DNA of 63,972 nt, the filler included, from Reclinomonas americana ATCC 50394 (lineage: Eukaryota): the NCBI GenBank assembly GCA_048213135.1. It is 15 parts of 15 records of this genome, joined end to end, with 100 filler letters (N's around TTAATTAATTAA, not from the genome) between each part and the next. Parts side by side here need not be neighbours in the genome. Positions count along the whole stretch, not along the records: positions 1 to 5,316 come from AFZH01019705.1; positions 5,417 to 17,057 come from AFZH01019706.1; 13 more parts are not named here. One strand, 5' to 3'. The notes under the pieces are model-generated. The model saw nothing but the letters and a program-made list of their open reading frames with translations. It was not told the DNA's origin and did no database searches. The translations under genes were made by a program, and so were the position numbers. This document shows, piece by piece, positions 1-63,972 of the stretch; within the stretch, counting starts at the first letter, position 1; every line of letters starts with the position of its first letter.

Positions 1-230
1 CCTCCCTACGTTCGTCGTCCCCCTACTTCGCCGTTCTCCCCACTTCGCGTCCCCCTACCTTCGTCCGTCTCCCACTTGCGTCTCCCCACTTCGTCTCCCC
101 CATTCCCTTCCCCCCCATTCCCTTCCCCCCATTCCCTTCCCCTTTCCCTCCTCCCCTTCCCCCCTTTTTTCCTTCCCCCCTTTCCCTCCCCCTTCCTCCT
201 TTCTCTTCTCCCTCTCACCCCCCTCCATAG

Positions 231-3200
231 ACCAAGGAGACGGCGACACCACCGGCACCGGCGGCTCGCACTGGTACCTGGGCATGAACCTGAAGCGCGT
301 GGGACAACGTCTCGCCGCTCGCGGTCAGCAAGTGCTCAACCTGGTGTTCGAGGGCCCCGAGAAGCGCTTTCGTCGTCTCTTCGGCTTTGGTCCCGAGGAG
401 AAACTCTACGACTCGTTCTCCTGCTCCTACGTCAAGGGCATTCAGCGCACAGGCGTTCTGTTCGTGTCGGCCAACTATCTGTGTTTCGATTCGCGTTTGT
501 TTCGGTGAGTGTGTCTTTCACTTTCCAGTGGATTGGACGCTGGTATTTACACTGTCGTTCAGCAACGACCACTTTGTGCTAGAGCTGCGCGAGATCGAGG
601 AGGTCAAACGCCGGAGCACGCTCGGTGTGATTCCCGACGCGCTCGACATTACGATGAAGAGTTGCGTCGTCGTTGTCGTCGTTGCTTGCTTGCTTGCTGC
701 TCACTCACCCGCTCACTGAGAACTCCCACAGGCGGCAAGCACTACGTGTTCTCCTCGATGTTGTTCTCTCGCGAGAAAGCCATGAGTCTGATCCTGCGGT
801 CCATGGCGGTGGCACGCGATCGCGAGCTGGAGGGCACCAGCGCCGAGGCCGACGAGGAGGTGGAGGAGGTGCAGGAGGAGGAGCTAAGCAAGTTGTGTTT
901 CTTCACTAGCTCTCTCCCTCCCTCCTCTCATTGTCGCTCACACACCTCCCCCAACGGTTGCAGTGCTGCTCACGTCTGTCTTGTGCCGCTTACGGCTCCT
1001 GGTGCCGCTCGAGCGTGCATGTTTCGTTTCCAGAGTGCCGACCCGTCGGTGGACGCGTCGACACCCATACGCTCGTCGAGCATCATGTACTTGGAGCATG
1101 TGGAGACGGGGTACGTGTGTGATATGGGGCATGGGGGAAGGGGAACCACTCACACACACACACATACTTACCGTGTGGCATCAGGTATGCCTTGCATCCC
1201 GACGTGCGTCTCGACATGGCCTCCGCCGCGGCGTTGTCGGCCTCTGGTGAGTGAGGATGAAGTGCGGTGAGGCGAGGTGCGGTTATTGTCTCTCACTCTC
1301 CGTCAACGCAGACCCTTCGTCCGTGCGACGCGGCCTGGTGGTGGCCATTTACTGCCTCACCTCCAAGATGTACCTGCGTGTGCAGCGTGAGCACGAAAAC
1401 ATTGACGATGACGACGATGACGACGACGAGGCTCCACGCAACGGCGACGATGGGGTGCGTCATCTTGTCACCGTTTTGTCTGCTGCCCCCCATTCATCTC
1501 TGCTCGACAGGGCGACGGCGACGGCCACCAGCAACGCAATCTCGGTCCGCTGCGCACCACCCTCGGTCCCTCGGCTCCCATGCCGTACTCGCGCGCATGC
1601 TTGTTCGAGTTCCTGCGACCAGACGACATTGCTGCGCTCCGTCGTGTCGAATGTTGCGTCGTCACTGTCTCCACAGCATGCAGAAAAAAAACACTGTTGA
1701 TTTTTGTTTTTTGTTGCTCCACAGACGAGCAAAACCGCTCCGACGGCAGCGGCATGGCACGCCTCTCTGCCAACAAGCCAACACTGCGACGCGGTCGCGA
1801 GGTCAATTTCGGCAATCCCGCTGCCGCCATCTTGAAGGGCCTGGAGGTGTTTGAGTGGGGCACCACCTCGCGCTCCGTCACCATCTCCGACGTTGACCGC
1901 GGCAAGATTCGGCGCATGGGCGAGTTGGCGGCAATCAATGCCAACCCGTCGGCGTCGATCCGCATGCGCAACCGCATGCACATCAGTTTGGTGCAGGGAC
2001 GCGGCAATGCACGCACGGAAGACGTGACCGAGTCGCCGTTGATGGCGAGCTCGTACCAAAAGAACATTCGCCCGCGTCCCGGCAGTCGACGCATCGGCAA
2101 GCATCGCATGGCCGCCGCCCTCGCTCTCTCGAGCTACGTCTCGATCGCCAGTCAAGCGGTGCGTGACAGAGTGGATGGCTGTCACTGGCAGGAAATGTGG
2201 CGCTGACTGTGTGTGTGCTTACGCAGACGGCCGGCATGTACCTGCCCATTGGATTCCCCGAGGTTCGCACAGCTGGCCAGTTGCTTGCGCTGTTGAAACC
2301 GGAGGCTGCCGATGGCGTGCGGTATGTTTGGTGCAACCAACAGTGCTCCCTTTTGTTGTAACTCATGGTGCTCGCAGCCTTCGATCCCTGGACAAGCGGC
2401 TGTATATTGAAATCAATCAGGGACGCGACGGCTTTTCCGTGATCCAGTTCCGCGGTCGCGATGGTGCGCTCGCTCTTGTCTGCTGATTGTTTGGTTGCCG
2501 GTCTGTGTCGGTGCTGACTCGACTGGGGTGCAGGCAAGCGCGGTAGCACCCTGACGGCGTCGTCCGAGGGCTACCGATTCGAGGTCGTGGTTCTGCCGTC
2601 GTCTCCGTCGTATTACCAGGACTTTAAGCTGCGACCAGGAGGTGCGTCTGCATGCATGCCTGCTTTGCCTAACCGAGCGGAGCTTACCGTGTGATGATGC
2701 GCCGACAGCCAACATGACCACCTCGGTCAATTTTGTGGATCCCGACAATCTCAGTCTGTTCCTGCCCGAGGGTGAGCGGCGTCCGCACACCGGCTTTATG
2801 TTCTCGCCACCCCTATCCAGAACGGCACTGACGGCACCCATCGAGAACTGTGAGCGATTGATTGTTCAAGTTGTTATGCAGTTGAATGTTGTGCTCACGT
2901 GACTGTCATGTGCAGTGAACCCTGTGGACCGGCTGTGCGGTGGCTCCACGGTTCGCCCACACGCAGAACGCATGTTCCGCATGCACACGGTGCAATGGAA
3001 GCGTGCACAAGCCGTCGACGACATTTGGTGCGACTGCCTCCATCCGCGTATTCGTCGCCGACACTTGTCGTCTCACCGACATGTCATTGCAGGGAGGTGT
3101 CGGCCGTCAACGGCGAGTACACTGAGTTTGCTCGACAGGCAGCGTACGCTGCAAGGCACATTACCTTTTACGTCATGAACTGGCGCGACTTGCTGCGGAC

Positions 3201-5446
3201 AGCGGCCCTGGGGGAGCAGCTGACCATTCTCGAGGACCACGTGCGGGTGCGTACTGCGCCAGCGATGTGCGTGTTACAGTCCTCAGCGCTCACCCTGCGA
3301 ATATGTCAGGGCCTGCGGCGACTGCTGTCGGTGCACACGGGCGACGCGAGCAGCACCAGTGCCATGTGGGAATTGGTGAACCCCGTGCAGTCCCGTACGT
3401 CAACATTTATCATCATTCCTTTTCGTTGCATGTTCTCTTGATTCAGAAACATGTCACTCTCCGCAGGCACCGAGGACGAACTGGTTCTCCGTGTGGCGTG
3501 GCGTCAGCGAGTGCTTTCGCAGCTGAACATACCCGACTTGTTGATCAACTTGCTCTTCCTGTTGCAAGTTTCGTGTTGACCGTCGTTTCGTGTCGCACCA
3601 CATCTCACCTCCATCGTGGCACAGAGCGAGCTGCACTTGGATTTCAAGCCGATTATCCGACAAGTACTGTTGCTGCTGGCCGACCTCTCCTTCCGCTACC
3701 ACGTGGTCGCCTTCCAGTGCCTGCGTTTGTTTGGTATGCTTTCGCGAGTGCATGCTGTGTGTGTCGTGTCGTGCCGTGCGAACTCATTGTGGCGCCAGAC
3801 TTTTTGAGGCGGTTCATTCAGGACCCGGACACGCACGTGGAGTGCGTGCATCTGCTGCGGACCATGTTCACGGCAGACAGCCAAGTGGCGCGTGGCATCA
3901 CGCAGTCCTCGGTGAAATTCCTCATGGGAGTTGCGTGACGACATGCTTGTTGCTTGAGCCATTTATTGGCTGACGACGGCAACTGTGATGCACAGCTGGC
4001 GTGGTCGGCAACCGATGTCAGTCGTGGCATTCTGCGCACCCTCCAGGCCATGTGTCGGCATGGAACACAAGTTTCGTATTCACCTCACCCCACCCAGAAA
4101 ATGTCACTTGCCTCATTGCTGTCTCTCGCAGGCCTTCTTCTCGAACCAATTGACGATTGGTCTGGAGTTGCTTCAACCTGCCAACCTCGATCTGCACCGA
4201 GTCTACGTGTTCCAGCACAGTATCCCGTCGGTGGCCACTGCCGGCGGTGTGATTGTTGCGCTGCTGTTATTCTTCTCCAGCACCGTTTGTGCATGCTGGC
4301 GACTCACCGAGTTTTTTTCTCGTACACAGCCGCTGCGTACGTTCCTCAACCCCGACAAGACGGAGACGTCGCGTCTGTTTGAGCATCACGTCCAGTTTAT
4401 GCGCCTGCTGACAGAGCTGACTGCCGGCCAGAACCGGCGATTCTTGGCGTTCCTGAGGGTGTGGCTTGTGCTTGTTTCGCAGGGACGTGCCCTTTTTTTT
4501 GTCTCACGCTCACTTCCTTGTTCACCAGCACTCGTATCCACTGCAAGCGCTCTTCTCAGTCATGCGCGACGAGCATTTGCACGTGTTTGGCACGCGCTCT
4601 TGTCTGCTGCGCTCCGCTTTGCTGCAGTTCATTGCTGGCTTGTATGCCAAGCATCGAGAGCTGCACGACGTCTCTCACGTGCGTGCTCACTTGTTGCCGA
4701 CACGTCTACCGCTTACTGGTTGATTGACAATGCTTCTTTTCAAAAGGCCTCCACCTGCGGGAGCATCCACTCGTGGCCGGCGGAGGAGGTGCTGGTGGAC
4801 ACACCGTTTGGAACCCTGTGTGCGTTCTGGCGAGAGCGAACTCGGCGAGACATGTTGCGTGCACCTCCTCTTGGTCACTCGCATTCTCTTTCCTTCTCAC
4901 ACGCATGTGCACACACAGGGTCAATCGCAGCACTGCCGCCCCGCGTTCTTCAGGTGGCCTGGCTGTCCAGTTGCGTGGCAGCTCACTCACCCGCGAGGGC
5001 ATGTCGTGCACCTTCCTCACTCGACTGTGCACACTGCACAGCCTGCGCGCGGACAACAAGACCCTGCAGGAGCTCGTAACCTGGCTCGGCAGCGAGGTCC
5101 GCCGCGTGCTGGAGCGCGTCGGCACGCTGTCTCCGGAAGACGATGCCGTCGTCATTGAGTACATGCTCGGGTTTGTGGTGCAGGCGCTGGCGTTCCTGGC
5201 CGACTACTACGATGCATTTGCGCGCTACTCGGTGTCGGTACGTGCGCTCCAGTTTCCTTGCTTTCGTGTCTCCATTGAGATTGCTCATCCCGTGACTAGC
5301 TGCGACTCGACGACCGNNNNNNNNNNNNNNNNNNNNNNNNNNNNNNNNNNNNNNNNNNNNTTAATTAATTAANNNNNNNNNNNNNNNNNNNNNNNNNNNN
5401 NNNNNNNNNNNNNNNNGTTGTTCGTTTCGTTTCGTTTCGTTCTTCT

Positions 5447-5513
<67 letters not shown>

Positions 5514-8500
5514 GTCGCCATGCGCAGAGTTGCGTGACGTGTTGGGCGGCTCGGCCAACGATCCACTGGACAGCCCGTGGTACGACGAAGAGGTGTCGAA
5601 TCGCGAACGACGTGCCTACCGCACCGGTCCGGTGTATCGTGTGTGTCTCGCACTCGCCACACAGTTGTGCCGTCTCGGAATCACGGTGGAGGCGCGCACG
5701 ACAACCAACGCGGTGGCTGCGTTGTGGGGCGCCTTCCTCATCTTCCTCGAGGACCAGGAGCGCCGTGTGCGCAGGCAAGTCCGCGCGCGTTCCCGTCTAT
5801 TGTGCTCTCCGCTCATTCGTGACTTGTGGCGCACAGCATGGGCGTCGATTTCGGCGAGCTGCAGCACCAGACCAGTTCACGTGCGGCACTCACGCGCTTG
5901 CTGAGCGAGGCACGACAGCAGTACGATGGCGGCCGATCGGCGGCCGACAGTCGTTACATGGCCATCTTTGAGCGCGCGGCCGGTATTCGAGTGACGAGGT
6001 CTGCCCGAGATTCTCGTCGCACGGAGGGAAGGAGGTGGCTTCTCACACTAGTCTCTCTACAGCATCCCGGCGCAGACGCTCGAGGGCCTCTTTGATCTGC
6101 AGGACGTGACGCTGGGCGAGGTGGCATTCCGGTACATGATGAGCCGGCGGACTCACTGGGCGCGCATGGCGCGCGCCACGGAGAACCTGAACGTGCTGAT
6201 GGGCGGCAACACCGTGTACCTCTTCGAGGAGACGTTTGCGCAGGCGCAGTATCTGCGTGGTGCGTCTCGATGCACGTGACCGGGGAATTGCACCTGTGTG
6301 CCACTCACTCCCTCTTATTCTCCCCTCGTTGCAGATCTGGTGCAGGCCGGTATCGCAGACAACATGCGGCCGATTTCCACCATTCTCGTGAGGTGGCACG
6401 AGAAATTGTTGACGGCCAAACGGCGCGACGACACGCTGAGTGTGGTGCAGGACGTGATGCACAATGCCGGCGTGGCTCGTGAAATGGCCGAGTTGTACCG
6501 GGCGACGCGCGTGGGACACATCGAGTCACTGCGCAACAAGTGCTTCCAGGTGTTTGTGTTGTACATTGAGAATCACGACGGCAACACGCACGAAATTCAA
6601 CCGCTGCTGCCTGATTTCCTCGACGAGCCAGGTTTCGTGCACATTTGCGCGGCACTCTTCGTCGTGCTGTGTCGGGTCTGACCCTACCTTTCCCCCCAAA
6701 TGCAGGCATTGATGACAGCAAGGGTCCGCTCGGCTCGCTGCTGACGCAAATGGCTCGAGTGTGTCACCTCGAGGTGGCCGGCAACTTCATCATCGAGTCG
6801 GTGACTGACCGCCTGCGACAAGTGGCCGAGGCCAATGCCGGCTACATGCATCACTTGCGTGCCACGGCAGCCGTGATGAGCGCCGAGGATGCGGTGCGTC
6901 GTTGCTGTTGCTGCTGTGACTTGCTCTGTGTCTCCATGGCTCACCTCCATTGCGCAGGAGGCTGCCTCTGCGTCCGTGCATTCGTCGCGCTCTGCCGGCC
7001 GCCTGTCGCCTGTGTATGCACACATGCTCACGTCGGTGTGTGCCAACGAAGGCCCTCATCAGCGAGCATTCCAGGTAAAGTCGTGCGTGGTCTTTGCCGA
7101 TTTATTTTTCCTTGCTGTGCTAATCCCAGACATGCTGCATGCAGCTGCGAGTCGCTCGCTTCTTTGTCCAACATCCGGGCATGGTGGCCGAGTACCTCAG
7201 TGGCTTCCGCAACTTTGTGCGCCTGATTACTTCCATGACGGATCCGTCTGCCGGTGCGTTGTTGCTGTTCCCCCACTCTCCTCCCCGCTCTCCCTCCGTT
7301 GACCTGGTGCCTCGCAACGCGCAGACAAACTGTGGACCTCGGAGCGGTCGTGGTTGGACACTGTGAGTTTCATCAACCTCATGGCCGTGGTGGGCGCTCG
7401 TGGCAACGAGGAAGCTCAGTCGTTGACGTGCCGCTGGCTCCACCTCGACGAGGTGGTGTACGCGTTGACCGAGTGTCGCGCGTGGATGCCGGAACCTCTG
7501 TACACTTCACTGTGGAAGTTCCTGTTGCACAATGTGTTTTCGCGTGATCTGTCGCTGTTTTCGCTGGAGGAGTTGCGTCGGTTGCTGTGTTGCTTCTCCC
7601 TCCTTGCTTGCTTGAAGCAATCGGCTAACCGCCTGTGCAGGTGGAAGGAAATCCACGCACTGCTGCAAGTCACCTGTTCTTCTCTCCTCGACGTCATTGC
7701 GCTGTGTTCAGAGGATGATGGTTTGTGTGGGTTGGCTCGCACCATGTGTGTGAAACCGCACGATTGTTCATGCAGTCGCGCAGGCATCACGGCAATCATG
7801 CTGTCCGACATTCCTCTCACATCGTACATTATGCCGTGCTTCCGTCGCGTCCTTCGTTTCTTCACGCCTCGCTCCAAGGAGAGCACAGCGGTGTGTGTCT
7901 GTGTCGAGCGGTGTACTCGCGCATGTGAGCGCGGCGTCTCATACTCTCTTTCTTTCCATCCTCTGCCATTGCAGAATGGAGACGCAATAGATCCGTTCCG
8001 AGTGTTTGTGGCTGGTGATCGGCGTGGTGATCGCATGCGTGATGCGGAGATCTATCGGCCCGATCCGTCCACCACCTCATTTGCAATGTCTGCCGACGGC
8101 GGGCGTGCTGCTGCGTCGGTGGCGGCCACGGCCGCTGCTGTGGAGGAGGCGCGTGAACGCACAGCCTCGTGGAAGGTGCTGCTGTGCCAGATCTCCCTGT
8201 GTGTGGCCGCCCTGTCGGCTTGCTGTGCCAAGGAGGAGGGCATTCGCACGTACATGGACCGTCTGCTGGCCGATGTTGCGCTTGCGTCTTTTTTTTTATT
8301 TTGCATGATTATTTGTGTGCTGATGTTGATGCGGACGCAGGTGGCCAAGGAGCGCGCCACCGTCAAGCAACCGCAGAGTCTCGAGGAGATCTTGCGACAG
8401 CTGCATATGGATCCGGCGTCGGAGGTGACGGACTCGGAGGAGGATTCGGTGCTCGACGTGGACAACATTCATGTGGGCGATCACGACGGCGGAGGCCAGG

Positions 8501-11500
8501 GACGGGCGGCACCCACCATGCAGTTCACGTTGTCGGTCTTGCAGAACGTGGACGACGTGATGCGCATGGCCAACAAGAGTGGTGAGGAGTTGTTGGGGGA
8601 GGGCGTGGTGATTGGCAGCACGTGCTGACGGCTTGGTATGTGCCGCAGCGCACCGCGTGCGCCGTGCGGCCTCGGTGGGGGCAGGGGCTGCGGCTGAAGG
8701 AGAGCGTCGCGGATCTGTGTCGCCGCACGTGGTGGCCGGCAGTGCCGCTGCTGTCGGAATGAATGGTGGCGAGGAGCGTGTGCCACTTATTCGCGCCACG
8801 TCTCCCGAAGGTGAATCATCATCCCGATCACGCAGTCTGTCTCTCTCTCTCGCGACTTACCGTGGTTTGTTGTACAATGCAGGAGAATCACCAGTGGGCA
8901 TTGGTAGACCGCGAGTGCACACGGTGGTGCATCCGAGTCGTGCGAATGGCTCCATGAACGGGCGCGCTGGCCCACCTCCTGCTGCCCCGCCACCGTGAGT
9001 CGTGGCCGACAGCTTGCTCATGTAAGGTATTGACACTGACTGGCTCTTGCAGTGGCGGTCGTGTGGACATGGACTATTTGCTGCCGGACCACATTCGGTC
9101 ACGCATCGCCACTGGGGACGACGCTGCGTCGGCATCGCATTCCTTGCGCGAGCGTCGGCTGTCGTCGCAGTTGCATTTCCCCCACGCCTTCCACCAGGCT
9201 TTTCTGTCTCTCTCTGACGCATTTCGGTATTGCTGCTGCAGCATGGTGACACCGGAGGACATGATGGTACAGGGTCGTCGTCGTCGCGCCACGGTGGTGA
9301 TGCCCGCCGGCAGTGAACCGCCCATGCTGCCTCGGCGCATGCCACCGCCCATGGAGGCGGATTTGATGATGGAGCCGCCGTCGGAGAGGGCGCGACGTCT
9401 CTCCGATGCTCCCATGGTGCTGTCGTTGGTCGTGCAGACCTCTGACGCTCCCGTCGACCACGTGGATGAGATGGACGATGAGGCGTCACGACCCATGTCG
9501 GCTGTGCCGCGGTGGATGTTGCGTTTTTGTTCTCGGGTACATGTTGTGTTGATTTCGTCGCTCACTCTTTCTCTTGACACAGCACCTCGGTGGCCCCGGT
9601 TGTTGACCGAGTGCTCTCCGCATCGTCGCGACTGGTGCTTCCAGACACACTCGACGACATGTTTTTGAACGAGTGGGTCGACATGTTGTATCGCGCTCGT
9701 GAGCGCACCGAGTCGCTCAATATGCCGGACGATGTGGCCAATGTTATCGACCGCGTCTTGTGGTGGTTCGCCTCGTGCTCTGTGATGTGGGAAAAGTAAG
9801 TGTCCAGAAACCACACGCTCATTGCTGCTGTGACAGGTACGAGTCGACGGAGCGCGTGCAGGGCCAGTTGCGGCGGCTCCAGGCGCGTCCCACCGAGCTG
9901 ATCACGGCATCACGAAAGACAGCCTCGGCCGTGAAGGAGACATCGGAAGATGGTGTGTTGTGTGCATCAAACCCTTGCCTCGCGTCTCCAAAGAGAGAAA
10001 GTGTGTGTGTGTGTGTGTTCACTCTGTCGCCTGCAGTGGTTCACGTGTCGGCCTCGTTGTTGACACTGAGCGCACGTCCCGACGAAGACAAGGTGTTCCG
10101 CGATCAGTTGAGTACATCCATGACAAAGGTGAAACATCGCGGGCTTCTCATTGCTGCTGTTCGCGTGCCTGTGCAGTCTCGCCACCATGTTGTCGAGCGT
10201 CAAGCGGTCGGCCGCCGCGCAAATCCAGTCGGAGAAGGCCGTGGCCACCAACGAACTGGGTGCATTCCAGAAGCGCAACCTGTTCTACTTTGTGCGCAAC
10301 GCAACGTTGCTCAGTCGTACTGCGCGAAGCGATCCGGAAGCGCGCATCTACGTGGAAACGGTGCTCGACATTCTCAGCACATCGCAAGGCCTGTGGACCT
10401 CTTCTGCTTCATCGGGCACCAGGACAGGAGGCGGAGGTGGTGGAGGTTCCGAGGATGATGCGCATTCAGACTCGGAGGTTTGGGCGACTTGTGGCGACGA
10501 ATCGCAGTCGATGATTGTTGTCGCTCATCCCTCTCTTACACACTCAGTACGTGTCACTGATTATGACCGAGGTGCTTACGCTTCTGCATGAGCATCTGGA
10601 CGACTCGCGCTTCACCGGTCGTGTGCTGCGCGCCATTGAGAATCTTCTCAGTGGCTCGGACGAGAAGACCAAGCGAGCCATTCTGCAGACCAGCGATGAG
10701 TTGAGTTCACCAGATAGCACCACTCACTCTGTGCGATAGAATGCTCACTGCCAGCATGTTGCAGCGGTGCTGGCTTGCTGTACACGTGCGACCAACTGTT
10801 GCAGCGCGCTATTGCGTACATTCAGCACACCAAAGATCGCCTCGGCTTCACTGGTTCGTGGTGACCTGTCTCTCTGGTGCTCCTCGCTCTTTGTTTTGAC
10901 CAAATGCGTTCTGTCTGTTGACAGGCTTGTCACTGATTTCCACTGTGCAAGAGCGACTGAGCAGCACAGAGGTGCTGCTTGTGATTGAGAAGCTGTGCGA
11001 GGAGTTTGGTGAGGACGCGCAAGGAGCGTTGCAGACTGGGCGATTCAAGTTGCTCAGTCGCATTCTGGTGTACGCACGCGAGGTCATCATGCATGGTTTG
11101 TGGATGTGGTTATGCGCTTGTGTACATGTGGTTGTCTGTGTTCTGCGTGACTCACACACGCACACGTTCGTACGCAGTGACGAGCACGCAACGCCTTCGC
11201 GATTTTGAGGTCAACGAAGTCGTGCAGATTTTACGCACGGTCGAAAAGGTCAGAGCTTCATCCCCATCTCACACTCGCTTCCATCTCGCTTCTCACACAC
11301 TGCTTCATTGATGTAGACCATTCGTGGGCCGTACACGCGCAACTTGAAGGTTCTCATGGCCAACGAGCCGTTCCTGATGGCCCTCCGTGATCTGCTTGGC
11401 ATCTCGTTCCACTGGAGCGGCCTTGGTGCGGATATTGAGTCGCGCATGACTGCGCGAGCGCGGGCACGCAAGGCTGCGGCTGAGGCGGCGCGTGCGGAGA

Positions 11501-14003
11501 CGTTTGCATCTGTCACAAGACACAAAGCGGAGCGAGCGGACGATGCTGAGCTGCGCACGCTGACGGAGAATCTGTTGAATGTCACCAAGCAACGAGTGTC
11601 GCGCATTCAGCGACGTGTGTTGCTGACGGTGGTGGAGCTGACGACCATGTTTATGGAGGGCGGTGAGACGCAGCTGGCGCATGCCACCGTTCTGCGCCAG
11701 CTGGGTTTCCGCCGGCGCCTCAAGGCCCGCGTTGGCGAGTACAACCAGCTGCTGTGGCCACACCAGTCGTGGATTCCATTTGGCCGGCACGACCTCATGG
11801 CCACACTCAAGGAGGAGCGCCTGGTGCTCATCCGGGCGTGGAACTACCTGCAGTTGACCACGCACCACAGTACCCGTGAGATCGACTACCTGTCACCCAG
11901 TTGCGATGGCGGCACATGTGCAGTGCTGTAATTTGCTTTTCTCGCACTCTCTCTTTCTTGCTCACGATGCCGACATACAGGGAAGCAACGGTTCTCGCGA
12001 GAGAACTTGCTGGGCCGCGTGGAGGTCTTGCGCGGAGAGGACATTGAGGTGGTGTTCTTTGCCAAGGATGTGTCGAGTCGATTGCTGACAGCCGCCGACA
12101 AGAACGACATTGAGACCAAGGTCAACCGCGGCAGCGCAGCGGAGAAGTTGACGGATTTCGTCGACATGTCGCGTGATATGCATGCACGCATGAAATTCCG
12201 CGAGCGTTCGCAGCGCAGCAGTGCGCTGCAGTTCGCCAACACTCCCTGGGTGCAACGCGGCAGCGTGTGGCTGAGCATTCTCCTGACGGTGGCCATCAAT
12301 CTCGACTTGTTTATCAACTCGCCACCGGCGGAGGCGCAGCCGATCCACTTGATTATTCTCGGCGCACTGCTGCTGGTGAGCAGTGTCGTGGCCAATGCCT
12401 CGTACTGGCTCTCCGAAGCCATCATTGGCAGTTGCGTACGAGTGGAAACGAAGAGGAAGGAGATTGAGAAGTTGTTGTGGCTGACATGCTGGTGACAGGG
12501 AACGAAACATTCGAGAGATTCCGGCGCGCCTACAAGAGCAAGCACGGACCCAAGGCGGAACCGTCGAAAGTGGCGGCCACTGCTCGAAAAGTCAAGGCAG
12601 CCTTCAGTCGACTAGCCATGTACAGGTGTGGGCGTGCATGAGAGGGGGGGTGGCGGCTTGTTTTCCCCTCCGAGTGCTCACTCTGCGCAGGGCGCTGACG
12701 CTACTGTTTGCCATCCTGGGGCTGGCGGTGTCGCCCTACTTTTTCGCGTTCCACTTGATTGAGTTGGTGACTCGCACGCCAGTGCTGGTCAACGTGTTGC
12801 AGGCTGTCACCAGCAACGCCTACTCTCTCTTCCTCACGCTGCTGCTCGGCTTCTTGATCGTGTATTTCTACGCCATTATAGGCTTTGTGTATTTCGGCAG
12901 CCAGGTGAGACAGGCCGAGTTGCCTATATGTGAGGGCTGCTTACTGACAGGAGTGTGTGTGTGTGTGTGTGCGTCCGTGCAGTTGTCTTGCGACAGTATC
13001 CTCACATGTTGGGCCGTGATCATTGCACAAGTGCCGTCGGGCGGCGACCAACTTCGTGGTCTGCTGTCCGGACTCGGCTCTGAACTGCTCTTCCAGCTCT
13101 CCTTCTTCTTCTTCTTCATGATTATTCTGCTCAACATCTTCCTCGGTATCATCATGTTGCGTCCACCGACAGACGTCGTGTTGCAGTTGATTTCCTCGTG
13201 CTAACTTGATTCCACTCAGCGACTCGTTCGGCGCGCTGCGTGCGGAACGTGAGCTCATTGCCAAGGATCGTGCCGGCCGTTGCTTCATTTGCGATCTGCC
13301 TCCGCACGTGTTTGAGCGAGAGGTGCGTGGGCGGGCTTGATCATCACACGCATTTTTTCGGTCGCAGTGTCTGACGCAAAGTCGGCGCGCAGGGACTCAA
13401 CTTTCAAGATCACCGCACGCTCGAGCACAGTCCGTGGGACTATGTGCACTTTTTCTCGCGCCTGTGGAACGTGGAGGACCGTCGGATGCTCAGCGGCACG
13501 GAGCTGTTTGTCTTGGATCACATCGAGCAGGGCGAGATTGCGTTTTTCCCGAGCGAGAGGTGAGGCTGTGTGTGTATGAGGGACTATGCAGTGTCTGTGC
13601 GCACACACACTTACCTGCTGTCGGTGGTGGTGGTGGTCGTGCATGAAACCACAGATCGCAGCATCTGGAGCAGGTCGTTTCGCGACGCGGTGGCAACGCC
13701 GAGGCGGAGGTGGATGTGGCGGCCGAGTTGCAGCGGGTGCAGGAGCAGCTGGCCACCATGAACGATCGCGTAGGCCGAGTACAGGTGTCGCTACGCGGCT
13801 CCGACAACCTCTTGCGCGAGATCTCGGCCAACACGGCGCAAAAGTTCACTCTGCTGAACGATCTGGCCACGCAGGGCGCCGCCGCAGCCGCGGCCGCCGC
13901 AGCTGCCAGCGAAGTGGCCGACGACGAGACCGATGTGGTCAGCAGCATTCGTGCGCCGGCCCCGTCGTCGAGTCGAGGAGGTCAGAGGAGCGCAAGGCGG
14001 TGA
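231..14003 (+). CDS. ITPR: IP3-receptor/RyR-superfamily intracellular Ca2+-release channel with an N-terminal GRAM domain; about 55 introns, 5'-partial, crosses one assembly gap
   Basis: The spliced chain gives a GRAM domain (FRRLFGFGPEEKLYDSFSCSY...GVLFVSANYLCFDS) and a MIR-like HVETGYALH. RIH-like segments follow (RQRVLSQLNIPDLLINLL; ILRTLQAMCRHG..FSNQLTI), then GRVEVLRGEDIEVVFF. The channel region reads SPYFFAFHLIELV...LVNVLQAVT, SCDSILTC, LNIFLGIIIDSFGALR, then the C2H2 site CFIC...HRTLEH and a C-terminal coiled coil. Stop is TGA at 14001-14003. Confidence 0.9.
5317..5416. other. Artificial scaffold linker (N44-TTAATTAATTAA-N44), first of 14
   Basis: Identical 100-nt linkers with stops in all six frames start at 5317, 17058, 21297, 22777, 29166, 30881, 37835, 39691, 46912, 50428, 52448, 54311, 56084 and 62565. 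Confidence 0.98.
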
Positions 14004-14099
14004 TTAGATGGAGGTCAATGAAGTCTTGTTTATGGAAGAGCGACGGCGGGTCGACGGCGGAGTGTCGGTGTCCTGCTTCGTTGTTGATAGATTGTCATC

Positions 14100-15699
14100 A
14101 TGATGAGGAGCAGGGGCGCAGCACTGTTGTTGCTGTTTACCATCACCGCAGCTGTAGTAGCGGCTGCTGTTGTGCCACCTCCACTGCCCTCTGCAGTGCT
14201 GGCGCGTGAGCTCGAGCAGCGTGTCATGTGGATGGAATCGTCGGTGGAGACCGATCCCTTGATCACAGGCACCTCCTCGTGGTCTCAGATGCTGCTCTCC
14301 TCCATTGTGCACGACGAGACCAACTGCACCCAGCTGCCCGACCTCTTCCTCCAAGAGCAGGGCGGGATCCCACCCATGGGCGAGCTGCAGTTTGTGAGTG
14401 ATATTATGCGTGGGGGTCAGTGAGTCGCTTGTCTCACAGGTGTGTGTGTGTGCGTGGTGACGCTGTTCAGCCACTGTTTGGAGCACGCAAGTCGTGGGAC
14501 TCGATCCGTGCACTGGTGCGGGAACCCGGGGTTCACCGGAAGCTGTTGATTCTTGTGCGCCACGGACAAGCATGGGAGAACTTGGCTCCGCTCGACGTCC
14601 ACCAGGGTCACTGCGAGTTCCTGTTTGATGGAGCCCTGCGTCGGTACTGGGACTCACCGCTGTCGGATGTGGGCTTTGACCAGACCATTCGGCTGAATGC
14701 CCTGTTGCGGTCGCCGCCACCTTCTGGCACCAAGGGAGCGACGTGGTTCGACGCCCTGGGCTTGTCCGACCCGGCGACCAAGTTCTACGTGTCGCCTCTC
14801 ACTCGCACACTGCAGACGGCCGCCGGTGTGTTTGGCGGTCTCACCAACAAGACGTTTGTGACCAGCGAGGTTCATAATGGCGACTTGTTGTCGGTGGTGC
14901 TTCGGTGCGCTCACTCACTTTATTCTTTGTAGTTGATTCGTGCCGGTGTCGGCGCAGACTGGTGCAATCAGCGACAGTCCGTGTCGGGTCCGCGTTACTC
15001 CGGCGTTGCGCCTCCACCGCCGTGGTTCACGGGCTGTCAGCCGGCGAATCTCGGCGGTCTCGCCGACCAGTTTGGACACCTGCCCAACATTACCTTTGCG
15101 TTCCCCGTGCGACCTGCCGGCGGTGCTGGTGCGTTTTTTTGCCATGGAGTGCGACGACATGCAGCAGCGTGTGTGGTCTCACAGCGCACATGCAGGTGTC
15201 GGTGGGCTGATTGCCGACGGCGACGTGCTGTTCCGAGTCGACAAGCAGGAGAGCATTGCAGAGCGTGTCGCGCGTGCCAAGGTGTTTTTGTACAAGGTGA
15301 GAGTCCTCTCTCAGTCACCGCTGCGCTGCATGGCCCTGTCATCTCACTTCACCGCAGCTGTTTGCCGAGGAGTCGGCCACGACAATCGGCATTGGTTCGT
15401 GCAGCCAGTGCTGCGTTATGTCGCCGCCATCTGTAGCATGTTCTCAATCACCTTTCTGTACCTGCACGCAGTGACACACAGCGAAATGATCGACGCCTTC
15501 TATCGAGCCGTCGGCTACGAGTTCCCCGCCGGTTTTGTGACCATGAAGTTGCGTGTATCTCCACCGATCACGCCTGCTGCTGCTGCAGTTCACTCACACT
15601 TCACCGCACAGCACCGAAGTGGTTCCCATGGTCATTGAGTGGCCAACATCATCGACGCACAGAGAAAAGGACGTCGCACCCGTCCTCGTTGTCACATAA
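14100..15699 (+). CDS. Secreted histidine phosphatase / phosphoglycerate-mutase-family protein
   Basis: Hydrophobic signal-like N-terminus (MMRSRGAALLLLFTITAAVVAA). Motifs LILVRHGQAWEN, DSPLSDVG, FYVSPLTRTLQTA, IGIVTHS and NTEVVPMVI appear after splicing 6 introns. TAA at 15697-15699. Confidence 0.85.
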
Positions 15700-15731
15700 A
15701 ACCACCTTTCGCTCTTGTTGTTTGCAAACGA

Positions 15732-16711
15732 ATGGCGTGCACTCTGTGGAACGAGGAAGACCCGCACGTGTTTGTGCTGCGCCACCCGCTCGCCGAGTAC
15801 CACCTCTCTCGCATTCGCGATGTGAGCACGCGGCCTCTGGTGTTCCGCGAGTCCGTCTCTGCGCTCTCCGCGCTGCTGGCCGTCGACGCGTGTGCCGACT
15901 TTCCCCTGCGCACACAGCCAGTGATGACGCCGTGCGGAGAGGCGTCGGGTGCACGCACACTCGACGGAACAATCGATGTCGTGCCCGTCTTGCGCGCAGG
16001 TAAACACACACACACACACTCTCTTCTCTCTCTCTCTTCTGACTCACTCTCTCGTGCAAGGCTTGGGCATGGTCGACGGTGTGATCAAGCTGCTTCCCGA
16101 CGAGTTCACCAAGATTCTGCATTTGGGCTTTGAACGCGATCATGTGACGTTGCTTCCGTCGACCTACTACAACAAGCTGGAGTTGCACGAGCGACCGGCG
16201 CGAAACATTCTCGTGGTCGATCCCATGTTGGGCACGGTATGCATGAAGAAAGGAAGAAGTCGCGCCCATTTGGGGTTGTTGTTGTGACCTCTCTTTGTTT
16301 GTTAGGGTGGCACGGCCAAGGAGGCGATTACGCAGATCAAGTCGTGGATTGCGGCGCGCATGGAGGGCATTGATTATACGCCATGCATTCGCTTCTTGTG
16401 CTTGGTCGGCTGCGATCGTGGTGTCAAGGTGATTCCCGGATATTGCATGACCATTTTTCCGCCCGCTTCTGTGCTGATTCTTTCTCTGTCTCCTGCTGGG
16501 AAGGCACTGCGCGAGGCGCATCCCGACGTGGCGATCTATGCGGCGGCCATTGATCCCATTCTCAATGAGCGCGGATACATTGTGCCTGGCGTTGCGTGAT
16601 CTTTGCCGCCGCTTTTTCTCACTTTTGCCTCACACTGACGACTCTCTTCCTCCACCTCCCCCGCAGCTCGGCGACGCTGGCGACCGCATCATGAACACGG
16701 TGACGCACTGA
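15732..16711 (+). CDS. upp: Uracil phosphoribosyltransferase
   Basis: HPL..HLSRIRD.ST..FRE, VPVLRAGLGM, PRPP-binding [13 protein letters not shown], and [17 protein letters not shown] across 4 introns. Confidence 0.95.
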
Positions 16712-16834
16712 GCCGCATGTCCACGGGTGTGTACGACAGGCCGCAAGAATCCTAATAACGCCCGCCAATCAATCGTGTGCGTGTGTCATCATCATAAACA
16801 CCAAGCTCCATTCCTTTTTCATTCCGCCACCACC

Positions 16835-19279
16835 TCAAGCAAACACATCCTCCAAGTCGACATTCTCCTGCTCCACATCCTCCATGGTGGTGAAGTTCAA
16901 GAAGTGCGCCGGCCGATGCAGCTCGTGGTAGAACGGCTTTGGTTGGTCGAGCACGAGGCCGTACTTGATCATTTCCGAGTACTTTTCTGCAAGGCGGGAA
17001 AAAGAATCATCAGCACACTGGCACAAACTAAAGGAGTGAAAAACACACCACCACTCCNNNNNNNNNNNNNNNNNNNNNNNNNNNNNNNNNNNNNNNNNNN
17101 NTTAATTAATTAANNNNNNNNNNNNNNNNNNNNNNNNNNNNNNNNNNNNNNNNNNNNAAAGGGGGGAGGTGGGAAAGGGGGGAGGTGGGAAAGGGAAAGA
17201 GAGAGGTGACAGGAGAGAGAGAAGGGGAGAGGAGAGGGAAATTGGGAAGGAAAGATATAAGACAGAGAGAAGGCGAGAGAGAAAGCGAAAGCGAAAGAGG
17301 AAGAGAGAGAATGAGGAAGAGAGAGAAAGGGAGAGAGAGAGAGAAGAAGAAGAGGAAGAGAAAGAGAGAGGGGGCAGAGATTGGGGATAGGGAGAAGGCA
17401 GAATGGAGAAGGGCTTGATGAGAGAAAGACAGGAAGACGGAAAGGAGAGACAGAGGAAGAAAAGAGTGGAGTGAGAAGAGGGCAGGCCGAGAGAGGTACA
17501 CGAGTTCGCGAAATGTGCTCGGTGGTGGACAGGTGGCGACACACAAAAGTATGCAGAGCGACAAACTTCAAAGCAAAGCTCACCTTGACCAACGGCACAT
17601 CGAGGGCACGTCGTGTGCGACCCGAGCGCTTGTCGAACGGATGCGGAGCCCAGTACAGCGCAATGCCATTCGCCGTGTTGTCCGTGTACAGCGGAGTGTC
17701 GGCAAGGAACGGAGAGATCTCCTCTGGCAGGTAGAACTGCACAGGCACGGCCCAACACACGTCAGCTTCTCATTCTTCCTCTCTCTCAATCTCTCTCTCT
17801 TTCACACACCTCATCATCGTCGGCATACTCGCCCTCCTCCTCCTCCATCACGTGCGCGTACACACGCGAGTGCTCGGTCTTGTACGCCGAGATGGGGTTG
17901 ATGATCGGGTCAAAGTAGAACGCGGGCAGGAACGGATCGCCGGTCTTGATGTAGCAGAGCGATGGGTAGTGGTACCAGGTGAGGTGCACCTTGCGTGGCC
18001 GGTTGTTGTAGAGGTACGGGAACGCGATGCGGTACTCGGTACGGATCTGGTGCCGAATAATGATCTTGTTGATGTCGTTGAACTCGTTCCAGTCCTCGTC
18101 CGTGTCCACGTCGCGGAACAGCGGCTCGTACTTGGGGCCGCCGGGAATGGCCATCGACAGCGCCTTGGCGGTGAAGAACGACTTGGGCTCGAACAAGTAA
18201 AAGTAGTTGCGGTCGATGGTGTCGGAGAGCAGCTGACCCGACAGGCGGAACAGCGTGGCCATCACCGGCATTGGCAGGTGCCAGTGGCGGTACGAGGGAC
18301 CATTGATGAACTTGGTGTCGGAGAGCGGGTGCTGGTCGTAGAACCAGTCAATCACAGCCGCGTCTTCTTCCTCGTCCAGTTGCATCTGGATCGGGTCGAG
18401 TGGTTGCACGTCCTGAAATAGAAGGGAAAGGGGGAAGAAGGGAAAAGGGAGGTGAGTGAGCAAAAGTGCCGAAGAAATAGAATGTGAGGGCGAGGGACAA
18501 GAGAAAAAGAGAGCAGAACGAATAGAGTGAAGAACGGAACAAATGAGGAGGGAGCAAGGTACACGAACAACGAGAGGAAGAAACCAGAAACGTTTGAGGC
18601 ACAAGCAGAGGGAGCACAGCATGCAGAGCACAAACAAACAAGTGAAGAAATGAGCCTTGTTGCGCTGTGCACTCACCAAGACGTTCTCGCCGTAATCCAG
18701 CGGCGGCTCCTCATCGTCAAACGGTGGGAAGCGCATGCGCTTAAAGTGGCGACGATCACGCTTCTCACGACGCATGACAATCCACATGGTGGCCCACTGC
18801 GCGATAAACACGGGCTCGACCACCTTGGGCGTCTCGTTGATAAAGGTGATGGCGCCGGTGACGTGGTACAGCGCCTTCACGTCGCGAACTTGCTCCCACG
18901 GCATCGGCATGTTCTCCAGAACCTTGGTGATGGCGTGTGGCATGTACTTGAGCGCGCCCAGGTACACACGCTTCTCGCGACGGAACTTGCGCGAACTGTG
19001 AATGGGGGATAGGGGAGAAAGAGGGGCAAAGGGACGGTGCGAGTGAGACACAACAAATACGTCAAGAAGGGATGATGACAAGAGACGAGCAGAGAACAGG
19101 AGTACGAAGGGCGACAATCATAGTTTGAGCAACAACGGGAGTGGCGTAGAGAGCAGCGAGAAAGACGAGGAGAGATGCAGGAGACGAACAACGACAAGGT
19201 GAGAGCAGGTAGGGGGAGAGGAAAGGAGACGACGATTGATCAGTCACAGAGGCAGGTGGAACGAGCAGAGCTGAACAGC

Positions 19280-19314
<35 letters not shown>

Positions 19315-20290
19315 GGAGACGAACAGCGATGAGATTAAGGACTGGAGAGGCGAGAGAAGAGAGCGAAAGGAGACAACGAGAGTCTGAACAGGCACGGAAG
19401 TAGCCGGGAAAAGCAGCGCAGAGCATAGAGACAGAGAGAGCAAAGAGAGCAAGATGCAGAAGACGAACAATGACGAGATGAGCACAGAGGAGAGGGCGAA
19501 CGAGACGATGTGCACAGTCAAAGAGGCAGGTGGAATAGCAGAGTTGAACAGAGCAGCGCGGCGCAGAGAGAGCGCGAGAGAAAAGAGAGAGAGAGAGAGA
19601 GAGAGAGTGAGAGATGCAAGAGACAAACAACAACAAGGTGAGAACAGAGGAGAGGGCAAGGAGACAATGCTGAACAACCACAGGGGCAGGTGGAAAGAGC
19701 ATGGAGAGTGAATGGAGTTTTCCTTCAGTACATGCAATCTTGCTTCTCACCTCATATCACCATGGTCCTTCATGATCTTGCGCAAATGCTCCGGAGGCAT
19801 ATCCTCCTTCGGCACCTCACTGTAGCCGAACTTGCGCTTGTCGTGGTATCTGCAAGCAAGCACACACACAAGAGAAAGAAAGTGAGAAAGAGTCTCTCTC
19901 TCTTTTTGTGCGTGTGTATGTGCAAGAGCACTCTGCGACATTACCTCTTCTGATTCATCTTCTTCCACTTTTTGGCTGCACGTGTGTGTCAAAAGAGGCA
20001 AAGTGAGCGTGGACATGGACCTGCGCACTTTTACGCGCGCACTCTTTACACGCACCTTTCTCCTCCAGTGTCATTGGCTGTCCGGCGGGCGTCAATGCCG
20101 CATTCGGCATTGCTGCACCAGCGTGCATGCGCGTTGCAGCCTGTGCGTGAGACAAGTGTGTGTGTCACAAGTGAGACATTTCATGCTTTTTTTCTTTGTT
20201 TTGTTTTGTTTGTGCGTTGCTGCGTACCGGAGGCATGTGCATTCCATACGGAGTGCCGCCCATGTCCATCGGCACAGCGCGTGGATCCAT
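16835..20290 (-). CDS. PRP8: Pre-mRNA splicing factor Prp8; N-terminal ~400 aa and extreme C-terminus present, middle lost in the gap at 17058-17157
   Basis: [97 protein letters not shown]-terminal exon reads [17 protein letters not shown]...DVFA*. Confidence 0.97.
19010..19700. repeat. Degenerate tandem repeat inside a Prp8 intron
   Basis: Recurring gagatgcaggagacgaaca and cagtca..gaggcaggtggaa..gcagag.tgaacag units. Confidence 0.7.
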
Positions 20291-20542
20291 GGTGCCTCTC
20301 TCCCTCCACGCGACACACTCTTGCGATGAACGTCGGGGGACAGCCGGACGCTGCATTTGCAACGTCGCGGGTGAAATGCACACCAAAAGCAACAAGCCAC
20401 GCAGCTGCTAATACACGCATATGCACCACACAGTCATGCACATCGCGCAGCAGACATCGCGCGAATGCGTCCGACATGAGTTGCAACGGTCGACGCGCAG
20501 GACAAAACCTTTATTTTGACACTCACACACCGCGCAAAGCCA
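20291..20542. promoter_or_regulatory. Probable bidirectional promoter region between divergent Prp8 and RanBP1
   Basis: 252 bp separate the two divergent ATGs. Inferred from geometry only; no motif identified. Confidence 0.5.
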
Positions 20543-21925
20543 ATGTCTGCTGAACCCCCGAAGAAGCCTCTGTTTGGCGGTGGTGCTGCGGGCACATTCT
20601 CCTTTGGCACTGGTGGTGCGGGTGCATTCTCATTTGGCGCGGCTGCTGCTGGTGGCTCCTCTGCGGCGGCCACTGCTGCAGCAGGCGAGGAGGAGGGAGA
20701 GGGTGCAAGCGCAGAGCCCACAGAAGAGGAGGAGAGGGTGAGTTGACAGCAGGAAAAGAGGGGATCACAAGTGCGTGACATGGCGCGCAAGTGTGTGTGT
20801 GTGTGCGAGTGAGAGATGTCTGCGCAAGTGTGTGTGCACATGTGAGCAGGCGTTGTCTCTCTGTGTGCGTGTGTGTGTTTGTGAGTGTGCACTTTTGGGC
20901 GCGAGTTTTTTGTGTCAAGTGTCACACTTTGCACGCACACGCACACACGCGCGCTGTGTGAGCTGCATGTGTATATAGAGAGACACACACCAGTGTTGCA
21001 ACAGTGCGCGCGTTTGTGTGTGTGAGTTTTTGGTTGTCGAGCATGAGCATGTCCCGTTGAGAGTTGTCTCTCACTCACTCACTCACACACTTTTGTCTCT
21101 CTCTCAACAGGCGTGGCGATCAGACTTCAAGCCGCTGGTTGAGCTGGAGAAGGTGGAGGTCAAGTCGTTGGAGGAGGAGGAGAGCGAGTTGTTCAAGGCG
21201 TTGCGTCACACTCTTTTCCAGAGTGCGTCTTGTGTAGACACTCACCTTGTTTGTGTATGTGCACAGGCGTGCCAAGTTGTACCGCTTTGACAAGCCNNNN
21301 NNNNNNNNNNNNNNNNNNNNNNNNNNNNNNNNNNNNNNNNTTAATTAATTAANNNNNNNNNNNNNNNNNNNNNNNNNNNNNNNNNNNNNNNNNNNNGTCG
21401 AATGAGTGGAAGGTGTGTGACTTTGTGTGAGAGAGAGGCAACTTGCATTGAGAGGTGACTGTTTCTCATTCTCTTTCTCTGTTGTTGCAGGAGCGTGGTG
21501 TTGGCGATGTGAAGCTGCTGCAACACGCCACTGACAAGCTCAAGACGCGCATCATTCTCAGACGTGAGAAGGTCGGCAAGCTGGCCTGCAATCACTACAG
21601 TTGCGCACTCTACATTGTCGATATGCTCTCAGTCTCTCTCCCTTTCCCTTGCTCTTGCTCTCTCTGCCGGCCTGTCTGCCTGTCTCTCTCTTGACTCACG
21701 CTCTTCTCTCTTGGCTCACGCTCTTCTCTCTTGCGCGCTCTCCCTCCCTCTCCTCCCTCTCTCTCTCTCTTCTCCTTTGGCTCACTCGCTCTGCAGTCAC
21801 CCGCGAGATGAAGTTGACGCCGAATGTCGGCAGCGACAAGTCATGGGTGTGGACGACGCTGGCTGATTTTGCCGATGAGGAGCTCAAGCCGGAGACGCTG
21901 GCCATTCGTTTCAACTCGGTGGAAT
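20543..21925 (+). CDS. RANBP1: Ran-binding domain (RanBP1/Yrb1-like) protein with N-terminal FxFG motifs; 3'-partial
   Basis: [50 protein letters not shown]...[36 protein letters not shown]...[16 protein letters not shown]. Confidence 0.93.
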
Positions 21926-22590
21926 GTTGCGTGACGATAGAGGGAGAAGTGAGGGGAGGAAAGGAGAAGAGTCAAATAATGAGATCTGTGAACGACGAGT
22001 GGAGATGGAGAGGAGTCGAGGAAGGAGAGGAGGGAAGAAGAGAGGAGAAGAATGGTCGAGATGCAGAGGGAGGGGAGACAGCAGTAGAGTCTGCAATGCA
22101 CGTGTTTTGCAGTGAGTGGCGCTTGCTGCTTTTGCTGGAAGGTCGTACAATCTCGCTTTGTGCACGTTTCATGTGCGTGCGATAGTCTGCCCCTCGACAT
22201 CCAATCCATCTCTCTCTCTCTCTCCCTTTGTACATGTGTGTCTTTGTTTCGCTGTGTGATTGGGCAGTCACCCGCTCTCTGCGATATCTCTCTCTCGCGT
22301 CTCTCTCTGTGCGCGTGCTTGTGTGTTTCCTTTTGTTGTTCATGCGTGCGTCCCCTCTCTCGTGTGTCTCTCTCTGTGCGTGTGCTTGTGTGTTTCCTTT
22401 TGATTGTTCGTGCGTAAATCTCCCTCTCTGCCCGTCTCTCGCTGTGCATGTGTGTGCGTGAGTCTGTCCCCCGCCCGCTGCTGTATCTCTCTCTTTGCGT
22501 GTGCCTGTATGTGCTCGTATGTCTTTGTGTTTCCTCGCCTTCGTGCGTGCGTTAGTCTGTTCCACGCCATCTGCTCAATCTGTCTCCCTT

Positions 22591-22622
<32 letters not shown>

Positions 22623-22904
22623 CGTGTGCCTTCATGTTTCCTCGTGTCTGTGCGCGCGTTAGTCTGTTCCACGCCGTCTGCTCTATCTCGCTGCTCTCTC
22701 CTCCTCGCGTTGTGTGTGTCTGTCTCTGCCTCTCTCCCTCCCCCTCCCTCTCCCCCTCCCTCAGCCTCCCCTCTCANNNNNNNNNNNNNNNNNNNNNNNN
22801 NNNNNNNNNNNNNNNNNNNNTTAATTAATTAANNNNNNNNNNNNNNNNNNNNNNNNNNNNNNNNNNNNNNNNNNNNCACAAAATTTAAAAAGAGAAAGGC
22901 GAGA

Positions 22905-25292
22905 ATGCAGAGGAGGCCTGTGCCTGCCTCCTCCTCTCCTCCTCCTCCCAGCAGCACGCAATGGCGACATGAATATGTGCTTGTCAAGTGCATTGTGTGT
23001 GTGCGTCTGCTTGCACTGGTGTGGGCCTGCTGGAGTGACGCACTCGTGCCGGATCACTCACCAAGCAGCGATGTCGCCGTGTTACCCGCCTGCACAAAGA
23101 GGCATGTGTGAGAGTGATTGACACTCACACACACAGAGAGACTGATTGTGATTCTCTCTCTCTGTGTGACAGTGAGGCCTCGGTGCCTGTGCGCATGGCC
23201 TGCTCGCTGCTCAAGTGGGACGCAGTGTACTTTGCACGAATCGCCGATGAGCAGTATGGCATTGAGGAGAAGTTGTATGCGTTTTTTCCGGCCTGGCCTG
23301 CTGTGTGGCACTGGAGTGCAGACTGTGGCAAGTGTCTCTTTTTGCTTATGTTTATCATGCATGCAGTCTGCCTCGTGACTGTGTTTGTTTGTTTTTTTCC
23401 GTTTTGTCAAACAGTGGGCTTTGTGATGCCTTCTGCTGTCGATCGTGTGCTGCTATTGGCCGTGGCTGCGCAGCTTGTGGGCATGCTCTTTGCTGTGTTG
23501 TCAGTGGTGCTCTTGTACAGACTGACTGTGCGCACGGTGTTGGATGCGCAACTGGCCTTCCTCAGCGGTCTCCTCTTTTGCTTCAATCCCGCGCTCACGT
23601 TCTACGTGGCACCGTGCGTGCTTTTGTGTGTGTGTGTTGGGTGTCTGAGCGTGGCTATCAATGATCACGTGTTGCAGGTACACGGAGGGCATGTTTATGT
23701 TGGTGGCCATGGCTGGCTTGTATGCGCTGGCTGGGGATCACGTGTTGTGGGCCACGGCTTGCTTTGTGGTGGCGGCTGCCACGCGTGCCAATGGAGTTCT
23801 GCTGGTCGGCTTTCTGCTCTTCCATGCCGTGCACCAGCTGCGGCAGATGCTGTCCTTGTCGGTGCGGCGTGTGGCGCGCGCTTTGCATGGGTGTTGTCGA
23901 TTCTCATGGCGTTTTCTTGTCGTGCAGTCGGACGTCATGTTTAGCATTCTGCGCGCTCTGTGGGTGCTCGTGCGCACGGTGGCGGCGTGCGGGGCGGTTG
24001 CCGTGCCGTACGTGTATGTGGCGCACACGGCGAGCGAGAATCTGTGTGGCGTCGATGCAGCGCCAGAGTGGTGCCAGTGGTAGTTGCGTGAACGCTGTTG
24101 TGAGCAGGGTCTGTGGTTTGCTCATTTTCCTCGCCCTCCGCAGCTTCCCCGACGTGTACTCGTACGTGCAACGCACGTACTGGGGTGTCGGCTTCCTGTC
24201 GTACTACGAGTGGAAGCAGGTGCCGAACTTTCTGCTGGCCGCACCGATTCTGCTAATGGCGGTGGTGGCGGTGGTGTCATTCGCCAGGCGCTTCCCGAAG
24301 GCGTTCTGGACGGCGGGCGTGGCGGCGCCAGTGTCGAGTCTGCGCGACTTTGACGCCTCTGTGCCGAAACCCATGATGTTTGCGCAGCAGCAGAGATTAG
24401 GCGAGGGTTCCGCCAACGGTGGTGGAGATGACGGTGGTGAGTCGAAGACATGAGCTTGCGATTCAGTTCATGGTCGATCTCACTCGCGGTGCTACGTGGG
24501 TAGTCGATGTCACGGCCGCACTGTGCGATCGCTTTCGCAGTCTGTCGCTACAGGAGGGTGGATTCTACTCGGTCGCCATCCTCGTGCATGTGTACTACTG
24601 GTGAGTCGGTGCGGGAGTCAGTGAGTGAATCGAGCCGTATGTGCTCACCGAGTGTTGCCTTGCACAGGGCACTACTGTCGCTCTTTGCCTTGTTCTTCAT
24701 GCACGTGCAAGTGATGACGCGCTTCGTCAGCCACGCACCCGCACTCTATTGGTTTGCGGCGCACGTGGTCAGCGGCATGATGCGTCGGTCTGCGGACCAC
24801 ATGGTGGCATCCTCGCCGTCCCGCATCTCGTCACTGATCACGTCGTCGTCGTCCTCCCCGCCGTCTGCTTCGTCGTCGCTTCTCAAGAAACCGCGATGGG
24901 ACGCGGCCACAGGCACAAGTGCGGCGGCATTGGCGGGCGCCACGTTGGATGCCTCGAGCAAAATCCGTGCCGTGTCGACGGCGACCAGCGACTTGCTGCA
25001 GCGAGGCAAGGCGGTCCGCGCAGCCGACGCGTCGACAATATTCCGCACCGTGATACCACGCAGCTCCATCTTTCAGCGCATGCGACAATCGTGGCAAGAG
25101 GGGTTCACCAGTGATATGGAATCGCTGGCAGCCTCGGCTGAATCGTCGTCGCGCTCTGCGCTCTTGTTCGTGATGCGTGTGGTGTGGCATGGTTCACCGC
25201 ACTCACTGGCCGGCCCGCTGATTGTGCGGTACTTTGTGCTGTATGCCGTGGTCGGTCTGGCACTGTTTGTTAATTTTTTGCCGTGGACGTGA
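22905..25292 (+). CDS. PIGV: GPI mannosyltransferase II
   Basis: WDAVYF..IA..Y..E...[60 protein letters not shown]...PALYWFAA, terminal NFLPWT*. Confidence 0.95.
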
Positions 25293-25388
25293 CGATAAGT
25301 GATAATGGCCATAAGGTAGAGTGTTCAATTCATCCCTGATAATGAAGATTGATTCGCAAGGGGAATACCGCACGGCCGACCATGTGCC

Positions 25389-29630
<4,242 letters not shown>

Positions 29631-29990
29631 TCGCTCTTTCTCTGTGTTGGAGATCACGTACGTGATCGATATCGAATTAAATTTGCAAGAAAGTGTACAT
29701 GCGGACACAGGTGGTTTTTCCGATCGCGGTCGAGAGCGTGCGCTGCGTGCACAGGCAGCATGTACTTCACACATCGTAGTCCTTGACATGCATATCGTAT
29801 GAATTGATTGTGATGCACTTGCAGTTGACTGCGCCTCGCATGCAATTGTCGACGTCGAGCGCTACGCTCGTGCACACTGCAGGGCAACACGACGTGCTGA
29901 TCGTATGCATAACCACCACCACCTGTATCTTCATAGACACCTCTACTGCCTTGCTTGCTTCACGGATCCGGTCCCGGCTTTGCTTTGCTT

Positions 29991-30280
29991 GCCTGGCTTA
30001 TGGCCTTTCCCCGAATTTGATGTGCCGTGTACGATCGCAGAAAACGCTATGCGTCGTCTTATGCAAGTGCGTCAAATCCGCTGTTTTTCGCAGTTCTCGC
30101 GATCGACTTGTTCGGATCTCCGAGAGCGAACACACACAAACGAAAGGAACCTGCTGCTGCCTCATGATTGGCGTTTGTGTTGATATTTTGGATACGGTTG
30201 AACTTGGTCATCAAGACAGCAGCTGCTTGCAATTGTTTGTCGGTGAATTCGATCGCGAAGGAAATTGTTGTTGTGTAGTG
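29991..30280 (+). repeat. Dispersed intergenic repeat, copy 1
   Basis: Shares tatggccttt.cccgaatttgatgtgccgtgtacgatcgcagaaa, tatgcaagtgcgtcaaatcc, cgacttgttcgga, ggaacctgctgctgcctca and ttttggatacggttgaacttggtca with 44715-45130. Confidence 0.85.
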
Positions 30281-30677
30281 CGAGCTGGATTGCTGTTTTC
30301 TCACAATCGCGATCGCATGCAGCCCCGCAGCACACTCGTTGTCGATCGCAGCAGCTGCTTGTCGGCAATCGTGACCTCGAAAAAACGCAGCGAAACTGTA
30401 TGTAAACTGTAAACCAAGCACGAAACCCTTTTTCCACATAACACAGGTACGTCGGCGACGCCTTCTCCAACCCTCTCTTTCTCTATTCTCCTACTCTCGC
30501 CCTCACACACGCACAAAAGTGCAAGCTCGCACACGTGCACGAACGAACGCAAAAGTGACATGGCCATCGACCACACCTCTTTGCACACACACTGAGAGAG
30601 ACAGACGAGAGCAAAGGAAGAGAAGCGTGTTCCTCACACTGCACTGCCATCTCTCTCTTTCTCTCTCTCTTTTAGAG

Positions 30678-30987
30678 ATGGAGTCCTCCAGTAATGCAAA
30701 GAAGCGCATGTCAATGACTGGCACTGCTGCGGCTGCTGCAGCCGCCTCTGCAACATCAACAACAACAACTACGACAACAACAACAACAGCAAGTGGATCG
30801 CGAAAGAGACGAGCTGCGGGCGAGGATGCGGAGGCGGATGAGTTGTCAGATGACTTTGATCAGGTGAGAGAGAGGGAGGGNNNNNNNNNNNNNNNNNNNN
30901 NNNNNNNNNNNNNNNNNNNNNNNNTTAATTAATTAANNNNNNNNNNNNNNNNNNNNNNNNNNNNNNNNNNNNNNNNNNNNTTCGTTT

Positions 30988-31041
<54 letters not shown>

Positions 31042-33132
31042 TGTGGGGGAACTGAGTCCGACTGTTGATGTTTATGTTCTTGCTTGCCTTTGTCCTCTCT
31101 CTCTTTCTCTCTCCCTCCCCCCTCTCTCTATCTCTCTGTGTGTGTGTGTGTGTGCGTGTGTGTGTTTCACTCTGCGACTCACCAGTCCTCCTTTTGCACA
31201 GCGTGATCCACCGCGCTCGCGTCGGAGGGTTGTCGACGATAAGGTTTGTGATATGCATGTCCCTTTTCATGACTCGCTCTCACTCTTTTTTTTTTTTTTT
31301 TGCCATGTGCGCAGGAGGGCGTCGACGCGTTGATGGGTTTCGCCAAGACGCTGTTTGGTGGGTACCTGATCCTCGCCTTTTTGCTTGCCCCCCTCTGTCT
31401 CTCTCATTTTTGCCTGTAAACAGGACCACCACCGGCGCGGCGATCAGCGCCGGGCGCGCAACCACGCGTTCCCGTGAGGAGATGGCGTGCACAGCGCATG
31501 ATTCGACGACGCGATCTGGACAAGGAGCTCTTTGATACGCAACGTGGCTTCCCCGTGCACGAACACAGCTTGCAGTTCGTTGACAAGGCGTTTCTCAAGT
31601 TTCACGAGAGCTTGCTTGTGGGTGGTATGACTGGACTGCCGCGGGGGGTCGGCGCGTCGTCGGCTGGAGAGATGGTGCGTTTGGTGCGACAGCGGTGTTT
31701 TGTCTCTCTGATGTCGATTGTCGTCCCTGTTTACGTGGTCAGAATAGAGAATGCCTCTCGTTCATCACGTCTCCTCTCGCTGCACTTTTGTATTCGTGAA
31801 GCCGGGAACACGGCGCTTTGAGCTGTGAGCTGCTTTGTGGTTTCTTGCCTGTCTTCCTCTGCACGTGAGCCCTTTCGTCATGCAGCTCGATCGTCCTTTT
31901 TCTCGCTTCCTTTCTTTGTATGTGCGTTCTCCTGTGCTTTGGTCATCAGTAACACGCGTTCATATTGTCACGTGACTTTTCGCCATTTTTCTTGCCTCTC
32001 TTTCTCTGCATGTGACCTCTCCTGTCGTCAACAACGCGCATTCTTTCTGTCACGCGATTTCGCCGTTTCTCACCTCTCTTCCTCTGCATGTGTGCGGTCC
32101 TGTGCTTTGGTCATCAGCACCGTGTGTCAGGGGCCTTTTCTCGCCATTTTCTCGCCTCTCTTCCTCTGCACGTGAACTCTCCTCTCATTAGCAACGCGCG
32201 TTCGTTCTTTTTCTCGTCTTTTTCTCGCCTCCTATCCTCTGCATGTGAACTCTCCTGTCGTCAACAACGTGCGTTCGTTATTTTTCTCGTCATTTCTTGT
32301 CTCCCTTCCTCTGCACGTGAACTCTCCTCTCATTAGCAACGCGCGTTCTTTCTGTCACGTGATTTCGCCGTTTCTCGCCATTTTCTCGCCCCTTTCCTCT
32401 GCATGTGTGCGGTCCTGTGCTTTGGTCATCAGCACCGTGTGTCAGGGGCCTTTTCTCGCCATTTTCTCGCCTCTCTTCCTCTGCACGTGAACTCTCCTCT
32501 CATCAGCAACGCGCGTTCGTTCTTTGTCGACATTTTCTTGTCTCCCCTCCTCTGCATGCGAACTCTCCTCTCATTAGGAACGCGTGTTTGGTGCCTTTCT
32601 CGCCATTTCTCGCCTCCCTTGCTCTGCACAACGCGCGTTCTTCCTGTCTCATGACGTTTCGCAATACTATCGCCTCCCCTCCTCTGCACGTGTGCTCTGT
32701 TGAGCATCGCCTGTGCCATCCCTTCGATCATATGCCTCTCTTTCCCTTCGTCACCACTCATGCCCGTAAAACACAGGGTGCCGGAAAATCACGATTCGGT
32801 CGCGCTGGCATGCATGCAGAAATCGCCTTCTTTATCCACACTGCCACGAAGCAGCAAGGTGCCCCTGCGCACGCTCTCCTGTCGTCCCGCAGATTCCTCG
32901 TCTCTTTGTGACTTAACGTGCACGTCCTGCAGGAGCGGCGGCAGCAGCAGCAGCAGCAGCAGCAGCCTCGGCGTCAAAATCCAAACCCGCCTCCGCAGCA
33001 GCTGGGTCGTCATCCCACGGCGACGCACTACCCCTACCGCCCCCACCACGACTCGACCGGCGGCCAATGCCCGCACCACCCGTATTCCAGCATCACCCAC
33101 ACGGAGCGGTGGCGCGTCCACCGCCCGGCTGA
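30678..33132 (+). CDS. Hypothetical low-complexity protein (multi-exon)
   Basis: ATG exon MESSSNAKKRM...RKRRAAGEDAEADELSDDFDQ|gt with a possible NLS, followed by phase-compatible exons at about 31315, 31424, 32777 and 32933. No domain recognised. Confidence 0.45.
31850..32700. repeat. Intronic tandem repeat (~70-85 bp monomer, 315-bp higher-order duplication)
   Basis: The ~105-bp block ctctgcatgtgtgcggtcctgtgctttggtcatcagcaccgtgtgtcaggggcc... recurs 315 bp apart. The ctctgca[ct]gtgaactctcct core is repeated many times. Confidence 0.85.
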
Positions 33133-33157
33133 ACGAACTCGCCGCCGTACCGGATGA

Positions 33158-33936
33158 ATGATGATAAGGGGAGGTGTTGGTAAAGCGCATGTTGTTGATG
33201 TCAGAGCTGTGTGGAAGAGGCCAACGTTCAGGAGACGGAAGTCGCGACGTTTCCTCCTCGTCCCCGAGTCCCATTATCAACAAAGACCACTGACGCAGCA
33301 CATGAGCGACGACCGCGCACTCCCCATGGACAGAGACAAGGAGGACTCGGCAGAAGATGACGACGGTGACGAGGAAGAAGAGCTCACTGATGAGCAACTC
33401 ATCGCGCTCAATGAGCGATCGATTCGCGCGTATGTGGACGAACAGAGACGGACAGGTGGTGGTAGCAGTAGCAACACAAGAGGCGACTGTGTGTTCTATG
33501 CGTTGGCTGATGGCGATGCAGAGGAGGTGCAACGAATGTTGCAGGAGGCGGTGAGTCAGAGAAGGAGATTGATTCTCTCTCTTCCTTCTCTCGCTGAGTG
33601 TGAGCAGGCCGCGATGGACACAGTGGAGGAGGAGGCTAGCAAGCGAAGAGCACTGCCTCGTGATGTGCTGCTCCGTGAGCAGGGGGAGGATAGTGGTGGG
33701 GAAAAGTGAAGCACAGTCGTTCATGGACAGCTTTCCCCTTTTCTGCACTTTTTTCGTGTGTGCGTGCGTGCGCTGAAAGGAGGCTTCCGCGACTTGGTGG
33801 AACAGATCGACGTTGGTTCGGTCACGTCTTCGAGGAGGAGCTGGAGGTGAGATGCAAGGGAAACAGCGCAGTGTCATGTCAGCAGAGAGAAAGCGAGCAG
33901 CTGAGGCAGGCAAAGAAGTACACTGAGGGGGCTTGA
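33158..33936 (+). CDS. Hypothetical acidic protein
   Basis: ORF with EDDDGDEEEELTDEQLIALNE and probable introns at about 33551 and 33706. No domain recognised. Confidence 0.35.
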
Positions 33937-34604
33937 AGAGGAGAGATGCTCAAGAGAGAGAGAGAGAGTCTCTCCTTCTTATTCATTGTTTTCTTTAGGG
34001 CTTTATTCTCAACATCGACACTCTAAACAGTTTTAGTTGTAGAACGAAAGCACACGAGACATGTTGGCGATCACTTGTAGATGCTCATTGTTGTGTATGA
34101 CCAGTTATTATTCCTCTCTCTTCACTTCTTTCTCTCTCCCCCTCTCTCTTCATTAATCACTCCTTTCTCTCCTTACCTCTTCGTTTGTCATCTTTTTCTT
34201 TTCCTCCTGCTCTCCCTGTCTTACTCTCACCATCGGGAATCGATAGAGAGCAGAGCATGCTGGAAATTCTACGAACAGAAGGTCGACCGTGTACCCGCAG
34301 ACTCCACTCGCGCAGTGCCGAACGTGGGTATCAATTGCTGAGAATGGAACGAAGGCGACGGTGCGTGATGAGAACTGAGTTTCGTAGACTTATTGGAGAT
34401 TGACCTTGTGGCAGCATTGAGCAACGTGGAGGAGAGATCAGAAAGGTGTATGTGTGTGTGAGAGAGAGACTACTTCGACTAAACTTCTTCGTGTCCGACA
34501 GTCCTTGCCGCAATTTTGTTGTGTAAACACACTTTGGCTGACCTTCAGTCCGCGAAAGTCACACCACACTTCTGTGCAACTCGAGTGTGTGTTCTCGCCA
34601 CACG

Positions 34605-37600
34605 ATGGAGTGCGCTGAAGGAAGTGGTGACGGAAAGAGTGAGCAGTCGGGTGAGTTCTTCTCCCCTTGTTGCTCAGTGGCTCTCTCCCATTTTCAACCA
34701 TCCTTTTCCGCAGCGCTGATGACTGCTGCTCCTTCCGAGAGTGCAATCACTTCTCTGCCATCCCGCCGACGTCAGTCACCATCGGTCGCCATGACGGAAG
34801 CTCTGCGGCGTCTGCGTGAGCCAGATGACCGTGTCAAGGTTTTTCGCACGTTCGCCAAGGAGGAAGGTGTGTCATCATCCTCATACAAACGATCGTCAAC
34901 ATCGCCCTCTGGTGCTCTCTCCCGCTCTGTGTTTACTATGTAATCTGCCTGGCAGCCGAACGCTTCTGCCGTGCTTTCCGCATGTCCCTCGCTGCGGTGG
35001 CGGATCTGAGGGTGCAGGACATTGATGCAGGTTTGTTTCGGGAATGTTGCAGGGAGGGAACCCAACATGCAGTTACTGACGCTCTCACTTCTCCGCCTGT
35101 CGCAGCGACGGGCTGTGTACAACTGATTGTTGAAGATGGTCTCTACCCGCTGGGAATCAGTTGGGAAGAAAGGCGCTTGGACCGCAATAGTTTGTGCGAC
35201 ACCGTGTGTGTTCGTTGAATTAGACGCGCAAAAAATGCTTACTCCTGCACCCATTATTAACAGTCATCGAACTGTGCATCGTCTTGCTCTCTACGGCCCG
35301 ATTGAGACTGGACGAGGACACTGCTCTCCACGTGCTCACCGACGCGGCAGCGCAAGCCGGCATGAGTATGCCCCTACCTGCCAACAGTGTGCAGCACGTG
35401 ATGCCCAGGGTGAGAACCGAGGCCGATGCGCGAGACCTATTCAGATGCCACCTGCGGTGGCGTGATGACATTGGTTGTGACGGTGACCCAACGTTGCCGC
35501 AGTACAGCCAGCAGTTGCAGCGCGGTTTGTACTCGCCGACTCTCCTACTGCTGCTGTCTGACATTGACACACCTCGTGCTTCGTGCTGTGCGCATACGTG
35601 ATGAAAGCTCCGACCTTCAGTGCCAGAGAGCGCCTCGAAACAAGACATGTACCAACTTTCGTAGACCCGCACGATGGCGCATGGGCGCCACCGCTGACAA
35701 GTGCAGAAGAAGAGTTTGTCACTGCTCTGGCCAGCATGGCAGAGCGACGTGTTCAAACGGTGGACCTGAATCAAGTACCGTTGCGTCGTCGCACACTACT
35801 TTCGTGCACACAGCCAGCTCCTCACTGCGTTTCTGTACAGCGCGGAGATTGAGGACATATTCAACTTGCACGGGCCGGGCACCAATCTGCCCCCCGAGGA
35901 AGCGCGATTCTTGCATCACGCAACGATTGGTTTGCACCAGATGTTGTCGATGTTCGACAAGTGCGAATGGTTACGCAAAAAGTATTGCGGTGCGTACGTG
36001 AGCGTCAGCGGATTGCTGTGTCTCGCCTGCACATTTCCCTCATCTGTCTGCGCAGCGGTCTACAACGAGATGACCATGGTTGCGCTGCTGTCCAAAGTAC
36101 TGACCGAGCCATTCGCACACACGTTGCCCGCATTGTTTTGCGCTGAGCTGGACTGTTTGTGTGCGTTGTTTAATTATTCTTTCTTCTCTATTGTGTGAGA
36201 CCATTGACTCACCACACAGGATACGTGTCGCATGTAGTGGCGGAAGGGACCACAGCACAGCGGGCCGACTTGGTTGTCCATCTTCCGTGCCGACTCGGTG
36301 TCAACTTTGTGGCGGTTGAGGCAGCATTGCAAGCGAATTACGGGGACCCGCAGTCCAGGTAGCCACTCAGTTTCTTATTCTGTCTCTCTCTCTCCATGTT
36401 CACTCACTTGTGGTAATGCAGCTACGATTTCCCGTCGTTCCAGCGCCTGTTCAGCAGCACCGCCTTCCACATCGACTTTGTCAAGAACCTCATCAACGGC
36501 TGCGTCTGCCTGCGGAAGCTTGTGGAGACAATTGATCAGCCGGCAGCCACAGCATCTGGTGACATTGCTTTTTTCAGCTGGCTCGTCTTGCCTCTCGGGA
36601 TGTCGCTGTGGCGGTTTGCGGCACGCGCGCACAGTAACGACGCAGGCAGAAGGGGTGCAGCGATGACTGTTGATGGCGTTGTCGTGACCGTAGTCGGCAT
36701 CTGGGATTTCGAAGAAGGTCGTTGCAGTTGCGTCCTCTGCATGCATACGTTGTTGTTCCACAGCGTGCGAAGAATGCGCTGAGTTGATTATCAATCGATG
36801 CTTGCACAGAGGTTGGCTCTGTGCGATCGTTGCTGGGAGCGCAGCTGCGGATCTTCCGGGCCGTCCACAGGACAGCGCGTCTTGCTCTGGCGGCGTTGTC
36901 GGAAGATCGCTTGGCGAAGACTGTCGCCGTGGCCAAGTCGTTGGCCAGTCTCTCTTTTGGGTCCTCTGATCGAGGCGAGAAGGAGATCTCCTCCGCAGGT
37001 TTCCTTGACAAAGTGGCGTACCGTAGGATTATTAGCTATTCCGATATCGATGTGTGCGTCAACGAAGACGCTCTGCTTCACTTGCCAGTTGCGGGCGTGG
37101 CACGCCCCTCTGGTATTACGGTGCTTTATTCGGGTCAACGTGAGGTATGTCGCGTTGCCTCTTCTCGCGACGACATGCACGTGGTTCTCGACAAGGGTGC
37201 GTCCGCGCACTGCGCGTAGTGCAACAACATGTTGCTGTGTGGCCCTGACTTGCCTCATGAATTCAGAGCGGTGCTTGGTCACCAAGTGGATGTGGAGCCA
37301 GTCGGCCGCAGGCAACGCGGCGCGTTCTGAAGTCATGCTGATGCATAACAGACTGCTGAGCGACGAGGTCGACTTTCTGCCCACCGTACTCGCACATGGG
37401 TGGAACCGAGAGCATCCGCAGTGGTTCGGTTTCACGATGCCGTTCTACGGCAACGACGTTCCGGATCCATTCAACGAGGCTGAAGTGCGGCAGTACATGA
37501 CCGACGTCACTCGAGCACTTGCGTATGTGCACCAGGTCGGCTATGGTTTCGTGCACGGTGATGTGCGAATCGGCATCGTGTTCTACAGTCGCGAGCTCGG

Positions 37601-37834
37601 GAGGGCGGTGCTCGGTGATTTTTCCTTCATCAACGTATTGGACGAAGACGGCTACGCGAGCTCATTCTCTTCCGCCACTACCGGACTCGGCACTGGGACG
37701 CTTGGGTATCGGGTACGTACACGCGCGCGTGAGCCAACGTTCACGTATCACTTGGGCATTGGGTGGCTGACTTCTCTCTTGTACTGCAGCCGCCTGAACT
37801 CTTCGTTCCACCCCAAAAAGCCAAGGCCAAACAT
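34605..37834 (+). CDS. Multi-exon protein with a C-terminal protein-kinase-like domain and a possible degenerate PD-(D/E)xK nuclease-fold domain upstream; 3'-partial
   Basis: Kinase subdomains: CLVTKW, SEV, VTRALAYVHQVGYGFVHGDVR, AVLGDFS, GTLGYR|PPELF. Upstream exons give RADLVVHLP...FVAVEA and HIDFVKNL. Confidence 0.7.
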
Positions 37835-38343
37835 NNNNNNNNNNNNNNNNNNNNNNNNNNNNNNNNNNNNNNNNNNNNTTAATTAATTAANNNNNNNNNN
37901 NNNNNNNNNNNNNNNNNNNNNNNNNNNNNNNNNNATGATTGACTTTGTGGAGTGTGCAGCCGTCCGTTGCGTCAACAGACACCGCCCGTCCACAACCCGT
38001 CGGTGAACTTGAAGTGGCCGCGGCTGTCCAGGTCTGTGATGTGTCCAGCTGTCGATTTGTTGTTCAGCTTCCTGACATGCATGCTTGCGTTGCTTTGTAG
38101 GCTGCGAGTGCAGCCACTCAATGACACCATGTTTGTGGCAACTTGCACTCCATCTCCAGAGATACTACTGCGATAAAATGCAATTGATGCATTGAGAAAA
38201 CTCTCCCTTGCCTGTCCCTAAGAGCGTTCCTTGTGCATCTCACAACACTTGACTTCTGTGTCCGACGAATGCAGCAAACATTTGACGGAGCATCTCATCC
38301 TCCATTTTCAAGTAGACGCTGACTAGTCTGTCTGCCTCGACCC

Positions 38344-41037
38344 TCATGGAGTGGCTGAGGATGCAGCGGCACTGCCACTTGGCTGAAAGAAAGCTGCAGC
38401 GGCTTGGCGGTACAGGTCTGCGTTGCGGCGGTCGCGCTCTTCGTCAGTCTCGTCTTCCAGGAGAAGTGTAGCGGCGCCACGCGGACGCGACGCGGCCTGA
38501 ATGAATACACAGCACGCGGTGAGAGGCAGCACTCCCGAACAGAGCAAAAAGCGATGACAAGCAAGAGAGCTCACTGACAGAGATTAACGAGCGAGCACAC
38601 AGCGTGATAAGGTGCACTCTGGTCTCCAGAGGAGCGCGCTTTTGCTGGCAGTCTCGCGTGCAGAGTACAAAAGTGCCAAACAGCTCAAGAAACCCCCTTG
38701 GAAGAGAGAGAGAATCAAATGACGAAACTGCGCTCATTGTACCGGCCGACACCGTGACTTCGGCAGCAGGCGGCTCCTCCAGTGCAACGTCGCGCGCAAA
38801 GTGTGCGTAATCCCTTGCCTTGCGGACCTCGGTGCGTTGCCCGCCAACGCGTCGTTCTTGGCCCTGACCCATCCGAATTGCCTTGCGGTGGGGGCGATCA
38901 GAATTGTGAGCATACGGCGGGCGTGACAGTGACAAACAACGCAAGATGCAAGATGGACATACTCCTATCATCATCACTCAACTTCCGCATCGCGATGCAA
39001 ATCGTCGACAAACTCCTGGCGCGTCTCGGGAGCAATGGTCTCGATGCGATTGATCTTGCCGTCAATCATGTAGACGACACGATGTGCGAGATTCTTCACA
39101 TTGGGGTCGTGTGTGACCATCACCAGTGTGATGCCTGGGTGGGGCGTGAGGAAGCTTGCGTCGAGAGGGGAAAAAAGCGACAAAGTAAAGGACGCGAACC
39201 GTCTCTGTTCAACTCGGCCAACATGTCGAGCACAATGAGCGTGTTGCGTGAGTCGAGATCGCCAGTGGGCTGTTGCACGAGAGAATGAGCGTCCTTGGCA
39301 CTCGTATTAACTCTGTCTCTCGCTCACACACCTCATCCAACAGCAACAATTCCGGCCCGTTGGCCAGCGACCGAGCAATGGTCACACGCTGCTGCTCTCC
39401 GCCAGAGAGCATCGACGGCAAATGGTTCGTGCGCTTCTCCATGCCGAAGCGATCCAACAACGCTGCAGCAGAGATAAGCACAACCACGACAGTGAAGCGC
39501 AGCCGCAGTGGCAGACGCAACCCAGAGCGCGCCGATTCCGATGCCGCCGGTCCAACCGCCCGTCGAGAATCATCGGCATCTCCACGTTCTCCAGCGCAGT
39601 CAACGACGAGAGGAGATTGAAGGTTTGGAATACAAATCCGCTGCGCAGCTGGTGAGTGACGAGAGAGAGAGAGAGAGAGAGGAAGGAAGANNNNNNNNNN
39701 NNNNNNNNNNNNNNNNNNNNNNNNNNNNNNNNNNTTAATTAATTAANNNNNNNNNNNNNNNNNNNNNNNNNNNNNNNNNNNNNNNNNNNNAAAATGGAGT
39801 GAGGAAGGGAGGAAGGATGAACAGAAGCAGCAAATATCCGCAGTTAAGTTAGAGTGAAGCACAACTCAACGAAAACGCACGCTCAAGATCAAAGGCACAA
39901 CTCAGCAGTTCAGAGACCACGAGAAGGAGAAGCTCACTTGTCAACCCCTTTCTCTCCTCGCTGTGCTTGCAGCAGATGTCACCGTTCTTCAAGCATTCTC
40001 TCTCTTCTGCGCAAGACTGACGGCACAATGCAGAGCGCTCAGCAGTTCAGAGACCCCGTGGAAGCTGATCACGAGGAGAAGCTCACTTGTCACCCCCTTC
40101 CTCTCCTCACTCTGCTTGCAACATATGCGTCCTGTCATCGTTCTCCAAGCATTCTCTCTCTTCTGCACAAGACTGAAGACACGACCAGAGCGCTCAGCAG
40201 TTCAGAAACCACGTGGAAGCTGAGCACGAGGAGGAGAAGCTCACTTGTCAACGCCTTCCTCTCCTCACTCTGCTTGCAGCACATGTCACTGTTGTTCAAG
40301 CTTTCTCTCTCTTCTGCGCAAAACTGACGGCACAATGCAGAGCGCTCAGCAGTTCAGAGACCCCGTGGAAGCTGATCACGAGGAGAAGCTCACTTGAACC
40401 CCTTTCTCTCCTCGCTCTGCTTGCAGCACATGCGTCCTGTCATCATTCTCCAAGCTTTCTCTCTCTTCTGCACAAGACTGAAGACACGATACAGAGTGCT
40501 AAGCACTTCAGAGACCGCGTGAAAGCTGATTACGAGGAGGAGAAGCTCACTTGTCAACCCCTTCCTCTCCTCGCTCTGCTTGCAGCACATGTCATTGCGC
40601 TTCAAGCTTTCTCTCGCTTCTGCGCAAGACCAGAGCGCCCAGCAGTTCAGAAACTACAAGAGGAGAAGTGAGCTCACTTGTCTCTCCTCGCACTGCTTGC
40701 AACATACGCGTCTTCTGCTCATTCTCCAAGCAATCTCTCTCTCTCTCACTCTCTCTCCCTCTCCCCTCTCCCCACCCCGCCTGACTCACCGCAACGCAGG
40801 CACTCCCTCCACTCCCAACAGATAAGTCTTGTGCACATTCTCCAAGCGAATCAACACCTCATCGCTGCCCTCTGCCCCACCACCGTGTGGCCGCCGCCGA
40901 TGCCGCACCGAGTCCTCCTCATCACCACCACTTTTGCTTACCACACGTGCACTTCCCGAACCACTCGGTTGCTCGGCATCGTCATCGTGCGGGTGGTCGC
41001 CACTGGACGAGATATCATCGCGCAGCCGAGTGTGCAT
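38344..41037 (-). CDS. Stand-alone ABC ATPase, LolD/MacB/FtsE-like (AbcH type); Walker A exon(s) lost in the gap
   Basis: [83 protein letters not shown], and tail TEVRKARDY. No transmembrane domain. Confidence 0.9.
39860..40720. repeat. Intronic tandem repeat (~153-bp monomer, 307-bp dimer) in the ABC gene
   Basis: cagagcgctcagcagttcaga starts at 40031, 40186 and 40338, with degenerate copies on either side. Confidence 0.9.
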
Positions 41038-41232
41038 CGATTCTTGTGGTGGTCGGAGGACACGTGCGAGCTTCGTCGCCGGCTTTTCTTCGTTGTTTTT
41101 TCGCGCGCGTTTCGTGCCGTCTTATCGCTGCACGCTGCGTGCGTATAACACTTTCACCGTGCAGCTTCGACACTAAAGCGATGAGATAAGAAGCAACTTC
41201 GATCAGGACACGCGCAACTTCGTGATCATAGC

Positions 41233-43183
41233 ATGGAGAACGCGGTGCCGCTTGTGTGGGACCAGCGACGAGAGCTGCGACCGCTGTTTGCCGACTGTCT
41301 GGCGCCACCCATAGTTACTCATGGCATCGCCGTCAGCGTCACTCTCTTTTGTGACTCATGTGCATGGCAGAATGGATCGGTGTGGTATCTCGTGGAGTGG
41401 GGCTGGTGGCAGAGCTTGAAGACGTATCTCATGCTGTCGCTGCCGGACTCGGATGAATCCGAGCCTCCTTGTGGTGCGTGCGTATGTGTGAGAGAGAGAG
41501 AGAGTGCTGCTGTTCTCCACGTTCTGTTTCCCACTCGTGGCACGCAGTCAACCCTGGTCCTGTCGACAACCAGTCGCTGATTGCACGAGTGTGCGACAGT
41601 GGGTTTGCTGTGTTGAAGAACAGCTGCAGCTACGGTGTGCATTTTGGACTTGTCACCGAGGCATTGTGGCTGAAGCTCGTCGCATGGTGCGCCTATTGTG
41701 ACAGAGCGCGCGCGCTCTCTCTGTCGCTCGCACGCTCACTCTGTTGCGCTCCAGGTATGGCGGCGGTCCGGCCATGCGACGGGAAGCGCGAGTGGTATCG
41801 CCGGAGGGCGTCGCGCAAGTGGAGGTGCAGCCGCTGTGTCTTCAGTGCCGGCTGGCGCGACGGCCGTCGGAGACTCGTGACTTGGTGTTCTCCAAGGCCG
41901 CCACGCTGCGCGAGGTCATGGAGGGCATCAAGGCGTCGTTTGGCGAGGTCGAGAACGCTGAATCGCGCCTGTGGTTGTTTGACGGGCGCTTCTCGTATCG
42001 GCAGGTGCCCGCGCGCTCGATGGATAGATGCTTGTACTCGATGCACGGCTTGCCGGTCAGCGATGTGTTCTATGTGGTCGACACGATGGCAGACGACGGC
42101 TCGTGGACTCTGGCCGATGGCCGTGCCGGACCACCACGTACGTGAGATATCGCACTGCATCGCTCTGTGCTTGCCGCATTCACATGTTGCTCGGGGTTTT
42201 TGTGTGTACGTGCAGCCGCGATGGCTGCCCCTAGTTATTCGGGAGCTGGCCCGAGCATGGGGCGCGGAATTGGGTTCGGTTTCGGTCGTGGGCGTGGTGG
42301 TGGGTTTGGCAGAGGATTCGGGGCCGCTAGCGAGGTGGTGAACAATCGTGGAGATTCAGGGCCGTCGCTACTGTCGGATCCTCGAGCTGCTTTGCTCGAC
42401 ATTAGGCGACAGGGTCTGGTCATGATCAGCAGGCGGGTGGCTGCCGGCAGCGGCAACGGCGGCGGCGGCGGTGGCGGCGAGAATGAGATCGACGGTGCGC
42501 GTGGGTCACACTCTCCACGGCGATATGGCGATGTGCGTTTTAGTCCACCATCTCCACCACGGCATCCACCGTCCCCATGGCGTCCGCCATCTCCACCTTT
42601 CCCGCCACCCTCGGTCAGCGCGTTGGCGTCGGAGGCTGGCCCGCCGCCTCCACTGATGTATCGATTACCGAATCCATCGCCTGCACCTGGAAATGATCGT
42701 GAGCGGAGCGTTGATAATCCATTTGCCGGCAGCAATCAGCCTTCCGGTATCCCTCCATGGCGTATGGCCGGTGCTGCTGCTGCTGCTGCTGCGGCGGCAG
42801 CAGCGGCAGCGGCATCGGCGGCGACAGCGGCGGTTGGAAATGAGCGGAGCACCTTTGCCGGCGGCATGCGCAGCGTTCCAAACCCGTTTGCGTCTCTCGC
42901 CACTGCAGATGCGCCGTCGGAATCGGAGGATGCGAATGTACTGGCCTTGCGAGACCGGCGATTGTGGATGCACGAAGTGCAGCTGAGAGCGACAGTTGAC
43001 GCTCACGAACGCGAAACTCGCCGGTTACGTGAGCAGTTGGAGGAACAGAGACGAATCACGGCGGAGCGCGTGGCGGAGAATGAGGCACTGCGGGCGCAGT
43101 TGAGTGTGGCACAGACTACTATTGCGGTGCTGGAAGCGCAGGTTCTCCGACTGTCGGCGAACCGTGGCGGTGGGACACAGTGA
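41233..43183 (+). CDS. DUSP + ubiquitin-like domain protein (USP4/11/15 N-terminal module) with a Gly/Pro-rich tail and coiled coil; no peptidase domain
   Basis: WYLVEWGWWQSLKTY...NPGPVDNQSL...FGLVTEALWLKLVAW|YGGGPAMRR...VEVQPL...FSKAATLREV...RLW...DGSW. Confidence 0.85.
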
Positions 43184-43365
43184 ATGCGTATTGTGAGACC
43201 CGTCATGTTTGTGGTGTCTGCCGGGTTTGTGTGTCTTGTTTATATTTTCTTTTCCTTGTCAGTGAGAGAGAGCAGGGAGAGCAGGGTAGAAGTGATAATC
43301 CTCGCACTCTCGCCATTGTTCTCGCTCAGTCTTTCTCCTTCCCTTGTTTGCAACCATTCTTGGTG

Positions 43366-44615
43366 ATGACAGCCATGAGCATGTCGGAGTTTCACGGCCG
43401 TGAGGATGCGTCGATTGTGCATGCGCAACGGCAGCTGGTGAGGGAACTCCTGGCCGTGCAACCACAGGTGCGTCTCTGTACCCCGAGGCCCGGGCGCTGT
43501 AGCAATCTCTTTCTCACCCCAACATTTTCTTCTTCGCGACTGCAGCTCGACACCGCGTGGTTTGTCGTGGAGATCCAGTGGTTCCAGAGGTTTCTCAATC
43601 ACGCCAGACTGGACTTGTCGGAGGACGACGACTGGGAGTCGGTCGCCGGAGGTGAGGAGAGAGTGCCGGGATGCATGGGGTGGTGTCGTCCGGTTTTTGT
43701 TTGACATTTTCGTGGTGTGTTCGGATCAAGATCATCCGGGGCCGATCGCCAATCACTCGCTTGTGCGCCGGGTCGACGCGGATGGTTATGTGGAGCTGAA
43801 GTCACAACTCTTTGACTCGGTGGACTTTGTCACCGTTTGCGAGCGACTGTGGGAACTGCTGTTCGAATGGTTTGTGTCTGACAGCATTGCCGTGAAAGGA
43901 TTGGCATCGCTTATACTTACACACTCGCACACAGGTTCGGTGGTGGGCCAACCATTGTGCGCCCAGTGATCTCTGTGGGACGACACTCTGCGCCACAGAT
44001 CGAGACGTATCCGCTCACGCTCAAGGTCATGCTGTGCTCGACACTGTTTGCTGGTCGCGCCAATCCCGTCCACCTCCGATGCTCTCGCGGTGACCCGCTG
44101 CGCGCCGTTCTCGGCTCAATGAGAGCGCTGCTGGGAGTCGACGAGGATGCCGAGGTGCGCGTGTGGCTAACAATCACGACGCTGGTGCGAGGCGGGACTT
44201 CGTACACGCTCGCGCGCGCACTGACGACCACGGCGGCCGACATGGACAGGCCACTGAGCGACGTGGGCGTTGAGACTGGAGAGACCGTTGTTCTGGACGT
44301 CAAGGCGCCCGAGAGCCACAGTCAGTGGACGCTGTCGGAAGGTGTGTGTGTGTGTGTGCATGTGAGGGGGCAGGCAGCAGTCCACCACTGACCGGTGCGG
44401 TGCATGCAGCGCTGTGTGGACGCGAGTTGGCGAAAACACAGCATGGCCCCGCCGCGTACATTTGCTCCATGCGGTCGCCGCAGTCAGTCGTCGTCGATGT
44501 GGCGGATTACGATGAGGAGGAGTACGATGCGGCCGTGCGATTGCAGTACGTGGAACTGTATCGCCAACTCTGTCTCTCCTCGGGATCCGGATCTGCGTCG
44601 GAAGAGGAGTGTTAG
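43366..44615 (+). CDS. Second DUSP + ubiquitin-like domain protein; no peptidase domain
   Basis: AWFVVEIQWFQRFLNH...HPGPIANHSL...DFVTVCERLWELLFEW|FGGGPTIVRPVI...IETYPLTLKV...VRVW...LSDVGVETGETVVLDV. TAG at 44613-44615. Confidence 0.85.
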
Positions 44616-44714
44616 CTATAGGGTGGCGGTGGGTAATGAAGCGGAGAGTCGCATCGCAACACGACAAGCTTTCCAGTGTTCAACCTCACCATCAATGACG
44701 ACGCTTCCACTGCT

Positions 44715-45130
44715 CCTGGCTATGGCCTTTTCCCGAATTTGATGTGCCGTGTACGATCGCAGAAACGCCAAGCGTCTATGCAAGTGCGTCAAATCCACTG
44801 TTCACCCACGCTGTGGTGAAGTCGACTTGTTCGGATCCGAGAGTAAACAACCACGCTTATGCGGTGAAGATCGCAGTTCTCGACTTGTTCGGAGCTCCGA
44901 GAGCGAACACCCACCCACAAGGAACCTGCTGCTGCCTCAAGATTGGTGTCTGTGTTGATGTTTTGGATACGGTTGAACTTGGTCAGTTGCTTGTTTGTTG
45001 GTGAATGAATTCGTTGTTGTTATAATTACACACACACACAAGAAACCTGCTGCTGTATGGTTGGACTTGGTCCGCAAGCCTGCAGTTGCTTGTTTGTTTG
45101 TTGGTGAATGAATATTTGTTGTTGATAGTA
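44715..45130 (+). repeat. Dispersed intergenic repeat, copy 2 (with internal duplications)
   Basis: Homologous to 29991-30280. The cgacttgttcgga..ccgagag and aacctgctgctg..ggtt.gacttggtc segments are each present twice. Confidence 0.85.
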
Positions 45131-45207
45131 TAACAGCGGCACTTTCTTGTTTTGCAGTTATGTAGACGGTGCACCAAAAAAAACGCCAGCCAACATTTAC
45201 AGTTCGC

Positions 45208-45309
45208 ATGGCCTTCGTGGCGACACAACGGTCTCGGCAAAGGGCGGAAGCCGAGTCATTGTATGCCACCAAACACGCCGCTGTTCTCGTTGCGCATGAG
45301 ACACACAGA

Positions 45310-45342
<33 letters not shown>

Positions 45343-45990
45343 TGACGCGTATGTATGTGTGTGCCTCAGGGAGAGTGTGTGTGTGAGTGTGTGTGAGAGG
45401 GAGGGCGAGTGTGTGTGAGTGTGTGAGCGAGAGAGGGAGAGTGTCTGAGAGAGAGGGTGCGCATCTGTGTGTTCTGTCAGCTACGTGCACACACACGCAC
45501 AAGAGTAGTCATGTGTATGTGTGTGTAAAAGAGAGAGAGAGTGTGTGAGAGAGAGAGAGACACACACACAGAGAGGAGCAGATGAGATTGAGAAAGTGTA
45601 ATTGAATGTCGAGTGATCGTTATTTTTCACACACTCACTCACACTCACTTACTCACATGATTGATAGGAATCGGATCCGTCTCACGCGGCCGTGCGCAAC
45701 GAGTATCGTCAGGTGTTAGTTGAGGATCCGCGGACTGGACGACGCGCGCCACTGGTGGCTGGCATTCTTCAGCATGCGTGGATGGAGGGAGATGGGGAGC
45801 AGCAGCAGCAGCAGCAGCAGTCGGCGACGGCGAGAGGGCGGAGACCGCAGACGAGTTGCGTGAGAGGGAGAGGGAATGAGAAGGAGGGGATGGAGGGGAA
45901 GGAGGGGAAGGAGGGGAAGAGACGGTGTGCGTTTGTGGACCTTTGCTTGTGCGTTCGCTAGTTTGGATCGTTGTGTCGCAGCCTCACGTT

Positions 45991-46026
<36 letters not shown>

Positions 46027-47961
46027 CAGACAGAGAGGAGGAGAGAGAGAAGGAGGGAAGACAAGGAGGGCAAGAGAAGGAGTGCAAGAGGCGAGACGGG
46101 AGACGGTGTGCGTTTGTGGACCTTTGTGTGTTCGCTTGCTTGGATCGCTGTGTCGCAGCCTCACGTTGAGTGTGTCTGTGTGTACGTGAGAGAGAGAGAG
46201 AGAGGAGAGAGGGAGAATGAGAGGGAGGAAAGGCAAGGAGGAGAATGAAAGCTAGAGGCGAGACAACAGACGGTGTTCGTTTGTGGTCCTTTCCCTCTTT
46301 GTGTTCGTTCGTTTGGATGGCTGTGTCGCGGCCTCACGTTGAGTGAGTGTGTGTGTGTGAGAGAGAGAGAGAGAGACAGAGAGGAGGAGAGAGAGAAGGA
46401 GGAAAACAAGGAGGGCAAGAGGCGAGACAGGAGACGGTGTGCGTTTTTGGTCCTTTCCCTGTTTGTTCGCTTGCTTGGATCGCTGTGTCGCAACCTCACG
46501 TTGAGCGTGTCTGTGTGTGCGAGAGAGAGAGAGAGAGGAGAGAGGGAGAAGGAGGAAAACAAGGAGGGCAAGAGGCGAGACAGGAGACGGTGTGCGTTTG
46601 TGGTCCTTTCCCTGTTTGTGTTCGCTTGCTTGGTTCGCTGTATCACGGCCTCGCGTAGAGTGTGCTGTGTGTGAGAGAGAGAGAGAAAGAAAGAGGAGAG
46701 AGAGAATGAGAGGGAGGGAGGCGAGACTAGGGTCATGTGCGTTTGTGGCCCTTTCCCTGCTTTTGTTCGCTCGTGTGAATCGCTGGGTCGCAGTGTGTGT
46801 GAGAGAGATGCTCTCTTCGTGTGACCGGACGCGCAACGGCAGCACAGTGACCTGAGTCTTGTCTCTCGTGTTTCCTTCGTTCCCTCTCCCTTCCTCTCTC
46901 TCTCTCTCTCTNNNNNNNNNNNNNNNNNNNNNNNNNNNNNNNNNNNNNNNNNNNNTTAATTAATTAANNNNNNNNNNNNNNNNNNNNNNNNNNNNNNNNN
47001 NNNNNNNNNNNGACCGCAGAGTGCTCGTGCCCGAACACCGAGTGGGGATGAGAACGGAAACGGGGCGGCGGCAGCAGCAGCGCCTCCGTCGGGATCGTTG
47101 TCGGCACGCTCGTCTCATTCGTTCACCACCGCCAGGACAGACAGTTGCGTGTCGACGAGGGGGGGTTAGTGTGACTGTATGCCACCTGCTCACTTTTCGC
47201 CGCCGCGCTGCAGAGGGCGGATCATTACTGCACGACTTTATCATGAAGAATGGCCCGAAGTTGAAGCAAGCGCTGCACAACCAGGCGGTGCGCTCCGAGT
47301 TCGGCACTTTTGAGCCGTGGGAGGAGCCAGGTGCGACAAGAGTGGCAGGGTGATTTGTGTGTGTGTGTGCTGTGATCTTACGTTTTCTCGTGCAGCTCGC
47401 CCGGGTCTCCATCGCCTGCAAGATGACATGAGGAGACTGCGCGCCAGCTCCGAGACGCGGTCCGCCAAGGCACCGCCGGATCCGCTGATCGCCGAGTACT
47501 CCGGTAGCAAGTTGATGGACATGTATGCGAGTCGGAAACTGCCGCCAGGTGGGTGTGGGGGAAAAAGAGAGACACTGGTTGTTTAGGGGTTGATTTCTGT
47601 CACCTTTTGCTCCTCTCTGGCAGCATGCCCCATCGCTCACTTGTTCACCCGCAGGCTACGAGTGGGCACCCGGATCGATCCCCAGCACCGCGAGGTCGCG
47701 AGGCCGCAGCTCGAGTTGCCCTGCGAGTCCCGCCCCCGAGCAAAGGAAACGAGTTGCGAAAATGCCACTTCTACAAAGTGCACCTCCTTTTTTGTCACAA
47801 GATGCTGACACGCACTATTTTCTGTCCGCGCACAGGGCGCGGTGGCACCCACGCAGCGTCACACAATCAAAATCGCCGTCTATCCTGCTCGCCACGGCAT
47901 TGATGGACCACGTGGCGCAAAGGCGGCCAATGGCGGCTCGTCGGCACTCCCACGACAGTGA
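45208..47961 (+). CDS. Hypothetical protein (multi-exon, crosses a gap)
   Basis: Phase-consistent exon chain MAFVATQRSRQ...HAAVL|ESDPSHAAVRNEY...; KGGSLLHDFIMKNGPKLKQAL...; ...GGSSALPRQ*. No domain recognised. Confidence 0.5.
45900..46790. repeat. Intronic tandem repeat (~150-180 bp unit containing GA/GT tracts)
   Basis: gagacggtgtgcgttt.tgg.ccttt...ggatcg.tgtgtcgca.cctcacgttgag recurs about 6 times. Confidence 0.85.
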
Positions 47962-48116
47962 GACGGGTGGCGCGCATTGTTCGTTGTCGTTGTGGTGGTG
48001 TTGTTTTTTGTTCAGTTTGTTGTTGTTTGGAGCGGGGAGACGCTATTTTATTGCCACAGAACGAGAGCAGAGAAAAAGGTGGGCGGATGTGGCAGCAGAT
48101 AAACTTAAAACTGCTG

Positions 48117-49415
48117 TCAGTAGCCGTTCTCGGTGGTGTCGTGAATGTCCTCGACCTTGCGACGCACCCACTCCGGCATGGCACTGCGAGTCGACCACGC
48201 CGACGCACTGTTGAAGAGGGTCGCACGACAGATGGCCAGTGCCACCACGACGGCCAGCAGGGTGGGAATGGCGCCGACAGCAATAGCCAGATGCATGGCG
48301 TAGAAGGCGTGCACGGCGCAGTCGAACGCCGTGCCGAGCACCAGTGTCGGCACCCAGCGCGAGGACGCCCAATCCAGGGACGACCAACTAGGCACAGAGT
48401 TTGTGAGCAGAGTCGATGTGGAGGGGGGGGGGGGCGGCCGTGGGAGGGAGAAGACATACCTGATGACGCGGCGTGCAAACGACGACTCGTTCCACGTAAA
48501 GACGTACGCCAAATGCTGCATGTGCTGCACGACGGCGACCCACCATCCCTGCACATGCATGTTTACGGAATCAGCGCACAAGCTGTCTTCTCTTGTGCTC
48601 CCGGTGACGCGTCCTCACCTTGCCAGTGTACCACCAGGAGGCGAGCACAGTGGCGGTGTCGACGAGGAAGTACGTTCGTTGTCGGATGAGAATTCGTCGT
48701 GGCAGCAAGCGGATTCCTATTGGCAAGAGATGAGACACACACACACAATGGCGAGGAATCTGGCGGTGCGGCTGTGCACAGTGGAGACAAGGGACACATG
48801 CAGATAGTGTGCAGTGGTCGCGCGGGCGAGGTTCTCCAGCTGTGCTGCACATGTTGTCGCGGGCGTCGTGTTTCCGGACACACGTTCGATGGCGGAAAAC
48901 GGGGAGCAGCAATGCCGATGCTCACTTGTGTCACACTCTCGCGCGCACGACTCACCGAGCATCACAACCACATGCGAGATTAGATGGAATAGCTGCGCGC
49001 GTGCGTGTGAGGCGCAAAGTGAGAGTGAGAGGAGAATTTTTTCAAGCATCCTTGCGCGCGCGCGCGCACCTCCAATGTCAGCAAGCTGGCCCCGAGCAGT
49101 GGCACCCACATTGCGTGTGCCGTCTCCACCATGGTGATCAATGCACTTTCGCTCATTCTCTCTCTCTCTCTCTCAATATGTGCGTGTGTGTAAGTTGTCG
49201 TACGCCGGGGGAATTTCGCCCATATAGTCTTCGCGGCCGAGCCAATTGCCGTTTCTTCATTCTTGCAGAAAGGAAACAACGCATGCAGGCCTCTCATTCT
49301 CTCTCTCTCTCTCTCTTAGGTGCGGATGCAGTCGTCGTTATTGTTCGTCTTCTCACGATGACGGTGCGCCTTGCAACTCGGCGCGGAGCTGTCGTGCAAA
49401 GTCGTCGTCGTCTGT
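48117..49415 (-). CDS. Hypothetical membrane protein, 3' part
   Basis: Short minus-strand exons with GT-AG introns, ending HAFYAMHLAIAVGAIPTLLAVVVALAIC...TENGY*. Confidence 0.4.
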
Positions 49416-49567
49416 CAAAGAGGGGGAGAGTGAGAGATGAGGGAGGAGGGGGAGAGGGAGGGAGGGGAGGGAGGGGAGGGAGGGAGGCGGAGAGACGAGA
49501 GTAAGAGCGATGCGAATGAAAAGGACAGCACACGACTGATAAAGTGCACAAGCACGAGGGAGGGAGG

Positions 49568-50427
<860 letters not shown>

Positions 50428-50527
50428 NNNNNNNNNNNNNNNNNNNNNNNNNNNNNNNNNNNNNNNNNNNNTTAATTAATTAANNNNNNNNNNNNNNNNN
50501 NNNNNNNNNNNNNNNNNNNNNNNNNNN

Positions 50528-50837
50528 CCCACCCTTCGTGTCCCTCCAATCGTCGCACTTCTGCGCCACTCCCCAGCGACCACACTCGCACTGTGCTGTC
50601 TCCGCCTCCGCTCACAATGTGCTGGCCATCGAGAGTGACGGCAACAGAGAACACCTCCCCAGTGTGTCCCTCCAGCCTACGCACCTCCTCCCCACTCGCC
50701 AGCGACCACACGCGCACCGTCAAGTCGTAACCTCCACTGACAATGTGCTGGCCGTCGGGTGTGACGGCCACAGCAAGTACCTCCCGGGTGTGACCGCGCA
50801 GGCACTTGCTCAGGAGGGGAGTGGGAGATGAAGCCAT
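50528..50837 (-). CDS. Intronless WD40-repeat protein, array copy (5' part, truncated by a gap)
   Basis: MASSPTPLLSKCLRGHTREVLAVAVTPDGQHIVSGGYDLTVRVWSL... Confidence 0.9.
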
Positions 50838-51010
50838 GCACAGGGAAGACAGGAGACAGGGGAGCACGGAGAGAGGAGTGCGTTTCTTCGACGAGATGAC
50901 GTATGAGTGTGATTGCACGGGACGCGAGGGACTCGATGTTCCTTGTACTTTCATCTCGGCCGTGAGAGACATGACGTTGATGACAGAGGCACGAAGAAAA
51001 AAGGCTTCAT

Positions 51011-52090
51011 TCACCAACACGGATCGGGATCAGTTCGCCACCGACGCGCGATGACCTCAGTCTCCTCGACAATGAAACAGCGCAACACCAACTCCGGCAG
51101 GCAACGTGTGCCTCTATCATCGTCCGTCTGCATCTCCTGCACGGCGCGCATCGCCAAGCGGGCGTCGCGCAACTCGTCGCCGGCCAGACCGCGCGGTGTG
51201 CTCCACACGCGCACTGTCTTGTCACCACAACCGCTAACGATCCGCTCACCGTCTCGAGAGACAGAAACAGAGCACACCCCTTCAGTGTGACCTTCCAAAC
51301 GACACACCTCTTCTCCACTCGCCAGCGACCACACCCGCACTGTGTTGTCCCAGCTCCCACTGACAACATGCTGACCATCGGGAGTGACGGCGACAGACAC
51401 TACCCAGTTAGAGTGGCCATCCATTCGACGCACCTCCTCGCCACTCACAAGAGACCACACTCGCACTGCCTTGTAATATCCACCACTCACAACAAACTGA
51501 CCATCGGGAGTCACGGCGACAGCGAACACTACGCCATTGCGAACCTTCAATCGATGCACTTCTTCTCCACTCACCAGCGACCTCACCCGCACTGTGTCGT
51601 CTTGGCTGCCACTCGCGACGAACTGACCATCGAGAGTGACGGCGACAGAGTTTACACTTCCTTTGCCTCCCTTCAGTCGCCGTACCTCCTCTCCACTCGT
51701 CAGCGACCACACTCGCACAGTGGCATCGCAGCTGCCACTCACCACGTGCTGACCATTGGGAGAAATGGCGACAGTCGTCACCCACCCCTCGTGCCCCTCC
51801 ATTCGTCGCACTTCTGCGCCACTCTTCAGAGACCACACGCGCACTGTGTTGTCTCCACCCCCGCTCACAATGTGCTCGCCGTCGGGAGTGACAGCAACAG
51901 ACCACACTGTGCCGAGATGACCCGTCAACAGTCGCACTTCGTCACCGCTCGCCAGTGACCACACTCGCACTGTTCTGTCCCGACATCCACTCACAAAGTG
52001 TTGCCCGTCGGGTGTGACAGCGACAGATTGCACTGCTTCAGTGTGCCCGTGCAGGCACTTGTTGAGGGTGAAAGTGGGAGGTGACGGCAT
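51011..52090 (-). CDS. Intronless 7xWD40 protein with conserved C-terminal tail, array copy (complete)
   Basis: MPSPPTFTLNKCLHGH..., 7 repeats, tail LRDARLAMRAVQEMQ...RCLPELVLRCFIVEE...RWRTDPDPCW*. Confidence 0.95.
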   Translation of the reverse strand: MPSPPTFTLNKCLHGHTEAVQSVAVTPDGQHFVSGCRDRTVRVWSLASGDEVRLLTGHLGTVWSVAVTPDGEHIVSGGGDNTVRVWSLKSGAEVRRMEGHEGWVTTVAISPNGQHVVSGSCDATVRVWSLTSGEEVRRLKGGKGSVNSVAVTLDGQFVASGSQDDTVRVRSLVSGEEVHRLKVRNGVVFAVAVTPDGQFVVSGGYYKAVRVWSLVSGEEVRRMDGHSNWVVSVAVTPDGQHVVSGSWDNTVRVWSLASGEEVCRLEGHTEGVCSVSVSRDGERIVSGCGDKTVRVWSTPRGLAGDELRDARLAMRAVQEMQTDDDRGTRCLPELVLRCFIVEETEVIARRWRTDPDPCW

Positions 52091-52316
52091 GTGGGGAGGG
52101 GAGAGGAGAGGGCAAGAGGAAGTAGCGAAGGTGCAGTGTGTGCCACCAGAGAGAGAGAGAGAGATTCCGCTCCGTTCGATGCGAGTGTAGTGCACGATGT
52201 TCTTCTTTTCGTCAATCTGCACGCGGGACGCGAACGACTCGAAGTTGACTTGAAGGGCCGCTCTCACAGCTGATGAAAGCACATTAAAACCCCACAAGCG
52301 CAAACACTTCTTGTAT

Positions 52317-52857
52317 TCACCACCGCATATCGGGGTCGGTTCGCCATCGATACACCACAACCTCTGCCTCCTCGACGATAAAACAACGCAGCACGATCTC
52401 TACAAGGCAGCGACGATCTTCTTCCCCATCACCCTCTCGCTGCATCTNNNNNNNNNNNNNNNNNNNNNNNNNNNNNNNNNNNNNNNNNNNNTTAATTAAT
52501 TAANNNNNNNNNNNNNNNNNNNNNNNNNNNNNNNNNNNNNNNNNNNNCCCACCCTTCGTGTCCCTCTATTCGCCGCACTTCTGCGCCACTCGCCAGCGAC
52601 CACACACGCACTGTGTTGTCACCGCCTCCGCTCACAATGTGCTGGCCATCGAGAGTGACGGCGACAGACCACACTGTGCCGAGATGACCCGCCAACAGTC
52701 GCACCTCTTCACCGCTCACCAGCGACCACACGCGCACTGTCTTGTCGACACTGCCACTCACAACGTGTTGCCCGTCGGGAGTGAAGGCGACAGATTGCAC
52801 ATGTCTCGTGTGCCCGCGCAGATGCTTGTTGAGGGGGAGAGTGGGAGGTGATGACAT
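52317..52857 (-). CDS. Intronless WD40 protein, array copy (5' and 3' ends flank a gap)
   Basis: N-terminus MSSPPTLPLNKHLRGH at 52857; tail RRCLVEIVLRCFIVEEAEVVVYRWRTDPDMRW* at 52317-52447. Confidence 0.85.
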
Positions 52858-53004
52858 GCGAGGAAGTGGGAAGGAGCGAAGGTGAAGCGTGTGAGAGGGA
52901 CGAAGCGAGCGCTCTTCGCGTGCGCTTTGATGTGTTTGCGGGACGGACGATTCGACGTTTACCGAGGGCCCTCATCTCACCGGAGAACACTTCATTGCCC
53001 TCAT

Positions 53005-54081
53005 TCACCACCGCATATCGGGGTCGGTTCGCCATCGATACACCACAACCTCTGCCTCCTCGACGATAAAACAACGCAGCACGATCTCTACAAGGCAGCG
53101 ACGATCTTCTTCTTCATCACTCTCTCGCTGCATCTCCTGCACGGCGCGCATCGCCAAGCGTGCGTCGCGCAATTCGTTACCGGTCAGACCGCGCGGTGTA
53201 CTCCACACGCGCACTGTGCTGTCACCACTACCGCTCACGATCCGCTCACCGTCTCGAGAGACAGCAACAGCGCACACCCGTTCAGTGTGGCCCTCCAAAC
53301 GGCACACCTCTTCTCCACTCGCCAGCGACCACACCCGCACTGTTTTGTCCCAGCTCCCACTGACAACATGCTGATCATCGGGAGTGACGGTGACAGACAC
53401 TACCCAATTAGAGTGGCCATCCATCCGTCGTACCTCCTCGCCACTAGCCAGCAACCACACTCGCACTGAGGTGTCGCGGCTGCCACTGACCACATGCTGC
53501 CCGTCGGGAGTGACAGCAACAGTCGTCACACGTCCCTCAAGCTGGCGCACTTGCTCACCACTCGCCACAGACCACACGCACAGCTCGCCGTCGCGACTTG
53601 AACTCACGATGAACTGGCCATTGGGAGTGATGGCAACAGACTGCGCCCAATCCTTGTGTCCCTTCAGTCGCCGCACCTCCTCTCCACTCGCCAGCGACCA
53701 GAGTCTCACTGTGCAGTCATGACCACAACTCACTATGTGCTGACCATCGGGAGTGACGGCCACAGATCGCACAAAATCAGTGTGACCCTCCAACTGTCGC
53801 ACGAGCTCCCCCGTTGCCAGTGACCACACGCGCACTGTTTTGTCCCAGCTCCCACTGACAACGTGCAGACCATCTGGAGTGACAGCGACAGAGTACACGA
53901 TGTGCGTGTGTCCCTCCATCAGTCGCACCTCTTCACCGCTCACCAGTGACCACACGCGCACTGTGGCGTCGCAGCTGCCACTCACAACGTGTTGCCCGTC
54001 GGGAGTGAAGGCGACGGAGAGCACTGCTGCAGCGTGTCCGTGCAGGCACTTGCAGAGAGGAAGTGTGGGAGGTGATGACAT
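53005..54081 (-). CDS. Intronless 7xWD40 protein, array copy (complete, 358 aa)
   Basis: Single ORF with 7 GH..V.SVAVTPDGQH.VSG..D.TVRVWS repeats plus the family tail. Confidence 0.95.
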   Translation of the reverse strand: MSSPPTLPLCKCLHGHAAAVLSVAFTPDGQHVVSGSCDATVRVWSLVSGEEVRLMEGHTHIVYSVAVTPDGLHVVSGSWDKTVRVWSLATGELVRQLEGHTDFVRSVAVTPDGQHIVSCGHDCTVRLWSLASGEEVRRLKGHKDWAQSVAITPNGQFIVSSSRDGELCVWSVASGEQVRQLEGRVTTVAVTPDGQHVVSGSRDTSVRVWLLASGEEVRRMDGHSNWVVSVTVTPDDQHVVSGSWDKTVRVWSLASGEEVCRLEGHTERVCAVAVSRDGERIVSGSGDSTVRVWSTPRGLTGNELRDARLAMRAVQEMQRESDEEEDRRCLVEIVLRCFIVEEAEVVVYRWRTDPDMRW

Positions 54082-54417
54082 GCGAGGAAGAGAGAAGGAG
54101 CGACGGTGAGAAGTGAGAGAGTGTGTGAGAGGGGGGAGTGCTCTTCGCGTGGCTGTCGTTGAGTACGTCTTTGATATGTGTGCGGGACGGACGATTCGAA
54201 GTTTACCAACGGGCCACCTTCATTGACTCTGAATTCACCACCGCATATCGGGGTCGGTCCGCCATCGATGCACCACGACCTCTGCCTCCTCGACGATAAA
54301 ACAACGCAGCNNNNNNNNNNNNNNNNNNNNNNNNNNNNNNNNNNNNNNNNNNNNTTAATTAATTAANNNNNNNNNNNNNNNNNNNNNNNNNNNNNNNNNN
54401 NNNNNNNNNNTCTGAAT

Positions 54418-55488
54418 TCACCACCGCATATCGGGGTCGGTTCGCCATCGATGCACCACAACCTCTGCCTCCTCGACGATAAAACAACGCAGTACGATCT
54501 CTGGCAAGCAGCGGGCACCTCTTTCATCTTCCGTCTGCATCTCCTGCACGGCTTGCACGGCCACGCGGGCATTGCGCAGCTCATCGCTGGCCAGACCGCA
54601 CGGTGGGCTCCACACACGCACAGTTCTGTCAAGGCTCCCACTCACGATTCGCTGACCGTCTCGAGTGACAGCGATAGTCCACACGGCAGCTGCATGACCT
54701 TTGAGTCGGCACACTTGCACGCCACTGGCCATTGACCACACGCGCACCGTTCCATCGTCGCCACCACTCACGACGTGCTGGCCACAGGGAGTGACGGCCA
54801 CTGAACGTACTGCACCTGCGTGGCCCTCCAGTCGTCGCACTTCGCCCTCCGCCAGTGACCACACTCGCACGGTACCATCTCCACTGCCACTCACAATAAA
54901 GTGGCAGTCGAGAGTGACGGCAACAGCTTGCACATTGCCAGTGTGGCCATCCCATCGCCGCACCTCCTCGCCACTCGCGCGCGACCACACTCGCAATGTT
55001 TCGTCCATGCCGCCGCTCACAATGTGCTGCCCATCGTGAGTGACGGCGACACACAACACTTCTTCATAGTGGCCTTCCAGACATTGCACTTCCTCACCGC
55101 TCGCCACCGATAGCTCTCGCACTGTGCAGTCTCCGCCGCCGCTCACAATGTGTCGACCATCGGGTGTGATGGCCACAGACAGCACCCTTCGTGAGGACCC
55201 TGGCAGTCGAATGCGTCGCACCAAATCTCCAGTCGCCAGTGACCACACACGAATTGTCTTATCCCAACTGCCGCTCACCACATGCTGACCATCGGGAGTG
55301 ACAGCAACACTCCACACTCGGTCTGTGTGCCCCTCCATTCGTTGCACCTCCTCGCCACTCACCAGTGACCACACACGCACAGTCATATCCTCGCTCCCAC
55401 TCACTACATGTTGGCCGTCGGGAGTGACGGCAACTGACCACACTTCGTTGGTGTGCCCGCACAGGCACATGCATGGAGTCGACGACAT
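54418..55488 (-). CDS. Intronless 7xWD40 protein, array copy (complete, 356 aa)
   Basis: Single ORF with 7 repeats plus tail RCLPEIVLRCFIVEEAEVVVHRWRTDPDMRW*. Confidence 0.95.
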   Translation of the reverse strand: MSSTPCMCLCGHTNEVWSVAVTPDGQHVVSGSEDMTVRVWSLVSGEEVQRMEGHTDRVWSVAVTPDGQHVVSGSWDKTIRVWSLATGDLVRRIRLPGSSRRVLSVAITPDGRHIVSGGGDCTVRELSVASGEEVQCLEGHYEEVLCVAVTHDGQHIVSGGMDETLRVWSRASGEEVRRWDGHTGNVQAVAVTLDCHFIVSGSGDGTVRVWSLAEGEVRRLEGHAGAVRSVAVTPCGQHVVSGGDDGTVRVWSMASGVQVCRLKGHAAAVWTIAVTRDGQRIVSGSLDRTVRVWSPPCGLASDELRNARVAVQAVQEMQTEDERGARCLPEIVLRCFIVEEAEVVVHRWRTDPDMRW

Positions 55489-55645
55489 GGGGAGGAGTGA
55501 CGGCAGCGTGTGTTCCTATCCGTCTTTGCACGCAGGACCGCGGAAGTCTCGATGACGACGAGGCTCGACGTGCGCTGCTTGCTCGCAGATAGAAGAGGCT
55601 GGAAACGCCTTGAAAGCAACGAGACAACAAAGTACACTCTCACGA

Positions 55646-56569
55646 TTACCAACAATCGAACCGCCGACGATACACCACGACTTCCGCCTCCTCGACAATG
55701 AAACAGCGCAACACCAACTCCGGCAGGCAACGTGCGCCTCGTTCATCCTCTGTCTGCATCTCCTGCACGGCGTGCATGGCCACGCGGGCGTCGCGCAGCT
55801 CGTCGCAAGCCGCCCCACACGGCGACGACCACACTCGCACCGTGTTGTCCACACTGCCACTCACGACGCGCTGACCGTCGTGAGTGACGGCAACAGACGA
55901 CACCCACCCAGTATGCCCGTCCAGTCGGTGCACCTCCTCGCCAGTGACCGTGGGCCATATGTGAACCCCGCTGTCCATGCACCCACACATAACATGCTGT
56001 CCATTGGACGTGACAGTGACACACATGACTGCTCCTTTGAGTCGCACCAACGGTCGCACCTCCTCTCCACTTGCCAGCGACCANNNNNNNNNNNNNNNNN
56101 NNNNNNNNNNNNNNNNNNNNNNNNNNNTTAATTAATTAANNNNNNNNNNNNNNNNNNNNNNNNNNNNNNNNNNNNNNNNNNNNGACCACACCCGCACAGT
56201 CTTGTCTGTGCTGCCACTCACGATGCGCTGACCATCGGGAGTGATGGCGACACAGAACACCATGTTCGTGTGACCCTTCAACCGGCGCACCTCCTCTCCG
56301 CTCTCCGCGGACCACACTCGCACACTCATGTCATTACTGCCGCTGACAATGTGTCGACCGTCGGGAGTGACAGCAACCGATCGCACCTTTTCAGTGTGCC
56401 CCTCCAGCCGTTGCACTTCCTCACCACTCGCCGCAGACCACACGCGAACTGTGCTGTCATGGCTCCCACTAACAATGCGCTGGCAATCGGGAGTCGTGGT
56501 GACGGACCACACATCGCCAGTGTGTCCGCGCAGGGTGTTGCTCAGGGGGAGAGTGCGAGAGAAGGACAT
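55646..56569 (-). CDS. Intronless WD40 protein, array copy (5' and 3' parts flank a gap)
   Basis: N-terminus MSFSRTLPLSNTLRGH at 56569; C-terminal part ends RCLPELVLRCFIVEEAEVVVYRRRFDCW*. Confidence 0.85.
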
Positions 56570-56967
56570 ACTTGGCAAAGAGAGGAGGCAGGTGAAGATA
56601 GCGGGAACAGGGAGTGCACGACAGAGCCAACAGACAAATAAGTGGTCCATAAGTGAAAGTTGTCCGCGACCGCGAAGTTGTGCTCACAAGGAAAGCTTTC
56701 CGACCGGTGTAATGGAGGGGAAGCAGCATGTTGTACTGTAACACAGAGCGCGCGGCTGGATGAGGCACCGACCATTGTGCATGCAGTTGACGTCGAAGTC
56801 GAAGTTCCACTTGCCTGAACTCGATGACAGCAACGAAAGCAGCTGCAGCTCCCAAGCTACACAATAGCTCGTACACTCATGCAGCCACGAGGCGCACCTG
56901 CATGCAACTCGCCACGAGTTCGACCATCCACAGGACACTCATTTTTGTTGTCTTTCGTGAGAGAGAG

Positions 56968-57211
56968 ATGGCCACTCGCCTCTCCTTCACTCTCCCACGA
57001 GTGGAAACCGCAGCACCTCCCCCCGCCGCGCTCTCCTCTTCACAGTCATCCACAAAAAGCACAGGTTTGCACGCCATCAAAGTGCCAAACACGCATATGC
57101 GCGCGCGCCAAACACACACTTTCACCTCACAAACTCACTCGTCTCTCTCACACATGCACACGCACATGCACGCACACACGCACACACGCACACACAACTA
57201 CTCTCTCTCTC

Positions 57212-57244
<33 letters not shown>

Positions 57245-57672
57245 CTCACTCTCTCACACATACACACATGCATACACACTTTCACACTGTCACTCATCTT
57301 CTTCCTTCACTCCCTCACTCACTTTCCCTCTCTCACAGGCTCCTCCAGTGGCTCCACTGGCGCCACCACCGCCTCTGCCTCCTCCGCCTCCTCTGGCTCC
57401 TCTGGGAGCGGTCAGGGAAAGTCGACTCGTCGATCCACGCGCGCCACTGCTTCTGCACAGACGCCGACTCCGACTCCACAGCCACCGCCTGTGTCGTCGT
57501 ATGGCACGTTGTTCCCAGAGGCGGCGGCGGTGGCGATGAAGCGATTGGTGACTGCGAAGGTGGGGATGGTGGGGGAGAGAGGGGGGAGAGGGGGGAGGGA
57601 GAGAGAGGGAGGGAGGGATGGAGGGAGGGAGAGAGAGTGCGTGAGTGAGTGAGTGAGCGAGTGAGTGAATGA

Positions 57673-57705
<33 letters not shown>

Positions 57706-57734
57706 TGAGAGTGAGTGAGTGAGTGAGTGAGTGA

Positions 57735-57775
<41 letters not shown>

Positions 57776-60700
57776 TAAGAGAGAGAGTGTGTGTGTGTGT
57801 CAGGTGTGTGACATGGCGAGTTGTCTGCGTGTGCGCGTTGATATTCTCTCTGTGTGTGAGAGTGAGTGGACGAGTGGGTTGTGTGTGCATGTGCATTGTT
57901 TGTGTGCATTCGCGGTGCATTGATTGCTGAGTGATCAAGAACATTGTTCACTTCTTTGCGCACACTGTCTGTGCTTTCTCTCTCACTCTTTGTTTCTATG
58001 GAGCGAGTGGATGGGTGGGTTGTGCACGTGCATGTATGTGCATTCGTCTGCGCATAGATCGCTATTTGTTCAAGTACATGGCGTTCCCTCGCTCTTGGAT
58101 GCACTTCTCATTGCGGCTTTATCTCTCTCTCTTTCTTTCTCTCTTCGTTTCTGTGGAGCGAGCGGATGGGTGGGTTACGTGTGTGCATGTGCATTGTTTG
58201 TGTGCATTCGCGGTGCATTGATTGCTGAATGATCATGTGCATTGCTCTCTTCTTTACGCACACTCTCAGTGCACTTTTCGTTCTCTCTCTCTCTGTGTGC
58301 TTCTGTGGAGTGAGTGGATGGGTTCTAGTGCGAGTGCATGGTGTATGTGCATTCGCTGCGCAGAGATCGCTCATTGTTCAAGTGCATGGCGTTCCTTCTC
58401 TCTTTCACACTCAGTGCGCATTCTGTTCTCTCTCTCTTACTGTTTCTGTGGAGCGAGTGGATGGGTGGGTTGTGCACGTGCTCTTTGCACTCCCTTGCAC
58501 ACACGCTCTCTGCGCACTTTCCACTCTTCACTCTTTGTATTCTGTAGATAACTGGCTTCGACTGTGCCTTCGCAGCAAAGATCGCTCATTGACCAAATTG
58601 CATTCTCTTTCCCAATCTCCTCCCACACAGGCCACACGCACTGCCTCCTCCGCGGCCTCTGGCCCCGGCTCACGTGTGCGACCTCGCAAAGTCCGCAAGA
58701 TCGAGTCCGCGGAGGACGACGATGATGCCGATGACGACGGCGGCGTTATGGACGTGGACCACGATGATGATGGTGACGCCGAGGACGTGGAGCGGCGTCA
58801 GCGCAAGACGAGACCCGCGTCGTCGTCGTTGGGGGATGCTGCGCCAGTGCCCGCCTCGCAATTCGAGCAGTGGGTGCTGCAATGTGTGGAGCGCACGTAC
58901 GGAGCGCGCCCGCTGGTGGTGGGTCCGCAGACGGGTCTGGTGGAGCGCATGCGCATTGTGCGAGCCCTGTCGCTGCGCGAGACGCCCATGTATGGCTTGC
59001 GCTCGGGACCGCGATTCGCCATTGAGGCGGTGCGGCCGGTGCTGCAGCACGTGACCGAGGCAACCGACAGCAGCGACAGCACAAGTGGCGGCAGTGCGAG
59101 TGCGTCGGCGGCGCCAGCTGCTGCCGATACCACGCGCCTGGCTGTGGTCGGCGCGCCGCTGCACGTGTCGCTCATTCTGCACGTGACTCCGCACGGATTC
59201 TGCCTGCAACCGGCGCCCGGCACGAGCGCGGTCACCCAGCAAGAATGCGTGCCGTACACGCACTCGACGCGGTCGGTGTTGCGCGATGTCGACGCGGGCG
59301 TGCTGGCCGCCGACTTTTTGGAGGAGATCAATTTTTTGCCGGTGATTTACTACGACGGGTGTGTGGTGGTGGAAGTGCGCGACTCGAGGACCAAGGTGAG
59401 GTGGAGGGCGCGAGAGAGAGAATGTGTGTACTTGATTGCACTGCGATCTCACCACTTCCTCGCCGCGCAGTACCTCCAATCATGGCGCGTTCTGTTGAAG
59501 CCAACACAAGGTACTCTGTATCGCGACCTTGAATCGCATTGCAATGGCAGCGAGGAGGTACGTTGCCCCGTCCTTTTTTCCCCCTCTGGTTATCCTTTTC
59601 TTCTCCTGTGTGTCTTGAATGCGTTCACCAATCCTGTCGCGAAATAATTTGCGACGCGGCTGGGAGCACGTCAAGAGACTTTCTTCTGCCCCTTCCCTTC
59701 CCTCCCCTCCCCCTCTCCCCCCCAATCTCACCCCCTTCTTCTTTTACCCCAGGAGCGACTACAACTGCTGTCGACGGTGCTCGCGGAGACCGAATCGCCC
59801 ATCTGCCTCGACACGAGTCCCGACGTGTGCCGCATCGCCAGCCTCGTGCACTACAACAGCCGCAAGTTCGACGACGCGCTCGCTCGCGCCGAAGCCCGCG
59901 CCCTGCAGCAAGGCTCGCGTGAGCGTCTGCCCGCCCGTGTGTCGGCGGCCGCGCTGGCACGTCTCGCCCCCGCCCACTCGGATCTGCTGCGCAAGAAGCG
60001 CGCCGGTCTGCTGTCGAGCTTTGTGGACACGGCCAATGCCACGGCCGCCGCCAAGGTGCCGGTGCTGCTGACGCCCAACACCAATCCCGACACCATTCGC
60101 GACACGGTGCCGCCGGGCAAGCGTGTGTACGCGCCGACCGAGGTCGTCAATGCACTCCTCAAGAACTCACAACAGCGCCAGCCGCCCATCTGGCAAGTTG
60201 GCGGCACGGTGCGCAGTGTCGAATTCCGCGGTCGCAACAACGCCTGCTGCAGCCTCACCGTGTACGTGCGACCGCACGGTCTGCACGAGTGCCTCATCCG
60301 CTCGGGCACGCTGCCGGACGCCAACAGCAGCCTCAGTCAGGCCACCAATGTGCAAGTGGAGCGTGTGGTTCTCGGCAACGCCTCGGCCGCCGAGCGCTAC
60401 GTGCGCCAGTTCAAGGCGCTGTACGTGCGCGGTGGCCAGACAGTGTCTGTGCGCGATTCGGCAGTACCACCGCCGCCTCAGCAACAGCAAGCACAGGCGC
60501 AGGCACACGCACAGCAGCAGGCGCAGCAGCAGGCTCTCCAGCATCAGCAGGCGCAGCAGGCACAACACCAGCATCAAATGGCGGCTCACCAAGCTGCCGC
60601 AGCGGCAGCGGCGGCGGCAGCAGCGGCGCAACAGGGTCACCACGGACAGCCGCCACCCATGCCGCACCTCGGCATGGTGCCGCCACCATCGCAAACGCAG

Positions 60701-61514
60701 CAAACGTCGCAGTCGTCCCAGTCGCAGTCGGGCATGCCACAGCAGATGCCGCAGCAAATGCGGCAGCCGCAGCCGGTGATGATGGGACAGCCGCCACCGT
60801 CGCACCCGGGACAGCCGCCGCAGTACATGCCCCCGCCTGGCGCACCGCAGATGGCGTACGGTCCGCCGCCGACAAACATGCAATACGCACCGCAAGGCCT
60901 CCAGCAACCGCCACCTCCACAGCAGCCCGGACAGGTGACTGCGTCGCCGTGTGTGTGTGTGCATTTTTCAGAGAGCCATGCACTCACTCTCGATCGGGCA
61001 CACAACAGTGGGCTCCACCGAATGCGCAGGGTCAACGTGGACCACCGCCACAGTCGTCCGCATACCCGCCACCCATGGCGCCGATGCCGCAACAGCCGCC
61101 GCCGCCCTCGGGCCACGTTCCCATGGTTTGTGACGTCTCTCACTTTCCCTCTTCTACTCCTGTGTGCTCACACTATATCCCGAGCAGCCGGGCATGCCGC
61201 CCAACATGCTGCCGATGGTTCCTCCACCGGGCAAGGCACCTTACGCGCCCATGATTCCGCCGCCGAACATGTACGCATATCCGCCACCTACCGGCGCACC
61301 AGGTGGACCGCCGCCTTCTTCCGTCGGACCACCACCGCAGCAACAGCCGCCGGGCGCCGCTCCGCCTGGGCGACAGGGTGGCCCATCACCGGGCCCGCCA
61401 CCTCCACTGCCCATGCCCACCCTTCCAGCGGGCTACATGCCATACGCACCGTACTATGGACAGCCGCCACCGTCGGGTCAGGGACCGCCTCCGCAGCCAC
61501 CGCCATCGTCGTGA
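56968..61514 (+). CDS. SPT20: SAGA complex subunit Spt20-family protein with a Q/P-rich C-terminus
   Basis: SLILHVTPHGF...VPY....VLRDVDAGVL...YYDGCVVVEVRDSR, VLLKPTQGTLYRD, AETESPICLDTSPDV match the Spt20/FAM48 domain pattern. Confidence 0.85.
57830..58610. repeat. Degenerate tandem repeat inside an Spt20 intron
   Basis: gtgcatgtgcattgtttgtgtgcattcgcggtgcattgattgctga and gtttct.tggagcgagtggatgggtgggttgtgcacgtgc are duplicated. Confidence 0.8.
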
Positions 61515-61984
61515 GGGAGGAGGCGTGGAACAATGAAGCATGCATCGGAGTGCGCTTGTCTTTTAGTCGGGTCGCCGCGAGTGCAACAAGAGCTGTTGAC
61601 GTCGAAGATGTATGCATGGTACGCAGACGTATGGGGGTAAGTGGAAAGCAGATGCATGCATGCAGAAGCAGAGCTGCAGAAGGGGGAAACAAGTGGGTCT
61701 ACAGTGCTCATTGTTGGAGTTAATATGCATTTTCCTCGAGCTTTTCGAGCACGCGATGGCAACTCCGTCTTCCCATCACCTCTGCATGCACTGAGGAGTC
61801 CAAGTACAAGCAACTGTAAGGGGCGGGCGGGGAAGGGAAAGGAATGTTCCAAAATCGGAAAACCGACACATTGCTGCTCCGAGTTTCTGCCGGGTAACAT
61901 CGTTTCGCTCACAAACAAGTGCGTGCGCGCTCATGCTCGTCGCCGCTGCATCATGGTTGCACTCACACACTACAGACGCACAGA

Positions 61985-62489
61985 ATGGACATTGAGGACG
62001 CTGGAAAGATCGTGGTCGCCAAGCGCGGACCCGTTGCTGGTCTGCTCTCTCACACTCTTTCTCTCACTCACACACACACACTCACTCACTGTTCTCTCTC
62101 ACACGCACAGTGGAGTTGGAGGCTGGCAAGACCTACTACTGGTGCGCCTGCGGCCGCTCCAAGTCGCAGCCATTCTGGTGAGCAACACAATGTGAGAGAC
62201 AACAAGCAGACAAAGGAGAGACTCACACAATACACACACACAGCGATGGCTCTCACCAGGGCACTGCCTTTGCGCCGCGTGCCTTCACTGTCGAGGAGAC
62301 CAAGACGTACTACCTGTGCCAGTGCAAGCAGGTCTGTTGCTGTAAGAGAGTATCTGTGTGTGCCTGTTCGCGCGCAATGACATTGGAGGGATACAGACCG
62401 GCAACCCGGCCTTCTGCGATGGCACTCACGCGCGCCTGCCGGCCGATGCCGAGGGCAAGCACATGACTCACGGCCACCTTGAGTACTAG
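61985..62489 (+). CDS. CISD3: Tandem CDGSH iron-sulfur domain protein (CISD3/MiNT-like)
   Basis: VELEAGKTYYWCACGRSKSQPFCDGSHQGTAF...YYLCQCKQTGNPAFCDGTH after splicing 3 introns. TAG at 62487-62489. Confidence 0.92.
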
Positions 62490-62734
62490 AGAGAAAGAGA
62501 GAGGCGTGCGCCCTTTTTCCCCGTCGTTGCCTTCCCCCCCTTCGCAGTTCCCGCAAATGAACTGNNNNNNNNNNNNNNNNNNNNNNNNNNNNNNNNNNNN
62601 NNNNNNNNTTAATTAATTAANNNNNNNNNNNNNNNNNNNNNNNNNNNNNNNNNNNNNNNNNNNNGAAAGAGAGAGAGAGAGAAGCGAGCGGAGAGAGAGC
62701 AACGCTGCGAGCGAAGAGAGCATGGATCCTTCGA

Positions 62735-63345
62735 AGTACCATCTGCGTTCGTGGCGTTGGCACGCAGCGCCAGCAGATACTGTCGCTGTTCGACGAGCGC
62801 GAATGGCTCGAAGCGGATTTGCCGCGGTTGTGAGGAATCCAGTCCAGGCAAGCCGCTGAAGTGGTCGCTCGGCAGACTTGTGACATTGCCAGACGCGATA
62901 TCTGCTGCTGGCATCAGCGGAAGGCGTAGCAAGATGGCGTGAGACGCTAGAAAACGAGACCTTGCAGTGTCCAATAGTACGTCAACGGCGTGACCGAGGA
63001 CGACACTGTCGCGCGAGCCAGATACGATAGCGACGTGTCAATGACGCTCTGCTGCGGTACGACGCCTCGCTCGGAACGCTGGAATGGAGGAATGCTAATG
63101 AGCGGAAACGGAGACGTTGGATGACACTTGGCGGGCGCGACGAACCAGTTCCATAATGATGCTCATGCGGTGATCGACCACCATTGGCAGGACCGTGGAC
63201 GCAGTGCGAGTTCCGCGCTGCACGGTGACAGTGATGGTAAAGGTGCCGCGGAAGAGGTTGGAGATGGTGAGCGCGGAGTCGGTGAGCGTGTCCGTGGTAC
63301 ACCTGGCCGCCGAGGGTCCCACACACACCCAGGTGTACCGGGTGT
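62735..63345 (-). CDS. Internal exons of a REJ/PKD-like beta-sandwich surface protein (partial at both ends)
   Basis: YTWVCVGP...LTISNLFRGTFTITVTVQRGTRTAS; PLTYYWTLQ; FEPFALVEQRQYLLALRA. The pattern resembles REJ modules; family assignment is tentative. Confidence 0.45.
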
Positions 63346-63972
63346 CGAGGTTCTGTGTGCGAGAGATTGAGAAGGTTGGCCAAGGGGACCAGCAGTGTCT
63401 CCTCTTGAGAAAGGAAAGATATTGTGCTCTGTCTGCGCTTTGCACACTCGACGATGAGAATGGCAACGCTCGCTCTTCTCTTCCCACGTCTTGTCTTCGA
63501 TAACTAGCGACTCTGATGCTCATTGTCTGTCGATGACTGAGAAGGAGAAAGAAGTCCTGCTCTCCGTGCCTCTCTCCTGGCCTCTCATGCTGTGTCCAGC
63601 TACTTCGGAGCTCACTGTCTGTCGATGGATGAGAAAGTGAATGAAATCCTGCTCTCCCAGTGTCTCTTTCACGTGATCCTCTCATGCTTTGCACCAGTCA
63701 TTCTGAAGCGGTCGATGAATGGGAAAGAGAAAGAAACTCTTCCCGTTCTGTGCCCTCTTTCTCTCGTTACCTCTCACGCTGTGTCCAGCCACTCGGATGC
63801 TCACTCTCTACCACACAAGAAGGTCTTCTCCATGCGCCTCCCTCTCATGAATGTACCCGACCACTCTGCCAGCTGAAACAAAACACTGTTGTTCTCCCAC
63901 TCTTGCTCCACTCCCTCGTCGCCCTCAATGCTGATCCTGTCCCATTGCCGTCTCCCCTTCTCTCTCTCTCTC

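Follow-up and report, generated by a model that had tools for sequence, protein, structure and literature searches.

A second class of 5′ splice sites in Reclinomonas americana, beginning GTTGCGT as if the donor signal were read one base into the intron

Introduction

How is an intron recognised when its donor signal appears to begin one base inside the intron, while the exon is still cut at the usual place? The textbook view couples the U1 helix to the cut site and counts the last G of the exon as part of the signal. We address the question in a 63,972-nucleotide stretch of joined genome parts (the window) from R. americana ATCC 50394 (GCA_048213135.1). About a quarter of its introns start with GTTGCGT, as though the signal had moved one base inward; until now, such reading has been described only at rare human sites.

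Materials and methods

Donor classes were set from intron bases alone, leaving exon bases unused. Shifted (S) donors have T at +3 plus at least four of five matches to T-R-H-G-T at +3 to +7, and canonical (C) donors have at least three of four matches to R-H-G-T at +3 to +6. A large plus-strand gene was curated, and an intron crossing the spacer at 5317-5416 was omitted from its set of 55. The replicate region (14051-63972) was annotated with a gene finder of our own; its errors in the large gene were visible, and its donor model was limited to +3 to +9 and thus blind to exon bases. Introns of no more than 120 bases with a YAG end and a branch-like motif numbered 78, and removal of five GT-repeat donors left 73. 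Nearest-neighbour energies were calculated for the textbook U1 5′ end as given in PMC4856993.

Results

Both kinds of donor occur side by side in the large gene:

231..14003, plus strand: GRAM domain and IP3R/RyR-type channel gene; 55 curated introns, with one more crossing the spacer at 5317-5416

In the curated model the spliced gene is stop-free over 233-5237 and 5530-14003 (1,137 and 2,101 codons), with an N-terminal GRAM match in exon 233-502 and a C-terminal Ion_trans match in exon 12692-12904. Homologues of the pore exon bear RIH, RIH_assoc, Ins145_P3_rec, MIR and Ion_trans domains. The introns have the attributes of the U2 type: GT and AG ends (54 of 55, the remaining one being GC-AG at 5775), an open frame restored on removal, and junctions that match homologous proteins at 12626, 12905, 13156, 13323 and 13560. 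The exon ends of Prp8 and the junction at 16591 are likewise consistent with homologous proteins. Introns have a median length of about 68 bases, a branch-like CTNAY motif and a CAG end. As predicted from sequence, the introns of this genome are ordinary GT-AG spliceosomal introns whose 5′ splice sites are of two kinds. We rejected a U12-type (minor spliceosome) identity for the second kind; U12-type introns carry an extended, conserved RTATCCTT-type donor, and the S donors read GTTGCGT.

The signal of the common kind, G/GTGCGT (the slash marks the cut), spans the exon-intron junction, and that of the second kind, /GTTGCGT, lies one base further in, with T replacing the second G. As originally predicted, the single 7-mer GKTGCGT fits both. 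An unsupervised two-component mixture on +3 to +9 recovered the two classes unaided. GTTGCGT occurs 28 times versus 14.8 ± 3.9 in shuffles and GGTGCGT 27 times versus 13.0 ± 3.6; both are about twice as common as in shuffles, and 0 of 100 shuffles reached either count. The 55 donors of the large gene comprise 19 S, 31 C, 4 weak or other and 1 GC-AG, and pooling with the rest of the window gives 31 S among 128 donors of predicted introns (24%). The pooled S consensus has G at +4 (90%), C at +5 (87%), G at +6 (97%) and T at +7 (84%). The C consensus has G at +3 (72%, with A at 12%), C at +4 (40%, followed by T at 33%, A at 24% and G at 4%), G at +5 (94%) and T at +6 (80%), and is far less uniform than that of the S class. 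The S donors of the large gene, and two in other genes, are:

661..667, plus strand: shifted donor A/GTTGCGT; intron 661-731, in-frame stop if retained
892..898, plus strand: shifted donor A/GTTGTGT; intron 892-963, acceptor ambiguous (1035 possible), donor the same either way
1653..1659, plus strand: shifted donor T/GTTGCGT; intron 1653-1724
3568..3574, plus strand: shifted donor A/GTTTCGT; intron 3568-3624, alternative T/GTTGCAA at 3561 also +3 T and non-G
3930..3936, plus strand: shifted donor A/GTTGCGT; intron 3930-3995, in-frame stop if kept, no other GT-AG pair within 15 bases
4071..4077, plus strand: shifted donor A/GTTTCGT; intron 4071-4131, length 61 breaks the frame, no alternative pair
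4255..4261, plus strand: shifted donor T/GTTGCGC; intron 4255-4329
4854..4860, plus strand: shifted donor T/GTTGCGT; intron 4854-4918
4970..4976, plus strand: shifted donor A/GTTGCGT; intron 4970-5041
6632..6638, plus strand: shifted-type donor G/GTTTCGT, G at -1; intron 6632-6705, in-frame stop if kept, no alternative pair
7572..7578, plus strand: shifted donor A/GTTGCGT; intron 7572-7640
8275..8281, plus strand: shifted donor T/GTTGCGC; intron 8275-8340, length 66 and stop-free, removal supported by splice signals only
9170..9176, plus strand: shifted donor A/GTTGCAT; intron 9170-9241
9518..9524, plus strand: shifted donor T/GTTGCGT; intron 9518-9582
10107..10113, plus strand: shifted donor A/GTTGAGT; intron 10107-10176
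10700..10706, plus strand: shifted donor A/GTTGAGT; intron 10700-10764
11900..11906, plus strand: shifted donor A/GTTGCGA; intron 11900-11980, frame-equivalent alternative T/GTGCAG at 11918
12431..12437, plus strand: shifted donor A/GTTGCGT; intron 12431-12498, in-frame stop if kept, no alternative pair
13156..13162, plus strand: shifted donor T/GTTGCGT; intron 13156-13219, five IP3R/RyR homologues align gap-free over the junction
16591..16597, plus strand: shifted donor C/GTTGCGT, uracil phosphoribosyltransferase gene; intron 16591-16666, junction fixed by homology
39515..39521, minus strand: shifted-type donor G/GTTGCGT, G at -1, ABC transporter gene; intron 39521-39463, length 59 breaks the frame, no alternative pair

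Cleavage had been proposed to fall ahead of the first GT, and homology bears this out residue for residue at the three S donors where it fixes the junction (16591, 13156 and 39521). The whole of exon 16504-16590 of the phosphoribosyltransferase aligns with residues 168-196 of an enzyme of solved structure, 208 residues long, and the ABC_tran match of the transporter starts just past the acceptor of intron 39521-39463.

The class of a donor is linked to the last base of the exon. The original prediction tallied about 33 of 34 donors as canonical when G is at -1, with 6632 as the exception, and about 16 of 21 as shifted when it is not. The curated recount agrees, with S donors at 1 of 32 and 18 of 23 positions, respectively (Fisher p = 3.9e-9), and leaves the identical five canonical donors without G:

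2850..2855, plus strand: canonical donor T/GTGAGC, non-G at -1
3395..3400, plus strand: canonical donor C/GTACGT, non-G at -1
4679..4684, plus strand: canonical donor C/GTGCGT, non-G at -1
8995..9000, plus strand: canonical donor C/GTGAGT, non-G at -1
9796..9801, plus strand: canonical donor A/GTAAGT, non-G at -1; intron just 41 bases, alternative C/GTGCTC at 9775

The donors that it named at 505, 2850, 4679, 6632, 8995 and 9796, and at 39521 on the minus strand, are all present. The donor listed as 3394 exists too, with its true start at 3395, and 39521 keeps its place as an exception, with G confirmed at -1.

The -1 base of S donors in the large gene is A in 12, T in 6, G in 1 and C in none, and that of C donors is G in 26, C in 3, A in 1 and T in 1; all four weak or other donors and the GC-AG donor also have G. 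For 20 of 55 introns, no alternative donor within 15 bases would keep the frame; among these, one of nine S and nine of 11 non-S donors have G (p = 0.005). The 12 of 19 S introns that need removal, because retention would introduce an in-frame stop or shift the frame, follow A (8), T (3) or G (1). The replicate set of 73 holds 12 S donors (A 6, C 4, G 1, T 1), 52 C donors (36 with G) and 9 others, and G precedes 1 of 12 S versus 36 of 52 C donors (Fisher p = 1.5e-4). The association that had been anticipated is thus found among the predicted introns of the large gene and of the rest of the window. With G at -1, the pooled counts are 2 S and 74 non-S donors; without it, 29 and 23 (p = 2e-12). 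In other words, G at -1 almost excludes the S class (2 of 76), being found in 2 of 31 S donors (6%, versus about 29% expected, p = 0.002) and 62 of 83 C donors (75%). The prediction of class from the last exon base held in this direction. The converse, from non-G to shifted, is much weaker outside the large gene (just 11 of 29), where false predictions may inflate the non-G canonical rows.

The junction codon was also proposed to be freed from splicing constraint, and here the data lend no support. Of the 19 S donors of the large gene, 12 have A at -1, where codon-position composition predicts 3.7 (p = 4e-5), and one has G, where it predicts 5.5 (p = 0.013). Three of the five phase-0 S donors end in CAA, GGA and CAA in a gene with just 8.9% A at third positions. 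Because shifted donors prefer A at -1, the constraint is altered rather than removed. Further into the exon, position -2 of S donors resembles -3 of C donors (chi-square p = 0.98; both T-poor), in keeping with the C pattern displaced by one base, and differs from C -2 at p = 0.07, and S -1 is marginally different from C -2 (p = 0.05; A 58% vs 30%). Position -3 of S donors is as T-poor as -2, which a one-base shift alone does not predict.

The most likely mechanism for the second class is that U1 pairs with GTTGCGT donors one base downstream, a reading that we consider about evenly balanced between right and wrong. The U1 snRNA would meet these donors in a displaced register, with the intron G+1 in the usual place of the exon G-1, as originally proposed, U+2 as a mismatch, and +3 to +7 (TGCGT) standing where +2 to +6 normally do. 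The last exon base would then fill the -2 place, where A can pair, and U6, U5 and Prp8 in the later spliceosome would still cut before the sole available GT. Energies calculated with the textbook U1 put the shifted register ahead by 2-4 kcal/mol for non-G donors: for CA/, AU/ and GC/ they are -1.3, +1.9 and +0.9 kcal/mol, compared to +2.6, +4.1 and +4.5 in the canonical register and +2.5, +4.0 and +3.6 with a bulged U. This order does not extend to GG/GUUGCGU, which does worst when shifted (+3.1, versus +1.3 bulged and -1.0 canonical). All S-donor helices are weak next to the CAG/GUGCGU reference (-7.8 kcal/mol). The uniformity of the S class would be expected if a weaker helix needs compensation. 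On the other hand, a shifted helix of -1.3 to +1.9 kcal/mol means that a quarter of donors would rest on almost no textbook U1 pairing.

Several observations count against the shifted register. The textbook U1 offers no partner in any register for the C at +5 of S donors (87%), U1 position 10 cannot pair with the T found at -1 in 7 of 31, and the canonical or bulged register better suits both S donors that follow a G. All introns are predicted from sequence, and the seven of 19 S introns in the large gene that are stop-free multiples of three might be retained.

A bulged-U register would leave the relation of cut site to U1 unchanged: U1 would pair normally with G+1 and U+2, one U of +2/+3 would bulge, and GCGU at +4 to +7 would pair as +3 to +6. 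Such pairing is described in PMC4856993 as validated for human sites, with 68 predicted, and its energy suits the S donors with G at -1 (6632 and 39521). We nonetheless regard it as unlikely for the class as a whole. With a bulge, G at -1 gains a G-C pair and should be as frequent as in C donors, and it is depleted; the shifted register is favoured over both the bulged and the canonical one for this reason, and because the enriched A at -1 pairs with U1 position 10 only when shifted and has no role beside a bulge. The 2-4 kcal/mol deficit at non-G sites points the same way.

It is similarly doubtful that GUUGCGU and/or GUGCGU pair directly with an adapted recogniser, be it a changed U1 5′ end, an additional U1 variant or some other factor, so that the classes are two cognate signals and not one signal in two registers. 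Bases that the textbook U1 cannot pair are strongly preferred, including C at +4 and G over A at +3 in C donors and C at +5 in S donors, and U1 5′ ends are described as co-evolved in Entamoeba and Mastigamoeba (preprint 10.1101/2022.06.08.495308). However, Micromonas and Thecamonas, which likewise favour a pyrimidine at +4, have a standard U1 according to the same preprint, and a preference for C there therefore needs no changed U1. No snRNA genes were found in the window. Least probable by far is that the GTTGCGT introns are mis-called, as coding sequence or with wrong boundaries, or are copies of one mobile family carrying its own end. The stop-free introns with lengths in multiples of three would fit mis-calling, but the homology-fixed junctions, the branch-like motifs and CAG ends of all S introns, and an open frame that requires 24 of 31 of them (12 of 19 in the large gene and all 12 elsewhere) contradict it. 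Mean local alignment scores of intron interiors (S-S 8.3, C-C 7.9, S-C 8.0) speak against a family effect. Introner-like elements were rejected; there is no copy similarity beyond the splice signals, and S interiors are no more alike than C interiors or those of different classes.

Discussion

It is possible, though we lean somewhat against it, that this lineage regularly marks introns, throughout its genome, in a second way that relies on the shifted U1 register and probably on a corresponding shift of U6. The mark would be used at about a quarter of donors, with A or T rather than G before the cut and a binary register encoded in the sequence of each intron; an adapted snRNA may accompany it. 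If true, a shifted register can serve as a main mode of recognition and is no accident. The genome would then offer hundreds to thousands of natural tests of how U6, U5 and Prp8 set the cut site without regard to U1, and a natural system for studying at scale where U1 binds versus where the cut falls. The finding also bears on splice-signal constraint at the junction codon (NNG vs NNA). For gene prediction, donor models that use a single weight matrix or expect G at -1 will overlook such introns or place them in the wrong frame.

The C class, with G/GTGCGT and a CTNAC-like branch motif, agrees with the consensus of lineages described as preferring C or U at +4: Mamiellales (GYGCGY / GTGCGT), Thecamonas and Mastigamoeba (PMC2483917, PMC3879977, preprint 10.1101/2022.06.08.495308). 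The accounts of these lineages that we drew on in the three sources mention no second, shifted donor class, and this genome is far more intron-rich than Mamiellales as described there. Human sites with a bulge at +2/+3 (Roca et al., 2012; Tan et al., 2016; described in PMC4856993) likewise resemble a consensus donor with an extra U after GU, but they keep the -1 G paired, and this G is nearly absent from the S class (2 of 31, versus 62 of 83 C donors). If +6 G and +7 U of GTTGCGT donors are to meet U6 like +5 G and +6 U, the U6 helix would have to shift too. The STAT3 tandem donor, a single human site tested with artificial U6, shows that the U6-5′ splice site helix can sit one base off (PMC11162779); a U6 shift in R. 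americana is hypothetical.

The closest parallel is the human shifted-register 5′ splice site (Roca and Krainer, 2009), as described in PMC4856993 and PMC11162779, in which G+1 lies opposite the U1 base that usually faces G-1 and the cut stays before GU, as it does at 16591, 13156 and 39521. Work on human sites uncoupled the U1 helix from the cut by one base at a handful of sites only, and validated noncanonical registers together make up 1.5% of 201,541 human sites (PMC4856993). What is a rarity in humans would, if the register is as we infer, account in the window for 31 of 128 donors (24%), with a sharp second consensus and an exon preference of its own for A, then T, at -1.

The channel gene and its neighbors

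The window contains 14 spacers of the form N44-TTAATTAATTAA-N44 that separate the contigs of a draft eukaryotic assembly (63,972 bases), and its G+C content ranges from 49 to 64%. Positions 231–14003 on the plus strand hold a single gene, very rich in introns. Its first in-window exon opens at an acceptor (230) downstream of a C/T-rich stretch and, therefore, the true gene start lies upstream of the window. This exon matches the GRAM domain (profile positions 2–46 of 112; the match stops at the exon end), and the exon at 12692–12904 matches Ion_trans. Searched against 1.84 billion representatives, the pore exon gave 720 matches, the long ones bearing RIH, RIH_assoc, Ins145_P3_rec, MIR, and Ion_trans domains. 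Because of the Ion_trans exon and the domain make-up of these long homologues, IP3R/RyR-like channel is a fair label for the predicted product. None of the gene's exons, taken singly, gave a match to an RIH, MIR, or ligand-binding domain. Likeness to IP3R/RyR relatives is limited to the C-terminus, and most of the gene's junctions are therefore beyond homology checking. The pore exon retrieved no relatives from metagenome contigs.

The other genes identified in the window were:

About 15732–16711, plus strand, uracil phosphoribosyltransferase (UPRT; Pfam)
19851–17572, minus strand, Prp8, residues about 41–427 (Pfam and exon comparison)
17005–16838, minus strand, Prp8, last 56 or so residues, beyond the spacer at 17058–17157
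Plus strand, RanBP1 and PIG-V (Pfam)
Minus strand, ABC ATPase (Pfam)
Plus strand, DUSP-domain protein (Pfam)
Minus strand, long WD40 gene (Pfam)
Plus strand, Spt20 (Pfam)

The contig order seems real because the N-terminal exons and the last 56 residues of Prp8 flank the spacer at 17058–17157. Spacers can nonetheless conceal much sequence; this 100-base spacer, splitting Prp8 as it does, replaces roughly 1,700 absent codons. Other spacers, including the one within the channel gene (5317–5416), may perhaps conceal exons too. The Prp8 relatives found by single-exon search shared at most 72% identity and came from many phyla; such searches did not recover the proteins of the window itself, within length limits that excluded proteins the size of Prp8 or the channel. 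All four Prp8 donors seen (17572–19851, minus strand) are of the G/GTGAG or G/GTGTG types (the slash marks the exon-intron boundary), and two Prp8 introns, of about 755 and 264 bases, are long compared to the median of about 68 in the channel gene. Two UPRT introns (16000–16060 and 16430–16503, plus strand) end in AAG rather than YAG (...GCAAG/ and ...GGAAG/). Conserved protein reading backs both ends, the second of which was missed by the gene finder described below. No snRNA gene in the window reached the gathering score. A sub-threshold RNA-family scan gave four weak miRNA-like matches (E up to 0.1); those to plant/animal miRNA precursor families at 31007–31131 and 42767–42816 (plus strand, E 0.02–0.07) are most likely chance.

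Prediction and curation of introns

Introns were predicted from sequence alone with a purpose-written dynamic-programming gene finder that weighed stop avoidance together with three-periodic coding statistics, a prior on intron length, scores for acceptor and branch, and a score for the donor limited to positions +3 to +9; this donor score never used exon bases. We rejected a signal-free stop-avoiding parse, which called too few introns (26), and self-trained, unsupervised versions, in which introns were fused, boundaries slipped, and the branch model wandered off to CT repeats. Signal models fixed by hand, with the path forced through a single gene, yielded 55–57 introns in the channel gene. 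This parse erred in frame at 483/505, 3757/3734, 12957/12905, and 1117/1111 and missed a GC-AG intron. Hand curation placed donors at 505 (not 483), 1111 (not 1117), 3734 (not 3757), and 12905 (not 12957) and added those at 8275, 7721, and 5775, the last for the GC-AG intron. The choice among frame-equivalent donors relied on intron-side signals alone, never on the last exon base (-1).

The 55 curated introns give a stop-free reading over 233–5237 and 5530–14003, the latter closing at a stop codon; the intron across the spacer, with its donor at 5238 or 5242, was excluded from the set. The likely GC-AG intron (5775–5836, plus strand, CAG/GCAAGT ... CACAG) was the only joining found for the two flanking frames, which GT-only parsing met by cutting 17 plausible codons instead. 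Some calls are less secure: donor 4459 has two frame-equivalent rivals and donor 3568 has one (3561), the acceptor of intron 892 is ambiguous, and the calls at 7075, 7721, 9796 (41 bases only; rival 9775), and 11900 (rival 11918) are doubtful. In no case would such a doubt transfer a donor, in either direction, between the shifted donors that follow G and those that follow another base. Introns called in the rest of the window (14051–63972) served as a replicate set. Of these, 78 were no longer than 120, had a branch-like motif, and ended in YAG; removal of five GT-repeat donors left 73.

Two donor classes tied to the last exon base

Even in the rejected unsupervised versions of the gene finder, a two-component mixture on positions +3 to +9 split off, unprompted, a T-G-C-G-T class (25–42%) from a G-C-G-T class. 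We defined the classes with intron bases only. Shifted donors (type /GTTGCGT) have T at +3 and at least four of five matches to T-R-H-G-T at +3 to +7, and canonical donors (type G/GTGCGT) have at least three of four matches to R-H-G-T at +3 to +6. The 19 shifted donors of the channel gene follow A (12), T (6), or G (1) and never C, and the 31 canonical donors follow G (26), C (3), A (1), or T (1). G also precedes the four weak donors (GTCTGC, GTAAAG, GTTTGG, and GTCAGA) and the single GC-AG donor. Hence, shifted donors make up 18 of the 23 that follow A, C, or T but only 1 (6632) of the 32 that follow G (Fisher p = 3.9e-9). The association held (p = 0.005) among the 20 introns for which no alternative donor within 15 bases keeps the frame. 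Furthermore, the 12 shifted introns whose removal is obligatory (in-frame stop or frame-shifting length) follow A (8), T (3), or G (1).

The association that the original prediction had claimed between the -1 base and donor class was thus present among predicted introns of the channel gene, and the replicate set reproduced it (Fisher p = 1.5e-4). The latter has 12 shifted donors (after A in 6, C in 4, G in 1, and T in 1), 52 canonical donors (36 after G), and 9 others. All 12 of its shifted introns end in CAG and contain a CTNAY-like motif, and in all 12 the frame stays open only with their removal. Across both sets, 31 of 128 donors (24%) are shifted and only 2 of the 31 follow G. The two halves of the proposed rule fared differently. 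A G at -1 nearly excludes the shifted class (74 of 76 not shifted), but the converse is weaker, with shifted donors at 29 of 52 non-G sites (18 of 23 in the channel gene versus 11 of 29 outside it, where the count of canonical non-G donors may be raised by false predictions). The five canonical donors named as exceptions after a non-G base (2850, 3395, 4679, 8995, and 9796) are all present. GTTGCGT and GGTGCGT each occur about twice as often as in shuffles that preserve dinucleotides.

Several features of individual donors and introns were also observed. Donors 7721, 10854, and 11096 (plus strand), all after G, read GTTTGT or GTTCGT, with T at +3 in an otherwise canonical register; the shifted class is therefore not defined by the +3 T alone. 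Intron length is a multiple of three in 10 of 19 shifted introns of the channel gene (892, 1653, 3568, 3930, 4255, 4970, 7572, 8275, 9170, and 11900) versus 9 of 31 canonical introns. Seven of these ten shifted introns have no in-frame stop, so their retention would preserve the frame; the excess could reflect regulated retention or chance. Five of the six shifted donors with T at -1 in this gene have A at -2 (AT/GTTGCG; 1653, 4854, 8275, 9518, and 13156), the exception being ATT/ at 4255. A simple shifted register does not account for this preference.

Position of the cut and the junction codon

Protein comparisons placed the cut before the first GT, as originally predicted, at the three shifted donors checked in this way (16591, 13156, and 39521). 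The UPRT exon at 16504–16590 aligns from first to last residue with residues 168–196 of a solved enzyme of 208 residues, up to ...YIVPG, and the Pfam match of the upstream frame stops at profile position 196 of 206. Past the intron (16591–16666, GTTGCGTGA...CCGCAG), the next exon reads LGDAGDR..., which we take to be the conserved C-terminal motif of the UPRT family, and reaches a stop 14 codons later. The channel junction at 13156 lies inside ...LGII/IDSFGALR... and is gap-free in five IP3R/RyR relatives. In the ABC ATPase gene, G/GTTGCGT at 39521 (minus strand) is followed 59 bases on by CAG and then by a reading into the LSGGEQQR signature; no alternative GT-AG pair at this intron keeps the frame.

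The proposal that such a cut frees the junction codon from splicing constraint did not hold, as the -1 base of shifted donors is A in 58%, T in 23%, C in 13%, and G in 6%. The constraint on the last exon base is exchanged at these sites, not removed.

Proposed U1 pairing at shifted donors

At GTTGCGT donors, U1 would sit one base downstream, with G+1 opposite the U1 base that usually meets G-1. We give this mechanism about an even chance. PMC4856993 and PMC11162779 describe such a register at a few human 5' splice sites, citing Roca and Krainer 2009. Pairing energies based on the U1 5' end given in PMC4856993 agreed in part with the predicted stand-in of G+1 for G-1: the shifted register is the best for CA/, AU/, and GC/ contexts, but its helix with textbook U1 is very weak (-1.3 to +1.9 kcal/mol, versus -7.8 for CAG/GUGCGU). 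The low variability of the shifted class, far below that of the canonical class, is what one would expect if an internal mismatch in the helix has to be offset elsewhere. A register in which the extra U at +2/+3 loops out as a bulge, also known in humans, seems unlikely to explain these donors. It is 2–4 kcal/mol worse than the shifted register in the same contexts. Furthermore, both the bulged and the canonical register would gain a pair from a -1 G, but G is found at 2 of 31 shifted donors against about 29% expected (p = 0.002; channel gene, 1 versus 5.5 expected, p = 0.013). A -1 A, by contrast, can pair in the shifted register only, and it is enriched in the channel gene (12 donors where codon-position composition predicts 3.7, p = 4e-5). 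Of the five shifted sites in phase 0, three end in CAA, GGA, and CAA, although A makes up only 8.9% of third positions in the gene. The energies, the G depletion, and the A enrichment thus favor the shifted over the bulged register.

Some preferences fit the shifted register with a textbook U1 less well. The C at +5 of shifted donors (87%), the C at +4 of canonical donors (40%), and G over A at +3 have no pairing partner in that U1, which would suit an adapted or a second U1. Adapted U1 5' ends are reported for Entamoeba and Mastigamoeba in 10.1101/2022.06.08.495308. The same text describes a standard U1 in Micromonas and Thecamonas despite their shared +4 pyrimidine preference. We regard an adapted recognizer as about as unlikely here as the bulged register. 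A -1 T (7 of 31 shifted donors) does not pair. Exon-side composition is only suggestive of a shift: position -2 of shifted donors is closer to canonical -3 (p = 0.98) than to canonical -2 (p = 0.07), but -1 fits canonical -2 only marginally (p = 0.05) and -3 is as T-poor as -2. It is very improbable that the shifted introns are an artefact or an intron family. They do not form a sequence family, and on these grounds we rejected a mobile-intron (introner) origin.

Comparison with known splice sites

Mamiellales are known to have donors of the GTGCGT type and Thecamonas to prefer C at +4, as indicated in PMC2483917, PMC3879977, and 10.1101/2022.06.08.495308. Within the literature covered, including a word search of the main text of 10.1101/2022.06.08.495308, we found no frequent GTTGCGT class tied to the last exon base; supplementary splice-site logos for Micromonas and Thecamonas might hold a +3 T subclass. 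A text search for the donor motifs themselves returned primers and similar only. Noncanonical U1 registers and GTGCGT donors are known already, and what appears new from these predictions is a GTTGCGT class that is common, sharply delimited, and linked to the -1 base. The class would be of interest if RNA data confirm it and carries practical weight for gene prediction in this lineage. In humans, all validated noncanonical U1 registers together make up 1.5% of sites, according to PMC4856993. Whereas such registers are exceptions there, the predicted shifted class in R. americana accounts for 24% of donors (31 of 128).
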